A program made the position numbers and the translations under genes. This document shows positions 1-64,000 of a stretch of 64,000 bases of DNA, piece by piece (position 1 is the first letter of the stretch; each line of letters starts with the position of its first letter). The DNA lies in NCBI GenBank assembly GCA_963682135.1, contig OY821645.1:1760001-1824000 (forward strand), written 5' to 3'. The notes beneath the pieces were generated by a model that was not told the origin of the DNA, did no database searches, and saw only the letters and a list, made by a program, of their open reading frames with translations. This DNA comes from Methanothrix sp. (lineage in GTDB: Archaea > Halobacteriota > Methanosarcinia > Methanotrichales > Methanotrichaceae).

Positions 1-1128
1 TTGCAGCACCTTAGAGGCGCCCGGCTCCAATAGAGCTATCCGACCAATCTCCCCCAGACTATCCCTGACAAGAATATCGGTAATGTTTTCTGCACCCTTA
101 TTTTCAATGTGCAGCTCCAGGGAAACGCTCTCGCCGCGGTGCACCCGCCGGGGGGCAGAAACCTCCAGCTTGAGCTGAGGAGAGATCTTCCAGATGTCGA
201 GAGACGTATTGTTGGTGTAGATTCTTCCCTGGGCATCCAACGCTCGCACGTTGGCCAATAGCCTGGTATTATTCACAATCGGCATGGCTCCATCCAGGAA
301 AAGCTCCTCGCCAGCAGGAAGAAACTTTGTGGAAGAGACCTTTCCGGCGCAGGAGATCTGAATCTGGGATAGCTCCCCGGACCACTGGTTCTTCGCCAGG
401 CATCTGTAGCCCACGACCTCGCCGGATCTGCCTTCAGTCCTATTGGCAGTTATAGTTAGCAGGAGCGCAGATCGGTCTGACTTCTTTTCCACAGGCATGC
501 TCTTTGCAGCAGGCACAGCTTTGGTGCTCAGCACCACATCTTCAGAAACAGAGGTTGTGGGATCCTCGCTTACCTCTGAGGGGATATACTGGACACGGGC
601 CTGGACCTCACTCTCGGAAGGATCAAGAGCCATCACCCGCAAATCCTGGGGAGATCCGCTGACGGCGAGCACCTTCTTCTCACCGCAAACAAGCTGCGAT
701 AATGTGCCCAGAGACCTTCCTGCGCCGACAATTTGCACCTCGTGCAGCTCCACGGAGCCGGTGTTCTCCAGGTAGACCTGAGACATTTCGGGCGACTCTT
801 GGACGGTGGCCAGAAGAGAAGTTTCGCTGGAGGAAATATCCTGCAATGAATTGCTTTTTACATTAATCTCCGAATCGGGATGGACAGGAAGGGAAGGAGG
901 GATTGATTTCAATTCGAGACGGGATGACATTTCCGGTGATTTTTCTGGGGAAAAGCCAGAGTCTAGCGAAGGGCCAGAGTAGGGGGAAGAGTCGGGGGCA
1001 TGTGAAAATATGTAGAATAGAGATGGAACTAGAATAACTAAAAACATGGCTACGCCCAGGAGTGCCGGACTTACCCTATGGCCAAGCCTCCCCCGAGGTA
1101 GTCTGCTCCTAAAGCTACCTCTACTCAT
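1..1128 (-). CDS. Membrane-anchored/secreted protein with Ig-like (CARDB/DUF11-like) domains, runs off left edge
   Basis: Not in ORF track. Manual translation gives an open frame from ATG 1128 (MSRGSFRSRL...ALLGVAMFLVILVPSIL) to base 1, with an N-terminal hydrophobic segment and motifs such as VYLENTGSVELHEV and LHIENKGAENITDILVRD. Confidence 0.75.
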   Translation of the reverse strand, partial: MSRGSFRSRLPRGRLGHRVSPALLGVAMFLVILVPSLFYIFSHAPDSSPYSGPSLDSGFSPEKSPEMSSRLELKSIPPSLPVHPDSEINVKSNSLQDISSSETSLLATVQESPEMSQVYLENTGSVELHEVQIVGAGRSLGTLSQLVCGEKKVLAVSGSPQDLRVMALDPSESEVQARVQYIPSEVSEDPTTSVSEDVVLSTKAVPAAKSMPVEKKSDRSALLLTITANRTEGRSGEVVGYRCLAKNQWSGELSQIQISCAGKVSSTKFLPAGEELFLDGAMPIVNNTRLLANVRALDAQGRIYTNNTSLDIWKISPQLKLEVSAPRRVHRGESVSLELHIENKGAENITDILVRDSLGEIGRIALLEPGASKVLQ

Positions 1129-1327
1129 GCCACTACTCCCTTCATTCCCCTGCCAGACTATCCCTTGCCAAAATCACCTTTTACGATCTTGGCTGATTTA
1201 AATAAGACTAGATCCCTTCTCTGCCTTTTTTTATATTTCTATCTATAAATGCGTTTCGGATGTTTAGGGAAAAAAGACATCAAAGTCATAATTATGGTTT
1301 TATAGCAAAAAGGATATACTTGTAAGT

Positions 1328-2539
1328 ATGGACCCGTTCCTGGCTTTTCTGGCAACCGTAATTTTCGTCAGTCTGATCATACCCAGGCTTGGTCCCTTCC
1401 TGAGTTTAGTCATCTCCTCTATCATCTTTGGCCTGCTGGTCGGCATGGGGGGAGAGTTGCAGGGATACATCTCCACAGGTCTATCTCGAATCTTTTCTTC
1501 TCTGGCCGTTGTAGTATTGAGCGGTGCCCTGCTGGCGGAGTATCTGCGCAGCACGCAGAGCCTGGATCGAATTGTTGCCGACCTGGGGAGGTTGGCTGAC
1601 AAGAGCCTGGCTATCAGCGGAGCGGCCGGATACCTTATCTCGCTACCAGTGATGTGCAGCATCACCGCCTACATGATTTTGCAGCCCGTGGTAAGCGGTC
1701 TGGCCGGAAAAAGCAGCGATAGCCGCAAGAGGGCCCTTTTCATGACGGCTGCCTGCTCTATAATCTCTTTCAACCTCATTTATCCCTCTCCGGTCATGAT
1801 CACCCTTTCTGCGGGTCTTCAGGCACAACCCAGCGATCTGCTCATGCGCGCCGTTCCCATATCACTGGTTCTTTTCGCCCTGGCCTTTCTATTGATGCAA
1901 CATATCTTCCCTGTGAAAGCAGAACTAAAAGAGAAAATAAATCCCCCTGAAATGAGCCGGTTACGCGCCTGGGCCCCTTTGCTGCTGCCCATGGCCATGA
2001 TCCTGCTAGGAAGCATCCTGCCGGAGAAGGCACGCATCCTGGCAGACCCGGGCATTGCCCTGCTCCTGGGCGCATTGCTCAGTCTGGCATTGGAGAGAAA
2101 AAAGATGCAGGAGCTGATTCATGTTGCCTCGAGAAGATCCGGCGTTATATTGCTGGACCTATGCGCAGCGGGAGCGTTCGGCTATGTAGTAGCGCAAAGC
2201 GATCTACCTGAGGAGATCTTCCGCCTGGGCCATTTTCTGCCTGCGCTGCTCCTGCCCTTCCTGGTCTCTGCCACGCTGCAGCTTGCCCAGGGATCCAGGG
2301 TGGTGACGGCAGCCGTTTCGGCGCAGATCCTGGCAGGCTATCCTCTGCCGGCAGCGACTCTTGCCCTGCTCATTGCCTCTGGAGCTTTCATGTTCTCTTA
2401 CGTTACCGATCCATTCTTCTGGCTCATCAAAAGCTCTACAGGAGCCGGCATGAAAGAAACGGTTCTGGGATATACACTGCCCCTCAGCCTGCTGGGCCTG
2501 GCGGCTTTCGCTTTGGCTGCCATATCGTCGATATTATGA
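1328..2539 (+). CDS. GntP-family permease
   Basis: 403 aa, highly hydrophobic; AQGSRVVTAAV and FSYVTDPFFWL resemble GntP C-terminal motifs. Confidence 0.8.
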   Translation: MDPFLAFLATVIFVSLIIPRLGPFLSLVISSIIFGLLVGMGGELQGYISTGLSRIFSSLAVVVLSGALLAEYLRSTQSLDRIVADLGRLADKSLAISGAAGYLISLPVMCSITAYMILQPVVSGLAGKSSDSRKRALFMTAACSIISFNLIYPSPVMITLSAGLQAQPSDLLMRAVPISLVLFALAFLLMQHIFPVKAELKEKINPPEMSRLRAWAPLLLPMAMILLGSILPEKARILADPGIALLLGALLSLALERKKMQELIHVASRRSGVILLDLCAAGAFGYVVAQSDLPEEIFRLGHFLPALLLPFLVSATLQLAQGSRVVTAAVSAQILAGYPLPAATLALLIASGAFMFSYVTDPFFWLIKSSTGAGMKETVLGYTLPLSLLGLAAFALAAISSIL

Positions 2540-2692
2540 GGTTGTGGATTTTCTGAAGAGAAGGTGCGAGGCAGAAAACTGCAGTGAATAGGAGGGAGGC
2601 AAAAGTCACGAGCCTTGGGAGGGAAAGAAATGAGTCTTCGACCTTTGCCAATCAAACTATACGTCAATCGCCGTATTTAAGGATTTCCATAT

Positions 2693-3493
2693 TCAGGATT
2701 TCACCAGATCGAAGACCCAGCGGCTGACGCCCGGTGCGACATTGCCGCATCTGCGACACAATTTAACCTCCAGGCCCATATCCTCATAGCTCTTTTTGAG
2801 CGGCTCGATCTGCTGGCGCTTCTTGAAGGTATAGAAGTGCAGGCACCCCTTGGATTTCACCAGGGGCAATACAGCCTGCAAAATCCCGTCTGCTCCGTAG
2901 GGCGCGGGAATGACAGCCCTGTGAAAATCCTTGCGAAGCATCTCTGTCATGTGGAAGGCATCCGCATTTATTATCGAGATCATCCTTTCCACTCGATTTC
3001 TCCTGGCATTCTCTGCCAAATAAAGGCATGCTTCGCGACTCTTCTCCAGAGCCAGTACACTAGCGCCTCGAGCTGCCAGGGGAACGGCAAATGGTCCCAC
3101 GCCTGAGAATGGAAGGAGCACATCCTCCCCAGCCACCACCTCTGCTGCTACCCTCATTCTCTCGTAGCCGAGATGGCTGTTCCAAAAAACCGTTGCTACA
3201 TTCAGACGGTAGAGGAAGCCGAATTCCTTATGCGTGGTGACAGTATCGCCGCTGCCTGCCAGAAGCTCTAAACCCGCCACCCTTCTATCACCTAGCAACT
3301 TAGAGGTCTTATTGAGCACGGTATGAATGTTCTTGCCGGAAGAGAACACAGTCCCGGCAATCACTTCTTTGTAAGGCTCCAGCTCCGGGGAAAGAGAGAG
3401 TATGGCAATATTGCCAATGACATGAAAGCCATCCGATAGTCTGCTCAGGCACTCTTCCGGCACAAGGCCTTGCAGCTTTTCTTTAAGGCGCAT
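2693..3493 (-). CDS. Trm5/Taw2(TYW2)-family SAM-dependent tRNA-modifying enzyme
   Basis: FHVIGNIAIL, TTHKEFG, FWNSHLGYER and PFSGVGPF motifs; short form lacking the N-terminal D1 domain. Confidence 0.8.
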   Translation of the reverse strand: MRLKEKLQGLVPEECLSRLSDGFHVIGNIAILSLSPELEPYKEVIAGTVFSSGKNIHTVLNKTSKLLGDRRVAGLELLAGSGDTVTTHKEFGFLYRLNVATVFWNSHLGYERMRVAAEVVAGEDVLLPFSGVGPFAVPLAARGASVLALEKSREACLYLAENARRNRVERMISIINADAFHMTEMLRKDFHRAVIPAPYGADGILQAVLPLVKSKGCLHFYTFKKRQQIEPLKKSYEDMGLEVKLCRRCGNVAPGVSRWVFDLVKS

Positions 3494-3501
3494 TATCTTC
3501 G

Positions 3502-3536
3502 AAAAAAAGAAAAATCCAATCCACTTGGATTTTTCT
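3502..3536 (-). terminator. Hairpin plus U-tract downstream of SSS gene
   Basis: Perfect 12-bp stem agaaaaatccaa-tccac-ttggatttttct (3508-3536), followed on the minus strand by a T run. Confidence 0.55.
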
Positions 3537-3538
3537 GC

Positions 3539-5071
3539 TCAGGCCTTCTTGCGACTGCGGATGAACATGCCGGTGTTCGTCTCATCCAGCAACTTCTCGG
3601 ACGGTTTCTTGGTCATCAGGCTGACAACAATCATGGCTGCCAGCGAGAGAGCAAATCCGTATATGCTGGGGTGCATGGGCATGGGTGAGATGAATTTGGC
3701 ATAATAGCTGAAGGCAAATACACCTACCAGCCCCACAATCATCGAGGCGAGGGCCCCCTCGCGCGTCGCCCGCCGCCAGTACAGCCCGGCAAATAAGGGC
3801 GTTACAAAGCAGGCCAGCATCACGCCAATGGCCATCCAGATCAGCCAGGCCAGGAGCTCCGGCGGATTGGACCAGGCCAGATAGAGCGTAATGACGGTTG
3901 AAAGCCCAATGGCCACCCGGCTGAGAAGGGTTATCGACTTCTCAGAGGCATCCTTATTGATAAACTGCTTGTAGACATCCCAGCTCACGTAGCTGCCTAT
4001 GGTCAGCATCAGCCGATCCGTGGTAGACATGACTGCGGATAGTACTATTATGGCCACGATGGGCGCGAAGATGGCAGGGAAGACGTACTCTGCAGCTACG
4101 ATGAAGCTGTAGTCGGAAGGATTGGCAACACCCGTAGGCAGAGAGATCATATTTTCGGCAACCATAGATCGAGCCGCAAAACCGGTGATCTTGCACAGGT
4201 ACATGATCACCGCATAGACGACAAAGGCGGCCAGCGGTGCCCACTTGAAGTACTTGATGTCTCTTGCAGCCAGAACGTTGTTCACCACGTGCGGAGCTGC
4301 CGCCAGCCCGAAGGTGAGCAGGAAGAAGAACGAGGCCAGGTATTCAGGCGTCATGAAGGCATACTTGGCATAAGGCGGATGCATTTGCGGATACCAGAGG
4401 TGGGTCATATTCACATCTATGCTCGCCAGGACGACATTGATGTGTTCCAGTCCTCCTGCTGCGGCAATGACCACCGGCCCCACAAGCAAGACTCCGGCCA
4501 GTATCATTATGCCCTGCACCAGAGAGGCCATGCCGATAGCATAAAGCCCGCCCAGGATGGTGTAGGCCATGACGATGACTGCGCCAATCACCAGAGACCA
4601 CTCATAGGGGATCTTGAAGAGCCATGACAGGACCATGCTGATGGAGACATATTGCCCCACCAGATAGATGATGGAGATGAGAATGCCTATTATTGCCGAG
4701 GTGCCGCGAATGCCCCTCGGGCTGTAGAAACGGTGAGCGAAGTAGTCTTGCACCGTCACATAGCCAGTTTTGGAGGCGACGGCGTGCAGCTTGGTTCCGA
4801 AGAACAGTATGCAAACCGCAGCCGAGAGCGGAACGAATATTTGCTCCCATATGCTTGGCCAGCCTGCGGTGTAACCGAGGCCCGCAACGCCAAGGATTGT
4901 CATGCCGCTGCAAATGCTGGCTACGATGAGCAGAGTAAAGGTCCAGAAGCCCAGATTTCTTCCCGCTACCAGGAAATCCTCCGAGTTCTGGATCTTCTTC
5001 GAGGCTATGGCTCCGATGGCCACCAGGCCAACGAAATATAGCACAATTATGATGCTTCCCATCAGGTCCAT
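3539..5071 (-). CDS. Sodium:solute symporter (PutP/PanF-like)
   Basis: DFLVAGRNLG, YTILGGL, SAVMST and GLYWRRATREGA SSS motifs; ~13 TM. Confidence 0.9.
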   Translation of the reverse strand: MDLMGSIIIVLYFVGLVAIGAIASKKIQNSEDFLVAGRNLGFWTFTLLIVASICSGMTILGVAGLGYTAGWPSIWEQIFVPLSAAVCILFFGTKLHAVASKTGYVTVQDYFAHRFYSPRGIRGTSAIIGILISIIYLVGQYVSISMVLSWLFKIPYEWSLVIGAVIVMAYTILGGLYAIGMASLVQGIMILAGVLLVGPVVIAAAGGLEHINVVLASIDVNMTHLWYPQMHPPYAKYAFMTPEYLASFFFLLTFGLAAAPHVVNNVLAARDIKYFKWAPLAAFVVYAVIMYLCKITGFAARSMVAENMISLPTGVANPSDYSFIVAAEYVFPAIFAPIVAIIVLSAVMSTTDRLMLTIGSYVSWDVYKQFINKDASEKSITLLSRVAIGLSTVITLYLAWSNPPELLAWLIWMAIGVMLACFVTPLFAGLYWRRATREGALASMIVGLVGVFAFSYYAKFISPMPMHPSIYGFALSLAAMIVVSLMTKKPSEKLLDETNTGMFIRSRKKA

Positions 5072-5075
5072 GATA

Positions 5076-5186
5076 TCACCACCTCAAAGCCCATATCAAA
5101 AGCAGTAGTGAGATGGCTATGGGCACAATTATGATCCCAACAAAGGTATCAGTAGGTAAACCAATGATCAAATAGAATCCCTCCAT
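5076..5186 (-). CDS. 36-aa single-TM symporter accessory protein
   Basis: MEGFYLIIGLPTDTFVGIIIVPIAISLLLLIWALRW; ends 4 nt before the SSS start and its 3' end carries a GAGGTGGTGA SD-like sequence. Confidence 0.65.
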   Translation of the reverse strand: MEGFYLIIGLPTDTFVGIIIVPIAISLLLLIWALRW

Positions 5187-5282
5187 GATTGTTACGTGAT
5201 AGCATGTTGCAGATTCGCATTTAATAAAGCTTTTTAATCTCAAGTGAGAAACTTTTATAGTGGGCATGCTTCTAAGAGAAGG

Positions 5283-6101
5283 ATGAGCGAGCGACTTTCC
5301 CCCCAAGGCAGCGATTTGTTGATCCTTTGTGATAATGCGTCAAGAGCCGTGGACCGTGCCATCAAAGAGATGGCGGGTACCGTGGCCAGTGGCCGGATGG
5401 TGAAGATGGGAGCAGACGGCACTCCTACCAAGCAAATCGACCGGGCCGCAGAGAATGCCGTTCTCGATACGCTGCGGGCATCCGGCCTGGGCTTTAGGGT
5501 GCTAAGCGAGGAGATAGGCGAGGTATTGATCGGCGAAGAGCCCAACTATTTCCTGCACCTTGATCCCCTGGACGGCACCTTTAACGCCATAGCCGGCATT
5601 CCCTTCTATTCGGTCTCCATTTACCTGAGCAAGGACGATTTTCATTTCGGGTATATTTCTGATATGGTTCGTGGCGAGTGCTATTATGCACAAGCAGGAC
5701 GGGGCGCCTATTCAAAGCAGAGCGGGCGCCTGCAAGTTTCAAATAATGCCGACCTCACCCAATTTAGCATCTCCGCTTACACTCTGCGGCCCCATACCGG
5801 CAGGATAGCGGCCATTGGCGACACCGTGCGCCGCATTCGTACCTTGGGGAGCACCGCATTGGAGATGGCACTGGTAGCCTCAGGAAGGCTGGATGCCTTC
5901 GTGGATCTGCGAGGCCGGATGCGGGTGGTGGATATGGCGGCGGGAAAGCTCATACTGGAGGAAGCAGGCGGGACTGTAACGGATGCCGCAGGAAATGCGC
6001 TTCATCTAGACGGCAACATGTGGCAGAAGAGGGATCTGATCGGCTCGAATGGCCTCCAGCATGCAGAGCTGCTCAGGCTCATCGGTGGTGGCCAAAATTA
6101 G
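5283..6101 (+). CDS. suhB: Inositol monophosphatase/FBPase-family protein (possible NADP phosphatase)
   Basis: GADGTPT, LSEEIG, LDPLDGTFN and DMAAGKLILEEAGG IMPase motifs. Confidence 0.85.
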   Translation: MSERLSPQGSDLLILCDNASRAVDRAIKEMAGTVASGRMVKMGADGTPTKQIDRAAENAVLDTLRASGLGFRVLSEEIGEVLIGEEPNYFLHLDPLDGTFNAIAGIPFYSVSIYLSKDDFHFGYISDMVRGECYYAQAGRGAYSKQSGRLQVSNNADLTQFSISAYTLRPHTGRIAAIGDTVRRIRTLGSTALEMALVASGRLDAFVDLRGRMRVVDMAAGKLILEEAGGTVTDAAGNALHLDGNMWQKRDLIGSNGLQHAELLRLIGGGQN

Positions 6102-6918
6102 GGTCGGCTTTGTCTCTCGACAGCAGCCGGAATCGATTCGGCTGGCTAAGATGCTCATCAACCAGATAGAGAGCCAGGGGGGTGCCACCATATTCGTGGA
6201 TGAGGACCTGGCGCAGAAGCTGGGCAGGCAGGGCATCGCAGTCGCAGAGATGGAGCGGCAGAAGGTGGACTTCATAGTATCCGTGGGAGGAGATGGGACC
6301 ATATTGCGCACCATTCACAAGATGGCAGATCCGGCACCTATTTTGGGCATAAACATGGGCACTCTGGGCTTTCTGGTGGATGTGGAGCCAAGGGACGCTG
6401 TGGAGACGCTCTCGCGCCTGCTGGCGGGATTTGATGTAGATGTGCGCAGCAGGCTCAAGCTGCTGCTCAATGGGGTTTGCCTGCCCCGCGCCACCAATGA
6501 GATCGCCTTTCTGACGGCCAGTCCCGCCAAGATGATCGAGTTTGAGATCATCGTGGACGGCGCTCTCATGGAGGACTTTCGGGCGGACGGGGTGATCATC
6601 GCCACCTCCACCGGCTCCACCGCTTATGCCATGTCGGCAGGCGGGCCCATTGTCGATCCGAGGGTGGATGCCATTGTGCTCGTTCCCATGGCCCCCTTCA
6701 AGCTCTCCAGCCGGCCCTGGGTGATTCCGGGGGACAGCGTCATTGAGGTCCGGCTCAAGCTGCCGGACAAGGAGGCACTGGTGGTGGTGGACGGCCAGAC
6801 TTCGATGGTCATTTCCTCCAAGGATACGGTGGTCATAAGCAAGGCCAAGACCCCGGCCAGGTTTGTGAAGGTGGGAAGAGAAGGGTTTTACGCAAAGGTG
6901 AAGAGCAAGTTGACTTGA
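6088..6918 (+). CDS. nadK: NAD kinase
   Basis: VGGDGTIL, GINMGTLGFL, NE and TGSTAYAMSAGGP motifs; GTG start overlapping the upstream gene. Confidence 0.93.
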   Translation: MAKIRVGFVSRQQPESIRLAKMLINQIESQGGATIFVDEDLAQKLGRQGIAVAEMERQKVDFIVSVGGDGTILRTIHKMADPAPILGINMGTLGFLVDVEPRDAVETLSRLLAGFDVDVRSRLKLLLNGVCLPRATNEIAFLTASPAKMIEFEIIVDGALMEDFRADGVIIATSTGSTAYAMSAGGPIVDPRVDAIVLVPMAPFKLSSRPWVIPGDSVIEVRLKLPDKEALVVVDGQTSMVISSKDTVVISKAKTPARFVKVGREGFYAKVKSKLT

Positions 6919-6975
6919 CGAGTGTGCAATAGAGAAAACTGCCAAATAGCCCAACGAACATAAAGAGATACTAGC

Positions 6976-7512
6976 ATGAAACTGAAAATTCGGATTATCG
7001 GTCCCAAAGTGCATGACGTAGGCTACAGATACTTCCTGCTGGGCATCGCCATGTCCAACAGAATCAGAATGTTCGAGGCACATAATACAAAAAGCGGCGA
7101 ATGCGAAGAAGTCGTGGTCTTTGCAGATGGTGAGGACGCGGCAATCAAGGCATTCTGCCGCCAGGTGGAGACCGAGCGTCCAGCTCGCTCTGAAGTGTCA
7201 AATATAGTCATTGATGGCTTCGATGGCGAAGTCATGAAAATTGGGGAGTATGCTCAGTTCTGCACCACAGTCCAATTGAACAAGGCTATCCCCGTGCTTC
7301 TTGACCTAAGAGATAGCATGCATGATGTAAGGAAGAATACCGCCGTCACGCCTCAAATCCTGGATGAGATCAAAGCGGTGCGGAAAACCACAGACGCGAC
7401 GCACGAAGAAATCAAAGGATTGAGAGAGGACATTCAACCAGGATATGGGATGACTCTAAGACAGGTGCAGACTGATGTCCGAGCGATAAAAGAACGCTTG
7501 GGCATGCAGTAA
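6976..7512 (+). CDS. Acylphosphatase-like domain protein with C-terminal coiled coil
   Basis: GPKVHDVGYR resembles the acylphosphatase GxVQGVGFR loop; heptad-rich tail ending IKERLGMQ. Confidence 0.7.
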   Translation: MKLKIRIIGPKVHDVGYRYFLLGIAMSNRIRMFEAHNTKSGECEEVVVFADGEDAAIKAFCRQVETERPARSEVSNIVIDGFDGEVMKIGEYAQFCTTVQLNKAIPVLLDLRDSMHDVRKNTAVTPQILDEIKAVRKTTDATHEEIKGLREDIQPGYGMTLRQVQTDVRAIKERLGMQ

Positions 7513-7541
7513 TCTTGCCATCACCAGGGACCACCATTAAC

Positions 7542-8618
7542 TCATGCCACCTCCCTTCTCAGCATGAGCGTTGCCGCTGCAAAGAAGACCAGGAAGAATA
7601 CCACCAGCGCCAGCAGGTCCGGGTAGAGGATATCTGTAATTCCGGCCCCTTTGAGCATCACGGCCCGAAGAGCATCTGCTGCATAGGTGAGGGGCAGAAT
7701 GTAGGAGATGGGCCGGATGAACTCGGGCACAGACTGCAGGGGCCACCAGATGCCGCAAAGCACAATCTGGGGCGTGATGATGAGCGGTATGAACTGCACC
7801 ACCTGAAACTCGCTTCGGGCGAAGTTGGAGAAGAAGGAGCCCAGGACCAATGCCCCGGCCCCCAATATGAGCACCACGAACAGAGCTGTGAGAGGACTGC
7901 CCTTCATGGGCACGCCAAAGCCGATGGTGACCACTGACAGGGTGGTCGCTGACTGCAGGATGGTGAAGAGAGAGAAGCCCAGGACGTAGCCGGATACCAT
8001 CTCCTCCCGGCTGAGGGGCGAGACCATGAACTTCTCCAGCGTCCCTTGCGACCTCTCCCGGATGAAGGCAATGGCAGCGTTGATGAAGGTGAAGAAGAAG
8101 ACCACCAGGCCAAGGATTGCCGGACCCACCGTATCCATCATCTCCAGGTCATAGCCGAAGATGTAGCGCGTTACAATGGAGCTTTCCGCTCCTTTCAGCT
8201 GTACGGCTGTCTCCTGTCCGGCCAACTCCCTGGCTACGCCAGCCTGAACCGCTGCGCTAATTGCCCCCGAGATCTGCAGGCTGCTGGCATCCAGCAGTAC
8301 CCGCACGCCTTCCGGCTGCAAGACCACGGCCCCGTTTAGCCTCCCTTCCTTGATCAGCCTCTCTGCATCCGATTCGGACCTCAAATGGAGAAGATCGAAG
8401 TCCGAGATAGACTCGATGTGCGAGCGCAGGCCAGCGTGGCCGCCCCCGTCCACCAGGCCCAGGGCCACGCCGCTCATATCTCCGGAGAGGGCATAGCCGA
8501 AGAGGATCATGAGCACAATCGGGGCGAATACTATCAGCCCGATGGTGCGCCGGTCTCTCTTCAGTTGCCGCACCACTCGCAGGGCCACCACGCCTGCGCG
8601 GCCCAAGGCCGGCCTCAT
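7542..8618 (-). CDS. ABC-2 type transporter permease
   Basis: RERSQGTLE and LPLTYAADALR motifs; 6 TM. Confidence 0.9.
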   Translation of the reverse strand: MRPALGRAGVVALRVVRQLKRDRRTIGLIVFAPIVLMILFGYALSGDMSGVALGLVDGGGHAGLRSHIESISDFDLLHLRSESDAERLIKEGRLNGAVVLQPEGVRVLLDASSLQISGAISAAVQAGVARELAGQETAVQLKGAESSIVTRYIFGYDLEMMDTVGPAILGLVVFFFTFINAAIAFIRERSQGTLEKFMVSPLSREEMVSGYVLGFSLFTILQSATTLSVVTIGFGVPMKGSPLTALFVVLILGAGALVLGSFFSNFARSEFQVVQFIPLIITPQIVLCGIWWPLQSVPEFIRPISYILPLTYAADALRAVMLKGAGITDILYPDLLALVVFFLVFFAAATLMLRREVA

Positions 8619-9526
8619 GCCGCCTCCGAGAGACGCAGGAATGCCTCTTCCAGCCGCGGCTCCGCCAGCCTCATGTCCAGAGGCATGGCGACTTCCAGGA
8701 TCTCTTTGATCTGGGCATGGCTCTCCAGGCGGACCTGCACTATGCCGTCTTTGATATCAATTTCATAGCCCTGGGCTGCAAGAAGAGACGCATCCTTTTC
8801 CGGCTCTGCCAGCCAGAGCTTAAGCAGGGGCCGCAGGCCTGCCAGGCGCAGGATCTCCTCAGGGCTGCCCTCCGCCATCATCCTTCCGCCGCGCATGTAG
8901 CCCACTCTCTGGCATTTCTCAGCTTCATCCATGAGGTGAGTGGTGATGAGCACCGTCTTTCCCTCCTTCGTCAGCCTGCCGAAATAATCCCAGAATGTCT
9001 GGCGCAGCCGTGGGTCGACGCCCACAGTGGGCTCGTCCAGCAAGAGCAGCTCCGGCTCGTGGATGAGGGTGCAGGCCAATGATAGCCTCTGGTACATGCC
9101 GCCTGAGAGCGCCCCGGCCAAACGGCTGCGGTGCTCAGAGAGGTCGACCATTTCCAGCAGTTCGGTTATTCTCTCCTCACGCTTCTGGCCGACAATGCCG
9201 TACAGCCCGGCATAAAACTCCATATTCTCCTGCAAAGTCAGGTCGGGATAGAGGGCTTTGTGCTGGGTCATGTAGCCGATGGCAGAATAGATGCGGTTTA
9301 CATCAGAAACCGGCGTATTCAGCACCGATAGGTCTCCTCCGTCTAAACGTAGCAGCCGGACGATAGCCCGGATGAAGGTGGTCTTGCCGGAGCCGTTCGG
9401 CCCCAATAGGCAGTAGGTCACCCCTGATGGGATGTCTACAGTCAGCTCGTCCAGCACCCGCAACTTCCCAAAGCTCTTGACCACTCCTCGAGCCGAGATC
9501 GCTGGGCTTCGATCTATCTTCGCCAT
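8615..9526 (-). CDS. ABC transporter ATP-binding protein
   Basis: GPNGSGKT Walker A, LSGG signature, LLLDEPT Walker B. Confidence 0.95.
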   Translation of the reverse strand: MAKIDRSPAISARGVVKSFGKLRVLDELTVDIPSGVTYCLLGPNGSGKTTFIRAIVRLLRLDGGDLSVLNTPVSDVNRIYSAIGYMTQHKALYPDLTLQENMEFYAGLYGIVGQKREERITELLEMVDLSEHRSRLAGALSGGMYQRLSLACTLIHEPELLLLDEPTVGVDPRLRQTFWDYFGRLTKEGKTVLITTHLMDEAEKCQRVGYMRGGRMMAEGSPEEILRLAGLRPLLKLWLAEPEKDASLLAAQGYEIDIKDGIVQVRLESHAQIKEILEVAMPLDMRLAEPRLEEAFLRLSEAA

Positions 9527-9533
9527 TAGCAGA

Positions 9534-10628
9534 TCAGCTCTTGCCCCTTCTCTTGATTATTATCAGCGCGGCCGCACCCAGCACTATGAGGATGACTAAT
9601 GCAGCCGCCAGCGGCTCAGCGGTGCTCTGCGGCTCAATCTCAATGTAAGCGTTCTCCGAGTCAAAGAGATCATCCCGGAAGCTGTCGGAAAAGTCGAAGA
9701 GTACTTTAAGCTGGTATCTCTTGGCGGCAACGGCATCCTGGGACACATCCAGCTTGAAGATGAGATCCGCTTCCTCTCCCGGCAAGAGAAGAGGAATAGG
9801 CGACTCGTCCATGCTCACATATATGCCGCTCTCGGGCTCAAGCTTGGCCACCAGGTCCCGGGCCTTGTCATGGCCGATATTTTTTATGCGGATCTTTACC
9901 ACATTGTCCTTCGAGCCCACTGCGAGAGTTGACGGGCTCACATCCATGATCTTATACTCTGCTCCACTCCTCCGCTCGACTTTGAGCGTCAGGGGAATGG
10001 TCTGGCTGAGGGTTTCATACCAGTAGTAGACATCAGGATTTTCCGGACGATCCTCATCACCCACTACCGAGACATCTTTTTGATAGGTGTAATTGACCAG
10101 GGCATTGAGCTGGTAGATGCCTGGCCTTGTATTTTTGTATGCCTCAATGGGAAACTCCAACCGGGCAGAGGTCTGGCCCTCCCGGATGCTGCCGGGAAAG
10201 GCCACGGCACGTTTGATGTCTATGGCGCTCTCGTTCTCGGCTACCAGGAGAATGGACACATCCTGGGCAATAGTTCTCTGCTTTTCCAGCTCTTGCTCGC
10301 GTTCTGCTGCCAGGATCTCCTCTTTTTTATTGGCCCCCGGCTCCTCGTTGACCTCGAAGGCCACAATCCGTCCCCGGTTGGTGAGGGTGACGAAGAGCGA
10401 TGTCGCTTCACCCTGATCGACATTGGAGCGTTCCAATGAGAGGGTCAAATTGGGCGTTCCATAGACCTTGTAGTAGTCGTCCCCAAACTCTTCCGGCGGT
10501 ATGGGCGCTCCCGCTTCAAGTGCCAGGGCGCTCTGGAAGACTGTGCCCGCTAAAAGCAGAGCAAATATACACAACAATCCGGAAAAGAGGGCAGATCGGA
10601 AGAGATTATTTATTATCATCGTATCCAT
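9534..10628 (-). CDS. COG1361-like S-layer/CARDB domain membrane-anchored protein
   Basis: Signal peptide, Ig-like repeats (VTLTNRG, IRIKNIG), C-terminal TM with basic tail KRRGKS. Confidence 0.7.
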   Translation of the reverse strand: MDTMIINNLFRSALFSGLLCIFALLLAGTVFQSALALEAGAPIPPEEFGDDYYKVYGTPNLTLSLERSNVDQGEATSLFVTLTNRGRIVAFEVNEEPGANKKEEILAAEREQELEKQRTIAQDVSILLVAENESAIDIKRAVAFPGSIREGQTSARLEFPIEAYKNTRPGIYQLNALVNYTYQKDVSVVGDEDRPENPDVYYWYETLSQTIPLTLKVERRSGAEYKIMDVSPSTLAVGSKDNVVKIRIKNIGHDKARDLVAKLEPESGIYVSMDESPIPLLLPGEEADLIFKLDVSQDAVAAKRYQLKVLFDFSDSFRDDLFDSENAYIEIEPQSTAEPLAAALVILIVLGAAALIIIKRRGKS

Positions 10629-10645
10629 ATAATCAGAAGCAACAA

Positions 10646-10678
10646 TCTATATAACTTTGTTGTCACTAACGTAGTTAC
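10646..10678. promoter_or_regulatory. Divergent promoter with TATA element and near-palindromic operator
   Basis: tatataa at 10648-10654; gtcACTAacgTAGTtac at 10662-10678 abutting the TrmB ATG. Confidence 0.5.
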
Positions 10679-11401
10679 ATGCGAGAAGAAATCGTTGGTG
10701 GCTTGCGAAAGCTGGGTCTGACGGAGTATGAGGCCAAAGCCTATGCGGCATTGGTGGGCATGGGAGAGGCCTCGGCGAGAGAGATTCACGAGCTATGCGG
10801 CGTTCCCAGAACCAGGATTTATGATATCCTCCGGGATCTGGCTGGAAAGGGCTTTGTGGAGTATGTGCAGGGCTCGCCCTCCTCCTACCGAGCGGTGGAA
10901 CCTGACCGGGTCATTGAAAAGCTGCGAAATGAGCTGGTGGCATCCATCGATCAATCAACGAGCGAGCTATTGAGTCTCAATCTAGAGGCGCATGGCAGCT
11001 CACCCGTCTGGTGCGTGCGAAGCGAGTGGGGCATAAAAAACAGAATCCGGGATTTTCTCGACAACGTGGAACAAGAGCTGATCATCTTTTGCCGCAGCCC
11101 GTCGCTCTTGAGCGAGCACAGGACGGACCTGAAAAGAGTGCCGGACCTTAAGATCAAAGTAGACCGAAAAGAAAAATTCGAGGGCATAGACTTGGATATT
11201 CAAGAGATGAAAGAGGGTTCGGAGAGGTATTTTAAAGACTACGTCATCGATGGTGCCAGCAATAGCATAGACGGCCTGATGATCGCCGACGGTTGCTCCT
11301 CGATCGTCATCGGCACCGTTGGCGGGGAGCGGCTGGCCGTGATCATCAAGCTTCCTGTGGTGGCCATGCTGCAAAAAGCAGTTTGGGAATCACTGGTCTA
11401 G
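10679..11401 (+). CDS. TrmB-family transcriptional regulator
   Basis: LGLTEYEAKAYAAL...GVPRTRIYDILRDL wHTH. Confidence 0.92.
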   Translation: MREEIVGGLRKLGLTEYEAKAYAALVGMGEASAREIHELCGVPRTRIYDILRDLAGKGFVEYVQGSPSSYRAVEPDRVIEKLRNELVASIDQSTSELLSLNLEAHGSSPVWCVRSEWGIKNRIRDFLDNVEQELIIFCRSPSLLSEHRTDLKRVPDLKIKVDRKEKFEGIDLDIQEMKEGSERYFKDYVIDGASNSIDGLMIADGCSSIVIGTVGGERLAVIIKLPVVAMLQKAVWESLV

Positions 11402-11887
11402 CGGGAGATAAAATATCACATCCTCATCAGGAACGCAGGCCACGGCAAAACCGCGCTCTTTTAGACGGAAGCAGACCGCTACCATCAGTTCCTCCAGGCA
11501 CTCGTTATGATGCTCAACGGCCAGACCCTTGAACTTTTCAAAGCCGCCGGTGATCATGTTCTCCTCAAACTCTGCCTCAGGCAAGACGACCTCCATTTTC
11601 GTCTCCACCTCCAGGCACAGGCCGAACTCCCCAGCAGCCTTTTCCAGAAGGCGATAGAATTCATCATAATTCATGGTGGAGAGAACTGCCTCTGCCCGGC
11701 TGCCACGGTCTTTGGGGTCCTTTCTGGCTAAATAGATATGATAGCCTGCGTCGTCAATCGTTTCCAGTTCCTGGCCGGATGAGATCTGCTCGGCTGCCTT
11801 TTCCATTGCCTGAAGATGCCTTTCCAGATCTTGCATCACCCGTTGAGAGATCACCAAAAGCTCATTCTTGCGTTTTTGTGCGGACAC
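11390..11887 (-). CDS. Hypothetical protein
   Basis: 165-aa ORF, GTG start with upstream AGGAG; acidic, no recognised motif. Confidence 0.6.
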   Translation of the reverse strand: MSAQKRKNELLVISQRVMQDLERHLQAMEKAAEQISSGQELETIDDAGYHIYLARKDPKDRGSRAEAVLSTMNYDEFYRLLEKAAGEFGLCLEVETKMEVVLPEAEFEENMITGGFEKFKGLAVEHHNECLEELMVAVCFRLKERGFAVACVPDEDVIFYLPLDQ

Positions 11888-12002
11888 AACACCGGCTCCT
11901 TGTTCTTAATCATTGAGACAAACAACATTTGGATGCCATCTCATTAGCCTGGCAAACTATTAATATTCCTCATCTTTTTCTGAATCAGGAGGATAAGAAG
12001 AT

Positions 12003-12836
12003 TTGAATAAGGACTGCCATCTGGACCCGGAAGAGCTGGAGTTTTGGGAGAGCCAGAAGAGGTGCGGAGAAGATGTTGACCTCAAGCTGGCACGTGATCT
12101 GCCTGACGATACGCCCGATTTCATATTGAAAATGATGGGTGATTTCGAGGAGGGCGCAGCAGATTTCTGCTTTTCCGGGGCGCAAGGCCGGGTCCTGGAT
12201 GCAGGCTGCGGCAATGGCAATCTGCTTCTGAGGGCACTGAAAAATAGAAAAGGCCAGGCAAGGGCGGAAAGAGAAGCCTTGCAGGTCATAGGCATGGACT
12301 TCTCCGGCAACATGCTGGGCCGGGCGGCCCTTCGAGCGGGGGGCGATGAAAGGGCCGGCTTTTTGCAGGGTTCTGTGACCAGCCTACCTTTCCGGGATCA
12401 GTCCTTCGAGCGGGTGGTAAGCAGCGGTGTATTGACCTGCTTGCCCAATACACAGGCCGCAGCAAGAGCTTTGCAGGAATTTTATCGAGTATTAAAACCG
12501 GAAGGGATTTTGGTTGTGGACTTCTTTTCCCGCACCTCCCACTATACCCTGATCAGGAAGCATCTCTTCAGGGAAGCGATAAATCCTCCGGAATATGTCT
12601 CGCCGAAGGAGTTTCAAAGAGCATTGGAGGATGCAGGCTTCGCGGTTCTCTCCTGCCGCGGTTTTGACTTCAAACCCTGCCAGGGATACCTCTTCCTGAG
12701 CCATTGGCGAAGAGTAATCGATCCGGGCTATTTTCAGGAGAGGCTCTCTTGCTTTCTGGAACGCAAGGTACTGCCCGGGAGGCAGAGGCTCAATCTCCTG
12801 GGCTACCGGATATATGTAAAATGCATCAAGAAATAG
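12003..12836 (+). CDS. Class I SAM-dependent methyltransferase
   Basis: VLDAGCGNG, GMDFS, LPFRDQSF and RVLKPEG motifs. Confidence 0.88.
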   Translation: MNKDCHLDPEELEFWESQKRCGEDVDLKLARDLPDDTPDFILKMMGDFEEGAADFCFSGAQGRVLDAGCGNGNLLLRALKNRKGQARAEREALQVIGMDFSGNMLGRAALRAGGDERAGFLQGSVTSLPFRDQSFERVVSSGVLTCLPNTQAAARALQEFYRVLKPEGILVVDFFSRTSHYTLIRKHLFREAINPPEYVSPKEFQRALEDAGFAVLSCRGFDFKPCQGYLFLSHWRRVIDPGYFQERLSCFLERKVLPGRQRLNLLGYRIYVKCIKK

Positions 12837-12934
12837 AGTCATTATCCTTCAAGCTCGCCTATTTCTAACATATTTTTGATCTGATATTTGAATCCGAATA
12901 AGAAAAAAGAGGACGATGAGATCTTCATCGCCAT

Positions 12935-14092
12935 TTAGAAATGAAACTCAATGTGGAAGGGTATGTAGAAGATCCACACGAAGTATATTGCCATCAGGAC
13001 AAGCCCCAGAGGAACGCCGAGCTTGGCCCATTCCTTGCTGGAGATGCCCAGCTTTCCGGCAGAGATGATATTGGGGATGTTGCCGGGGATGAGCATGCCT
13101 CCAGCGATAAGCAGGCCCATGAGAACTGCCTGAATCTGAACCATGCTCATGGCCGGGCTGATCTCAGCCGCAGTCAGGGTGGCATTATCCAGAATGGCAG
13201 AAACCATGTTAACCCAGTAGAGAATCTCAGGAGATATGCCGAGGACGTATTTGTCTATTACTACCTTCATGCCGCCGCCCAAAAGCAGGAGCGCCATGAC
13301 GAAGACATAGACCTTAATTGCCCTGATTACCACATCTTTCAGGCCGCCGTCCTCTTCTTCGCTGGCTTTGCATTCCAAGGCCTTGGCTTTGCCGGTAAAG
13401 AACATGGCAAGAAGACCCATGGCCAGACAACCGGGTATGATGTAGATGGCTAGCTGGTTGAAGAGGAAGAAGAATCCTGCGTTGAAAGGCTCTCCCTGCA
13501 GCTTGGTGATGGCAATGGTGGAAAGAGGCTCGCCTACCGGCGTAAGCACTGCACCCAGGCCAATGGAGAAGCAGGCGATGATGACCAGATTGATCTTGGT
13601 CTGCCGGTCAAAGGGCATGCAGTTCATGAGCTCTACCAGGAGCAAAGAGGCAATGATGGCCGTTATGACGCTGGAAGACAATCCCAAAATAGCCACAATC
13701 AAGAATACAATTATCTTAACGGGAATCACTTTGGTGATGGAATTCATTGCCTTCTGTACGGAAGATTTTCCATAATGGAAGAGAAGGCCTGCCACCAGAA
13801 CCGCAGGGACTATTCCCTTTACTACCGGCTCTTTGATTGCTTCCATGACGATCTCACTGTTCCAGCCGATAAGCTCGGCCTGGTGTTCGGTGTACTTCAG
13901 GGATTCTATCAAAACCTCTTTGTTGTAGAAGCTGGATATCGTTACTGCCAATACTCCCATAACGAACAGGAATACCTCAAGGTTGTGCTCGATCTTCTTG
14001 ACCATGAATGGTCCGACGAGCACAATTAGCACTATGGCAAATAAGCCAAGGTCTAGTGGGTCAAATTGCACAATTATTCCCTCCAATATCAA
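12935..14092 (-). CDS. DUF1646-family putative cation transporter
   Basis: IGLGAVLTPVGEPLSTIA, SAILDNATLTAAEI and GGMLIPGNIPNII motifs. Confidence 0.85.
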   Translation of the reverse strand: MILEGIIVQFDPLDLGLFAIVLIVLVGPFMVKKIEHNLEVFLFVMGVLAVTISSFYNKEVLIESLKYTEHQAELIGWNSEIVMEAIKEPVVKGIVPAVLVAGLLFHYGKSSVQKAMNSITKVIPVKIIVFLIVAILGLSSSVITAIIASLLLVELMNCMPFDRQTKINLVIIACFSIGLGAVLTPVGEPLSTIAITKLQGEPFNAGFFFLFNQLAIYIIPGCLAMGLLAMFFTGKAKALECKASEEEDGGLKDVVIRAIKVYVFVMALLLLGGGMKVVIDKYVLGISPEILYWVNMVSAILDNATLTAAEISPAMSMVQIQAVLMGLLIAGGMLIPGNIPNIISAGKLGISSKEWAKLGVPLGLVLMAIYFVWIFYIPFHIEFHF

Positions 14093-14396
14093 TGATCTCT
14101 AGATCCTTTGAAAGCAAGAGACCATGCCATTGCGAGTCCATTTTCGGATCTGTCTGGAGCGTTATGATTATTAGGTTTTTAACTCTTTTGGTAAAAAAGG
14201 TAAAAAGGTAAAAAAGCAATTATCCAAAACAAATATGGGTTTATATTGAATATGGTGGCATTCCTAGAAGAGATTTAAGCAAAATAGCCAAAATTACCCC
14301 TATAAAAGCCAAAAGCATTTAATATTGGGAGAGCATCCGACTAGCAAACTCTCTACGAGAGAGCGGATGTAGGATTAATAGTAATGAGGTGGTCTA

Positions 14397-15506
14397 ATGG
14401 TTACTGTACTTGGTGAGGTTGTAACTCAAGTAGATATGCTATTGGCAGTTATAGCCCTACTGGTTTTGATATTCCCCTTTAAAGTCAAGATAGTTGAGCA
14501 GAATTTGGAAGTATTTCTATTTATAATGGGCGCAGCAGCGGTCACTGTGACCAACAAGTGGACAATGGAAGTAATCACGACAGCAGCAGAAGAGCCCATA
14601 ATGAAGGGCATTGTGCCTGCCGTCTTGGTGGCTGGATTCATATTCCTCTATGGACAGAAGGCCTTCCAGAGCTTCATGGGCGGCCTGGTCAAGAAGATGA
14701 ACCTGGGCGTAATCATATTTATCTCAACCTTTATTCTGGGACTGATATGCTCCGTCATCACAGCCATCATCTCCTCGCTCTTCCTCTGCGAGATCGCCAA
14801 TACCCTGCCCCTGGACCGAAAGAACAAGATCAATTATGTGATCATTGCCTGTTTTGCCATTGGTCTGGGCGCTGTGCTTACCCCCCTGGGCGAGCCTCTG
14901 TCCACCATCGCCATATCCAAGCTATCAGGAGCACCCCTGTATGATGGCGGCCCAGGTAATGCTGGCTTCTTCTACCTATTCGATCAGCTCGGCATTCTGA
15001 TCATCCTGGGCGTCTTGCTTTGCTCTATCTTTGCCATGTACTACATCAAGCCGACCAAGGGCAAGGTTGAGCAGATGGGCAGCACCGAGGAGGGAAGCGT
15101 CAAAGAGGTTCTCATAAGAACTCTCAAGGTTTATGCCTTCGTGGCAGCTCTCTTCCTCCTGGGCGCGGGAATGGAGGTGCTCATATTCAAGTATTTCACC
15201 AAGATCCCGGATTACGTCCTCTTCTGGGTGAACATGATCTCCGCCATTCTGGATAACGCCACGTTGACAGCGGCTGAAATATCCAAGGCCCTGACCCAGA
15301 AGCAGATTAATGCAGCACTCTACGGTCTGCTTATCTCCGGCGGCATGCTCATCCCCGGCAACATCCCCAATATCATCTCTGCCGGCAAGTTGGGCATCAC
15401 CAGCAGCGAGTGGGCAAAACTTGGTGTACCATTTGGATTGGTACTCAACGCCCTGTATTTCGTAGTAGTATTCATTATGGGAATTAATCCCACAATTGGG
15501 CTCTAA
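14397..15506 (+). CDS. DUF1646-family putative cation transporter (paralog)
   Basis: Same motifs as 12935-14092; GAGGTGG SD before ATG. Confidence 0.85.
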   Translation: MVTVLGEVVTQVDMLLAVIALLVLIFPFKVKIVEQNLEVFLFIMGAAAVTVTNKWTMEVITTAAEEPIMKGIVPAVLVAGFIFLYGQKAFQSFMGGLVKKMNLGVIIFISTFILGLICSVITAIISSLFLCEIANTLPLDRKNKINYVIIACFAIGLGAVLTPLGEPLSTIAISKLSGAPLYDGGPGNAGFFYLFDQLGILIILGVLLCSIFAMYYIKPTKGKVEQMGSTEEGSVKEVLIRTLKVYAFVAALFLLGAGMEVLIFKYFTKIPDYVLFWVNMISAILDNATLTAAEISKALTQKQINAALYGLLISGGMLIPGNIPNIISAGKLGITSSEWAKLGVPFGLVLNALYFVVVFIMGINPTIGL

Positions 15507-15523
15507 TTAGGGCTCAAGATCCA

Positions 15524-15539
15524 TTTTTTTTTTTTTTTT
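15524..15539 (+). terminator. Oligo-T archaeal terminator
   Basis: T16 run 17 nt after the stop of 14397-15506. Confidence 0.55.
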
Positions 15540-15651
15540 GATCGCATTCCGTCAATATCTATATTGATTAGATTTCAATTGATCATCCAGAAACGCGGTC
15601 CGGCAAAAAGGCTACTTTAAAAAAGTTCAAGTTGGTCTTCGTCTTGCAGCT

Positions 15652-15912
15652 TTATTCTTGGGGATCTTCTTCGGGGGCTGATTGCACCGCCAGAATTTGC
15701 TTCTTTGCACCCATCTCTAATGCCTTGACGTGCCTACGCAGGAAGTATCCGGCCATGCAGATTACAACACCGCCCATCTCCAGTACAACGACAGTAGAAT
15801 TATGGATGCTCGCTGCGAGGAGAAGATCCCAGGCCACTAACATGGCCAGCAAGCCTACTAATATCAATAGTATTGCAGCCACTTTTAAAAATATATTATA
15901 CTTTGTATTCAT
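15652..15912 (-). CDS. Small two-TM hypothetical protein
   Basis: 86 aa with two hydrophobic helices. Confidence 0.55.
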   Translation of the reverse strand: MNTKYNIFLKVAAILLILVGLLAMLVAWDLLLAASIHNSTVVVLEMGGVVICMAGYFLRRHVKALEMGAKKQILAVQSAPEEDPQE

Positions 15913-16050
15913 ATCTCGCCTTACCTATGGGTTTGACCTGCCTGAATATGAACATTTGCCAGGATAATTCTTGCGGCATGTCAAGGTGTAATCGCTAATT
16001 AGCTTTGATGCCCTGCATTTTTGGGAATATCTGGATGCAGGGACATGCTG

Positions 16051-17676
16051 CTATTGCTGATTGGCCACGATCTTGACGCTGTTCTCTGCATAAGCAGATC
16101 CAAAAGATATTGCCTCCTTATTGCCCACAGTGATGTCTTCCAATTTAACTTCATCAGACTTTTGAGAAGTGAACGCTTTAATACAAAAGTTCCCAGTGGG
16201 AAAATAGATCGTTATATCCTCCCATTTGCTTCCGTCCGGAGATATGTAGCTCTGTCCAGACGATGCAGTGGCTTTGCTCGACCATCCGGGCAGAGCATAC
16301 TCGAAAGCCAACGGATAATCGTAGCCAGACGTTGTGAACTTGACGACGACTGAGAAACGCTGCCCGGCGCTGAGCGGGACTGGGGACGCCAGTCTAACCG
16401 TGTGATATCCAACCTGGGGCATGGTGCCCTTTGGGCCGATATATTCCCTTCCGTCCATCGGGCCAGAGGTTGGATCGGTGTAGATATACACCTCGTACTG
16501 CGTATTCATGTCGTTGGTGTAGAAGCTCACTGTGGTGAGGGGATTGGCGCTGCTATCAGCAGTAAAGACATTTGCCGCCCACGCGGTTTTATCGATGTAG
16601 CCAACATTACTAACCCAGCCCAGTGGATCGTACTGGTAAATTGCAGCGTAGTTGGAAGCAGATTCGCAAGTAAACGCCGTCGCTTCCTGAAGCGAGGTGT
16701 CGTAGTAGGAGATGTAGAAGTACCCTCTGTCGCCCCACCCCTCTCCCCAGCTATTCTTCACAATAAATGCGCCATTGCCTGGCGGGGCTCCCGCGAAGCC
16801 CTTGAAGTTGGTCGCAGGATAATTGTCGTCCCATCCGACTAAGGTCACATCGTGGTTAAGACTGGTATCTTCCGGGTTGTAGTACGCCGAAGGACAGCAG
16901 GAGTAATACATATTGGCCCAATAGAATCTCACATCCAATCCGCCGTACTTCATGAGCCACCACTTGATGTTGTCGTTGTCAGTACTCGATGTCCTTTCCG
17001 GCAAAAGGTATACGTCCTGTGTGTGTTTTTGTACGGTGTACACGCTCTCTCTCGCCGAGCGCACGCTGTCGCTCGGATAAGGATCGTCGACCTCGTTCAC
17101 CGGTCCGCTCCACCGTGCAAGGTAAGCCATCGACATCCATTGATTGCCGCCCCACCACCACGGTATATCAAATCCTGAATTCATAACCAGGTTCCATTCA
17201 GAGAAATCCCATGTTTGAGCGGGAAGCAAGCAAGATTCGAGCGATCCGAAAGCGCCAAAGGCCCAGCACGTTGGGTAAGGATTCTGGTCTCTAACCGACG
17301 TGACCCTGCCAATCTTTCGAAGGTCGTATGATTCTGGGTACGGATGAGTTTGAGCGGCATATGACGCCCTTTTGCCCTTGAGGTGATTGAGATCTACGGG
17401 GCCGGGAATATATCCCAATGGATTTCCTGTGGCAGTAGTCGTTACTGTAGCCTTTCCTGCCGCCAGATTCTGTTCAAATGCGAGCCACGCAGGATTGGGT
17501 GGGGCCATTGCAGGCAAATCCGACGATTGTCCACCAACGGCTGCCTGTGACATGGATGCATTCTGTGCCTCCACCGCTGTCAACGACACAGAAAAGACCG
17601 CCACCAACATGCCGGCAATCAAAATAGCGACTAGATTGCTTTCGTTCACCTGAGATCTCTTGAGAATATCAATCAC
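16051..17676 (-). CDS. Secreted papain-like C1A cysteine peptidase with lectin-like domain
   Basis: QNPYPTCWAF (catalytic Cys), NHDVTLVGWDD (His), IVKNSWGEGWG (Asn); C-terminal YQYDPLG...NFCIKAFT lectin-like domain. Confidence 0.9.
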   Translation of the reverse strand: MIDILKRSQVNESNLVAILIAGMLVAVFSVSLTAVEAQNASMSQAAVGGQSSDLPAMAPPNPAWLAFEQNLAAGKATVTTTATGNPLGYIPGPVDLNHLKGKRASYAAQTHPYPESYDLRKIGRVTSVRDQNPYPTCWAFGAFGSLESCLLPAQTWDFSEWNLVMNSGFDIPWWWGGNQWMSMAYLARWSGPVNEVDDPYPSDSVRSARESVYTVQKHTQDVYLLPERTSSTDNDNIKWWLMKYGGLDVRFYWANMYYSCCPSAYYNPEDTSLNHDVTLVGWDDNYPATNFKGFAGAPPGNGAFIVKNSWGEGWGDRGYFYISYYDTSLQEATAFTCESASNYAAIYQYDPLGWVSNVGYIDKTAWAANVFTADSSANPLTTVSFYTNDMNTQYEVYIYTDPTSGPMDGREYIGPKGTMPQVGYHTVRLASPVPLSAGQRFSVVVKFTTSGYDYPLAFEYALPGWSSKATASSGQSYISPDGSKWEDITIYFPTGNFCIKAFTSQKSDEVKLEDITVGNKEAISFGSAYAENSVKIVANQQ

Positions 17677-17880
17677 CCTTGCATCGAATATTTCATAAGG
17701 TATTCTTTAGTTATATCTATATAAAGACATGCAAATGCTGGTTAGCCAAAATGCCGATTTGCATGCAGCAACCAAGGCCTTTTGAGTCCCAGAATTGTGG
17801 CGGATTAAGTCTAACTATATTCATCAGAAAGATAAGTGAAAATAGAGATGGACTGCCGATCAGGGGCAAGGCAGTTTTTC

Positions 17881-18840
17881 TTAGGGCAGCTCGATCGTGC
17901 CCACCACCCTCAGCTTGTCGCCTTCGGGATAAGTGAGGACTGCCTTTGCTCCTGGCCGGTAGACCAGCATCTTGTCCAGCTTTAGTTTCAGCTCTGCCTT
18001 ATGCCAATCACCCTCTGCTGATGCGGCCTCGACTCTTGCCGGAACGTACTGCATCCAGTGGCCGATATGAAGGACCATTCCTTCCTTCAAAGGAGCGGGC
18101 CAGTATTTGACGATCGCTGCCTTTGCTACAATAGATGAGACCTGTTTGATGGATTTATCGTTGGTGAGAATGGTGCCCCGATCCATGTCTTCCACCTCGA
18201 TGCCCTTGAGGGCTATCCCCGTCCTTTCGCCTATACCTGCCGTGTCGAAGTCCTCATCATGCTTCTGGATGGAACGCACCTGGGCAGTCTTCTCTCCCGG
18301 CAAGACCATGAGAACGTCATGTTTCTTGATGCTCCCTTGCGCTACTGACCCCAGGACGACCGTGCCGATGCCGCGCACATTGAAGAAATGATCCACCGGC
18401 AAGGATCCAGTCGCTCTATCTTGCGGGGAAATCATCTTTCCCACATCCTCCAAGAGCCGCTCGCGCAAAACGTTTTTGTCGTCTTGCAGAAACTCATAAC
18501 CATCGACCACCGTGCCCTTGATGAAAGGAGCAATCTGCTCGCGAGAGAGATAGTTCTTCAGGACCACAATGCCCTCTTTCACGCCAATCGAATCCAGCAT
18601 GATGACCGACTCTCCAAAGGCAGGAGTTATCTGCTCTACAATCAGCAGAGCCTTCTGAGCCATGGAAACCGCGTAGAAGAGGGGCGCTAGCCTTTCCGGG
18701 TAGCGGGTCGGCTCTATGAATGTGACCGTGTTCTGTCCCTTTTTCAGGTTGTAAAATGTAAGATCGCTGCTAGTTCCCTTCTTGCCCAGCTCTTTGCCAT
18801 AGTCGAGGGACCCCAGGATCGCCACATTGAGATTCGCCAT
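17881..18840 (-). CDS. Archaeal SelB-like/EF-Tu-like protein with degenerate G domain (aSelBL type)
   Basis: VDHFFNVRGIGTVVLG and VRSIQKHD domain II motifs; no GxxxxGKT P-loop. Confidence 0.8.
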   Translation of the reverse strand: MANLNVAILGSLDYGKELGKKGTSSDLTFYNLKKGQNTVTFIEPTRYPERLAPLFYAVSMAQKALLIVEQITPAFGESVIMLDSIGVKEGIVVLKNYLSREQIAPFIKGTVVDGYEFLQDDKNVLRERLLEDVGKMISPQDRATGSLPVDHFFNVRGIGTVVLGSVAQGSIKKHDVLMVLPGEKTAQVRSIQKHDEDFDTAGIGERTGIALKGIEVEDMDRGTILTNDKSIKQVSSIVAKAAIVKYWPAPLKEGMVLHIGHWMQYVPARVEAASAEGDWHKAELKLKLDKMLVYRPGAKAVLTYPEGDKLRVVGTIELP

Positions 18841-19195
18841 ATTTATCTGAAATTATCCCTGGGATAATAGGTTTTGCGGTGGCCTAATAGCCCCTCTTTT
18901 TATAGGAGCCGGGCCGCAAATTCAAGGTTATGTGTGGAGCGGATTTGTCCGATATTGATGGAGAAATGGCCTGCAAAATGGAAGGCAATAGCAGAAAAAG
19001 TACCTGCCAAAATAAAGATCCGGGGAATGAACAGAAGAGCAAAGAAAAGAAGCCCTAACTATTTAGATATCCATTTTAAAATTATTTATTGGTATTATAT
19101 TTTTATCAGTGCAACTCCTGACCTGTTCCATCTCTTCGACGTCTTGCGCTGGCTTCATGGCACAAACGTTGTTCTTTGATCCACAACACACAATC

Positions 19196-19232
19196 TTTAA
19201 ATACAATGTACTTTTTAACTCACTATAGTACA
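19196..19232 (+). promoter_or_regulatory. trp promoter TATA box plus TGTACT-N14-AGTACA inverted repeat
   Basis: tttaaata at 19196-19203; half-sites at 19207-19212 and 19227-19232. Confidence 0.5.
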
Positions 19233-19251
19233 AGATTATACATCACATCTG

Positions 19252-20286
19252 GTGATTACTTTGAGTTATCTTCAAAAGATCGTGGAAGGGCGCGACCTTT
19301 CCCTGGAGGAGGCCGAGACCCTCATGGGTGAGATCTTCAGCAGTGCCTCAGATGCCCAGATAGGTGCTTTGCTGGTTGGTTTGCGCATGAAAGGCGAATC
19401 CATTTCGGAGATTGCGGGCTTTGCCAGGAAGATGCGTTGTTCAGCCGTCTGTATCCACCCCAAGGTCAGAGGCACTTTAGTTGATACCTGCGGCACAGGA
19501 GGAGATGCTTCCAACACCATCAACGTGAGCACTGCTGCGGCCATCGTCGCTGCCGCTTGCGGCGTGCCTGTGGCCAAGCACGGAAACTATGCAGTGAGCT
19601 CGAAATGCGGAAGTGCCAATGTTCTCTCGGAATTGGGCGTCAACATCAGTCCTCAGCCAGAAGCAGTGGAGGACATGATCGAGTGCCTGGGGATAGGATT
19701 CATGCTGGCGCCCATCTTCCATCCTGCCATGAAGCGCGTAGCCCCGATTCGACGCGAACTGGGCCTGCGCACTGTCTTTAATATCCTGGGGCCTCTGACC
19801 AATCCCGCCGGAGCCAAAGCGCAGGTCATGGGGGTCTACGACCCGCAACTTTCCGAGAAGCTGGCCAGAGTCTTCCTGATGCTGGGCACAGAGAGGGCCC
19901 TGGTGGTGCACGGCATGGGCATGGATGAGATCACCAACACCGGCGAGACGATGATCTCGGAACTGAAAGACGGAATTGTGAAGAGCTACAGCCTAATGCC
20001 CCAGGATCTGGGATATCAACTGGCCAGGCCGCAAGATATCGCGGGTGGTTTGCCGGAGGAGAATGCCGGAAAGCTGGTGGCTGTGATGAGGGGTGAGCGG
20101 TCTCCTGCCCGTGATATCATAGCCATGAACGCAGGAGCTGCTATCTATGTCTGCGCAAGGGCCCCCACACTCAAAGAGGGAGCAAATATGGCAGAAGAGG
20201 CCATAGACGCCGGAAAAGCCCTGCATCTCCTGCAAAAAATGGCGGAGATGAATGGAGACCCAAAGAAGCTGGAGCGATTTTTATGA
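19252..20286 (+). CDS. trpD: Anthranilate phosphoribosyltransferase
   Basis: DTCGTGGD, NVSTAAA and KHGN motifs. Confidence 0.96.
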   Translation: MITLSYLQKIVEGRDLSLEEAETLMGEIFSSASDAQIGALLVGLRMKGESISEIAGFARKMRCSAVCIHPKVRGTLVDTCGTGGDASNTINVSTAAAIVAAACGVPVAKHGNYAVSSKCGSANVLSELGVNISPQPEAVEDMIECLGIGFMLAPIFHPAMKRVAPIRRELGLRTVFNILGPLTNPAGAKAQVMGVYDPQLSEKLARVFLMLGTERALVVHGMGMDEITNTGETMISELKDGIVKSYSLMPQDLGYQLARPQDIAGGLPEENAGKLVAVMRGERSPARDIIAMNAGAAIYVCARAPTLKEGANMAEEAIDAGKALHLLQKMAEMNGDPKKLERFL

Positions 20287-20924
20287 CCAGGATAAAGGTC
20301 TGTGGAATCATGGATAGTGAAGAACTCTCCCAGGCCGTCCTCGCCGGAGCGGACGGGGTAGGATTCATTGTGGAGATAGACCAGTCCAGGCATTGCCTCT
20401 GTGCAAAAGAAGCTGCAGATCTGATAAAACAGGTGCCGTTGTTCACCAAGAGCGTGGCGGTGATCGCACCGGTGGATGTAGAGAGTGCTGTAGAGCTGGC
20501 TGAGAAGACGGGAGCGGATGTGTTGCAGGTGCATGGCTCACTAAGTGCTGAGGATATGGCGAAGCTGAAGGGCAGAGTTGCTCAGAAGCTGGTAGCAACA
20601 GTCGCCTCAGACTGTAAGCTGGATGAGATCAAGGATTATGCAGCAAGTGCCGATGCCGTTCTGCTGGACACATTATCCAATGGAACGCTGGGTGGAACGG
20701 GAGCAGTTCATGATTGGAACAGAAGCGCCTACCTTGTCAAGAGCCTGAAGGTACCGGTGATATTGGCAGGCGGCCTTAATCCCAGTAACGTGGCTGCGGC
20801 TATAAGGAAGGTCGGGCCCTATGCAGTGGACGCCTCCAGCGGCCTGGAGACGGCCGGCAAGAAGGACTTGCAAAAGATATTCTCCTTTGTCAGGGAGGTG
20901 AGAGCATGTCATCTTCCCCAGTAG
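20283..20924 (+). CDS. trpF: Phosphoribosylanthranilate isomerase
   Basis: KVCGI, QVHG, GGTGAVHDW, LAGGLNP and VDASSGLE motifs. Confidence 0.95.
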   Translation: MTRIKVCGIMDSEELSQAVLAGADGVGFIVEIDQSRHCLCAKEAADLIKQVPLFTKSVAVIAPVDVESAVELAEKTGADVLQVHGSLSAEDMAKLKGRVAQKLVATVASDCKLDEIKDYAASADAVLLDTLSNGTLGGTGAVHDWNRSAYLVKSLKVPVILAGGLNPSNVAAAIRKVGPYAVDASSGLETAGKKDLQKIFSFVREVRACHLPQ

Positions 20925-22360
20925 AGCCGATTTACGTGGATGTGACCGATAAGGTGAGTGTGGACGCACCCCTCTCCCTTTACCTGGCTCTTCGGGGCAG
21001 AAGACATCCCTATCTGCTGGAGTCGGTGGAGAAGTCAGGCCAAAAGGCCAGGTTCTCCTTCGTGGGAGCAGATCCTTCCGCAGTAGTTACTGTGAAAAAC
21101 CGCTTCCTGCATATGCAGTTTTATAGCGGCGGCATGGACCACATTGAGGAGAGGCTCTCAAACTATGTGGATGTGGAAAAGAAGGGCTCGATCCTGCAGG
21201 GGCCGATTAAGGAGGGCTACGATCTCTTTGATGCCCTCCGGGCGGCCATCCCCTGCAGCAGGGGTATGCCCAATAGCTTTGGAAGGCAGGTCTTCACGGG
21301 GGGAGGGATAGGCTATCTGGCCTACGATCTGGTTAAAGAGCGCCTGGGCAGAACTTCCACATCGGATGCACCGGATGCAAAGCTGTGCCTGGCGGAGAGC
21401 ACCTTCATCTTCGACCACCTCACTCGCAAGGTCTACTTCACCATCGCTCCCATTCTGCCCGGCCCCAAGGTCAACCTGATCGAGACAATAGGCGGAATCG
21501 ACCCCGACTATGATCAGGCCGAGGACCTGAATATTGCAGGAAAAATCCTCTCCGCTGGGGGGCAGCAGCAGTATGAGGAAGCGGTACGCAAGGCAAAAGA
21601 ACACATTTTGGACGGAGACATATTCCAGATAGTATTGGCCCGATCGACCCGAATCGAGTGTCCGGACCCAGTCAAACTCTATCGGAAACTGCGCAGCATC
21701 AATCCCAGCCCCTACACCTATCTCTTCGAGTTTGACGATCTGGCAATTGTGGGAGCCTCACCTGAGACCCTCTTCAATACCTATGACAGCAAGCTGAGGG
21801 TTAATCCCATTGCCGGCACCTGTCCTCGGGGAAGGACGCGAGAAGAAGACGACAAATACGCCAAAATAATGCTGGGTGACGAAAAAGAAAGAGCGGAGCA
21901 TGTCATGCTGGTGGATCTGGGACGAAACGATGTGCGAAGCGTCTGTCGCTCCGGAACGGTGCAGGTGGACGATTTCATGTCTGTGCTCAAGTACTCCCAT
22001 GTGCAGCATATTGAGACCACCGTCTCCGGAGACCTGAGAGAGGAGTGCGACCAGTTCGATGCGGCCCGATCTGTCTTTCCGGCAGGAACACTCTCCGGAG
22101 CGCCCAAATTGCGAGCCATGGAGATCATCGACGACCTGGAAGGCGCGCCGCGGGGCATTTACGGTGGAGGAATAGGCTACTTCTCCATCGACGGCAGCTC
22201 CGACTTTGCCATAGCCATCAGAAGTGTTCTTGTCAAGGATAAGGTGGCCACAGTACAGGCTGGAGCAGGGATAGTGGCGGACTCCGATCCGGAAAAGGAA
22301 TTTCAAGAGACGGAGAGGAAGATGGCAGCCATGAAGAGGGCTTTGGGGGTGGCGGTATGA
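20906..22360 (+). CDS. trpE: Anthranilate synthase component I
   Basis: LLESVE, NPSPY, PIAGT, EHVMLVDLGRND and FPAGTLSGAPK motifs. Confidence 0.96.
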   Translation: MSSSPVEPIYVDVTDKVSVDAPLSLYLALRGRRHPYLLESVEKSGQKARFSFVGADPSAVVTVKNRFLHMQFYSGGMDHIEERLSNYVDVEKKGSILQGPIKEGYDLFDALRAAIPCSRGMPNSFGRQVFTGGGIGYLAYDLVKERLGRTSTSDAPDAKLCLAESTFIFDHLTRKVYFTIAPILPGPKVNLIETIGGIDPDYDQAEDLNIAGKILSAGGQQQYEEAVRKAKEHILDGDIFQIVLARSTRIECPDPVKLYRKLRSINPSPYTYLFEFDDLAIVGASPETLFNTYDSKLRVNPIAGTCPRGRTREEDDKYAKIMLGDEKERAEHVMLVDLGRNDVRSVCRSGTVQVDDFMSVLKYSHVQHIETTVSGDLREECDQFDAARSVFPAGTLSGAPKLRAMEIIDDLEGAPRGIYGGGIGYFSIDGSSDFAIAIRSVLVKDKVATVQAGAGIVADSDPEKEFQETERKMAAMKRALGVAV

Positions 22361-22953
22361 ACGCCCCTGCCGTCCGACCAATTCTATTTGTGGACAACCA
22401 GGACTCCTTCGTCTGGAATCTGGTGGATTATGTCTCCCAGTTTTATGAAGAGACGGCGGTCCGGCCCAACCGCATAACATTGGCGGAGGTGGCAGCCATG
22501 CAGCCTCTGGGGATTGTAATATCTCCCGGGCCGGGCCATCCTGCCAACCCAAGGGATATCGGCAGCTGCCTGGAGATAATTAAGCATTTTGGGAATACAC
22601 CCATTTTAGGCGTATGCCTGGGTCACCAGGCTATGAACATCGCCTACGGCGGCACAATCGCCCATACCAAGCCGCTGCATGGCAAGACCTCACTGATCGA
22701 GCATGATGGACAGGGCATATTCCGTGGAGTGGAAAATCCGATCGTTGGAGGACGGTATCACTCCCTGGCAATCGAAAGATTATCCCCTGAACTTGTGGCC
22801 TGCGCCAAGACTGCGGACGGGGTGATCATGAGCGTTCGGCACAAGAGCCGGCCCCACTCTGGCCTGCAGTTTCATCCCGAGTCAGTGCTCACGCCCTCCG
22901 GCAAGAAACTGATCAGCAACTGGATCGAGGATGTAGCAGCATGCATTCGTTGA
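22357..22953 (+). CDS. trpG: Anthranilate synthase component II
   Basis: DNQDSF, SPGPG, GVCLGHQ and QFHPES motifs. Confidence 0.95.
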   Translation: MNAPAVRPILFVDNQDSFVWNLVDYVSQFYEETAVRPNRITLAEVAAMQPLGIVISPGPGHPANPRDIGSCLEIIKHFGNTPILGVCLGHQAMNIAYGGTIAHTKPLHGKTSLIEHDGQGIFRGVENPIVGGRYHSLAIERLSPELVACAKTADGVIMSVRHKSRPHSGLQFHPESVLTPSGKKLISNWIEDVAACIR

Positions 22954-23672
22954 TCGATGAAATCCTGGTCGCTTCCCGAGAGCGGGGATTTGCCACTGCT
23001 GTGCCTTGGCCGAAGGCTGAGCGACGGGATTTGATCTGCTCCGCCCGCGTCATGAAGAGTCGCGGCTTTATCCCCATCATTGCCGAGATCAAGCCCAAGG
23101 CCGTTGGAAGAGCCCTTACGCCTGATGAGGTGGCGGACTATGCCGAAGCCTATGGCCGGAACAATGCCTGTGCAGTCTCCGTTCTCACCGAGCCCACCAA
23201 TTTCAAGGGCGCTCTGCAAAACGCTCTCATCGCTCGCAGAGCTGGGCTTCCCATCCTGCGAAAGGACTTCATCTTCGATGAGAGGCAACTAGGGGAAGTG
23301 CAGGCGGACCATGTGCTGCTTATAACTGCCTTGGGCATCGACCTGAACCGATTTGTGAATGCAGCCAGGGCCTATGGAATGGAGCCTTTGGTGGAAGTCC
23401 ACACCAAGGATGAGCTGGAGGCGGCACTGAAGACAGATGCCCGGATTATCGGCATCAACAACCGCAACCTGAACACGCTGGAGGTTGATTTGGGCACCTT
23501 CGAGAGGCTGGCGCCGCTGGCGAAGGAGGCCGGGGTCTTTCTGGTGGCGGAGAGCGGAGTGCACAATCATGAGGATGCCCTGCGCATGATGCGGGCAGGG
23601 GCGGATGCGCTGCTGGTGGGCACCGAGCTGATGGCAAGGCCCAAGAGGCTGGGGGAGCTGAATCGGTTCTAA
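22941..23672 (+). CDS. trpC: Indole-3-glycerol phosphate synthase
   Basis: IIAEIKP, SVLTEP, LRKDF, GINNRNL and AESG motifs. Confidence 0.93.
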   Translation: MHSLIDEILVASRERGFATAVPWPKAERRDLICSARVMKSRGFIPIIAEIKPKAVGRALTPDEVADYAEAYGRNNACAVSVLTEPTNFKGALQNALIARRAGLPILRKDFIFDERQLGEVQADHVLLITALGIDLNRFVNAARAYGMEPLVEVHTKDELEAALKTDARIIGINNRNLNTLEVDLGTFERLAPLAKEAGVFLVAESGVHNHEDALRMMRAGADALLVGTELMARPKRLGELNRF

Positions 23673-23845
23673 TGCGCGTATCCATTGTCCTCTTTCAAGG
23701 CCTGCAGATGGACCTCTATGGCCTCTTTGCTGTTTCTCAAGGTTTCATCGATGGTCTCTCTCTGCGAATAGCAGCCAGGTAGAGCCGGAACCTCGGACCA
23801 GAAGCCGCCTTCCTCTGCCTGATGTATTAAAATTACTTTGGTCAT
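23669..23845 (-). CDS. hicB: Short HicB-family antitoxin (orphan, possibly degenerate)
   Basis: EEGGFWSEVPALPGCYSQRETIDE; usual G of the SQG motif replaced by R. Confidence 0.7.
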   Translation of the reverse strand: MTKVILIHQAEEGGFWSEVPALPGCYSQRETIDETLRNSKEAIEVHLQALKEDNGYAH

Positions 23846-24123
23846 TAACAATCAACATTTTCCCTGTTATGAGGGCGCATCTAAGCGGAAATCTGTAATG
23901 AATTGCATAAAACAAACATATGATGAACATTCAAGATTGATTTTCTAAAGACATCCTGGATATCATATATCTATCGCATGTATCTCAGTTCGAATAGTAT
24001 CGCCGAGAGTTCAAGCAGCAGGCCAGCAACCAGGCATGGTCGGATTTCCAGAGATCAGCTATTATCCTCAAGTGAGAGGTTACAGCGTAGGATTAAATAC
24101 CGCAAAAAGCATGTACTATCTAG

Positions 24124-24357
24124 ATGAGAACGCTTCGTTATAAAATTCAAATCAGACCGGAGACAGATGGAACGTACACGGTTATCGTCCCGTCACTTCC
24201 CGGATGTTTGACCTTCGGCGATAGCATCGAGGAAGCTATGGAGATGGCAAAGGAAGCCATTGAGGTATACATAGAAAGCCTTGCCGCCCGAGGCAAAGAG
24301 ATTCCCATTGAGGAAGATCGAATTGAGGCAACTGTAACGGTTGAAGCAAATGCCTAA
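24124..24357 (+). CDS. hicB: HicB-family antitoxin
   Basis: YTVIVPSLPGCLTFGDSIEEAMEMAKEAI. Confidence 0.9.
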   Translation: MRTLRYKIQIRPETDGTYTVIVPSLPGCLTFGDSIEEAMEMAKEAIEVYIESLAARGKEIPIEEDRIEATVTVEANA

Positions 24358-24574
24358 GTTGCCAGCCCTGTCACCAGAGAAGTTGGCCAGAGTTCTTGAA
24401 AAGAGAGGTTTTATACTGGATAGAGTCAGGGGAAGCCATCATGCGTATTGTCATCCTGATCTAGATATCACGGTTACAATCCCATTCCATAAAAAAGAGG
24501 TCGGTAAGGGACTTCTTATCGAAATCATGAAACAGGCAGACATGACCCGAGAAGAGCTTTTAGATCTCTTGTAA
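24350..24574 (+). CDS. hicA: HicA-family toxin
   Basis: LEKRGF..RVRGSHH..VTIPFH; start overlaps the hicB stop. Confidence 0.9.
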   Translation: MPKLPALSPEKLARVLEKRGFILDRVRGSHHAYCHPDLDITVTIPFHKKEVGKGLLIEIMKQADMTREELLDLL

Positions 24575-24793
24575 GAAGTGCAAGTCAATATCACTTGCTC
24601 TGGCTAAACTGCTATCCTTTAAAAATCAACGCTGTCCAACCCTGCCCGCCAGCTAAGCAACCGACGATAGGTTACTGGAACACAGACCTGAGATTATGCT
24701 CTTTATTACACAAGAATACATTCGTCCCGCGCTACATTGCTATATATACAAAGGCAGCCAATTCTTAACAAATAGCTATTGTAGGCGGCAAGC

Positions 24794-25615
24794 ATGGAGA
24801 AAATTTCACCCATAAGCGTCTCACTGGATACCAATGAATCCCATCGAGCCAGAGCAAAAAAGATCAAGGCTGCTATCCTCAAAGATGATCATTTCTTCCT
24901 GAATGCAGCTAAAAAGTGTCCCTTTGATCTATGCTTCCAGTGGGAAGGAAAGACCATCAATATAGAGCTTAAGGACTTCACCGGGGCAGGTGAACCCCAG
25001 AGCGACTACGTAGCCTCAATTGTCAATCAGAGCGGCCACCTTTACCAGCAAGTACTCGCCGGCCGGGAGCTACAAGATACCCTTATCATCGTGGTGCTTG
25101 GCGATGATGCTGATATTATTCAGGCCATTACGAATATCGTTATTAATAGGGGTATCAAAGGCCAAGAAGCTGAGGATAAGATAACCGAGTATATTTCTAT
25201 GGTAGAAGACTTTGAGGCCAACTGCATTGGCATGAATATTCGGATATGGAGGCTCAAGATCGATCCTTGGAAGCGAATGCTTCAAAGCGTACAAAAGATC
25301 CTGCAGGGCGGCGATCTGACCGTCTTTCGACCGAAACCGGCGGTCAATGAAAGGCAAGCGGTAGGGCTGTCCATTCTATGCGGAAAAGGCCTGGGTCCAG
25401 CGAGAGCCAATAGTATCCTGGAAGAATTCGATGTTTCATTGGTTCCAAAAAAGCCGGACAGATACCTAGACGATTGCCAGGGAATTGGCCCCAAGCTCGC
25501 TACCCTTGTTCAGGATGCTCTGTTCGTTTCTCCTGCCTGTGTGAATAGACCAAGAAGCAAGAGATCGCCAAAGTTTCAAGCAGGAAATTCTGACCATAAG
25601 TCTCCGCTATATTGA
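24794..25615 (+). CDS. ERCC4/XPF-like nuclease domain protein with tandem HhH motifs
   Basis: FD...IELK...SDYVASI...GHLYQQ matches the ERCC4 pattern GD...ERK..D...S...RL..Q; GKGLGPARA and QGIGPKLA HhH motifs. Confidence 0.6.
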   Translation: MEKISPISVSLDTNESHRARAKKIKAAILKDDHFFLNAAKKCPFDLCFQWEGKTINIELKDFTGAGEPQSDYVASIVNQSGHLYQQVLAGRELQDTLIIVVLGDDADIIQAITNIVINRGIKGQEAEDKITEYISMVEDFEANCIGMNIRIWRLKIDPWKRMLQSVQKILQGGDLTVFRPKPAVNERQAVGLSILCGKGLGPARANSILEEFDVSLVPKKPDRYLDDCQGIGPKLATLVQDALFVSPACVNRPRSKRSPKFQAGNSDHKSPLY

Positions 25616-25660
25616 TAAGCCTGCTACTAGGAAATAGCATTTGGCAGGATTCGACCCTTG

Positions 25661-26770
25661 ATGAAGATCGCCTATGTTTACGACGCCGTCTACCCCTGGG
25701 TGAAAGGGGGGGCGGAAAAAAGGATCTATGAACTCTCCCGTCGTCTGGCGAAGCGAGGGCATGAGGTGCATTGCTACGGCATGAAATGGTGGACGGGAGA
25801 AGATGAGATCCTCAAAGACAACGTACACTTGCATGGCATCTGCCCGCCCATGCCCCTTTACAGTAACGGCAAGAGATCGATCTCCCAGGCAGCCTTTTTC
25901 GCGGGCAAGCTACTCTCCCTTCGTGTCGACTGCGATTTGATGGACTGCCAGAATTTCCCTTATCTATCCTGCTTTCCGGCAAAGTTGATCACCAGCCTTA
26001 GAGGTCAAAAGCTCTTCATCACCTGGCATGAGGTATGGGGCGATTACTGGCGCAGGTACCTGGGAGAGAAGGGCAGGGCCGGCCAAGCTGTCGAGTGGGC
26101 TGCTGCCCGGCTGACGGAAAAGAATATTGCGGTATCGGCGAGAACGCAAAGGGAACTATTGAGCCTGGGGGCCAGAAAGGTTGTGGTGGTGCCCAACGGC
26201 ATCGATTGGCAGGGAATAAATAGAGTTCATCCGTCGGCTAAAAAGTCAGATGTCATCTACGTGGGAAGGCTGGTCGAGCATAAGAACGTGGATCTACTCA
26301 TCAGGGCATTGGAGATAGTTAAAGCTGATATTCCTGATGTGAAGGCCCTGATAGTGGGCGATGGGCCAGAGATGGAAAAGCTAAAATCGCTGGTCCATGA
26401 AAAAGAACTGGAAAAAAATGTTGATTTTGGCGGATTTCTGGAGAATTACAATGAGGCTTTAGCTCTTATGAAATCCTCCCGCATATTCGCAGCCCCCTCC
26501 AGCAGAGAGGGCTTCGGCATGGCGGCTCTGGAGGCGAATGCCTGCGGGCTTCCTGTGGTCACCATTGAGCACAAAATGAATGCCGTGATGGATCTAATCA
26601 CTGGGGAGACGGGTGCGGTCTGCCAGCCAACAAAGCAGGCTCTCGCCGAGGAAATTTGCCGCATGCTGCCAAAGAAGGAAAAAATGCGAGGGCGGTGCAT
26701 AGAAGAGGCCAAGAAGTATGATTGGGAGAGGGCTTGCGACCGGGCGGAGAAGGCTTATGCGTTTCGATAG
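25661..26770 (+). CDS. GT4 glycosyltransferase
   Basis: KGGAEKR, YVGRLVEHKNVD and EGFGMAALEA motifs. Confidence 0.92.
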   Translation: MKIAYVYDAVYPWVKGGAEKRIYELSRRLAKRGHEVHCYGMKWWTGEDEILKDNVHLHGICPPMPLYSNGKRSISQAAFFAGKLLSLRVDCDLMDCQNFPYLSCFPAKLITSLRGQKLFITWHEVWGDYWRRYLGEKGRAGQAVEWAAARLTEKNIAVSARTQRELLSLGARKVVVVPNGIDWQGINRVHPSAKKSDVIYVGRLVEHKNVDLLIRALEIVKADIPDVKALIVGDGPEMEKLKSLVHEKELEKNVDFGGFLENYNEALALMKSSRIFAAPSSREGFGMAALEANACGLPVVTIEHKMNAVMDLITGETGAVCQPTKQALAEEICRMLPKKEKMRGRCIEEAKKYDWERACDRAEKAYAFR

Positions 26771-26810
26771 ACTGATATAGAAGATCGCGAATTTTGAGGG
26801 ACAGATAATT

Positions 26811-27716
26811 ATGAGCACACTGATTACAGGCGGCGCAGGATTTATCGGATCCAATCTTGTTGAGGAACTCCTGAAAGCTGGCGAAGAGATTGTGGTCCTG
26901 GACAATATGCACACAGGAAGCCTTAGCAATCTGGACGGCCTGCAAGATGGACTAAAGCTTATCCAGGCAAGCTGCAACGACCTACCCAATATGGATCTTC
27001 ATCCGGAGAAGATCTACCATCTGGGCATTCCATCCTCATCGCCCATGTACAAAAAGAATCCGTACCTGGTAGGAGAAGCGCTAAATGGCTTTACGGCTGT
27101 ATTCGAGCTGGCCAGAAGAACTGGTGCGCGGGTGGTTTATGCATCTTCATCATCACTTTACAACGGCCTCTTGCCACCCCATCGAGAAGACATGACCATT
27201 CTGGTCGCAGACTACTACACGGAAGCCAGGCTGGCCATGGAGAGGATGGCAGAGCTTTACAGGCAGCTCTACAATGTTGACTCTGTGGGCATGAGGTTCT
27301 TCTCCGTTTATGGGCCGAAAGAAACGGCCAAGAAGCAATATGCAAACATGGTCACTCAGTTCCTCTGGGAAATGCAGGATGGAAAAGCACCCCTGATCTT
27401 CGGAGATGGCTTGCAGACAAGGGATTTCACCTACGTAAAGGACCTGATACGTGCCCTGCAACTGGCCATGAAGTCTGACTATCACGGAATTTTGAATGTA
27501 GGGACGGGAAAGGCTTACACATTCAATCAAACCGTAGAGATTTTAAACAAGAATATGCAATTGACCTTGAAGCCAAAATTTGTGGAGAATCCCATAAAGA
27601 ATTATGTTGCGCATACCCTTTCAGACACAACGAAGATGGAGAAAGTTCTCGGGTTTAAGGCAAGATACAATCTGGAAGAAGGGGTAAAAGAGCTTCTTAA
27701 ATTCTATGCAAAATAA
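26811..27716 (+). CDS. NAD-dependent epimerase/dehydratase
   Basis: GGAGFIGS, RFFSVYGP and QTRDFTYV motifs. Confidence 0.92.
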   Translation: MSTLITGGAGFIGSNLVEELLKAGEEIVVLDNMHTGSLSNLDGLQDGLKLIQASCNDLPNMDLHPEKIYHLGIPSSSPMYKKNPYLVGEALNGFTAVFELARRTGARVVYASSSSLYNGLLPPHREDMTILVADYYTEARLAMERMAELYRQLYNVDSVGMRFFSVYGPKETAKKQYANMVTQFLWEMQDGKAPLIFGDGLQTRDFTYVKDLIRALQLAMKSDYHGILNVGTGKAYTFNQTVEILNKNMQLTLKPKFVENPIKNYVAHTLSDTTKMEKVLGFKARYNLEEGVKELLKFYAK

Positions 27717-27735
27717 GGCGGCGATATCCTTGGAT

Positions 27736-28968
27736 ATGAAAGACAAAAATATTTTGATTACAGGAATCAGCGGATTCGTCGGGTCACGAATGGCTAAACG
27801 GCTGGTAGAGGAAGGCGCAAATGTCTTTGGCCTGCTACGCCGCCGGGCGGATGGCAAAGTGCCGCATAACATGTTGCGTCTGGGTCTGGGAAAAGAAGTT
27901 CGCCTGGTAGAAGGCGACCTGGAAAGCATATCGAGCATAGGAAGCGCCATCACTGCCAGCAATCCCGATATTATATTCCATCTCGCAGCCCAATCATTTG
28001 TGCCTCGATCTTTCGTCGATCCAAATGAGACCATGCTCAGTAATTGTTGGGGGACCTCGAATCTCCTGGAAGCAGTGAGAATCAAAGATGCCGATCCAAT
28101 AGTAGTATTCGCAGGGAGCAGCGAGGAGTACGGCTTGGTGCTCTCTTCTGAAGAGCAACACAAAAAGGCCTTGGAGAAATATGGTACAATATTTCCTGCA
28201 CCAGAACATATACCCGAAGTGCCCACCGCTGAGACAAATCCGCTCCGGCCCATGTCACCATATGCCGTAAGCAAAGTTTACGGCGATTTTCTGATGAGGA
28301 ATTACTGGTACTCTTATGGCGTTAAGACAGTTATCTCCAGAGCATTTAACCATGAGGGAGCAGGCAGAGGCAACATGTTCGTAACATCTGTTGCCACTGC
28401 CCAAGCTATGAAACTGAAGTTCGGAGAGCAGGAAACCATAACCATTGGAAACGTCAACGCTTTTCGCGACTGGAGCCATGTTGACGATGTCATAAACGGC
28501 TATCTTCTCCTGGCAAAAAAAGGCAAGTACGGAGATGTGTACAACCAGGGCTCCATGAGGACCAACTCCGTGATGAGCTATCTTCTCATGAGCCTTGAGG
28601 AAGCAGGCTATCCTGTCAGCAGGATTGAGACCATCAAGGGAGAGAAGGTTGTTGCAGAGCCTAACGAGCCGGACAATTCACCGATCTTCGGCCTTGATTT
28701 CGAGAAGACGAAGGTTGACGGCATGATGCTGCGAGGAGAGCTGGAGTTCACGATCGAGGACAAAGGAGTGAAGGCGCGATCTGGAGATAGAGAGATACAA
28801 ATCATCTTCAACCCAGAGAGGTTCCGACCGGCAGAAGTTCCCATACTGCTTTCTGACACGAAGAAGATAGAAGCACTGGGCTTTCAGAAAGAGCATACTG
28901 TGAGAGACATCATCAGAGATCAGCTTGATCACTACCTGGCTGAGAAGGAGCGCAAGGGGTCCTATTAA
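27736..28968 (+). CDS. gmd: GDP-mannose 4,6-dehydratase
   Basis: HLAAQSFV, SPYAVSK, FNHEG, RDW and FRPAEV motifs. Confidence 0.88.
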   Translation: MKDKNILITGISGFVGSRMAKRLVEEGANVFGLLRRRADGKVPHNMLRLGLGKEVRLVEGDLESISSIGSAITASNPDIIFHLAAQSFVPRSFVDPNETMLSNCWGTSNLLEAVRIKDADPIVVFAGSSEEYGLVLSSEEQHKKALEKYGTIFPAPEHIPEVPTAETNPLRPMSPYAVSKVYGDFLMRNYWYSYGVKTVISRAFNHEGAGRGNMFVTSVATAQAMKLKFGEQETITIGNVNAFRDWSHVDDVINGYLLLAKKGKYGDVYNQGSMRTNSVMSYLLMSLEEAGYPVSRIETIKGEKVVAEPNEPDNSPIFGLDFEKTKVDGMMLRGELEFTIEDKGVKARSGDREIQIIFNPERFRPAEVPILLSDTKKIEALGFQKEHTVRDIIRDQLDHYLAEKERKGSY

Positions 28969-29218
28969 AAGTAGCCATCTTCCTGGACTACATTGGAGCA
29001 ATCGGTGGGGGCGAAAGGGTGGCACTGATGCCGGCCCGCGCCCTGCAAGCAGATCTCCGCCTCGCTTTTATTCGCAGCAAGCGACTTTTCCCAGGAATAC
29101 TGTACGAAAAGTGCAAGGGATTGATCTCCAAAGACCTGCGGAAGTATAAGGATGCTGGCCGGAGACGTGCGGCAGATTTCGATTCGATACATCTATATTC
29201 CTGGAAAAGATGAAGAAA
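28966..29218 (+). pseudogene. Collapsed GT4 pseudogene (paralog of 62682-63761)
   Basis: Four consecutive segments match the start, ~62866-62924, ~63462-63488 and the end of the intact GT4; start codon lost. Confidence 0.85.
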
Positions 29219-29219
29219 G

Positions 29220-29651
29220 CAAACACGCCCGTCTGGTACCTTCTGCGCAAGATCGTTTCCGCCAGATTTGAGGAGAGGGTTGGAGATGTGTATTGGTCAT
29301 TTACGATGTTTATCTTGTTTGCTTTCTTCATTTTATCCACAGCCCATGTGACGAAATTTAGCCTGGACGGATTCCAGCCGTAGAGGACGGATGTTCTGGC
29401 AATCACATAGTCCGTCAGGGTTCCCTGAACGAATCGCTCGCCTGCGGGCTTACTCTCCTCGTAGTAATTGATGGGCGAGGTTGGATATTCCTCTCTATAC
29501 CTGCCATGCTTACCGTCGAAAACGTAATCGGCGGAGACGTAGACCCGCTTAGCGCCGATATCACATGCAGCGGATGCGACATTTTTGGGCCCCAGGGCAT
29601 TAGTCCTCCATGCCCCTTATCAATCATTGCGTCACCAATGGTAATTCGCAC
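29220..29651 (-). pseudogene. rmlD: dTDP-4-dehydrorhamnose reductase remnant
   Basis: Manual translation: NALGPKNVA...YVSADYVFDG...PINYYEESK...IARTSVLYG...VNDQYTSPT; broken N terminus, truncated C terminus. Confidence 0.8.
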
Positions 29652-29688
29652 TGATTGATAGCTAATCGCTACCTAGCCATAACATGCA

Positions 29689-30597
29689 TCATTTTAGTTT
29701 AAATGCATACCTAAAGCCTAATAAGATATGAATGGATACAGTCAATATGCGATCTGCCAGGGCGATGGTCATACCGATTGTCGGGGGGACATTCTGCGCG
29801 GCCAGCATGACAGTCATGCCGCCTTCAATAAGTCCCAGTCCGGAGACAGTTATTGGGACAAGCGAAAGGGCGCTTAATAGAGGCTGCAAGAAGAAAAGCA
29901 CGTAAATCGGCACATCAAATCCGAATGCTTTTGCTATCAGAGAAGTTCTCAAAGCTTGAGTAAACCAGGCAATAATGGTTATAATAATTGATTTAATCAT
30001 TAGTCCAGATACATCATCGACAGAGTGCAACGCGATAATCATTGTGTTCGCGAATTCTTCAAGGCGCAACAGTCCCATTCGATTAATCACACGTTGCATA
30101 AATGCCCGATTGAGCCAAAAAATAAATAGTAATATCCCTATAAATAGTAGAAATGCCATTGCAGCCATAAGATGCCTGCCCGCTGATTGGTAGAGCAGAA
30201 AAAAGCCCAAGAAACCGAGAATAAAAACGGTGATAAGATCTGCGCATTTATCGATTGCCACTGAGGCAGCACCTCGGCCAATATCTATCCAATCCCTAAC
30301 TAAAAGCGGCCGGGATAGATCTCCAAGCTTTGCAGGCATAAAATCCGAGAGGAGAACTCCGGCTACGAAGGCCTGGTAGGCGACAGCCAACGGCAGGTCG
30401 GCTCTTAGTTGTAATAGTATTCTACGCCAACGGATGGATAAGATAAGCAAAGTTATGGGATAAACCAGAAGGGCCAAAGCAATATAGACAGGATTGGCAG
30501 AGATGAACACATCATAGGCTGCAAGCGGGTCGATTTTGCTTATTAGAAAAGCAATTATTACTAAGCCGATAACCAATCGGATTATGCCCTTATTCAA
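29689..30597 (-). CDS. UPF0104/LPG-synthase-TM flippase-like membrane protein
   Basis: RWRRIL, PAKLGDLSR and PITVSGLGLIEGG motifs. Confidence 0.85.
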   Translation of the reverse strand: MNKGIIRLVIGLVIIAFLISKIDPLAAYDVFISANPVYIALALLVYPITLLILSIRWRRILLQLRADLPLAVAYQAFVAGVLLSDFMPAKLGDLSRPLLVRDWIDIGRGAASVAIDKCADLITVFILGFLGFFLLYQSAGRHLMAAMAFLLFIGILLFIFWLNRAFMQRVINRMGLLRLEEFANTMIIALHSVDDVSGLMIKSIIITIIAWFTQALRTSLIAKAFGFDVPIYVLFFLQPLLSALSLVPITVSGLGLIEGGMTVMLAAQNVPPTIGMTIALADRILTVSIHILLGFRYAFKLK

Positions 30598-30762
30598 TAT
30601 TCTCAGGATTTAGCGCTCCTGTATTATCGCTTGCATTATCAGAATAGCAATTATCGATATAATCAATCCTTTGGGTGGACTGTCCAGTATTCTTCTGGCA
30701 ATAAGTTCAAGAATGCCTCATAACTTATCATAACTTAAAGATGATGTGACCGCGAATATCTC

Positions 30763-33174
30763 ATGGTGATGTGTACGATCCGAGAATTACTTATCACTTT
30801 GGTTGTCTTGGGCATAACCACGGCCTGCGCGACTGCGATCATCTTTCGTATAGCTCCCAAAGCAAGGTGGCTTACCAAGATGGCCCTCGCCTATGTTCTT
30901 GGATTTGCCGCAATCTCGCTTGGTGGTGTAGCAGCGGCCATGATCGACACTGAGCCACTTATATTTCAGTTGGCAGTCGTCCTGGCAGGATCACTGGCAT
31001 GTCTGCATGATAGAAAAATAATCATGAGCACCTGGCGCAATTCACTGGATCGCAGCGATTGGATCGTCCTTGCAATAGGATCTTTGTATATACTTATTCT
31101 GCTATTCTTCTTCGATCGTATCATAATTTGGATGGGGGGGGACGCCCTAGCTCATGCCGAGATAATACGCATGCTACTTGATGGACAGTCAGTTCCAGTA
31201 AGCATCCCGCCCCTGGGAAGCTACTGGGAGTATTACCCCAAAGGATTCCACTTTTATGCCTATCTCTGGGCGAGAGCTTTTCCCATTCTGGATGTAGTGC
31301 GGACCATTCCTATTCTGATAACGGCTGTAACCCCTATGCTGCTCTATTCGATAGTTAGGGAGCTGTACAGAAGAGATGAAGCAATAGCAATCTACGCCTT
31401 TGTCCTGGCCTGCTTTGTGTTCCCGGCTCATTACAGCAATCTTATCTGGGCGGGCTATCCCACGATTGCGGCGGAGATGATCCTGGTGGCAGCCGTTCTA
31501 TCAGTACTGGTGGATAAGAGGCTTCTGCCGATCTTGCTTCTGGGAGTTCTATTCACTCATGCGCGATTGCTGGTCATCACTGGCGGCGTATTGTTGGTCT
31601 GGCTGGCAGCGACCCGCAACAAGCGCGATATTCCGTATATCGCGACAGCCTTTGTCGCAATTATTGCGGCGGCCTGCCTGGTATTCCAGGCCCACAGACC
31701 GGAGTTCATCTTATCAATATTCACCAATCAGACTCTTGCCAGCGACTATGCAGCCCGCTGGTATCCGGCATTTCTGTCCCTCTTCGGGGCGGCCATTGCT
31801 TTGACCCGGCGCAACCGGCTCGATCGCCTGGCAATATCCTGGGCAATTGCTATGATCATTATGGTGCTCCTGGCGGATATGGGGCCGCTGACGTTTGTGG
31901 CTTCAGCTGATAGAGTGCTCCTTGGCATGTATCTGCCGTTGAGCCTTCTCGCAGCCTCTGCCATATCGAGGATGGAAGATTGCGAAGCAAAGGTCAGATC
32001 AGGATTCCTGATTATCCTCCTCTTATCAGGTACTTTAGCAATGGGCGCCGTTTTCTACAGCTATGCCGGCTCCTGGGCTATCCCCCAAGAAGATTATAAA
32101 GCGATCCAGTGGTTGAAGGATCAAAACTATAGCGATGCCGTATGCATTAACCTTGATGAGACAGGAGCCTGGATCTACCCGCTCACAGGAATCAAGGTCA
32201 CTCAACCGCGCATGGCATATGCGGCAGCCGCGTCATTCGATTGGAACTCATTTCCGCTAATTAGAGCAGATTCAGGCAGCTCTCTGTTGGATGACGTGTC
32301 GAGCAGCTTTGGAATAAGTGGCGACAAGCCCGCGGTAGGTGATTGGAACGGGGACGGAATGGATGAGATAGGAGTTCTACGAAATGGCAATTGGTACTTA
32401 GACTATAACGGCAACATAGTCTGGGATGAGTCGGGCGACGTATCGAGCAGCTTTGGAATAAGCGGCGATCAGCCTGCAGTAGGAGATTGGAACGGAGATG
32501 GCAAGGGTGAGATCGGCGTCTTCCGAAACGGCACTTGGTACCTGGACTATAATGGCAACTGCGCCTCGGACGCGGGTGACATGTCAACCTACTTCGGAAT
32601 AAGCGGCGATCAACCTGCAGTAGGAGATTGGAACGGAGATGGCAAGGGTGAGATAGGAGTTCTACGAAACGACACTTGGTACCTGGACTATAATGGCAAC
32701 TGCGCCTCGGACGCGGGTGACATGTCAACCTGCTTCGGAATAAGCGGCGATCAGCCTGCAGTAGGAGATTGGAACGGGGACGGCAAGGATGAGATCGGCG
32801 TCATCCGAAACGGCACTTGGTACCTGGACTATAATGGCAATAGAGTCGGGGACTTGGGGGACATGTCAAGCCGCTTTGGAATGAGCGGCGATCAGCCTGC
32901 AGTAGGAGATTGGAACGGAGACGGCAAGGATGAGATCGGCGTCTTCCGAAACGGCACTTGGTACCTGGACTATAATGGCAGCAAACCCGGATACCCTCGT
33001 CATTTAGTCTACATATCGAGCGTGTCGGTTTCAAGACCAGGATATAAGCCGCCCTTTGCGGAATATATTCAGGTTTATCCCACGGCAAACTTGAGCTATC
33101 CTGAAGATCTCTATGATCGGATGTACGACAAGGGAGCTTTTATCTTTGGCTTCCCGAAAGGGGCCTTTGTCTGA
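30763..33174 (+). CDS. GT-C-like polytopic membrane protein with inserted FG-GAP/VCBS-like repeats
   Basis: GGDALAH and YYPKGFH (DUF6541-like) motifs; >10 TM; 5 GDWNGDG repeats. Confidence 0.7.
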   Translation: MVMCTIRELLITLVVLGITTACATAIIFRIAPKARWLTKMALAYVLGFAAISLGGVAAAMIDTEPLIFQLAVVLAGSLACLHDRKIIMSTWRNSLDRSDWIVLAIGSLYILILLFFFDRIIIWMGGDALAHAEIIRMLLDGQSVPVSIPPLGSYWEYYPKGFHFYAYLWARAFPILDVVRTIPILITAVTPMLLYSIVRELYRRDEAIAIYAFVLACFVFPAHYSNLIWAGYPTIAAEMILVAAVLSVLVDKRLLPILLLGVLFTHARLLVITGGVLLVWLAATRNKRDIPYIATAFVAIIAAACLVFQAHRPEFILSIFTNQTLASDYAARWYPAFLSLFGAAIALTRRNRLDRLAISWAIAMIIMVLLADMGPLTFVASADRVLLGMYLPLSLLAASAISRMEDCEAKVRSGFLIILLLSGTLAMGAVFYSYAGSWAIPQEDYKAIQWLKDQNYSDAVCINLDETGAWIYPLTGIKVTQPRMAYAAAASFDWNSFPLIRADSGSSLLDDVSSSFGISGDKPAVGDWNGDGMDEIGVLRNGNWYLDYNGNIVWDESGDVSSSFGISGDQPAVGDWNGDGKGEIGVFRNGTWYLDYNGNCASDAGDMSTYFGISGDQPAVGDWNGDGKGEIGVLRNDTWYLDYNGNCASDAGDMSTCFGISGDQPAVGDWNGDGKDEIGVIRNGTWYLDYNGNRVGDLGDMSSRFGMSGDQPAVGDWNGDGKDEIGVFRNGTWYLDYNGSKPGYPRHLVYISSVSVSRPGYKPPFAEYIQVYPTANLSYPEDLYDRMYDKGAFIFGFPKGAFV
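32293..32980 (+). repeat. 5 tandem coding repeats of 141-144 bp (GDWNGDG..EIGV.RNG.WYLDYNG)
   Basis: GDW codons at 32338, 32482, 32623, 32764 and 32905. Confidence 0.95.
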
Positions 33175-33206
33175 TGCAAGCGCCATTGCCCATTATCGTA
33201 TTTTAT

Positions 33207-35852
33207 CTATGGCATTATAATTAGGTCTTGGACGGCGACGCTCAGGCATCTGCAATCGCTACTGTTAAGCTCCGGCATATCACAAGGCTTCTCGCAGCCT
33301 TCCGGCACGCGGAATCTTATTAGATTTTCGCCCCTTGTCAGGCGGATCGGTTGGGTGAGATCAGCAAATTCCGTGGTAACGTTGAGCCTGACTTCAGGAA
33401 TAGCTTCCGAGGATAGCCCCAGAGATCTGGGCCGGGCAAAACTTTGGGCCCGCAAGCTCAAATTGGCGCTGCGGTTTTCCTCAGAATATGCGATGATGGT
33501 CGCATCGTCATCCATCCAGCGAGTCAGCGTTCCGTTCCAGTTCTCTGAATCATGCCAGCCGGAGATAAATTCAATAGATGATTGATCTTTGTCTGAACCG
33601 ACATTGCTTTCCTGCAAACTCGAATTATCTCCTCTTTCGCGTATCAATAGATTGGTAATGCCCACGCTGAGACACCGGCCGTCGATGTTGTTAAGCTTAG
33701 GAATGTCGGAAGGCCTGTTGCAGCCTTCTGGCACATCAAAGCGTACCTGGTTTGTTCCGCGCTTGAGATCAATGGGCATTTGCACAGCGATGGAGCTGGT
33801 GGGCACAATTTCCTTAGCAATGAGTTTGTCCTGGCTGAATGCCTGAAGGGTTCTCTTTGTATTGAAGCTCTGCACGCGCAAGCTTAGAATCGCCTGCATT
33901 TCCCGATCCGAATATATGGTTAGAGTCGCATTGCCCTTCATCCAGCTAGCAGGCACGCCGTTCCACAGCTCCATCTGATGCCAGCCTTCGGTCCTATCAA
34001 AGCCGTAGGGGGATCGGTTGTCCTTGATTATCGTCGGCTTGTATAACTGATAACCCCTCATCGAGAAGGCCAGAGACTGGTAAGGCAATATCTTCGAAGA
34101 TATTATGTAGCTGACGTTCCTCGCATAATCTGTATAGACGCCGGAAGGATCTTCAGCGGTGGAATAGGTAACCACATTTCCTTTCGCCCAGAATTTAGTA
34201 AACGGCAGCATAACCCGGTCTCTCGTGTCGTCTTCCAGATCCATGAGTATTAAAGAGCTATCATTCGAGAGCTTCTCCAGATACGATCCTATCTGATTCT
34301 GATCATGGAATTCCTTCGAAGCGGCTAGCTCGCTGGGAATAATATATGCAGATATGATTAGAGAGACTAAGATAGTAATAAATAATAGGATAAATCGGTG
34401 TTTCCGATTATAGAGTGATAAATATAATCCTGCTAAGAAGATGGGCATTATAACCGGAACTATGGCCCAGGTGGGCATCAGAGACGCCAGATGCCTGAGA
34501 TATAATATCGGCAGGACATCTTTCCCGGTCTCATAAGGAAAGGTTAAGGCAAATAGGAAGCAAGTGGCCAGATACATCATTACGAACGCGGAAATGACCT
34601 TGAATCGGCTCTCTTTCTTTTGCCCGCTTATCCGATTCAAACCGATGAGACCAAACAAAAATATGGCAGGAACCAGAGGATCTATGTACCGTCCCATGAT
34701 CAGAAAATCGTCTCGATTGCATAAAAGAAGAAGGGAATAGCCATCGGGCAGGTCTCTTATCATCTGGTACATGAAGACGACTACAGCAATAACCATAGCT
34801 ATGCCAGAGAATAGGAAATAAATAAGCGAGAATCTCAGGGCTCTGTCATCTCTCATATCTGTCGAATTCTCATAATCGATGACATTCAGGGAAAAGCCCC
34901 TCGTGATATTCAACACAAAAGCTAGAAGTATTGCAGCACCGAGGAATACAACAAAATAGGAGGAGATCATCAAATACTCCAGCTCATGCAAGAGAAGGAT
35001 GAGGAACTCATTCAAAGAGCTAATGTTAAAAATTATATTGGTGAGATCATTTGAATAAACCTCAAACATATACTGCACTCGCCCGATATAACCCCAAATT
35101 GTTGGATTACTGCTAACAGTTATATATGATATTAAAGATACAATGACGAATAAGAAAGCTAAAAACAATCGATATTTAGATAAAATTAATTTTTTAAATG
35201 CGGGGCCTATCTTATCATATTCCAACTCAAAAATGACTGATGCCGCCAAACCGAATAGCATGGCGATGCCGCTATGCTTGGTGAAAAATAACAGTATTAC
35301 AGATAACACGGCCGCAGAGATCCAAAATCTGGTTTTGGTCCGGTAGGCTTCATGCACAAACCAGATGCTAAAGATGAACAGGGGCAGTAACAGATTTTCG
35401 CACATCAGAGAGAAGTTGTAAAGAATCAGGCATGGCAATACTGCAATGGCAATGCAGCCAACTATGGCGTAATCCTTGGAGCAATACCGCCTCATAATGA
35501 AGTAAGACGGAAACATTATAGAAGTGTTTATAATAATAGTAATTAACAACATGATATGATAAATCACGGTTTTATCAGTTGAAAAAAGGTAAGCGAAAGA
35601 TAACGAAAACGGATATAATATTGGAGCTCCAATGAAGTCGGAGCTCAATGAACTTTCAGCCATTTTGGCATAAACCATCTCATCCTGAAAGAGCCATGGA
35701 GACTGAAACTTCAGAGATACAAATGACTTAATTAGAACAATGACGAGGAAAGCAAGAAGTAACAGTAAATTCTGCCTTGCGGCCATCAGAGAGCCAAGAT
35801 GATCAATTGTTCTAGATCTGAGACGATCGAGTTCCATCGGCTTTGGCTCCAC
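33207..35852 (-). CDS. GT-C-like membrane protein with duplicated C-terminal beta-sandwich domain
   Basis: FQDEMVY acidic loop after the first TM, many TM, GRYIDP; two copies of GWH..E.WNG...VPEGC..P.D.P.LN..D.RCLSV. Confidence 0.7.
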   Translation of the reverse strand: MEPKPMELDRLRSRTIDHLGSLMAARQNLLLLLAFLVIVLIKSFVSLKFQSPWLFQDEMVYAKMAESSLSSDFIGAPILYPFSLSFAYLFSTDKTVIYHIMLLITIIINTSIMFPSYFIMRRYCSKDYAIVGCIAIAVLPCLILYNFSLMCENLLLPLFIFSIWFVHEAYRTKTRFWISAAVLSVILLFFTKHSGIAMLFGLAASVIFELEYDKIGPAFKKLILSKYRLFLAFLFVIVSLISYITVSSNPTIWGYIGRVQYMFEVYSNDLTNIIFNISSLNEFLILLLHELEYLMISSYFVVFLGAAILLAFVLNITRGFSLNVIDYENSTDMRDDRALRFSLIYFLFSGIAMVIAVVVFMYQMIRDLPDGYSLLLLCNRDDFLIMGRYIDPLVPAIFLFGLIGLNRISGQKKESRFKVISAFVMMYLATCFLFALTFPYETGKDVLPILYLRHLASLMPTWAIVPVIMPIFLAGLYLSLYNRKHRFILLFITILVSLIISAYIIPSELAASKEFHDQNQIGSYLEKLSNDSSLILMDLEDDTRDRVMLPFTKFWAKGNVVTYSTAEDPSGVYTDYARNVSYIISSKILPYQSLAFSMRGYQLYKPTIIKDNRSPYGFDRTEGWHQMELWNGVPASWMKGNATLTIYSDREMQAILSLRVQSFNTKRTLQAFSQDKLIAKEIVPTSSIAVQMPIDLKRGTNQVRFDVPEGCNRPSDIPKLNNIDGRCLSVGITNLLIRERGDNSSLQESNVGSDKDQSSIEFISGWHDSENWNGTLTRWMDDDATIIAYSEENRSANLSLRAQSFARPRSLGLSSEAIPEVRLNVTTEFADLTQPIRLTRGENLIRFRVPEGCEKPCDMPELNSSDCRCLSVAVQDLIIMP

Positions 35853-35948
35853 TGTCTACCTCGCATCTGCTCCTTTGATACGCGCTTATGGACACAAAGA
35901 TATGTGTGAAAGCAGATATTAATAAGAGTATCGGATTCTCAGCCCAAT

Positions 35949-37013
35949 TGTGTAGTCCCGAAACCTTTGACTTTATATACCCATCAAAGGGGCATGGGAA
36001 AGAAGAATAAAGTTGTAAAGCTAACAGATAGGAAGATCAGATATATCATTCGGGCCAAAAAGAGAGGCGAGAGCACCAAAAGAATCGCGGAGGATATGAA
36101 GTTAAGTCCGTCCTCTGTGAAACGTGTCTGGATGCACTGGACGAAAACCAAGATGCCCCTAAACATTAAGAAATTTGGGCGAAAGAGAATGACCCTGGAT
36201 GAAGAGTCAGTTAAGCTGATACTTGAAGTCCACAAAGAGCAAAATTTAGGCGCAAGACGACTGGAAAAGATCATCGAGTTCACACATGGAACGCATATCC
36301 CTCACAATGCTATTCATAAGGAACTGCTATCTCATGGCTTGGCCAATGTGAACCGCAACAAATCGAAGCGCAGAAAACCCTGGATTAGGTTCGAACGCAA
36401 GCACAGCCTGTCCATGGTGCATCTGGATTGGCATACAAGCATTCACGATGGAAAAAAGGTGTTCATCTGCTTGGTCCTTGATGATAGTTCGCGGCGCATT
36501 CTCGCGGGCGGGGAGTTCGATGCCGAAACAACAGATAACGCTTTGCTACTCCTCAAAGAAGCCATGGGCAGATTTGGCTGGCTGACAAGTATTGAGCAGG
36601 TGCTGACCGACAGAGGGACACAATTCTATGCAAACAAGCGAGACAAGAACGGCGATGCTGATAGCAGATTTGAAGATTTTCTTGAGGCGAATAAAATCAA
36701 GCATATCAAGGCTCGCGTTAAGCATCCTCAGACCAATGGAAAACTGGAAAAATGGAACGACACTTATGAACGTAACAGGTTTAGATTCGAGAATTTTGAC
36801 AATTTCATGAATTGGTATAATACAGTTAGATTTCATGAGTCCCTTGATACAAAATGGTATCTACAGACGCCAGATATCGCATTCTGGTCAAGATTGCCAG
36901 AAGGATGCAAATTGGGAATGTTCCTGAATCGGATGGAGACTGAATTAAATGGTTGATAAAGAATTTAATTTGCGGACCGGAGTATATAAAGTCCAAACAT
37001 TCGGGACTATACA
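35949..37013 (+). mobile_element. IS481-family insertion sequence
   Basis: 32-bp imperfect TIRs (tgtgtagtcccgaa.../...ttcgggactataca); 15-bp direct repeat gattctcagcccaat at 35934-35948 and 37014-37028. Confidence 0.9.
35994..36956 (+). CDS. IS481-family DDE transposase
   Basis: HLDWH, LTDRGTQF and HPQTNGKLE motifs. Confidence 0.92.
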   Translation: MGKKNKVVKLTDRKIRYIIRAKKRGESTKRIAEDMKLSPSSVKRVWMHWTKTKMPLNIKKFGRKRMTLDEESVKLILEVHKEQNLGARRLEKIIEFTHGTHIPHNAIHKELLSHGLANVNRNKSKRRKPWIRFERKHSLSMVHLDWHTSIHDGKKVFICLVLDDSSRRILAGGEFDAETTDNALLLLKEAMGRFGWLTSIEQVLTDRGTQFYANKRDKNGDADSRFEDFLEANKIKHIKARVKHPQTNGKLEKWNDTYERNRFRFENFDNFMNWYNTVRFHESLDTKWYLQTPDIAFWSRLPEGCKLGMFLNRMETELNG

Positions 37014-37111
37014 GATTCTCAGCCCAATCGACCGAAATTTCCGAGATCCGAAATGATGGTTATTTTATTATTTTACAGGTATCATGCACAGCGTTGCAGT
37101 TGGGCTTCCTC

Positions 37112-37870
37112 TCAGAATAAGGACGCTAACAAGAGAGTCACCAGCCCCATAGCAATACAGAACCTTGAGAAGTTAACCTTTTCCGCGAATCTGATCAAAA
37201 GATCCATGCAAAGGTATCCTGTGACAAAGGACGCCAAAATCGCCAGAGCAACAGACCCGGGGGGCACAGCGGTAACGGAATGATCCAGGACTAACGCGCC
37301 CAGGACGGCAGGCACGCTTATCATGAAGGAGATGACCAGAGCCATATCCTGCCGGATGTTCCTTATGAGAAGCACAGTGAGCGTTGTCCCGGATCGAGAT
37401 ACACCCGGCAAAATGGAGAAACCCTGGGCCAGTCCCAGTAGAATCATATCGGTGGTTTTCATATCCTCGATGCTCCTGGATCCGGACCCTTTGAACCTGA
37501 GAAGCAGCCCGGTAATAATTAGCAGGCCTCCAATCAACAGTGTGGCTTCTTTACCCCCGTTGAAACTCTCTTTGAAAAGGAAGTAAAGCGGCATTCCGGT
37601 TATGCCTGTAAAGATCGTGCAGACAACCAGGATTCTGGTCATGCGGGAGTGTATGTTCTTTAGCACATCCAAGAACTCGCCTCTGAACTTGACCAGGACT
37701 GCAGACATGGTGCCGATGTGGAGCAGAATGGAGTAAGAAAGGGCCTCTGCAGGGGTGATGCCCAGCCACTTCATCATGACAAGCATTGTCTGGCCTTCGC
37801 TGCTTATCGGTATCCATTCTGTTATCCCCTGGAGCATCCCCAGTAAAACCACCTGTATTGCATCCATCAT
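37112..37870 (-). CDS. uppP: Undecaprenyl(polyprenyl)-diphosphate phosphatase, BacA type
   Basis: QGITEWIPISSEG and PGVSRSG motifs. Confidence 0.9.
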   Translation of the reverse strand: MMDAIQVVLLGMLQGITEWIPISSEGQTMLVMMKWLGITPAEALSYSILLHIGTMSAVLVKFRGEFLDVLKNIHSRMTRILVVCTIFTGITGMPLYFLFKESFNGGKEATLLIGGLLIITGLLLRFKGSGSRSIEDMKTTDMILLGLAQGFSILPGVSRSGTTLTVLLIRNIRQDMALVISFMISVPAVLGALVLDHSVTAVPPGSVALAILASFVTGYLCMDLLIRFAEKVNFSRFCIAMGLVTLLLASLF

Positions 37871-38067
37871 CACATAGGAAATCTCAGGAAATATATCATA
37901 GTTTTGAAGGATGGCATCAACCAAAGGAGTACCCCGTTCGGCGAAAGAGAGAATTGCAGAGAAGATAGACTGCTAAATCAGCAATCAAAGCAATTGTCGC
38001 TCATGCCGTCATCTTTTGCAGATAGGCAAGCTTAATATACTGTAACACCAATCGACGGCTTGATATT

Positions 38068-39057
38068 ATGGAGATTGTGATCACTCTCTGCGTGCTCGTT
38101 AGTTTCCTGGCCACCTGGGTAGTTGCCAGGAAGTGGATTCGCAAAGCACCGGAGATCGGCCTCCTCGGCTTCGACATGAACAAGCCCGGCATGCCCAAGG
38201 TGGCCGAGATGGGAGGAATTTGCGTTGTCTTTGGATTCGTTCTGGGCATACTCATCTACATCGGCCTGATGACATTTTATCTGCACATGCAGGATTATGT
38301 GGCGATTCTGGCCGTGCTCGCTACCATACTCAGCATGTGCATAATCGGCATGATGGACGATCTGTTGGGCTGGAAGAAGGGGCTGCGACAGTGGCAGAAA
38401 CCGATCTTCACTCTCTTTGCCGCCATGCCGATGATGGTAATTAACGCAGGACATTCCACCATGAACCTGCCGATCATAGGTGTTGTGGATTGGGGCATCA
38501 TGTATCCACTCTTGATAGTCCCCATCGGAATAGTAGGAGCTTCAAATGCGTACAACATGGTGGCAGGATATAATGGTCTGGAAGCTGGAATGGGGGTAAT
38601 AATACTATCCACACTTGGCTATTTTGCATTTATTAACGCCAAACAAAGTGCTATGATGCTGGCCATATGCATGGTCTGCGCGCTGATGGCATTCCTGTAT
38701 TTCAATTGGTATCCTGCTAAGGTATTTCCTGGCGATACGATGACCTACTCCGTGGGAGCGCTGGCCGCATGCGTTGCCATATTAGGGGATATGGAGAAGA
38801 TCGCAGTTGTGCTCTTCCTGCCCTATGCTTTCGACTTCATCATTCAGGCAACGGGCGGGTTTCGCAAGGAAGCGTTCGCCAAAGTAAACGAGGACGCAAG
38901 CCTGGAGAAACCTTATAAAGGATTATATCACCTCACGCATCTGGCAATAGTGGTGTTGATGCAGTTAAAGAGCAAGGTGTATGAGAGAGACGTGGTGCTA
39001 TTCTTGTGCGGGATAGAGATGGCTATAGCAGGATTGTGTGGTTATATATATTTATAA
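38068..39057 (+). CDS. Polyprenyl-phosphate HexNAc-1-phosphate transferase (GPT/AglH/WecA-like)
   Basis: DMNK, GMMDD, NAYNMVAGYNGLE and VFPGD motifs. Confidence 0.9.
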   Translation: MEIVITLCVLVSFLATWVVARKWIRKAPEIGLLGFDMNKPGMPKVAEMGGICVVFGFVLGILIYIGLMTFYLHMQDYVAILAVLATILSMCIIGMMDDLLGWKKGLRQWQKPIFTLFAAMPMMVINAGHSTMNLPIIGVVDWGIMYPLLIVPIGIVGASNAYNMVAGYNGLEAGMGVIILSTLGYFAFINAKQSAMMLAICMVCALMAFLYFNWYPAKVFPGDTMTYSVGALAACVAILGDMEKIAVVLFLPYAFDFIIQATGGFRKEAFAKVNEDASLEKPYKGLYHLTHLAIVVLMQLKSKVYERDVVLFLCGIEMAIAGLCGYIYL

Positions 39058-39080
39058 AAAAACGTGCCTGAGGCTGTATA

Positions 39081-39911
39081 ATGGATGATGAAATTGATCT
39101 GCGTGATATATTCGGTGTTCTCTGGAAGAGGCGCCTCCTGATCATCGGCGTCTTTGTGGTAGCTGTCCTGGCGGCAGGCGTGATAAGCTTCGTCATGCCA
39201 CCTACATATGAGGTCTCCGGCATTGTCGCCCTGGGCAACTTTGGTGAGCCTATCTATACAGACCAGGCAGCTGCAACGGATATCATGCTGAGCGATGAAT
39301 TTCTTTTAGATTTAATTGGAAAACTCAACCTCAGCATAACTCCGGGCAACTACAGTGGATTTAAGGAAAGCATCAAAATCGAACCTGTAAAAGGAACGGA
39401 TAGCCTCCTTATGATCTCTATTGAGACAAAGGACAAGCAGCAAGGGATTGAGGTCATCGACGGGATTGTGCGCCTCTTCGCCAACCGCAGCGAAGTAAGC
39501 TACAATAAACAAATGAAGATCCTGTCAGACCAGTTGGCAGTCACTGATGAAAACCTGAATATAATTGAGGGGGATATAAATCAAACTCGAGACGTGCTCA
39601 AAGGCGTCGTAGAGGTATCAGGTGAGAGCGCAGGTACATTTTCGATTGATAACGAAGTGCGCGTCTCGCGTACTTTAGATTATTTACAGGCAGAAGAGAC
39701 CAGGCGCTCGGCACTAATTGATCGCGATTTAGACCTTAAAAAGCAATTGACTTTGTCGAGGCACCTGGATGTCGTGCAAAAGCCAACCGAACCCCTCGCA
39801 CCCATATGGCCTAAGAAGGCCCTGATTGTGGCCGTTGCAGGGATCCTCGGCCTGATGATAGGCATATTTGCGGCGTTCCTGAGGGAGGGGCTCGGGAAGC
39901 GGACAGGGTGA
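39081..39911 (+). CDS. wzz: Wzz-like polysaccharide co-polymerase
   Basis: DEIDLRDIFGVLWKRR N terminus, coiled coil, P..PIWPKKALIVAVAGILGLMIG C-terminal TM. Confidence 0.85.
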   Translation: MDDEIDLRDIFGVLWKRRLLIIGVFVVAVLAAGVISFVMPPTYEVSGIVALGNFGEPIYTDQAAATDIMLSDEFLLDLIGKLNLSITPGNYSGFKESIKIEPVKGTDSLLMISIETKDKQQGIEVIDGIVRLFANRSEVSYNKQMKILSDQLAVTDENLNIIEGDINQTRDVLKGVVEVSGESAGTFSIDNEVRVSRTLDYLQAEETRRSALIDRDLDLKKQLTLSRHLDVVQKPTEPLAPIWPKKALIVAVAGILGLMIGIFAAFLREGLGKRTG

Positions 39912-39929
39912 GGGAGAACGTCAGGCAAG

Positions 39930-41489
39930 ATGAAAGGCTCGAGCGAGATTGAGGGAGGGAACACCAGGGTCAGCGGCAGCCAGATTGCTCGCAACACGCT
40001 TCTGAACCTGATCGGCCAAGCGGTGCCTCTGCTCGTGGCAGTGATCGCCATCCCTCTCATCGTGAAGGGACTGGGCACGGAGCGTTTCGGACTGCTCACC
40101 CTCACCTGGGTGGTTATGGGCTACTTTACCATCTTCGACCTGGGACTGGGAAGGGCCACGACCAAATATGTGGCTGAGGCCTTGGGCAAGGGCGAGGATG
40201 ATCAAGTACCTCAGATCATCTGGACCGCGGTCACCTTTCAGGCGATTCTGGGTATTGTTGGTACACTTGCGTTGTTCGGGAGCACGGACTTTCTAGTGGG
40301 AAGCGTCCTGAACATCCCAACACAGCTTCTGGGCGAAGCCAGGGATACCTTCCACCTGCTGGCATTTGCTATTCCTGTAGTTATGATATCCAGCTCATTC
40401 AGCGGTGTGATAGAGGCAACACAAAGGTTTGATCTGATAAATGTAGTGAAGATCCCGTCCAGCATTCTAACTTACCTTCTCCCTTTAGTGGGCTTGTTTC
40501 TAGGATTTAACTTACCTGGCATCGTAGCCTTAATTTTGCTGGCAAGGTTAGCAACATTAGTTGCCTTTATGGTGATGAGCCATCGCGTCGTTCCTAAGCT
40601 AAGTGAGTATTCGGTATCATTCAACCGCTTCTATAGTCTCTTTACATATGGTGGTTGGGTTACGGTAAGCAGTGTGGTCAGTCCCGTTCTGGTTTACCTG
40701 GACCGGTTACTGATCGGATCGCTTCTTACAATCGCTGCGGTAGCATATTACACAGCCCCTTATGAGGCGGTTACCCGCCTCTCGATCATCTCGTTTAGTC
40801 TGACCATGACGTTATTTCCGGCTTTTAGCACCTTGGAAGGCGTAAAAGATAGGCAGAAAATGGGCAAATTCTTTGCTCGTTCCATTAAATATGTCCTCTT
40901 AGCCACAGGACCGATTGTAATATTGGTAGTTCTCTTCGCCAAGGAGATCCTACAAATATGGTTGGGGACTGATTTTGCAGCAAAAAGCACAGTGGCAATG
41001 CAGGTGCTGGTATTGGGTGTGCTGATCAATTCTCTTGCTCTAACGCCTTTTGCGCTCCTTCAGGGCATAGGACGCCCGGATCTTCCGGCTAAGTTTCATC
41101 TGCTGGAGCTTCCCGTTTATATCGGTATAGCCTGGATTTTGGTGAATGAATTTGGCATCGCAGGAGCTGCAGGGGCCTGGACGGTGCGTGTGGCGTTGGA
41201 TGCACTCTTGCTGTTTGCAGCCACCTCCAAAGTATGCCAATTCTCACCTCGCCTTCTCGCAGAAAACGGCATAACACTTGCGGTTTTTGAGCTCGTAATG
41301 CTTGCTGGCATCGTATATGCACTTAAGACTTATGCCTATACGCTTCCCCTGCTCGTTCAATGCTTGCTAGTTATCGGACTTCTGGCCACTTTTGCCCTTT
41401 TTGCCTGGAATTACGTTATGGATAATTCGGATCGAAGAGTGGTTCTTAAGGTAATAAAGCTGAAGAAGTCATTGGAGAGCACATCATGA
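39930..41489 (+). CDS. wzx: Wzx-type (MOP) flippase
   Basis: RNTLLNL, LGTERFG, DLGLG and DRLLIG motifs; ~12-14 TM. Confidence 0.9.
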   Translation: MKGSSEIEGGNTRVSGSQIARNTLLNLIGQAVPLLVAVIAIPLIVKGLGTERFGLLTLTWVVMGYFTIFDLGLGRATTKYVAEALGKGEDDQVPQIIWTAVTFQAILGIVGTLALFGSTDFLVGSVLNIPTQLLGEARDTFHLLAFAIPVVMISSSFSGVIEATQRFDLINVVKIPSSILTYLLPLVGLFLGFNLPGIVALILLARLATLVAFMVMSHRVVPKLSEYSVSFNRFYSLFTYGGWVTVSSVVSPVLVYLDRLLIGSLLTIAAVAYYTAPYEAVTRLSIISFSLTMTLFPAFSTLEGVKDRQKMGKFFARSIKYVLLATGPIVILVVLFAKEILQIWLGTDFAAKSTVAMQVLVLGVLINSLALTPFALLQGIGRPDLPAKFHLLELPVYIGIAWILVNEFGIAGAAGAWTVRVALDALLLFAATSKVCQFSPRLLAENGITLAVFELVMLAGIVYALKTYAYTLPLLVQCLLVIGLLATFALFAWNYVMDNSDRRVVLKVIKLKKSLESTS

Positions 41490-42523
41490 ATGAGAATGAA
41501 GGCGTTCGTGTGAGAGAAGCTCGATGTTGTTTGCTGTGTGGATGCGAAGGGACGCAGTTATACACGGACCTGCGGGACCGCCTTTTCAGTGCGCCGGGCA
41601 ATTGGGAACTCATGCAATGTCTCAAGTGTCAGTTGGTCTGGCTCAATCCGCGCCCGATCCCAGACGACATCGGAAGACTTTATTCCCAATACTACACCCA
41701 TAAGATCCTTGATTCTCCTAACAATGTACTGGCTAGCATTCGCAAAATCGTGAAAGCAGGCATTCTGCAATCCAGCTATGGTTATAAGATGATGGGTTCA
41801 AATAGGTTGGCAGGATTCGTATTGAGCGGGCTTGGTCCCATCAAGGAAATTGCTGGAGGTTGCGTGCAGTGGCTTATTGCCAATGAGAAAGGACGTATTC
41901 TTGATGTGGGTCGCGGAAGTGGGGCATTCTTAGTCAAAATGAGGGAACTTGGCTGGAACGTAGTAGGCGTTGAGCCTTACGGAGAAGCTGTTAGGAATGC
42001 CCATGATATAGTAGGATTGGGTGTTCATCACGGAACATTAGAGGAAGCAAAGTTTTCCGATGATTACTTTGACGCGATCACTCAGAACCACGTAATCGAG
42101 CATATGCGTGGTCCGATTGGATTGCTGAAGGAATGTCGTCGTGCGCTAAAGCTCGGTGGAAAGCTGGTGGTTGTGATACCAAACATTGATAGCTTGGGAA
42201 CACGCATGTTTGGTTATACATGGTTACACTGGGATCCTCCGCGTCATTTGATTCTCTTCTCCACACAGAAGTTGCAGGAATGTGCAATGCGATCTGGGCT
42301 GATAATTCAGGAGCTTCGGACAACTAAAAAAGAAGGTCGATCGAGCTGGGCTGTTAACTGTTGCATCAAGAGAGATGGCATGCCTGGCATGCTTCCTGGC
42401 GTCTTGCCCAAAACATTGGGTATTTTACTCCGACTGAAAGGACTGGCGTTTCAGGCTGTAGAATACGAGCTGAGCGGCCGAGGTAAGGCAGGTGCGGAAC
42501 TGGTGCTGTTAGCTACAAAGTAG
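41486..42523 (+). CDS. Class I SAM methyltransferase with N-terminal Zn-ribbon (possibly decaying)
   Basis: CLLC...CLKC, ILDVGRGSG, NHVIEH and DPPRHL motifs. Confidence 0.75.
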   Translation: MNENEGVRVREARCCLLCGCEGTQLYTDLRDRLFSAPGNWELMQCLKCQLVWLNPRPIPDDIGRLYSQYYTHKILDSPNNVLASIRKIVKAGILQSSYGYKMMGSNRLAGFVLSGLGPIKEIAGGCVQWLIANEKGRILDVGRGSGAFLVKMRELGWNVVGVEPYGEAVRNAHDIVGLGVHHGTLEEAKFSDDYFDAITQNHVIEHMRGPIGLLKECRRALKLGGKLVVVIPNIDSLGTRMFGYTWLHWDPPRHLILFSTQKLQECAMRSGLIIQELRTTKKEGRSSWAVNCCIKRDGMPGMLPGVLPKTLGILLRLKGLAFQAVEYELSGRGKAGAELVLLATK

Positions 42524-42577
42524 GAAAAATTCGAATAGAGGCAAGAAACTGCCCAAAGTTATCGTCGGGAGGGCCTG

Positions 42578-43867
42578 GTGGGAATGCAATTAGCTCGTTT
42601 TGCCCTAATAGGAAATGCGCCAAGAACCGATCAGAGAAGCGCCTTGAAGCGGATCTCTACCGAGAAGGTTATTCATGCCCTTTTTAAGATAATGCTAATT
42701 GTATTTTTAATTTTTCCTGCATCATTAGGCACTCTAATTAAATTTATAGTTATTTTTAGTATTTTCATTTTTAGTTTTCTAAGAGGACTAAAGATAAATC
42801 AATTCATAGTATTTCTCCTGATAACATCATTTAACATTGTTTATTTATTCTATTCCGTTACCAAACTAGACATTATTGAGGAGCTATCAATACGTGCATT
42901 CCTAAGCTACCAAGGTGTAATCTTAACAACGTTTGTCCTTGTTTGGGGGTCATATAATATAAAAAAAGAGGAGATTTTAAAATTTGTTGTGATAGGGGCG
43001 TCCGCATATTCTTTAATAAAATTAATATTAATTTTTATGCCATATTTAGGGTTCCTGACCGCTATTAATACAGGTTTTGTCATGGACCTTCGAGGTCAGG
43101 GTTTTTCCCGGATTGCAACATCCAATGACCTCATATTTCCTTTTGCGATTTTTTTAATTTTGAATAGAAACGCATTCAACTTAAAATTTGATAAAAAAAC
43201 AACCATAATCTCACTATTACTAATGCTGAGTACAAGTATACTAACATTTACAAGATTTATATGGATTTCAACGTTTATTGCGATAACAGGATATATACTA
43301 TTGAATTTTAGCCACATATTCAAACTATTTATAAGCAAAAAAATGATATTGGCCACCGTAATATTATCTATAATTTTTGCTTTATCCTTACTATATCCCC
43401 CGTCGCAGATAAAAGGAATTTCTGAAAATATTTTAATCAGATCTGGTGATTCACGTTCCATTGATGTCAAAGTTGAACAGGCTAGATATTTACTCACAGA
43501 TTTTTTCAATGCCCCACTTTTAGGTGCAGGAAACGCTGCGTTTATAAAGGATTATATTAGATACGAACGGTTGCCGTTTGTTTATGAAACGCAATGGGTC
43601 GCAATCTTATACCAATTTGGAATTGTTGGGACCGCCTGTATAGTAGTCTTTCTCTTATTACCAATTTTTCCTTTGATAAAACAGATCCTTATTTATCAGA
43701 GAACGTCTAATAATTTAATTATGGTATTCATTTTATACATAGGATTCCTATTTTCAGCATTTACAAATCCAAATCTATTCACACTTAATTCATCAATTAT
43801 ATACTTTTCAGTATATACTATGTGTCTATTTTGCATAGATAGCAAAAGGAGATGTGATCCAGAATGA
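42578..43867 (+). CDS. wzy: Wzy-like polymerase / O-antigen ligase family membrane protein
   Basis: AT-rich, ~11 TM, TFTR and PLLGAG..YE..W..ILYQFGIVG (Wzy_C-like); position in the wzz-wzx cluster. Confidence 0.7.
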   Translation: MGMQLARFALIGNAPRTDQRSALKRISTEKVIHALFKIMLIVFLIFPASLGTLIKFIVIFSIFIFSFLRGLKINQFIVFLLITSFNIVYLFYSVTKLDIIEELSIRAFLSYQGVILTTFVLVWGSYNIKKEEILKFVVIGASAYSLIKLILIFMPYLGFLTAINTGFVMDLRGQGFSRIATSNDLIFPFAIFLILNRNAFNLKFDKKTTIISLLLMLSTSILTFTRFIWISTFIAITGYILLNFSHIFKLFISKKMILATVILSIIFALSLLYPPSQIKGISENILIRSGDSRSIDVKVEQARYLLTDFFNAPLLGAGNAAFIKDYIRYERLPFVYETQWVAILYQFGIVGTACIVVFLLLPIFPLIKQILIYQRTSNNLIMVFILYIGFLFSAFTNPNLFTLNSSIIYFSVYTMCLFCIDSKRRCDPE

Positions 43868-44694
43868 AAATGGACATCCTCCTGGCAACATACAACGGTG
43901 AAAAATATGTGGACCATTTGATAGAGTCACTACTAACTCAAAGCCATTCGCAATTTTCGATTCTTATAAGAGATGACGGATCGACTGATAAGACGATAGA
44001 GATAATTCGAGATTACGAGCAAATGCACAAAGGAAAAATAAAGATAATTCGAGATAACTTAGGAAATCTAGGTAGCAGCAGATGCTTTATAGAATTACTC
44101 ATGCATACCGAAGCAGATTATATAATGCTCTGTGATCAAGATGATGTATGGCTTCCGAATAAAATAGAAATAACATTGGAAATGATGGAGAGACTAGAAA
44201 AGATGCATAATAAAGAGACACCAATATTGGTCTTTACGGATTTGAAAGTCGTGAAAAATGATTTAGACATTGTTTCTGAATCTTTCTGGAAGTATCAAAA
44301 ATTAGATCCAGAGATATCAAAGGATTGGGTGGCACTGCTTGCGAGCAATGTTATAACCGGTTGTACTATAATGTTAAACCGAAAAGCAAAAGAAGTAGTA
44401 CTTCCATTTAGATTACCTAAAATGATACACGATCATTGGTTAGGCGTGAATATTTCGAGATATGGAATAGTTGACTATATAAGCATCCAAACAATTTTAT
44501 ACAAACAACATGGTGAAAATATTATAGGGGCCAGCGAATATAACGCAAGGTATTTTATTAAAAAAATTGCTAACGGGAAAAATATTATAAATATAATAAA
44601 AATAAACTATAATTTTTCTAAATACTTTAAGGTTTCATTTTGTAAAATACTATTTTTAAAATTAAAAATTAATCTGTCGAGGCTGCTGAAATGA
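43864..44694 (+). CDS. GT2 glycosyltransferase (rhamnosyltransferase-like)
   Basis: LATYNGEKY, RDDGSTD, CDQDDVW and HDHW motifs. Confidence 0.9.
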   Translation: MKMDILLATYNGEKYVDHLIESLLTQSHSQFSILIRDDGSTDKTIEIIRDYEQMHKGKIKIIRDNLGNLGSSRCFIELLMHTEADYIMLCDQDDVWLPNKIEITLEMMERLEKMHNKETPILVFTDLKVVKNDLDIVSESFWKYQKLDPEISKDWVALLASNVITGCTIMLNRKAKEVVLPFRLPKMIHDHWLGVNISRYGIVDYISIQTILYKQHGENIIGASEYNARYFIKKIANGKNIINIIKINYNFSKYFKVSFCKILFLKLKINLSRLLK

Positions 44695-45788
44695 AAATTG
44701 CGATTCTTGGTACACGCGGTATTCCAAATCGGTATGGAGGATTTGAGCAAAGTGCAGAGAATCTATCAATCAGGTGGAAAAATAATGGCAATGAAGTGAC
44801 TGTTTATAACCCCAACGACCATCCATATACGGAAAGAGAATGGAATGGTATCAGAATAAAGCAAATATATTCCAATGAAAAAAAAATTGGCGTAATAGGA
44901 ACTAATATCTTCGATTATTTATGCTTGAAGGACGCCTTGAATCAAGATTATGATATAGTATTGGAACTTGGCTATTCTGCTTCGGTGTTCTACCCATTAA
45001 AAAGGAATAGAAAGTTCAAAATAGTCACAAATATGGATGGATTAGAGTGGAAGAGAAGCAAATGGAATACACTGACTCGACGACTTTTAAAAACCCTAGA
45101 AAAACAGGCTGTGCTAAAAAGCGATGTATTGATCGCAGATAATCCGGGTATACAAGATTATTTGAAAATAACATACAATAAATCCAGTTTTTATGTACCA
45201 TATGGTGCTGATGCAAAAATATTTGTAACCCCATATAAGAATGTATTAGACGAATATCATTTGGAGCCATATTCCTATTATCTTTTAATAGCAAGACTTG
45301 AACCCGAGAATAATATCGAAATGATTCTAGATGGATATATTCAGCTAAAATTAAAAGAACCTTTTTTGGTTGTGGGAAATCATGAAACAAAATTTGGCAA
45401 TTATTTATTAAGAAAATATAAAAGATATCCTTTAATCAAATTTGTAGGTGGAATATATAATTATTACATTTTAAATAATATTAGATATTTTTCAAAAATA
45501 TATTTTCATGGGCATTCAGTAGGCGGTACAAACCCATCTTTGTTGGAAGCAATGAGTTGTGGTTGTTATATTGCATCACATAATAATTATTTTAATAAGT
45601 GCGTTTTGGAAAAGAACGCGCTATACTTTAATAATAGCAAAGAAGTTTGCGAAATAATAAATAATTATGACGAAAAATTTAAAAACAAGTTTGTTAATAA
45701 CTACAGAATAAAAATTCGCGAAGTTTATAATTGGGATATTGTTTCTAAACAGTACTTAGAAATTTTTAATAACATGTTAAGTTCATGA
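44691..45788 (+). CDS. GT4 glycosyltransferase with DUF1972 domain
   Basis: GTRGIPNRYGGFE, NMDGLEWKR and HSVGGTNPSLLEAM motifs. Confidence 0.9.
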   Translation: MKIAILGTRGIPNRYGGFEQSAENLSIRWKNNGNEVTVYNPNDHPYTEREWNGIRIKQIYSNEKKIGVIGTNIFDYLCLKDALNQDYDIVLELGYSASVFYPLKRNRKFKIVTNMDGLEWKRSKWNTLTRRLLKTLEKQAVLKSDVLIADNPGIQDYLKITYNKSSFYVPYGADAKIFVTPYKNVLDEYHLEPYSYYLLIARLEPENNIEMILDGYIQLKLKEPFLVVGNHETKFGNYLLRKYKRYPLIKFVGGIYNYYILNNIRYFSKIYFHGHSVGGTNPSLLEAMSCGCYIASHNNYFNKCVLEKNALYFNNSKEVCEIINNYDEKFKNKFVNNYRIKIREVYNWDIVSKQYLEIFNNMLSS

Positions 45789-45895
45789 ACTAAACCCCTT
45801 TTTTTAGGCTTTTCATTGATTCATGCGCCCATATTTCGCACTAACGGTTTGAACGCTTTCTAATTTTCCCAGATTTTATGGATAATCTCTTTTAA

Positions 45896-45988
45896 CCTGA
45901 CCTCCCCATTTTTTAGGCACACATATGAAGGGCATCCAGAATTTGGCGCTGTTTCTTAGAGATCTCGGTCGTGATTCTTTCTCCATCC
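45896..45988 (-). pseudogene. 3' end of an IS1634-like transposase with terminal repeat
   Basis: Minus-strand DGERITTEISKKQRQILDALHMCA* followed by aaaatggggaggtcagg; family assignment from recall. Confidence 0.55.
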
Positions 45989-47323
45989 GGTAGTGTGCCC
46001 GCTTTGCTGTAAAATCTCGGTTAAATCCCACGTCAAGAGCCGACGTGCTGTGAACGAGATAACAGCAAATTATTTCTTCACAAGATTTAATAATTAGCCC
46101 TGTATCCCCAAAGTTGTCGAAACCTAAGGAGGGACACAGAGCTATGAATATGGTAGACTTAGCAGAAGATTATCTTATCGATCCAAAAGAGGGTATGAGG
46201 AAGTTAATAGCTGGCTATCTCAATGAAGTAATGCAACTTGAAGCCCAAAAACAAATTCAGGCAGGACCTTACGAGCGCACCGGCAAGAGAAAAGGCCATC
46301 GTAACGGATCAAGACCGCGATCACTTAAGACCATTCACGGTGACATAACTCTCGATAAACCTGAAATCCGGGAGTTCCCATTCAAGTCAAAAGTATTCTA
46401 GAGATATTCTCGTGTAGAGGATTCTGTAAGAGTCGCTGTTGCGGAATCGTATTTAGAGGGTGTATCAACCAGAAAAGTCGAGAAGATATTCTCGAAATTT
46501 GGATTGCATGGCATCTCTGCTTCGGAAGTCTCACGAATAACCAAACGTCTTGATAAACAGGTTAAAGAGTTCCTTAACAGGCCCATTGAAGGAGCCATCC
46601 CTTATTTGTTCGCGGATGCAAGCTATTTCAAGGTCAGAACAGATGGCAGGTATATCAACAAGGCATTACTCGTTGTAACCGGCATTCGCGAAGACGGCTA
46701 TCGTGAGATTCTGAGTGCGGCGGTTGCTGATAGCGAAGAAGAGTATTGTTGGGAAAGCTGCTTTGAAGATTTGAAAGCCAGAGGACTTGACGGCGTCAAA
46801 TTAGTGATATCCGATGGTCACAAAGGGATACAGGCTGCGGTTGAAAAGGTATTCGTTGGTGCATCTTGGCAAATGTGCAATGTCCATTTTATGCGTGCAG
46901 TGCTCAAAAACATATCGAAAAAGGATAAAAAAGAAGTTGCGTACCTGCTGAAAGATGCTCTTGAAGATGAGCGCAAAATGCAGGAGACAGCAGTAATCCT
47001 TGATGGAATGGGTTATAAAAAGTCTGCAGACACAATCGATAGGTTCCGGTTCGATCTCTGGAATTACAAATCATTTCCAAGATCGCACTGGAGAAAGATC
47101 CGGACTACTAACGGTCTGGAAAGAATCAACAAAGAGCTGAAGCGAAGAAGTCGTGAATCTGGAGCGTACTCTAATGATCAATCACTCCTGAGAGTTGCAG
47201 TCTGCATCATGATGGACATCCATGAGGATTGGATAACTGGTAATAGGTATTTATCCTTGGAAGAGTAAATAGAATCAGGATATAGGGCTACTGCGAATTT
47301 TACAGCAAACAAGGCACGCTACC
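45989..47323 (+). mobile_element. IS256-family insertion sequence
   Basis: TIRs ggtagtgtgcccgctttgctgtaaaat / attttacagcaaacaaggcacgctacc; no flanking duplication. Confidence 0.88.
46144..47268 (+). pseudogene. IS256 transposase interrupted by one in-frame TAG (46399-46401)
   Basis: ORFs 46114-46401 and 46504-47268 share a frame; RNG..PR, DASYFKVR, ISDGHKG and RTTNGLER motifs. Confidence 0.85.
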
Positions 47324-47622
47324 GATTTTATCTCCGAGAGCCTTTTTCCAGGAGGTTCTGATGCAGAAGCGGCATAGAAAGTTATCTGGCCTTCATGAAG
47401 CTTCTCACCGAATGTCTCATTGAGAAAATCCCACATCAGATTCACAAGGGATCGGCAAGTAGCCTTCGGGAAGCTGTAGTCCGCTTCAAGTGTTTGGAAT
47501 AACCTTTGCTGAGCACTTCTCACCCAAGGGCCTTTGTAAACCAGATCAGTCTCATCTACTTGTACCATCTGTCCCACCAGTGCTAGAATTCGTATCCGAA
47601 GATACTTTAATGTAGGGGACAT
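47324..47622 (-). pseudogene. Truncated DUF1670-like ORF cut by IS256
   Basis: GQITFYAASASEPPGKRLSE resembles the DUF1670 motif; truncated at the IS256 right end. Confidence 0.5.
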
Positions 47623-47701
47623 TTGGACGAATAGTAAATTATGAAGCGTTCAAACCGTTAGTGCGAAATATGGGATAAAATTAAGGCCACCTGCGGGATG
47701 T

Positions 47702-48900
47702 GGGGTTGTGTACTTCTTTTACTGAAATATTTTAATACTACCTCATTGTATAATTGATAAGGGGTAGCGATGGAGTCAAGTCTTGATTTGACAAATTTTT
47801 GGTGCTGGCAGAAAGATTGTACTGATTACGGGAAAAAGGGTGCAGGAAACATAGTTTTGAAGGAGAGATATGGTAAGGATAACCGGGCGCTCCTTAAATG
47901 CAGAACATGCGGCCATTGTTTCAGCGAGACTCACGGAACGCCGTTCTTTGGCCTTAACACTTCAATTGATGAGGTCTGCCGAACACTGGCAATGATTCCA
48001 GAGAAAGGAAGCATTCGCGGAGCTGCACGGATGTCGGGCCATGATAAGAGCACAATATGCAAGTGGGTCGATCTTGCCGGCGAGCACTGCAAAGAAGTTA
48101 CGGATTATTTTCTGAGAGAACTTCGCTTGGACCGCGTGCAAGTTGATGAGATCTGGTCATATATAAAAAAAGGAGAAAAACGTCGCTGCCAGCGATTCGA
48201 AAGAATACGGTGATGTCTACAGCCTGACTGCAATAAAACCTGACACTCGACTTTTTTTAAGCCATCATGAAGGAAAAAGAACTGCCGATGATTGTGTCGA
48301 ATTTTTTGTCGATATTGAAAAACGTCGCGCAATTGATTCGTCAATTCCTGTATTTACTTCAGATAACTGGGATCCATTCGAGGAAGGGCTTCTCAATGTT
48401 TATGGTTTTCTTGAGACTCCCCATTACTGCGGAATCGGAAGAAAGCCTGAGCCAGTACTGGTTCCTTATCCCAATCTGAAGTATGCAAAGGTATGCAAGA
48501 AAAGGGAGAAGGGACGAATCGTTGAGGTAATACAGTGTGTTGTTTATGGTGATCCAAAAGAGGTAATGAGTTTACTCGGTACCGATTCTGGTGGAAAGAT
48601 CAATACGGCATATATTGAGCGGTTGAATCTCACAATTCGCAATTCATTGGCGCGATTTGTGCGCAAGAGTATGAATTGCAGCAAGATCTTGGGGAGGCAT
48701 ACTCATGCTTTGGACTTTTTCCAGGCTTGGTACAACTTCGTCAAGCCACATAAGTCACTTCGGAAAAGGATTGATCAAGGAAGGAAAAAGTGGATGCAAA
48801 GAACACCTGCAATGGCAGAAGGAATGACTGATCATGTATGGACTATCAAGGAGTTGATGGGATTCAAGATACCTTTTCAGTAAATCAAGTACACGACCCC
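47702..48900 (+). mobile_element. IS1-family insertion sequence
   Basis: TIRs ggggttgtgtacttcttttactgaaa / tttcagtaaatcaagtacacgacccc; flanking ggatgt duplicated. Confidence 0.85.
47770..48883 (+). CDS. IS1-family transposase expressed via -1 frameshift
   Basis: OrfA Zn-finger/HTH up to QVDEIWSYIKK; A7G at 48165-48172; the -1 frame is open through FTSDNW and AYIERLNLTIR to 48883. Confidence 0.85.
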
Positions 48901-48951
48901 GGATGTGGGATATATCGTTAAACAGAATAAATGTTTGGTTTCTAACTATAA

Positions 48952-51900
48952 TCAATCGCCCTTTCTAATCAATACCTGTGCGATCTCTACATCTTCATTC
49001 GGCTTGATCGATATGCTATCTATCGGCTCATTCATCCAAAGGAACTGCGAGCTTATGCGAATCAGATAGTCTTCATATTCCTTAGTGGGTAAGACACGGA
49101 ATTTGATGCTTGATTTCAAACCCTTCCCATACGAAAGGCTAACATTGCCGTTCGTTTCAGACTTCATTTTAATATGAATATAATTTCCAGAAGACTTATC
49201 CATATTAGGGTCAATGGGTAGAGTCAATTCCTCATCTTTGGAAATTCTAGTCTTTGTCATCCTGATGTTTTCCAGGATTTTTGTTAATAAGGATGCCTTT
49301 CTCTCATCATATTTTCCCCAAATATATGGAAGAATTTTGAGATCAAAATCCTGTTGAAGGTCTTGCGGCGGTATGTTATTTAGCGGTGTATTTCGCTCAT
49401 CGAGCTGAACGCTTTGAACCTCAAAGATCGAACTATCCGGAGGATCAAATCGAACATCTGTCAATCCGATTTTTCCGTAAGTCAAGGGAACAGATACCTC
49501 AGAATAATTTCCTGTGCTACAGCTGCGGTTTATCAGATTGACTCCGCATGAGTATTCTCCGAATTCAGATCCATTATAGCCAAAGAATAGCTGCAATCTT
49601 CCTGCCAATGATGAGTTGTATCTTATTATTAGGTTTGAGTAAGCAGTCCTATTCAAAGGCCCTAGACTTGCCAAATCCAAAAAATTGGATAATTGTGGAT
49701 CATAATTGCCGCATAGGAATTCTAGCTTATCTTCAGAGGTCCTATTTATATCGCATGATCGCATCTCCTTTGGCTTAAAATTGATCGGCTTTATGATCTC
49801 GTTCGTGCGGAAGACATCGACTATGCTGCTATTCTTTTCTGTCCATATCTGATACTGATTGACGGTCCCTATCGGCCTGTAATTCTGATATATGTATTCT
49901 GCAATTCTATAGCTTCTAACTTCGTTAGGTATGCCGTCAACAAAATCCCACCAATTTCCTTGCTTAAAGATCACTACTGGTAAATCACCTTTGTCGTGAT
50001 AATTCTCAAGTTTCTCGATTGTAACATTTTGCATAAGATCTGATGTCTGATAAAGGTTGGGAATTATATATGGAATATGCTTTTTATCTGCCAACACATA
50101 TAACATTGGCGAATTTGTAAAATCAAAGAACGTTTGGTTCTTTTCTAACGAGTGGTCAATAAACGACACAATGTCTTGATACTGTGATTTATTGTCGTGG
50201 ACCCTTTTTTCCTTGTTCTGCCAATCGTGGTAATCAAAGAAATCCCCATCTTGATTATTGAACATTATTGTATATGATGGAATTGCTAATAAATATGCTA
50301 AGAGCAGCCCTAAACAGAGTACTCGTGATAGGTTCCTTTTAAAATTAAAATAAAACGGCATGCAGATCAATAAGAAGACAAATAGATACGAGTTGTAACT
50401 CTCTAATAGTGAGTGTCTCTGCACTGATCTAATTGACATAATCAGAGAGAATATTGCCAGGAAAACCAATATGATTTGCCTTTCATAAGGCTCTTCCTGC
50501 CTCATGAATACGATTAATATGAAATATATAACATATATTACTGAAATGCACGGAAGAAGACTGTATTGAAGCATAGCCAGATTCGAATAGCTGGATGCAA
50601 TAGCAACATAGGAGGCAACTTGGCTTTGATACACGGCAAATTGAATATTTTGCAGTATGATCTGGCCAATTGATTCGCTATTTGCTGTCGCTAACAACGC
50701 AAATATCGCGAGCGACAAAATTGTTATAATAAGAAAAGATAGACTCAAATTATAGATCCCAATCCGATCGAGAGATTTTATAAACACATTCTTAGCGTAA
50801 ATTATAGAGAAAATAAAGATGATCCCTGCCAGGGCCGCAATGCCAAAATCCAATCTCCAAAATAGCAGGAAAATCATAGTGATCCAGAACACGCAAGATC
50901 GGAAAAGCGTCAGCCTCTTCAACATCCAGATGAGACCGAGAGCAATCAGCATACAGAAAGCATAATAATAATATCCTCCGACCAGATCAAGAATAGGGAC
51001 CAGCAGCATTGCCATCAAGGAGAAGGCTGGATCTATGATATTCTTCAAGATAAAATAGACCAGCACCGATACGATAACTGGAGTAATCCACGCCCATAAA
51101 AGCGGCTCCACTGGATTATACCCATTCGCCAGTGAGTACAATACTAGATAATACATCTCAGAGAGGCCATGTGTTGGATAGATTCCAATATACGGCAGGC
51201 TGCCAAAGGAGAATAGCTGCTGATTCGAAATGAGCAATTCTCCTTGATGAAACATGTCATATTGGCCAATAACCAGAAGATGTTGATAGTACCGGAACAA
51301 AGTCGCTGTGGCTATGATTATCGGGAAATAAAGCTCCGCGATTACTCTTGCCGATCGCACCTTCGTTCTCTCTTTCTTTAAGAGAACCACGAACAGCACC
51401 AGGCTTGAAAGCAGAAGCAGAGCAACAATTATACTGGACAGCAATCTGGGCTCAATATGCACCATGCCTGATAGAGTGTATTGCAATTCATTGGATAGCG
51501 GTATGGAAATAGGAATTAAAAGAGCTGGAATAAATGATAGCACAATTAAGTTAGATACCAGCAAATCATGACCCTCAAATCCTATGCAGGTACGATTAAG
51601 GAGATAGTACCCTCCAATAAATGTCAGCCACAAAATAAATAAGATAAAATAATGATGACCATCATTGAAAAAACTGAGGGACATATTGAACAGAGTCAGA
51701 CAAGCAACATAGGCGATATAAGGAAAAATCAAGCTCAGAGTAATAATCTCCCTGGAAAATGCATCGGATACGCCCATCCATCCCCGATAGTAAGCCGCGA
51801 CTTTGATTAAAACAAATGAAATTAGCAATATTATAATAAAATATAGCAGCAGCAAATTGTTTAAGAAAATCTCTTGCCAGTTACTGCTAACATACAAAAA

Positions 51901-52281
51901 TGTAGATGCTATGGCGAATATAGATGCATAGAATATCATCTGTTTTTCAAATGGGACCGAAACCGACTTAAGGTACTTTTTTGATACGTAATTAAATAAA
52001 ACAAATAATATGCAGAATAGTAATATTGCGCCTAATATGAACTCAACATACAACTGCGTCCGAAGCGCCGTATCCACACCAGAGATGACGGCAATCCCAA
52101 GGGTCCTGTCCTTGAAGTTGGTCAATTCAAGGGCATTGTTATTTATCAAGTACTGCAAGATAAATACTATTATGCTTAGAGTCAGCGAGGCACTCAAAGT
52201 GATCGCACATGGATCAATGCCGCCTATGCGCTCTTCCTCTGCAATCAGCTCGTCCTTGCATTCCGAGCGTTTTATATCCAT
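48952..52281 (-). CDS. Large polytopic membrane protein, GT-C-like
   Basis: 1109 aa, ~20 hydrophobic segments, YDMFHQGE acidic loop, C-terminal soluble domain. Confidence 0.65.
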   Translation of the reverse strand: MDIKRSECKDELIAEEERIGGIDPCAITLSASLTLSIIVFILQYLINNNALELTNFKDRTLGIAVISGVDTALRTQLYVEFILGAILLFCILFVLFNYVSKKYLKSVSVPFEKQMIFYASIFAIASTFLYVSSNWQEIFLNNLLLLYFIIILLISFVLIKVAAYYRGWMGVSDAFSREIITLSLIFPYIAYVACLTLFNMSLSFFNDGHHYFILFILWLTFIGGYYLLNRTCIGFEGHDLLVSNLIVLSFIPALLIPISIPLSNELQYTLSGMVHIEPRLLSSIIVALLLLSSLVLFVVLLKKERTKVRSARVIAELYFPIIIATATLFRYYQHLLVIGQYDMFHQGELLISNQQLFSFGSLPYIGIYPTHGLSEMYYLVLYSLANGYNPVEPLLWAWITPVIVSVLVYFILKNIIDPAFSLMAMLLVPILDLVGGYYYYAFCMLIALGLIWMLKRLTLFRSCVFWITMIFLLFWRLDFGIAALAGIIFIFSIIYAKNVFIKSLDRIGIYNLSLSFLIITILSLAIFALLATANSESIGQIILQNIQFAVYQSQVASYVAIASSYSNLAMLQYSLLPCISVIYVIYFILIVFMRQEEPYERQIILVFLAIFSLIMSIRSVQRHSLLESYNSYLFVFLLICMPFYFNFKRNLSRVLCLGLLLAYLLAIPSYTIMFNNQDGDFFDYHDWQNKEKRVHDNKSQYQDIVSFIDHSLEKNQTFFDFTNSPMLYVLADKKHIPYIIPNLYQTSDLMQNVTIEKLENYHDKGDLPVVIFKQGNWWDFVDGIPNEVRSYRIAEYIYQNYRPIGTVNQYQIWTEKNSSIVDVFRTNEIIKPINFKPKEMRSCDINRTSEDKLEFLCGNYDPQLSNFLDLASLGPLNRTAYSNLIIRYNSSLAGRLQLFFGYNGSEFGEYSCGVNLINRSCSTGNYSEVSVPLTYGKIGLTDVRFDPPDSSIFEVQSVQLDERNTPLNNIPPQDLQQDFDLKILPYIWGKYDERKASLLTKILENIRMTKTRISKDEELTLPIDPNMDKSSGNYIHIKMKSETNGNVSLSYGKGLKSSIKFRVLPTKEYEDYLIRISSQFLWMNEPIDSISIKPNEDVEIAQVLIRKGD

Positions 52282-52282
52282 A

Positions 52283-53227
52283 TCATTTGCGCCCCTGCTT
52301 TCCTTTATGCCGTTCTACAGAACGCACGATGTAATTTGGTCTGCTTTTGGCTTCAACGAGAATAATCGATATGTATTTTGATTGCAGCCCTAGAACCATA
52401 AAGACACCAGAGAAACAAAATGACATGAACAGCACCTGAGTTGTCCAGCCAGGAACCACGCCGCTCTGGATGGTGTAGATGGCCAGGGCATAGAGGCCCA
52501 ATAATAAGGATATCAGAAGGAATAGAAAGGACATGGCTGCAGAGATGTCTGTCCCAATATTAGAGAAAGAGACAAAGATGTCCATTGCCAGATGCATCTT
52601 TTCTCTAAGACTTAAACCTCGGATGTCAGAGGCGGATGTCACAGGCTCATAATTCAATATCCTGCTGGGGAAACCGGAAAACTTGTAGAGAATTTTTCTA
52701 TATATTATCTGCTCGTTCATTCCTAAAATAGAATTTAATGCTCTGCGGGAAATTATCCTTGCAGTTTCTTTATGGACATCAAAGGGCAAATAAGATATCC
52801 TATTAAACAGCTTGAAGAATAGCTTATCTGCCATATTTTGATTGCTCGATGGAGATGCAGCGACAATGTCAAAGCCTTTGCCTGCCTCCTTGAATAGGTC
52901 ATAGAGCAAATCCAGAGGATAATTCACCTTATCTATCTCGATTTCAAATACATAATCGCCAATGGCCAGATCAACTCCTGCCATCACGCCCTTCTCCGGC
53001 CCGTGCCTCCAGGCCAGATTCACTACAGTTATATCCCTGTTCAGACTCTGGGCTGATGCCTTTAGCTGCTCATCACTTCCATCCGAACTGAAATCATTTA
53101 CCACTATTATCTCATAGTTATCGAACTTATCCCCCATAAAGCCGTCTAATGCCAGGAGGGACTGAGGGATTTTCGAGGCACCGTTCTGTAGATAAAGGAC
53201 AACAGATACGAAGGCTTTCTCTTTCAT
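52283..53227 (-). CDS. GT2 polyprenol-phosphate glycosyltransferase-like (GtrB/ArnC type)
   Basis: VVNDFSSDGS, two C-terminal TM, VPGWTT and RPNYIV; DxD altered to EID. Confidence 0.8.
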   Translation of the reverse strand: MKEKAFVSVVLYLQNGASKIPQSLLALDGFMGDKFDNYEIIVVNDFSSDGSDEQLKASAQSLNRDITVVNLAWRHGPEKGVMAGVDLAIGDYVFEIEIDKVNYPLDLLYDLFKEAGKGFDIVAASPSSNQNMADKLFFKLFNRISYLPFDVHKETARIISRRALNSILGMNEQIIYRKILYKFSGFPSRILNYEPVTSASDIRGLSLREKMHLAMDIFVSFSNIGTDISAAMSFLFLLISLLLGLYALAIYTIQSGVVPGWTTQVLFMSFCFSGVFMVLGLQSKYISIILVEAKSRPNYIVRSVERHKGKQGRK

Positions 53228-54345
53228 CCTACAATCATCTCCATATCATAGACGGTATTTATTTTGCCAGAGAGAACTGCTGCATAGCCCGGATCTTTGG
53301 AGAAGGATCTTATCAATGTAGGCCTGGAATCGTCGATCTCGGAGGCTCGCAGTATGGGTTTGATGGCAAATAGCGAACACTTATAATCAATTTTGATATC
53401 TGGTCGGAGGTATTTCCTCGCCAGTTGATTCATATAAGGAAACGCAGTTGCAGGTTTTGCCGGGCATGTGTTGCAGTTCTGAAGATGGGCAGTAGTGCAG
53501 CTTCTATTAAATTCCTGGCAGCCAAAACGAGGCAGATCCTCATAGCATGATACATGAGGGGTAAATGTGACCGATGTAAGGGTGTGCGTATCAGAAATGC
53601 CGAAAGGCATAACCGAAAAGAATGGGCCATCCATAACTGTGATGCCCACATCGGATATGTTCCTGCTGACATTGCAGAGTATGACCTCTGCAATCTCATA
53701 CTTTATACGAAACATCTCCTGGCCAAATAATTTATTGATTTGATTGATCGAGGCATAGGTACTGTTCAAGACGTTATGAGCTTTTAATATAGAGCCATTA
53801 TTTAATTTCAATTTAAATAACTTGTCCGACTTCTCTGCGCGTTCAATAAATGAATTGAACCGGAATTCTACATTCAGTGTATCTTTGAGAAGCCTCTCCA
53901 GATGATTACTGATCCTCTGCGCATCAAAGGCATACTCCCTGGTTTCAAAGGCCGCTTCAACTGCATTTTCATTAAAATATTTATCGGGCTCAACTTCTTC
54001 GCATGGTATCTTAGCCTGATAACAGAATTTTTGAAATTGACTGGCCGAGGTCAATGAATACCTGCTTGAAATGGCATAAATTTTCTTGAAGCTTCTATTG
54101 ATGGCAAAGCCGAAATCTTCACAGAATCGCTCAAAGTACCCACAGGACTTCACAGCTGTAGAATAGCTTCTAGGATAATGGTAGCCGAAATGAACTCTAG
54201 CCTGATTGATATAGGATGCCCTCTGAAAGGGGCGATCTTCACACTCTAAAATTACAACTTTTTGACCGGCCTCTGCAATTAGTTTGGCAGCGTACATGCC
54301 ATAGATTCCTGAGCCGATGATAGCATAATCATAATCATCGATCAA
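53224..54345 (-). CDS. FAD-dependent oxidoreductase
   Basis: IIGSGIYG, ASYINQARVHFGYHYPRS and MDGPFFS motifs. Confidence 0.85.
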   Translation of the reverse strand: MIDDYDYAIIGSGIYGMYAAKLIAEAGQKVVILECEDRPFQRASYINQARVHFGYHYPRSYSTAVKSCGYFERFCEDFGFAINRSFKKIYAISSRYSLTSASQFQKFCYQAKIPCEEVEPDKYFNENAVEAAFETREYAFDAQRISNHLERLLKDTLNVEFRFNSFIERAEKSDKLFKLKLNNGSILKAHNVLNSTYASINQINKLFGQEMFRIKYEIAEVILCNVSRNISDVGITVMDGPFFSVMPFGISDTHTLTSVTFTPHVSCYEDLPRFGCQEFNRSCTTAHLQNCNTCPAKPATAFPYMNQLARKYLRPDIKIDYKCSLFAIKPILRASEIDDSRPTLIRSFSKDPGYAAVLSGKINTVYDMEMIVG

Positions 54346-54755
54346 TTAGGCCCCCCCCCAAAAAAGAGACCGAACTGTGGAAACGGCAAAGACTTGAATC
54401 AACATGCGTATGCAACTCTATTGAGGTTGCTCTTCAAATTTTTCCTTTAAAAATCTTTTGCTAAGGCCTTAGCTAAATATTTTTCATTTCTACAACTATA
54501 TTTAATTCCACGTATTTAAGTTCTTTGACTTATGCATCGCGACTTAGCTTTGTAGAAAGATGGGTCGTACAATTTTTTAAATAAATAAGTTAAGTACGCT
54601 ATGTCCGGGACTGTAATCAGAAAAATGGTTACTAGATAAGCAGAAATTCAGCTTTATAGGAACCATTATTGGTCACTATGAATACATATATCAGTAGATA
54701 GATATATATACATCAATAGTTAAAACGCGAGTTATTACGTACGGATGTGATAAAA

Positions 54756-57700
54756 ATGAACAAGAAAGCTATATTTTCTCTGATCATGCTTATGCTATTG
54801 GACTTTTTTTCACCAACTTCATCGGCGTCAGATAGTATGGATGACATGGCATCGAATATCGAAAACAATAGCTTAGTGGGCCAATATATCGAGGTATATA
54901 CGAGCCCTATCATCAAGGAACAATACACGATCATTAAAGACCTGTCAAATGAGACTACACTATTTAGAGATGAGAACGGCACGGTCTATAACTCCGTGGA
55001 GGAGTTAATTGTCTCTGAGAGGCCGCGTGTCTCAATAAGCTCAGAACTGCTCAAACTGGATGAAGGATTAGAGAAGGCCGTAGAGGGTGGCGAGACGAAT
55101 ATGACAGTTCCGGTCATCATTGTCTTCGTCAAGCAACCTGCGAATAATGTAAGCATAGATGTGCAGTCCAGATATGAATCGAAGTTCGAGGCAATCACTG
55201 CCCCTGCAAAAGAGATATATGAGAAACTGGAACAAACAGCATCTTCTGAGAAAGACATTGCTGCCAGCACGCAGGAACAAGAATCGCTTAGCAATGAGGA
55301 GATGGATCAGCTAAATCAGACCAAAATGAGTCTGGATCAGGAGATCACCTTGATGAGGTCGGAGATCTTGGAAACATCCACGCCGTTGGTTGATGCGATT
55401 CAAGCCCCGGTTATCGAGAAGATAAAAGCCAATGGCGGCGAAATCGGATATAGCGGGAAGATCTTCAACTCACTATCTGCCAGAGTGCCCGTTAATTATC
55501 TTGTAGAGCTATCCAAGGATCCCGCAATATCCATGATTTATGCAGATCAAATAGAAGAGGCTTACCTGGATGCTGCTATCCCTGCAATAAGCGCTTCTAC
55601 CTGGTGGAGTCAAGGATATACGGGTGGGATCTGGGATGCAGCAGTATGCGATACCGGCATCGATGGCACGCATCCAGCACTTTCGGTCGATTATGCCGGA
55701 GTTTTCCACAATCAGGGCAAGTCTAATTCTGCATATGCGGACAATCCTGCCAGTACTGACGACCTCCAAGGACATGGGACGCATTGCGCAGGAATAATAG
55801 CGAGCACAGATGCGACCTATAAAGGGGCGGCATACGGCCTGGATGCATTGATAAATGCAAAAGCTGGCTGGAAGAACACTGCTGGAAGTGGCTCTATGTA
55901 CGATAGCGATTGTATGGCGGCTGTGGATTGGGCTCTGCTTCACGCCGGTCAGGATGCTGATGTCTTGAGCTACAGCTTTGGGGGCGGCACCAATACCAAT
56001 GGCGATACAGTCCTCTGCCATTATATGGATGCTGTCGTCTTCGACCTCAATACGCCAGTGGTTGTGTCCGCAGGGAATTCTGGGCCGAGCAGCAATACAG
56101 TTGGCTCTCCTGGATCAGCGTACAACGTGGTGACGGTAGGCAATGTCAACGATCAAAACACGGTAAGTCGCACTGATGACACCATATTGTCTTCAAGCAG
56201 CAGAGGTCCTACGGGTGACGGCAGGCGAAAGCCCGACATCTCTGCGCCTGGAACATACATCAAGTCGTGCAATAACAACTGGGAGAGCACTACCCAATTT
56301 GTAGATATGACGGGAACGAGCATGTCGACACCAATGGTTGCCGGATCTGTGCTTTTAATACTTGATTACGCGGCATCTCAGTGGGACAATAGAGCAATAA
56401 AGGCGCTCCTGCTAAATACTGCAGATGATATGGGAATAACCGGTCCAGACAATGATTATGGCTATGGATACATCGAGTTGTGGCATGCAAATTTCCATCG
56501 AGGAGATGTATTTACGGGCAGCCTCGCGGCCACTCCAGAAGGTCAAGTTGAAAAATTCTATAGAGGGCCTGCGTATACAGGAGATAAGGCTACAATGGTA
56601 TGGAACAGGCACGTCACATACAACGACGCTAACGAACCTACGAACTACCTAGGCTTGAGTGACCTGGATCTACATTGGTACGACGAATCGACTGGCGCTT
56701 CAATAGATGCGTCGACCTCTAGCATCAACAATGTTGAACAAGTGAATTCCGGCGGAGATTATCCATCTTCAATAATTAAGATTGAACCGTTTTCTTCTTA
56801 TCCATCAGGGATTAACTCGGAGAGCTACGGTTTGTCCACAGAAGAAGGCTTCACGGCAGTAAGTCCTCCAGCATTGAGCGCCGCTCTCGGGGTCCCAAGT
56901 GGCACAATCGGCAGTGCAGCATCTTTTGCCGTTACAACGACAGTGACTGATACAGGAATTAACGCCCATAGCGTCAGCGCAAGTTTGAGCCTTCCCTCTG
57001 GATTCACCATCATCAGCGGCTCAAATCCACAGTTGTTGGGAACAGTAGGATCCAGCAGCAGCAAGTCAGCAACCTGGACGGTTCGAGCACCTTCAGTGGG
57101 CTCGTCTCAGAGCTATACGATATCGACATCCATTTCTTCAAGCTCTTATGGAGAAAGCTATAATGCAGCTGACTCAGAACAGATAACGGTAGGGCTAATT
57201 AGCAGCGTCCCTGATCGCCTAGGAAATTACAAGGGCAATGGCGTCTGGGGTCTGGACTATAACGGAAACGGCCAGTGGGATGGAACCAGCACAGATCGCG
57301 TGTTCTATTTCGGATGTGCCACGGATCAGCCGGTAGTAGGTGACTGGAATAACGATGGAAAGGACGAACTAGGCAACTACAAGGGCAATGGCGTCTGGGG
57401 TCTGGACTATAACGGAAACGGCCAGTGGGACGGAGACAGCATAGATCGCGTGTTCTATTTCGGATGTGCCACGGATAAGCCGGTAGTAGGTGACTGGAAT
57501 AACGATGGAAAGGATGAGCTGGGCAACTACAAGGGCAATGGCCTCTGGGCTCTGGACTATAACGGAAACGGAGCATGGGATGGAAACAGCCTAGATCGCG
57601 CGTTCTATTTCGGATGTGCCACGGATCAGCCGGTAGTAGGTGACTGGAATGGTGACGGAAAGGATGAGGTGGGCAACTACAAGGGCAATGGCCTCTGGGC

Positions 57701-57950
57701 TCTGGACCATAACGGAAACGGAGCATGGGATGGAGACAGCCTAGACCGCGCGTTCTATTTCGGATGTGCCACGGATCAGCCGGTAGTAGGTGACTGGAAT
57801 GGTGACGGAAAGGATGAGGTGGGCAACTACAAGGGCAATGGCCTCTGGGCTCTGGACTATAACGGAAACGGAGCATGGGATGGAGACAGCATAGATCGCG
57901 TGTTCTATTTCGGAGGTGCCACGGATAAGCCGGTAATCGGAAAATGGTAA
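54756..57950 (+). CDS. Secreted S8 (subtilisin-like) serine peptidase with Ig-like domain and C-terminal FG-GAP-like repeats
   Basis: Triad AVCDTG, HGTHCAG, GTSMSTP; SAGNSG oxyanion motif; signal peptide. Confidence 0.92.
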   Translation: MNKKAIFSLIMLMLLDFFSPTSSASDSMDDMASNIENNSLVGQYIEVYTSPIIKEQYTIIKDLSNETTLFRDENGTVYNSVEELIVSERPRVSISSELLKLDEGLEKAVEGGETNMTVPVIIVFVKQPANNVSIDVQSRYESKFEAITAPAKEIYEKLEQTASSEKDIAASTQEQESLSNEEMDQLNQTKMSLDQEITLMRSEILETSTPLVDAIQAPVIEKIKANGGEIGYSGKIFNSLSARVPVNYLVELSKDPAISMIYADQIEEAYLDAAIPAISASTWWSQGYTGGIWDAAVCDTGIDGTHPALSVDYAGVFHNQGKSNSAYADNPASTDDLQGHGTHCAGIIASTDATYKGAAYGLDALINAKAGWKNTAGSGSMYDSDCMAAVDWALLHAGQDADVLSYSFGGGTNTNGDTVLCHYMDAVVFDLNTPVVVSAGNSGPSSNTVGSPGSAYNVVTVGNVNDQNTVSRTDDTILSSSSRGPTGDGRRKPDISAPGTYIKSCNNNWESTTQFVDMTGTSMSTPMVAGSVLLILDYAASQWDNRAIKALLLNTADDMGITGPDNDYGYGYIELWHANFHRGDVFTGSLAATPEGQVEKFYRGPAYTGDKATMVWNRHVTYNDANEPTNYLGLSDLDLHWYDESTGASIDASTSSINNVEQVNSGGDYPSSIIKIEPFSSYPSGINSESYGLSTEEGFTAVSPPALSAALGVPSGTIGSAASFAVTTTVTDTGINAHSVSASLSLPSGFTIISGSNPQLLGTVGSSSSKSATWTVRAPSVGSSQSYTISTSISSSSYGESYNAADSEQITVGLISSVPDRLGNYKGNGVWGLDYNGNGQWDGTSTDRVFYFGCATDQPVVGDWNNDGKDELGNYKGNGVWGLDYNGNGQWDGDSIDRVFYFGCATDKPVVGDWNNDGKDELGNYKGNGLWALDYNGNGAWDGNSLDRAFYFGCATDQPVVGDWNGDGKDEVGNYKGNGLWALDHNGNGAWDGDSLDRAFYFGCATDQPVVGDWNGDGKDEVGNYKGNGLWALDYNGNGAWDGDSIDRVFYFGGATDKPVIGKW
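57213..57947 (+). repeat. 5 tandem 150-bp coding repeats (GNYKGNG.W.LDYNGNG.WDG...PVVGDWN.DG)
   Basis: aagggcaatg at 57231, 57381, 57531, 57681 and 57831. Confidence 0.95.
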
Positions 57951-58003
57951 CAAAAAATGAAGCGCCTCGCATCCTTGGAGAGCAATTAATCCCAAGGGAT
58001 TTT

Positions 58004-58351
58004 TTAATTTTTGGCAATGATGGCCGCGCCAACGGAAATAAAGATTACTCCTATAATTTTTAGCAGCCCTATATTCTCTTTCAAGCAGGTTTTGCTGAGA
58101 TAGAGGCTCCAAATATATGTAATAGATGAACAAGGCAGAACGACCGTATAAGGAAGCTCAAGCAGAACAATTATATTTAAGATTGCGCTTGCAACGTAAA
58201 AGAATGTTCCAAGCAGCAGGTATTTATTAATGAGTTGAATTACCGATTTTGTTGCCCCAAATGCTGCTCTCTTGAAATAGAAGCTTCCGAGAGCACCTAA
58301 AATGGTGAACAAAACCAATAAGATATAACTAATTATCATCGCCGCTCCCAA
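58004..58351 (-). CDS. EamA/SMR-like small transporter (ArnE/F-like)
   Basis: 4 TM; LPYTVVLPCSSITYIW..LKE motif. Confidence 0.8.
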   Translation of the reverse strand: MGAAMIISYILLVLFTILGALGSFYFKRAAFGATKSVIQLINKYLLLGTFFYVASAILNIIVLLELPYTVVLPCSSITYIWSLYLSKTCLKENIGLLKIIGVIFISVGAAIIAKN

Positions 58352-58679
58352 TTAGGACACAGCCTATAATAATAGCAATTAATCCAATAATTTTTCCCGC
58401 ACTCAACTCTTCCCCAAGAAACCGGAATCCTAGCAAAAAAGCTATAATGTAGCTTATGCTCATCATAGGATGTAGAACGGATAGACTTCCATGCCTATAA
58501 GCAATAATCATAAGCGTTGCACCCAATCCATAGATTACAAAACCACTTAATAAAAATAGGCAATTCTTGCCATCCGACATCTTCCACAACAACTGCCCAA
58601 TCGCCAGAGATGAAGCGGATAATACCATAAGGATAATGCCTATGCAGTTTTTCCTCAATGATTTTATAAAATTCGTCAT
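58329..58679 (-). CDS. EamA/SMR-like small transporter (ArnE/F-like)
   Basis: 4 TM; GQLLWK, GSLSVLHPMMSISY and LGE motifs. Confidence 0.8.
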   Translation of the reverse strand: MTNFIKSLRKNCIGIILMVLSASSLAIGQLLWKMSDGKNCLFLLSGFVIYGLGATLMIIAYRHGSLSVLHPMMSISYIIAFLLGFRFLGEELSAGKIIGLIAIIIGCVLIGSGDDN

Positions 58680-58689
58680 GTCACCATTT

Positions 58690-59478
58690 TCATTTTGCAT
58701 TGTACTTATCGAGGAATAAATCAAATAATATTCGCAGAATTTTAATATTTCCTTTTACAGGGGATATCTTTGTAGGTGTTTTGGTATTCATAGGATAGGC
58801 TCTTTCTACAGGAATCTCGGTTACAAGATATCCGGCTCGAGGGGCCTTTACAGATAGGTATGCCAACAGCTCATATGTTTCAAAGATTTCTCGAAATATT
58901 TGAAGATCCTTGTCAAGCAGGAGTCTGCAAGAATATGCCCTGAATCCATTTGTGGTATCCGTATATCTAAATCCAGCCATATAAGAGATTACCGGCACAT
59001 GTATCAGCTTGATTGGGATCATCCTCATCAGGGGCGTGTTAATGGCTTTTCCGCCTGGCAAAAAACGTGATCCCTGGACAAAATCATATCCTTCGTCCAG
59101 TTTCTTAACAAAGCTAGGTATGCGAGCCACATTATCCTTATTGTTGCCATCGACGGTTATTACTCCTTTGTATCCTTGTAATATCAATGCATAATGAAAA
59201 GCCATGCGAAGCTGCGCACTTAATTTTCCTTTTCCAATTTTTGTCAGCAGAGTCCTGACACCAAAGGATCTAAGCCGTTCAATATCTACAGATCCATCGC
59301 TGCTGCCACCGTCGGCTATTATTATATCAATTGAATGGCCCAAATTGCTCATCCTCTGCAGCTGCTCAACAATCCGCGAACCTTCATTGATAACCGGGAC
59401 GCAAACACAATATTTCGTCTTCTTGGGGCGGAGCTCAAAGATCTCATATTCAGGATACTGGATCCCCAGATTATTCAT
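58690..59478 (-). CDS. GT2 DPM1-like polyprenol-phosphate glycosyltransferase
   Basis: PVINEG, ADGGSSDGS, VDGNNKD, QGSRF and DTTNGFRAY motifs. Confidence 0.88.
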   Translation of the reverse strand: MNNLGIQYPEYEIFELRPKKTKYCVCVPVINEGSRIVEQLQRMSNLGHSIDIIIADGGSSDGSVDIERLRSFGVRTLLTKIGKGKLSAQLRMAFHYALILQGYKGVITVDGNNKDNVARIPSFVKKLDEGYDFVQGSRFLPGGKAINTPLMRMIPIKLIHVPVISYMAGFRYTDTTNGFRAYSCRLLLDKDLQIFREIFETYELLAYLSVKAPRAGYLVTEIPVERAYPMNTKTPTKISPVKGNIKILRILFDLFLDKYNAK

Positions 59479-59502
59479 ATATACCCCCTCATGAATAAAT
59501 TA

Positions 59503-60309
59503 CTAAGCGAATAAGAGACTAATATCTTTCAATACGCCCTTTACGGCCTCAATATTCTGCTTTTTGGGGTTAGCTTTCATTTCAATGGATACGTACTCTA
59601 GATAATTGCGTTCACTTAAGCTGTTTATAAGATCCTTATAAATGCATCTGCTCCGATCAATAAGGTTTAAAAAAGGTTCGCTGATGTGAACATGTCCAAT
59701 ATAATCCCACCCATCGTCCAAGATCTCTTTATAGTCCTCATTATTCGCAATTATCGTTCCCGTATCAATATTTACCTTTAATCCTTTATTATCTACTTCT
59801 CTTACAAAACTAATTGCATCTCTGGTGTTGCACAAGAAGTTAGTCCCATATTCAGAAGGATTGGGCTCCATGCAGAATACAGATCCTTTTCTCGTGCAAT
59901 ATCTTCCGATTTTATCAAAAAATTCTTTTGCGTCGCCCATATAATCATAATCAGCAGGAATTATCCTATTTTTAGGAGAACCAAAAACTAGCGCCTTTAC
60001 ACCTAATTCCGCACCAATGTCGGCACATAATTGAAGGTGACCTAGGGTTTTTTCTCTTGAAATTGAATCAAAAAATAGTCTCATTTCAGAATGGCCATAG
60101 AGCAAAGATTGCATTGCGACTATATCTATATGTTTATTATTCCAGAATGATTTATAGTCGCGTAATTCATTAGCACTAATTCGAGTTATATCAGAAGAGA
60201 TCTTGCTGGGAGCAATCTCAGCTCCACCGACTCCTAATTCTTGCATTATGCAGGAAATCTCATGCTCTTCTTCCGCCTCCCAGGCAATGTTTGAAATTGC
60301 TAGCTTCAT
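59503..60309 (-). CDS. Sugar-phosphate isomerase/epimerase (xylose-isomerase-like TIM barrel)
   Basis: AISNIAW, VFGSPKNR, MEPNP, IDTG, HVHISEP and SIEM metal ligands. Confidence 0.85.
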   Translation of the reverse strand: MKLAISNIAWEAEEEHEISCIMQELGVGGAEIAPSKISSDITRISANELRDYKSFWNNKHIDIVAMQSLLYGHSEMRLFFDSISREKTLGHLQLCADIGAELGVKALVFGSPKNRIIPADYDYMGDAKEFFDKIGRYCTRKGSVFCMEPNPSEYGTNFLCNTRDAISFVREVDNKGLKVNIDTGTIIANNEDYKEILDDGWDYIGHVHISEPFLNLIDRSRCIYKDLINSLSERNYLEYVSIEMKANPKKQNIEAVKGVLKDISLLFA

Positions 60310-61118
60310 AAAAGCTCCTTTTTCCCATAATTCTTTATTTCATTAATTATCATTTGTTTGTTATACATGTATCCATCATGTGAATTAAAGATATCACTGT
60401 ATTTAGTTTTGATATTATATTTAATTGGGTCTTTTTCCGTAATGTTATTAAAATTAATGCCAAAGCACTCTCTTGCCAGCTCATTAGCACTTATCGGTTC
60501 GGAAGTTATATTAATAGTCATAATATTGTTTTCATGGGCGATTGTGATATCATTCCACAGATGATCCAGACTATAGAATTGGAATTCGCTATCTTTATGG
60601 GTCCAGTTAAGACAATTGCTATGAATCAGATCGAATATGAAATTTTTTTTGAGCCCTGCCCCAAATAAGGCAGGCAATCGAATTATCAAATGATTTTTAA
60701 AATGTCCTCTAACAAATTCCTCTAAATGATATCTGTTCTTGCCATAAGGATGCAAGCCATCCAATTCTATTGGAGTATCTTCATTAACATTGCACACATT
60801 CCTGTAAACGTCGACAGTTGAGACATAAACAAAATACTTGGTATTAATGTCGGCTATCGAGTTTATTAAATTATTAATTTGATTCAAATCCCATTCCGGA
60901 TTTAAATTTGCTTTCCATTTCTCTGCCCCAGGCGCGGCACAAATGACCAAATCAAAAACTTTGCCCGAAGATTCATAAATATTTGATTTATTATACATGT
61001 TGTTAAAATGCATTTGATTTAATATATTAGATCCGATAAAACCAGTATACCCTATTAATGCTGATTTCTTATTGACGGACCCAGATGCATTACCCTGAAG
61101 ACTATTCGAATGAGTCAT
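60306..61118 (-). CDS. NAD-dependent epimerase/reductase (SDR-like)
   Basis: ALIGYTGFIGSN, STVDVY, YGKNR and RLPALFG motifs. Confidence 0.82.
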   Translation of the reverse strand: MTHSNSLQGNASGSVNKKSALIGYTGFIGSNILNQMHFNNMYNKSNIYESSGKVFDLVICAAPGAEKWKANLNPEWDLNQINNLINSIADINTKYFVYVSTVDVYRNVCNVNEDTPIELDGLHPYGKNRYHLEEFVRGHFKNHLIIRLPALFGAGLKKNFIFDLIHSNCLNWTHKDSEFQFYSLDHLWNDITIAHENNIMTINITSEPISANELARECFGINFNNITEKDPIKYNIKTKYSDIFNSHDGYMYNKQMIINEIKNYGKKELL

Positions 61119-61855
61119 AATACGCCCTTATTAGTTAAATAATAGTAATTTGCTCGCATCAAATCCTGTGGAGTCCCTACATCGATATGAATTCCAAGAA
61201 ATTTATAATAAAACACATCTTTCCCTTCGTTGATCAATATCTTTATAGAATCCGTGAGCTGCAGCTCTCCATTGAATCCGGCGCTTGTTTTTCTTATGGC
61301 TTCGAATATGCACTCGTTGAAGACATAAGCACCCATTGCACCAATTTTGCTTGGCGCAGTCTCAGGTGATGGCTTTTCGACCATATCCATGATCCTTTGG
61401 CCATTCATCCGAATTATTCCATATCTAGTTACATCTTCTACATCGACTGCACCCAGGGTAACATCTGCGTTATTCTTTGAATGACTAGTAACAAGATCAG
61501 AAATCAATGATTTAGGCGAAAAAAAGTTGTCACCAAGAACAACGATAAAAGGCCCATTAATTACATGCTCGCCAGCAAGAACTGCATCGGCTAGTCCTAG
61601 CCGGTGATCTTGAACAACATAGGTAAACTTCACACCAAAACGCTTTCCTGAGCCCAGATAATCAGATAATCCATGCTTATTAGGACTGACCACAATGGTT
61701 ATTTCTTCGATCCCTGCTAAGCTCATTGCTTCTACAACATGCTCAATAACTGCCTTATCACCCACAGGCAGCAATTCTTTAGGGATGGCTCTGGTAAATG
61801 GACCTAATCTCGTCCCGAGGCCGGCAGCCGGAATTAATCCGCATTTCACGTCCAT
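61115..61855 (-). CDS. Sugar-1-phosphate nucleotidyltransferase (RmlA/GalU-like)
   Basis: PAAGLGTRL, PKELLPV, LGDN, VEKP and GELQLTD motifs. Confidence 0.9.
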   Translation of the reverse strand: MDVKCGLIPAAGLGTRLGPFTRAIPKELLPVGDKAVIEHVVEAMSLAGIEEITIVVSPNKHGLSDYLGSGKRFGVKFTYVVQDHRLGLADAVLAGEHVINGPFIVVLGDNFFSPKSLISDLVTSHSKNNADVTLGAVDVEDVTRYGIIRMNGQRIMDMVEKPSPETAPSKIGAMGAYVFNECIFEAIRKTSAGFNGELQLTDSIKILINEGKDVFYYKFLGIHIDVGTPQDLMRANYYYLTNKGVL

Positions 61856-61920
61856 CTATTGCGCATCTCTTTCCACCTAATTCAAGCTTTCGGATAAAAA
61901 TATTCTCTGTGTAGTCCCTA

Positions 61921-62272
61921 ATGTCAGGATTCTTAAAAGATATAAAGATCTCAAATACTGAATACAAAGCAATTGTGGCTATCATAGATAATTTCTCATC
62001 TCATAAGAGCAAGCTCGTAAAGCAAACGGCTGAGGACCTTGATATATATTTCGTGTTTCTCCCACCGTATTCTCCTGACTTGAACCCGATTGAGTTCATT
62101 TGAAAATCTATAAAACGAGTATTATCGATATCGTTTGTATCAGATCAGGATGAGATGAGACATATCATCAAGGAATCATATTACAGGTTTGCAAAATTTA
62201 AGAGCCATGCGGATTATCGGATTGACAAATTTAAAATAATAATAATTATAAATACTTATACAAATGACTATA
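61921..62272 (+). pseudogene. IS630-family transposase 3' remnant
   Basis: IIDNFSSHK and LPPYSPDLNPIE; Trp codon changed to TGA at 62101; probable TA-ended terminus near 62272. Confidence 0.8.
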
Positions 62273-62340
62273 ATAGCCTTGCTCGATGAGAGCATGTACT
62301 TATGCAACAATCCAATGAACCCTTGTAGTGATTCGAAAGA

Positions 62341-62682
62341 TGGATATAGGAGATTGCGGATTTTTGAGAATGGAAAATTATGAACACACGAGTTACAGGC
62401 GGCGCAGGATTTATCATCTCCAATCTGGTAGAGGAAGGCGCGAATGTCTTTGGCCTGCTGCGCCGCCGGGCAGATGGCAAAGTGCCGCATAACATGTTGC
62501 GTCTGGGCCTGGGAAAAGAAGTTCGCCTGGTGGAAGGCGGCCTGGAGAGCATATCGAGCATAGGAAGCGCCATCACCGCCCGCGAGCCGGATATTATTTT
62601 CCATCTGGCTGCCCAATCGTTTGTGCCTCGATCTTTCCAGGATCCCAATGAGACCATGTTCTGCAACTGCTGGGGATCATAA
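62341..62682 (+). pseudogene. Chimeric epimerase-gmd remnant
   Basis: Matches 26773-26866 (epimerase 5'), then 27802-28055 (gmd), then jumps to the gmd 3' end. Confidence 0.85.
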
Positions 62683-63761
62683 TGAAAGTAGCCATCTTCC
62701 TGGACTACATCGGAGCTATTGGTGGAGGCGAACGGGTGGCTCTGATGCTGGCCCGCGCTCTCTGTGCAGATATCATAACCACTGATGTCAGCCTGGAAGC
62801 CGTGCAAAAGCTGGGATACGAGGACGTCCGGATAAGAAGTCTTGGCAAGACTGTGAAGCTGCCGCCCTTCAAGCAGATCTCAGCTTCGCTTCTATTTGCA
62901 GCATGCGACTTTTCCCAGGAATACGATTTCTTCATATTTTCGGGAAATTGGTCGCATTACGCAGCGCGAAAACATCATCCCAACCTGTGGTACTGCTACA
63001 CGCCGGTGAGGGCCTTTTACGATCTGAGGGATGTCATGATCGCCAGGCAGCCCAATGCAGCCATGAGAATTCTGGCAGCTTCGTGGATAAGAGCGCATAG
63101 CTGGTTTGATCAGCGCTCGGTGCAAAATCTGGACCAGGTGGTCGCAATCAGCGAGACTGTGCAGCGACGCATTAAGGATTTTCACGGCATATCCTCACGG
63201 ATAATCTATCCGCCTGTGGATACCAGGAGGTTCCAATTCAAGGAGTACGGCGACTTCTGGCTTTCGGTGAACAGGATCTATCCGGAGAAGAGGATTGATC
63301 TGCAGTTTGAGGTCTTTAGAAATCTGCCGGAGGAGAGACTGGTAGTTATCGGCGGATATGCACAGGGAGATCATGCTGCCAGATACTATGAAACGCTGGC
63401 CGGGAAAATTCCCGGCAATGTCGAAATGCGCGGCGCAGTCTCCGAAGAGGAGTTGATGCGGCTGTACGCCGAATGCAGGGGATTGATATGCACTGCAGTG
63501 GACGAGGACTTCGGACTGACACCCCTGGAGGCCATGGCCAGCGGAAAGCCGGTGGTAGCGGTGAATGAGGGCGGTTTTAGGGAGACGGTGGTGCACGGCA
63601 AGACGGGAATGCTGGTGGAAGCGAACCGGGATGCGCTGGTGAGGGCGATAAAGGAGATCTCCAGAGATCCGCAGCAGTACAGGGACGCATGCGAGAAGCG
63701 TGCTGCAGAGTTCGACACGTCGATATTCCTGGAAAAGATGAAGAAAATAATGCAGACTTAA
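62682..63761 (+). CDS. GT4 glycosyltransferase
   Basis: GGGER, NRIYPEKR and EDFGLTPLEAMASGKPV motifs. Confidence 0.92.
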   Translation: MKVAIFLDYIGAIGGGERVALMLARALCADIITTDVSLEAVQKLGYEDVRIRSLGKTVKLPPFKQISASLLFAACDFSQEYDFFIFSGNWSHYAARKHHPNLWYCYTPVRAFYDLRDVMIARQPNAAMRILAASWIRAHSWFDQRSVQNLDQVVAISETVQRRIKDFHGISSRIIYPPVDTRRFQFKEYGDFWLSVNRIYPEKRIDLQFEVFRNLPEERLVVIGGYAQGDHAARYYETLAGKIPGNVEMRGAVSEEELMRLYAECRGLICTAVDEDFGLTPLEAMASGKPVVAVNEGGFRETVVHGKTGMLVEANRDALVRAIKEISRDPQQYRDACEKRAAEFDTSIFLEKMKKIMQT

Positions 63762-63806
63762 TGCCTACTACAACACACATATTAATGTTTTTGATTGTAA
63801 AGATAT

Positions 63807-64000
63807 TTACATGCCGATTCTCGCTTTGATACGCGAAATATCCACCTCAATCTTGCCCAATTTCTCATCTAGATAGGACTTCAGGTCGGAATGGGAATCT
63901 CTGAAATCCACTGCATTCCTCTCCCTTGAATTCCTTAGTTCAGAGACGAGGGATTCTGAAGATGTTCGTATTTCATCAACAATATCAAGCCGAACATTCT
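63807..64000 (-). CDS. C-terminal coiled-coil end of a probable acylphosphatase-like paralog, runs off right edge
   Basis: Manual translation ...LKSYLDEKLGKIEVDISRIKARIGM*, resembling the 6976-7512 tail DVRAIKERLGMQ. Confidence 0.55.
   Translation of the reverse strand, partial: NVRLDIVDEIRTSSESLVSELRNSRERNAVDFRDSHSDLKSYLDEKLGKIEVDISRIKARIGM

Follow-up and report, generated by a model that had tools for sequence, protein, structure and literature searches.

Bacterial Wzx/Wzy pathways with a stand-alone polysaccharide co-polymerase include those for O-antigen (WzzB), ECA (WzzE) and teichuronic acid (TuaF). With these systems the Methanothrix locus described here shares a polyprenyl-phosphate sugar-1-phosphate transferase, glycosyltransferases, a flippase of the MOP family, a candidate polymerase of the Wzy_C or EpsG type, UppP-type recycling and a two-transmembrane co-polymerase with a helical hairpin. 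It departs from them in that its host is an archaeon devoid of peptidoglycan, lipopolysaccharide and an outer membrane, and in that its initiating enzyme resembles DPAGT1/Alg7 rather than WecA or WbaP. Archaeal Agl clusters also have much in common with the locus, namely a GPT of the Alg7 type, a flippase resembling Wzx, a methyltransferase, clustered GT2 and GT4 enzymes and, probably, a dolichol carrier; examples are the GPT AglH of Methanococcus and the flippase AglR and methyltransferase AglP of Haloferax volcanii. To our knowledge, the characterised Agl pathways have neither a polymerase nor a chain-length regulator, yield short oligosaccharides and are defined by AglB, whereas the present locus adds Wzz, a Wzy_C protein and UppP.

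Bacitracin binds lipid pyrophosphates. The S-layer glycoprotein of Halobacterium salinarum is reported to carry a repeating-unit glycan of 10–20 repeats with a methylated uronic acid, assembled on dolichol pyrophosphate and sensitive to bacitracin (Jarrell 2010, PMC2952790). These are the properties that a GPT, UppP, Wzy, Wzz and methyltransferase would predict; the genes for the Halobacterium glycan are not named in the portions of that review drawn on here, and the product of the Methanothrix locus is a predicted one. CapsuleFinder, a genome-based search for capsule systems that included archaea, is reported to have recovered 47 systems in 40 of 159 archaeal genomes, all of them synthase-dependent or PGA and none from the Wzx/Wzy group, its authors cautioning that the models are bacterial (Rendueles et al. 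2017, PMC5542703). Unlike those archaeal systems as reported, the Methanothrix locus is read here as one of the Wzx/Wzy group.

We analysed a 64,000-nucleotide stretch of the Methanothrix sp. contig OY821645.1 (the window, whose coordinates are used throughout), assigning ORFs to families with Pfam and NCBIfam profile searches. Eight ORFs are intact, with uppP on the minus strand divergent from GPT-wzz-wzx-methyltransferase-wzy-GT2-GT4 on the plus strand (38068–45788), which upholds the gene order given in the preliminary description; each gene call is backed by family and fold tests. Start and stop codons overlap by 4 nt at three junctions (wzx/methyltransferase, wzy/GT2 and GT2/GT4), the remaining gaps are 23 nt (GPT/wzz), 18 nt (wzz/wzx) and 54 nt (methyltransferase/wzy), and the ORFs are translationally coupled. 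Reading of the divergent intergenic region (37925–38067) revealed an archaeal TATA-like box, TTAATATA, at 38032–38039, about 30 nt 5' of the GPT ATG; this is a putative promoter whose leader would be short or absent. An SD-like GGGAGGG lies at 42567–42573 ahead of the ATG at 42584, and a plus-strand run of seven T residues at 45799–45805, 11 nt past the GT4 stop, is a likely archaeal terminator.

The uppP/bacA homologue (37112–37924, minus strand; BacA/UppP PF02673, 4e-47) is the only BacA match in the genome, and it scores under the cut-off of every NCBIfam UppP equivalog (best 139.6 against 354). Its product, as a homologue, would act as a phosphatase on polyprenyl, probably dolichyl, diphosphate and recycle the lipid pyrophosphate freed by glycan transfer; the carrier-recycling role first proposed for it gains backing from the co-occurrence of uppP and GPT across genomes, and orthologues adjoin GPT-wzz in the related loci L015 and L027 (87%), L025, L014 and L031. 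The GPT (38068–39057, plus strand; Glycos_transf_4 PF00953, 2.8e-36), a polyprenyl-phosphate HexNAc-1-phosphate transferase of the Alg7/AglH/DPAGT1 kind, is likewise the sole PF00953 gene of the genome. The preliminary description had called the pathway bacterial-style, which holds in part and fails for this initiating enzyme: its closest solved relative is human DPAGT1 (2.2e-20), of the eukaryotic/archaeal type, and not MraY (1.3e-10). Because the GPT is DPAGT1/Alg7-like rather than bacterial, the lipid carrier is probably dolichol pyrophosphate. GPT orthologues (70–71%) are present without wzz in two genomes of the genus (G008 and G012), so the enzyme also serves non-polymerised glycans.

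The third gene encodes a stand-alone Wzz-type co-polymerase, or chain-length regulator, without a kinase domain (39081–39911, plus strand; Wzz PF02706, 4.8e-13; GNVR, 8.7e-8). Its AF2 model (pLDDT 83.5) comprises TM1 (residues 18–38), an alpha/beta base, a helical hairpin (119–182/189–225) and TM2 (244–275), with conserved residues before and in TM2 (P238/P241/P244 and G257). Among solved co-polymerases, Foldseek matched the model with probability 1.0 to Wzc (9.5e-14) and to WzzE (about 1e-10), with KpsE and WzzB lower, so that profiles and structure both bear out the original call. The closest relatives are named 'Methanothrix sp.', and identity to the best bacterial relatives found is at most 31%. 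In a tree, the Methanotrichaceae Wzz sequences form a single clade (SH-aLRT 99), and all nine of them come from full-length ORFs. Next come a Wzx-type (MOP superfamily) flippase for lipid-linked repeat units (39930–41489, plus strand; Polysacc_synt 4e-23, Polysacc_synt_3 7.9e-21, MatE 1.1e-11), which has orthologues of 64–65% identity after wzz in L027, L028 and L031 and partial matches of 71–81% in L025 and L029, and a SAM-dependent class-I methyltransferase (41486–42523, plus strand; Methyltransf_23, 5e-22) whose N-terminal ~130 residues match no Pfam family. Orthologues of the methyltransferase occupy the same position in L015 and L027 (58%) and L031 (53%); it belongs to the conserved head of the locus in some relatives.

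Downstream lies a Wzy_C-family polytopic membrane glycosyltransferase that we read as the repeat-unit polymerase (42578–43867, plus strand; Wzy_C, 9.2e-8), with its start probably at the ATG at 42584. By sequence the assignment is marginal, its 32.4 bits barely passing the cut-off of 31.7. Of the 83 members of its family, 52 match Wzy_C; NCBIfam offers no name for it, and no PDB sequence matched the family profile at E values up to 10. The AF2 model (pLDDT 88.9, pTM 0.88) aligns with WaaL over 341 residues (Z 18.6, rmsd 6.0) and with the SEDS polymerases FtsW and RodA (Z 10.0–10.6), the next match scoring at most 6.3; no solved O-antigen Wzy was among its structural matches. The earlier identification of this protein as Wzy thus stands as to family and to a WaaL/RodA/FtsW-like fold, but on the modelled fold a polymerase and a ligase cannot be told apart. 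Across the 83-sequence alignment R176, R224, G314, G316, Y334, G346 and N395 are invariant.

The last two genes encode a GT2 glycosyltransferase for a repeat-unit sugar (43864–44694, plus strand; PF00535, 1.3e-22) and a DUF1972/GT4 glycosyltransferase (44691–45788, plus strand; DUF1972, 1.1e-19). The latter matches the Cps2T rhamnosyltransferase model NF046071 at 3.8e-56 with 190.6 bits, under the cut-off of 500, and its named relatives (49–57%) are all bacterial; it is related to Cps2T-type rhamnosyltransferases and would likely add the second sugar onto lipid-PP-HexNAc. The sugar identities of the repeat unit are guesses. An rml-like gene cluster is present elsewhere in the genome, and a truncated rmlD fragment lies near the locus, within the window.

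Composition divides the locus sharply. Against a whole-genome GC of 0.501, uppP (0.497), GPT (0.492) and wzz (0.491) are host-like while wzy (0.319), GT2 (0.319) and GT4 (0.303) are AT-rich, as the preliminary description had it; 1-kb windows with a GC of 0.34 or less make up just 1.08% of those in the genome, and GC3 of the tail genes is 0.27–0.32 against a genome mean of 0.585. The wzx (0.496) and methyltransferase (0.487) genes are also host-like, a point missing from that description. GC falls from about 0.49 to about 0.31 at the head/tail junction (42524–42583). This junction is not an assembly artefact, because an 8874-base contig recovered from one run each of two studies, X1 (P1) and X3 (P2), equals window positions 36984–45857 with zero differences, bearing in mind that the source sample of the window may be among those runs. 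A low-GC, variable wzy and glycosyltransferase region beside conserved genes is typical of O-antigen loci.

Insertion sequences flank the block. On the left, between a PMT_2-like GT-C gene and uppP, sits an IS481-family element (35949–37013, plus strand; NF033577, 1.7e-48) with 32-nt terminal inverted repeats and a 99% identical second copy at genome positions 1566596–1567664; contigs break and depth rises at this element. On the right, a stack (45989–48903; NF033543, 1.3e-73; NF033558, 3.2e-8) is made up of an IS256-like element with a split transposase (45989–47323) and an IS1-like element (47703–48903), with second genome copies 99.2% and 97.8% identical and contig breaks at 45857/45989. 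A composite transposon was considered and rejected, the two flanking elements being of different families.

We examined the distribution of these genes among relatives. Of 24 further Methanothrix genomes, four carry uppP (G002, G004, G008 and G022), all of them with GPT; GPT occurs in those and one more (G012), and wzz in three (G002, G004 and G022); none of the three genes was found in the remaining 19, some of which are 98–99% complete. These genes are accessory and co-occurring in the genus. In a draw of 400 genomes from the phylum, Wzz appeared in seven and was not found outside three families. Wzy_C genes are not rare in the phylum, exceeding their cut-off in 31 of 400 other genomes; what is unusual is the combination of Wzz with a lipid-pyrophosphate cycle. 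Wzy_C was found in none of three near-complete Methanothrix genomes lacking wzz, and two thermophile-type genomes (G127 and G115) have GPT-wzz with sub-threshold Wzy_C matches only. GPT-wzz, often with uppP, wzx and the methyltransferase, recurs in other Methanotrichaceae at 48–87% identity, followed by unrelated glycosyltransferase and polymerase sets (Wzy_C or EpsG), and no homologue of the low-GC tail was found in the compared loci. These comparisons, together with the Wzz clade, support the earlier proposal that a resident scaffold is joined to exchangeable genes for the repeat unit of a length-controlled polymer. Within the seven Pfam-annotated Methanotrichaceae wzz loci (the window, L012, L014, L015, L016, L028 and L031), a polymerase candidate lies within 10 kb downstream of wzz in five, from Wzy_C in four and from EpsG in L015 (6e-39).

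We propose, with a probability of roughly 0.68, that the locus encodes a Wzx/Wzy-type assembly line working on a lipid-pyrophosphate carrier of the archaeal kind. What we observed are the gene content, the folds and the co-occurrence; the reaction steps are deduced from family membership. The Alg7/AglH-like GPT would transfer HexNAc-1-phosphate onto dolichyl phosphate to give Dol-PP-HexNAc. GT2 and the DUF1972/GT4 enzyme, which may be a rhamnosyltransferase, would complete a short repeat unit, possibly methylated by the methyltransferase. Wzx would carry the unit to the outer face, where the Wzy_C protein would polymerise units on Dol-PP to a chain length set by the stand-alone Wzz, and UppP would return the released Dol-PP to Dol-P. 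The head (uppP, GPT and wzz, here also wzx and the methyltransferase) would be a long-resident accessory module of Methanotrichaceae, and the tail (wzy, GT2 and GT4; GC 0.31) a recently exchanged cassette dictating repeat-unit chemistry.

Archaeal agl clusters usually combine glycosyltransferases and a methyltransferase with a Wzx-like flippase and a GPT of the AglH/Alg7 type. It is conceivable, though less likely, that the locus is an Agl-type N-glycosylation cluster whose Dol-PP glycan, polymerised or not, is transferred by AglB to sheath, S-layer or other surface proteins, a reading that overlaps with the assembly line and differs only in the acceptor. The DPAGT1-like GPT fits it, as do the two AglB/STT3 genes of the genome, a genome of another archaeal family (G414) in which the Wzz gene lies three genes past AglB-GT2-GT4, and the resemblance to the Halobacterium repeating-unit N-glycan as reviewed (PMC2952790). 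The same review reports that the Methanosaeta concilii sheath is a glycoprotein with glycan linkage through rhamnose. Both AglB genes, however, lie outside the locus, the nearer about 70 kb away; GPT and uppP are absent from most Methanothrix genomes, so the module is not needed for their general N-glycosylation; and acceptance of a polymer by AglB is an assumption.

Less probable still is that the Wzy_C protein acts as a WaaL/PglL-like ligase or oligosaccharyltransferase, joining single units or short glycans to protein or lipid, with Wzz vestigial or otherwise used. WaaL is its top fold match, Pfam Wzy_C includes ligases as well as polymerases, and this is the single Wzy_C gene in a genome where no other ligase was found. 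WaaL and PglL need a conserved histidine, yet the 83-sequence alignment contains no invariant or near-invariant one; Wzz is kept full-length in one clade and precedes a polymerase candidate in most annotated loci; and because the slot in L015 is filled by EpsG, whose family is annotated as polymerases rather than ligases, a polymerase is favoured. We give the least credence to a silent or decaying island, in which an IS-flanked, recently imported cassette would be unexpressed or non-functional. Insertion sequences on both sides, the very foreign codon composition of the tail and the nearby rmlD fragment would suit such an island, but none of the eight ORFs is broken, their starts and stops are coupled, the SD-like site, TATA-like box and T-run terminator are all present, the block is identical in the contigs of both studies, and the differing IS families make no composite transposon.

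On the preferred reading of a Wzx/Wzy-type assembly line, the pathway that was first called complete is so for assembly and not for attachment or release, for which no enzyme was recognised: no ligase, LCP protein, kinase or exporter was found here, with no BY-kinase over cut-off, no OPX protein and no WaaL-type second gene, in contrast to bacterial systems. The acceptor is not recognisably encoded in the locus, and the glycan might pass to protein through either AglB or a neighbouring GT-C protein, be retained on lipid or be released as EPS. This neighbour, an 881-residue PMT_2/GT39-like membrane glycosyltransferase (33207–35852, minus strand; PMT_2 3.1e-4, under cut-off), has Atlas feature matches to GT39/PMT_2/DUF7024 clusters scoring 0.99, and its homologues adjoin GPT or uppP in L023 (73–80%), L014 (34%), L031 and L015; as a recurrent neighbour it is a candidate outer-face transferase, which we offer as a lead only. 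The glycan may be attached to protein, as is the repeating-unit N-glycan of Halobacterium. Judged by its genes and modelled folds, the locus represents a genuine variant of the Wzx/Wzy pathway in an archaeon. Capsular and cloudy EPS have been reported for Methanothrix with lectin staining (PMC9128505), and the locus could explain such sugar coats around these key methane producers.

We consider it most likely, at a probability of roughly 0.68, that the Methanothrix sp. locus directs the synthesis of a repeat-unit glycan of controlled length on dolichol pyrophosphate. The gene order and coordinates given in the preliminary description were borne out by ORF listing and profile searches: uppP/bacA on the reverse strand (37112–37924; PF02673, 4e-47) is divergent from a forward-strand series that begins with GPT, encoding the polyprenyl-phosphate HexNAc-1-phosphate transferase (38068–39057; PF00953, 2.8e-36), and continues with wzz (39081–39911; PF02706, 4.8e-13; GNVR, 8.7e-8), wzx (39930–41489; Polysacc_synt, 4e-23; Polysacc_synt_3, 7.9e-21), a methyltransferase (MT) gene (41486–42523; Methyltransf_23, 5e-22), a wzy candidate (42578–43867; Wzy_C, 32.4 bits against a cut-off of 31.7), GT2 (43864–44694; PF00535, 1.3e-22) and DUF1972/GT4 (44691–45788). 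Three gene pairs overlap by 4 nt, and the gaps measure 23 nt (GPT/wzz), 18 nt (wzz/wzx) and 54 nt (MT/wzy). A TATA-like TTAATATA appears about 30 nt upstream of the GPT start and an SD-like GGGAGGG ahead of the likely wzy ATG at 42584, while a run of seven T residues 3' of the GT4 stop may be read as a terminator. Seven sequencing runs from three studies contain the locus, none of them an RNA run.

Initiation and flipping in a Wzx/Wzy pathway are represented by GPT, through its PF00953 domain and its match to DPAGT1, and by a MOP-superfamily Wzx flippase. Among solved structures GPT is closest to human DPAGT1 entries (2.2e-20), with MraY (1.3e-10) behind them; judged by its sequence, GPT is an Alg7/AglH-type enzyme, which points to a dolichyl phosphate carrier and a pyrophosphate-linked intermediate. 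It is the sole PF00953 gene of the genome, as uppP is the sole BacA match. The BacA domain spans the full UppP protein (profile positions 2–256 of 257) and places it in the UppP/BacA family; all NCBIfam UppP equivalogs fall below cut-off, suggesting a divergent and probably dolichyl-pyrophosphate-specific member. Of the 24 other genomes drawn from the genus, uppP occurs in G002, G004, G008 and G022, GPT in the same four and in G012, and wzz in G002, G004 and G022. The remaining 19 gave no match to any of the three genes; several of these are 98–99% complete, and others are incomplete, so that absence there is uncertain. From this distribution the pyrophosphate-based lipid cycle looks like an accessory trait travelling as a unit, a co-occurrence that supports the carrier-recycling role originally proposed for uppP. 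GPT orthologues of 70–71% identity are found without wzz in G008 and G012. A role for GPT as the housekeeping initiator of N-glycosylation can be ruled out for the genus, given its detection in only five of the 24 other genomes and the lack of a match in several that are 98–99% complete. At L013, the corresponding locus of genome G115, only a 127-aa GPT-like fragment is seen upstream of wzz (3898–4281), and GPT may be disrupted there.

The AF2 model of Wzz, computed from an alignment of 30 relatives (mean pLDDT 83.5), has the architecture of a polysaccharide co-polymerase (PCP), with one TM helix on each side of an extracytoplasmic part that consists of an alpha/beta base and a long helical hairpin (119–182 and 189–225). 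Foldseek matched the model to Wzc (9.5e-14), WzzE (~1e-10) and then KpsE and WzzB, with values ranging to ~4e-7 and a probability of 1.0 throughout. PCPs are marked by a Pro/Gly-rich segment at TM2. Wzz has such a TM2 in addition to the N-terminal domain (PF02706, GNVR), and across the 30 sequences P238, G257 and L258 are invariant and P241 and P244 nearly so. A PCP-2 protein of the Wzc or CpsC-CpsD type would have a fused or partner BY-tyrosine kinase; Wzz ends after TM2, at 276 aa, and no BY-kinase in the genome scored above cut-off, the best TIGR01007 match (34.7 bits vs 108) lying far from the locus.

Wzz is rare among the genomes drawn from the phylum, being detected in 7 of 400 others: five of the 16 in the window's family, one in a sister family and one as a sub-threshold match. 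Among named genomes, all relatives above 45% identity are Methanothrix or Methanotrichaceae, and the next-best are bacterial, at 31% or less (Bacillota, Sysuimicrobiota, Chloroflexota and Zixibacteria). In an unrooted tree of 23 sequences, from which one 735-aa Wzc-like row was left out, the nine Methanotrichaceae proteins form a single clade (SH-aLRT 99) with a weakly supported Bacillota neighbour (83), and the Wzz of genome G414 is set apart on a long branch. Because the tree is unrooted, the direction of transfer can be deduced only from the abundance of the family in bacteria. Full-text literature searches found no paper on an archaeal Wzz or PCP. In G414, which belongs to another family of the class, the divergent Wzz (322 aa, 25% identity) lies close to an N-oligosaccharyltransferase gene, in the order AglB-GT2-GT4-PIN-Wzz-VanZ (locus L017, 2272–9225).

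A word-based search returned only eight relatives of the Wzy candidate (30–72% identity), and a profile search for its family gave 2009 matches at E ≤0.001. The AF2 model from an 83-sequence alignment (pLDDT 88.9, pTM 0.88) was matched by Foldseek to WaaL (6.2e-5), followed by RodA and FtsW, and an independent structure search returned WaaL at Z 18.6 (341 residues aligned, rmsd 6.0), the SEDS proteins FtsW and RodA at Z 10.0–10.6 and all others at ≤6.3. With Wzy_C at 9.2e-8, profile and structure agree on a polymerase-type fold for the gene named wzy in the preliminary description. Since this fold class includes ligases as well as polymerases, the fold is compatible with either activity. Ligases of the WaaL and PglL type carry a conserved catalytic histidine in a large external loop. 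In the 83-sequence alignment no histidine column is invariant or near-invariant, and the profile gave no WaaL sequence match. Wzy_C is matched by 52 of the 83 family members; NCBIfam returned only single spurious matches for the same 83, and the family profile matched no PDB sequence at E up to 10. The genome has this one Wzy_C gene only; among the genomes drawn from the phylum Wzy_C is commoner than Wzz, with 31 of 400 others above cut-off, mostly in three families with 3–4 Mb genomes.

It had also been proposed that the locus combines a resident scaffold with exchangeable repeat-unit genes, and comparison across the Methanotrichaceae upholds this, as the head genes recur at 48–87% identity beside differing tails in which no homologue of the window's wzy, GT2 or GT4 was found. 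Identity to the window proteins is 48–68% for Wzz, 60–87% for UppP, 53–58% for MT, 64–65% for Wzx (partial matches 71–81%) and 67–82% for GPT, two loci (L015/L027 and L028) having a GPT of different lineage (37–39%). In the seven Pfam-annotated wzz loci, a set that leaves L013 to BLAST comparison only, a polymerase candidate lies within 10 kb downstream of wzz in five. The genes following wzz are a MurJ-like flippase, GT2, GT4, Wzy_C (3e-15) and two GT4 genes in L014; wzx, MT, two GT2 genes and EpsG (6e-39) in L015; wzx, a TylF methyltransferase, AsnB, Wzy_C (1.4e-11) and GT4 genes in L016; wzx, MT, GT2, Wzy_C (7.4e-13) and two GT4 genes in L031; sulfate-activation-like genes and a sulfatase-family gene, then wzx, in L028; and five acylphosphatase-domain paralogues and rmlDACB in L012, with a flippase match just beyond. 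This is what one would expect of a conserved head carrying exchangeable tails, the same logic as in bacterial O-antigen loci.

Between wzz and wzx of L028, from a Methanothrix harundinacea MAG (8619–14652), lie genes for a PAPS_reduct-family protein, a TauE exporter, an EF-Tu/CysN-like GTPase and a sulfatase-family protein, a set that hints at a sulfated polymer in this species. Small acylphosphatase-like-domain proteins recur near glycan loci (window 6976–7512, L015 4539–5162 and L012 10278–13987), and in genome G127, the source of L012, the stretch from wzz to the rml genes contains five paralogues in tandem. The two that we translated (L012 11246–11860 and window 6976–7512) have a coiled coil after the domain and no signal peptide.

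The genome is a single contig of 3,043,341 bp with a GC of 0.501 and a mean of 0.515 ± 0.06 for long ORFs. Against this background the reported difference between host-like uppP, GPT and wzz and very AT-rich wzy and glycosyltransferase genes is clear: GC is 0.487–0.497 for uppP, GPT, wzz, wzx and MT, vs 0.303–0.319 for wzy, GT2 and GT4, whose GC3 is 0.27–0.32 (genome mean 0.585). Only 1.08% of 1-kb genome windows have a GC ≤0.34. The switch falls in the 54-nt MT/wzy spacer (42524–42577), and we take the junction to be real because an 8874-base contig identical to 36984–45857 was obtained from one run of each of two studies (run X1 of study P1 and X3 of P2), among which the window's source sample may be included.

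On the left the locus is bordered by an IS481-like element (35949–37013) with 32-nt inverted ends and a 99% identical second genome copy, and on the right by IS256-like and IS1-like elements from 45989, each with a second genome copy. Since the flanking elements differ and form no same-IS pair, a composite transposon is ruled out. A sequence of ~95 bp at 45896–45990, right after the GT4 terminator, recurs at 95–97% identity at no fewer than eight other genome sites; it could represent a MITE, or else an IS end that marks a hot spot for insertions. The transposase of the IS256-like element (45989–47323) is divided between two ORFs (46114–46401 and 46504–47268), which may be a feature of the element itself and not decay, because a 99.2% identical copy exists elsewhere in the genome.

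No donor of the low-GC cassette was identified through Wzy relatives, GT4 relatives or a metagenome scan. Named relatives of GT4 are bacterial and come from many phyla (49–57% identity), and none of the 80 metagenome loci returned with GT4 (best 69%) had Methanothrix head genes or a wzy homologue. GT4 scores 190.6 bits against the cut-off of 500 of the Cps2T/WchF beta-1,4-rhamnosyltransferase equivalog (NF046071), with only the DUF1972+GT4 architecture in common. For this Cps2T-like enzyme, dTDP-rhamnose could come from an rml-like cluster at another genome position, the sugar being a guess. A truncated RmlD-like frame at 29248–29613 (reverse strand; 182 aa, profile positions 74–194 of 287, 107.7 bits) is probably a gene fragment within the glycosylation island.

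For the acceptor step, no LCP ligase was found, and the candidates are two AglB genes (neither in the locus), an 881-aa PMT_2/GT39-like GT-C protein that is a recurrent neighbour of uppP/GPT, retention on the lipid and release as EPS. An 803-aa membrane protein (30763–33174, forward strand) has a weak GT87-like region and C-terminal FG-GAP repeats; its homologues lie beside uppP in L013 (49%) and between uppP and GPT in the related locus L025 (61%). A 1109-aa ORF (48952–52281, reverse strand) with no Pfam or NCBIfam match is directly downstream of, and co-directional with, GT2 and FAD-oxidoreductase genes. Two divergent DUF1646 paralogues occupy 12935–14092 (reverse; E 5.8e-116) and 14397–15506 (forward; E 6.3e-110).

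The locus is a mosaic of archaeal-type initiation and lipid-pyrophosphate cycle, a family-specific Wzz clade and a low-GC Wzy/GT cassette that has been swapped in recently. In it, an initiating enzyme of archaeal/eukaryotic type is combined with a co-polymerase whose other known occurrences are bacterial, and the genes together form a defined set in which the making of a repeat-unit glycan of controlled length by an archaeon can be tested. The part of the CapsuleFinder report cited here lists, for 159 archaeal genomes, synthase-dependent and PGA systems only, with no Wzx/Wzy group (PMC5542703). In the cited part of a Methanothrix MAG study, lectin staining revealed capsular and cloudy EPS around Methanothrix, the glycoconjugates are ascribed to AglB-type N-glycosylation, the one type discussed, and the words wzz, wzx and 'chain length' are absent from the main text (PMC9128505). 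Halobacterium salinarum has a bacitracin-sensitive repeating-unit N-glycan of 10–20 repeats with methylated uronic acid, built on dolichol pyrophosphate, and the sheath glycan of Methanosaeta concilii is reported to be linked through rhamnose (PMC2952790); for a Haloferax N-glycan with repeating units, the pathway is described, in the part cited, as still to be known (PMC8241124). The genes described here are candidates for making such dolichol pyrophosphate-built archaeal glycans, for which the cited part of PMC2952790 names no pathway genes.

It is conceivable, if rather unlikely, that this accessory module supplies the genes so far missing for repeating-unit protein glycans of archaea. The Alg7-type GPT, UppP, the archaeal Wzz clade, Wzx and the swappable Wzy/GT cassette would then make a polymer of controlled length on dolichol pyrophosphate, and AglB or the neighbouring GT-C enzyme would move it to Methanothrix sheath or surface proteins. 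Much of the biogenic methane is produced by Methanothrix, which also acts as a seed of anaerobic granules, and the locus is of relevance to archaeal glycobiology and to the biology of methanogenic granules. If such a protein-linked polymer is made, the exchangeable cassette would make strains differ in 'serotype', with effects on how granules form and on virus or neighbour recognition in methanogenic consortia.
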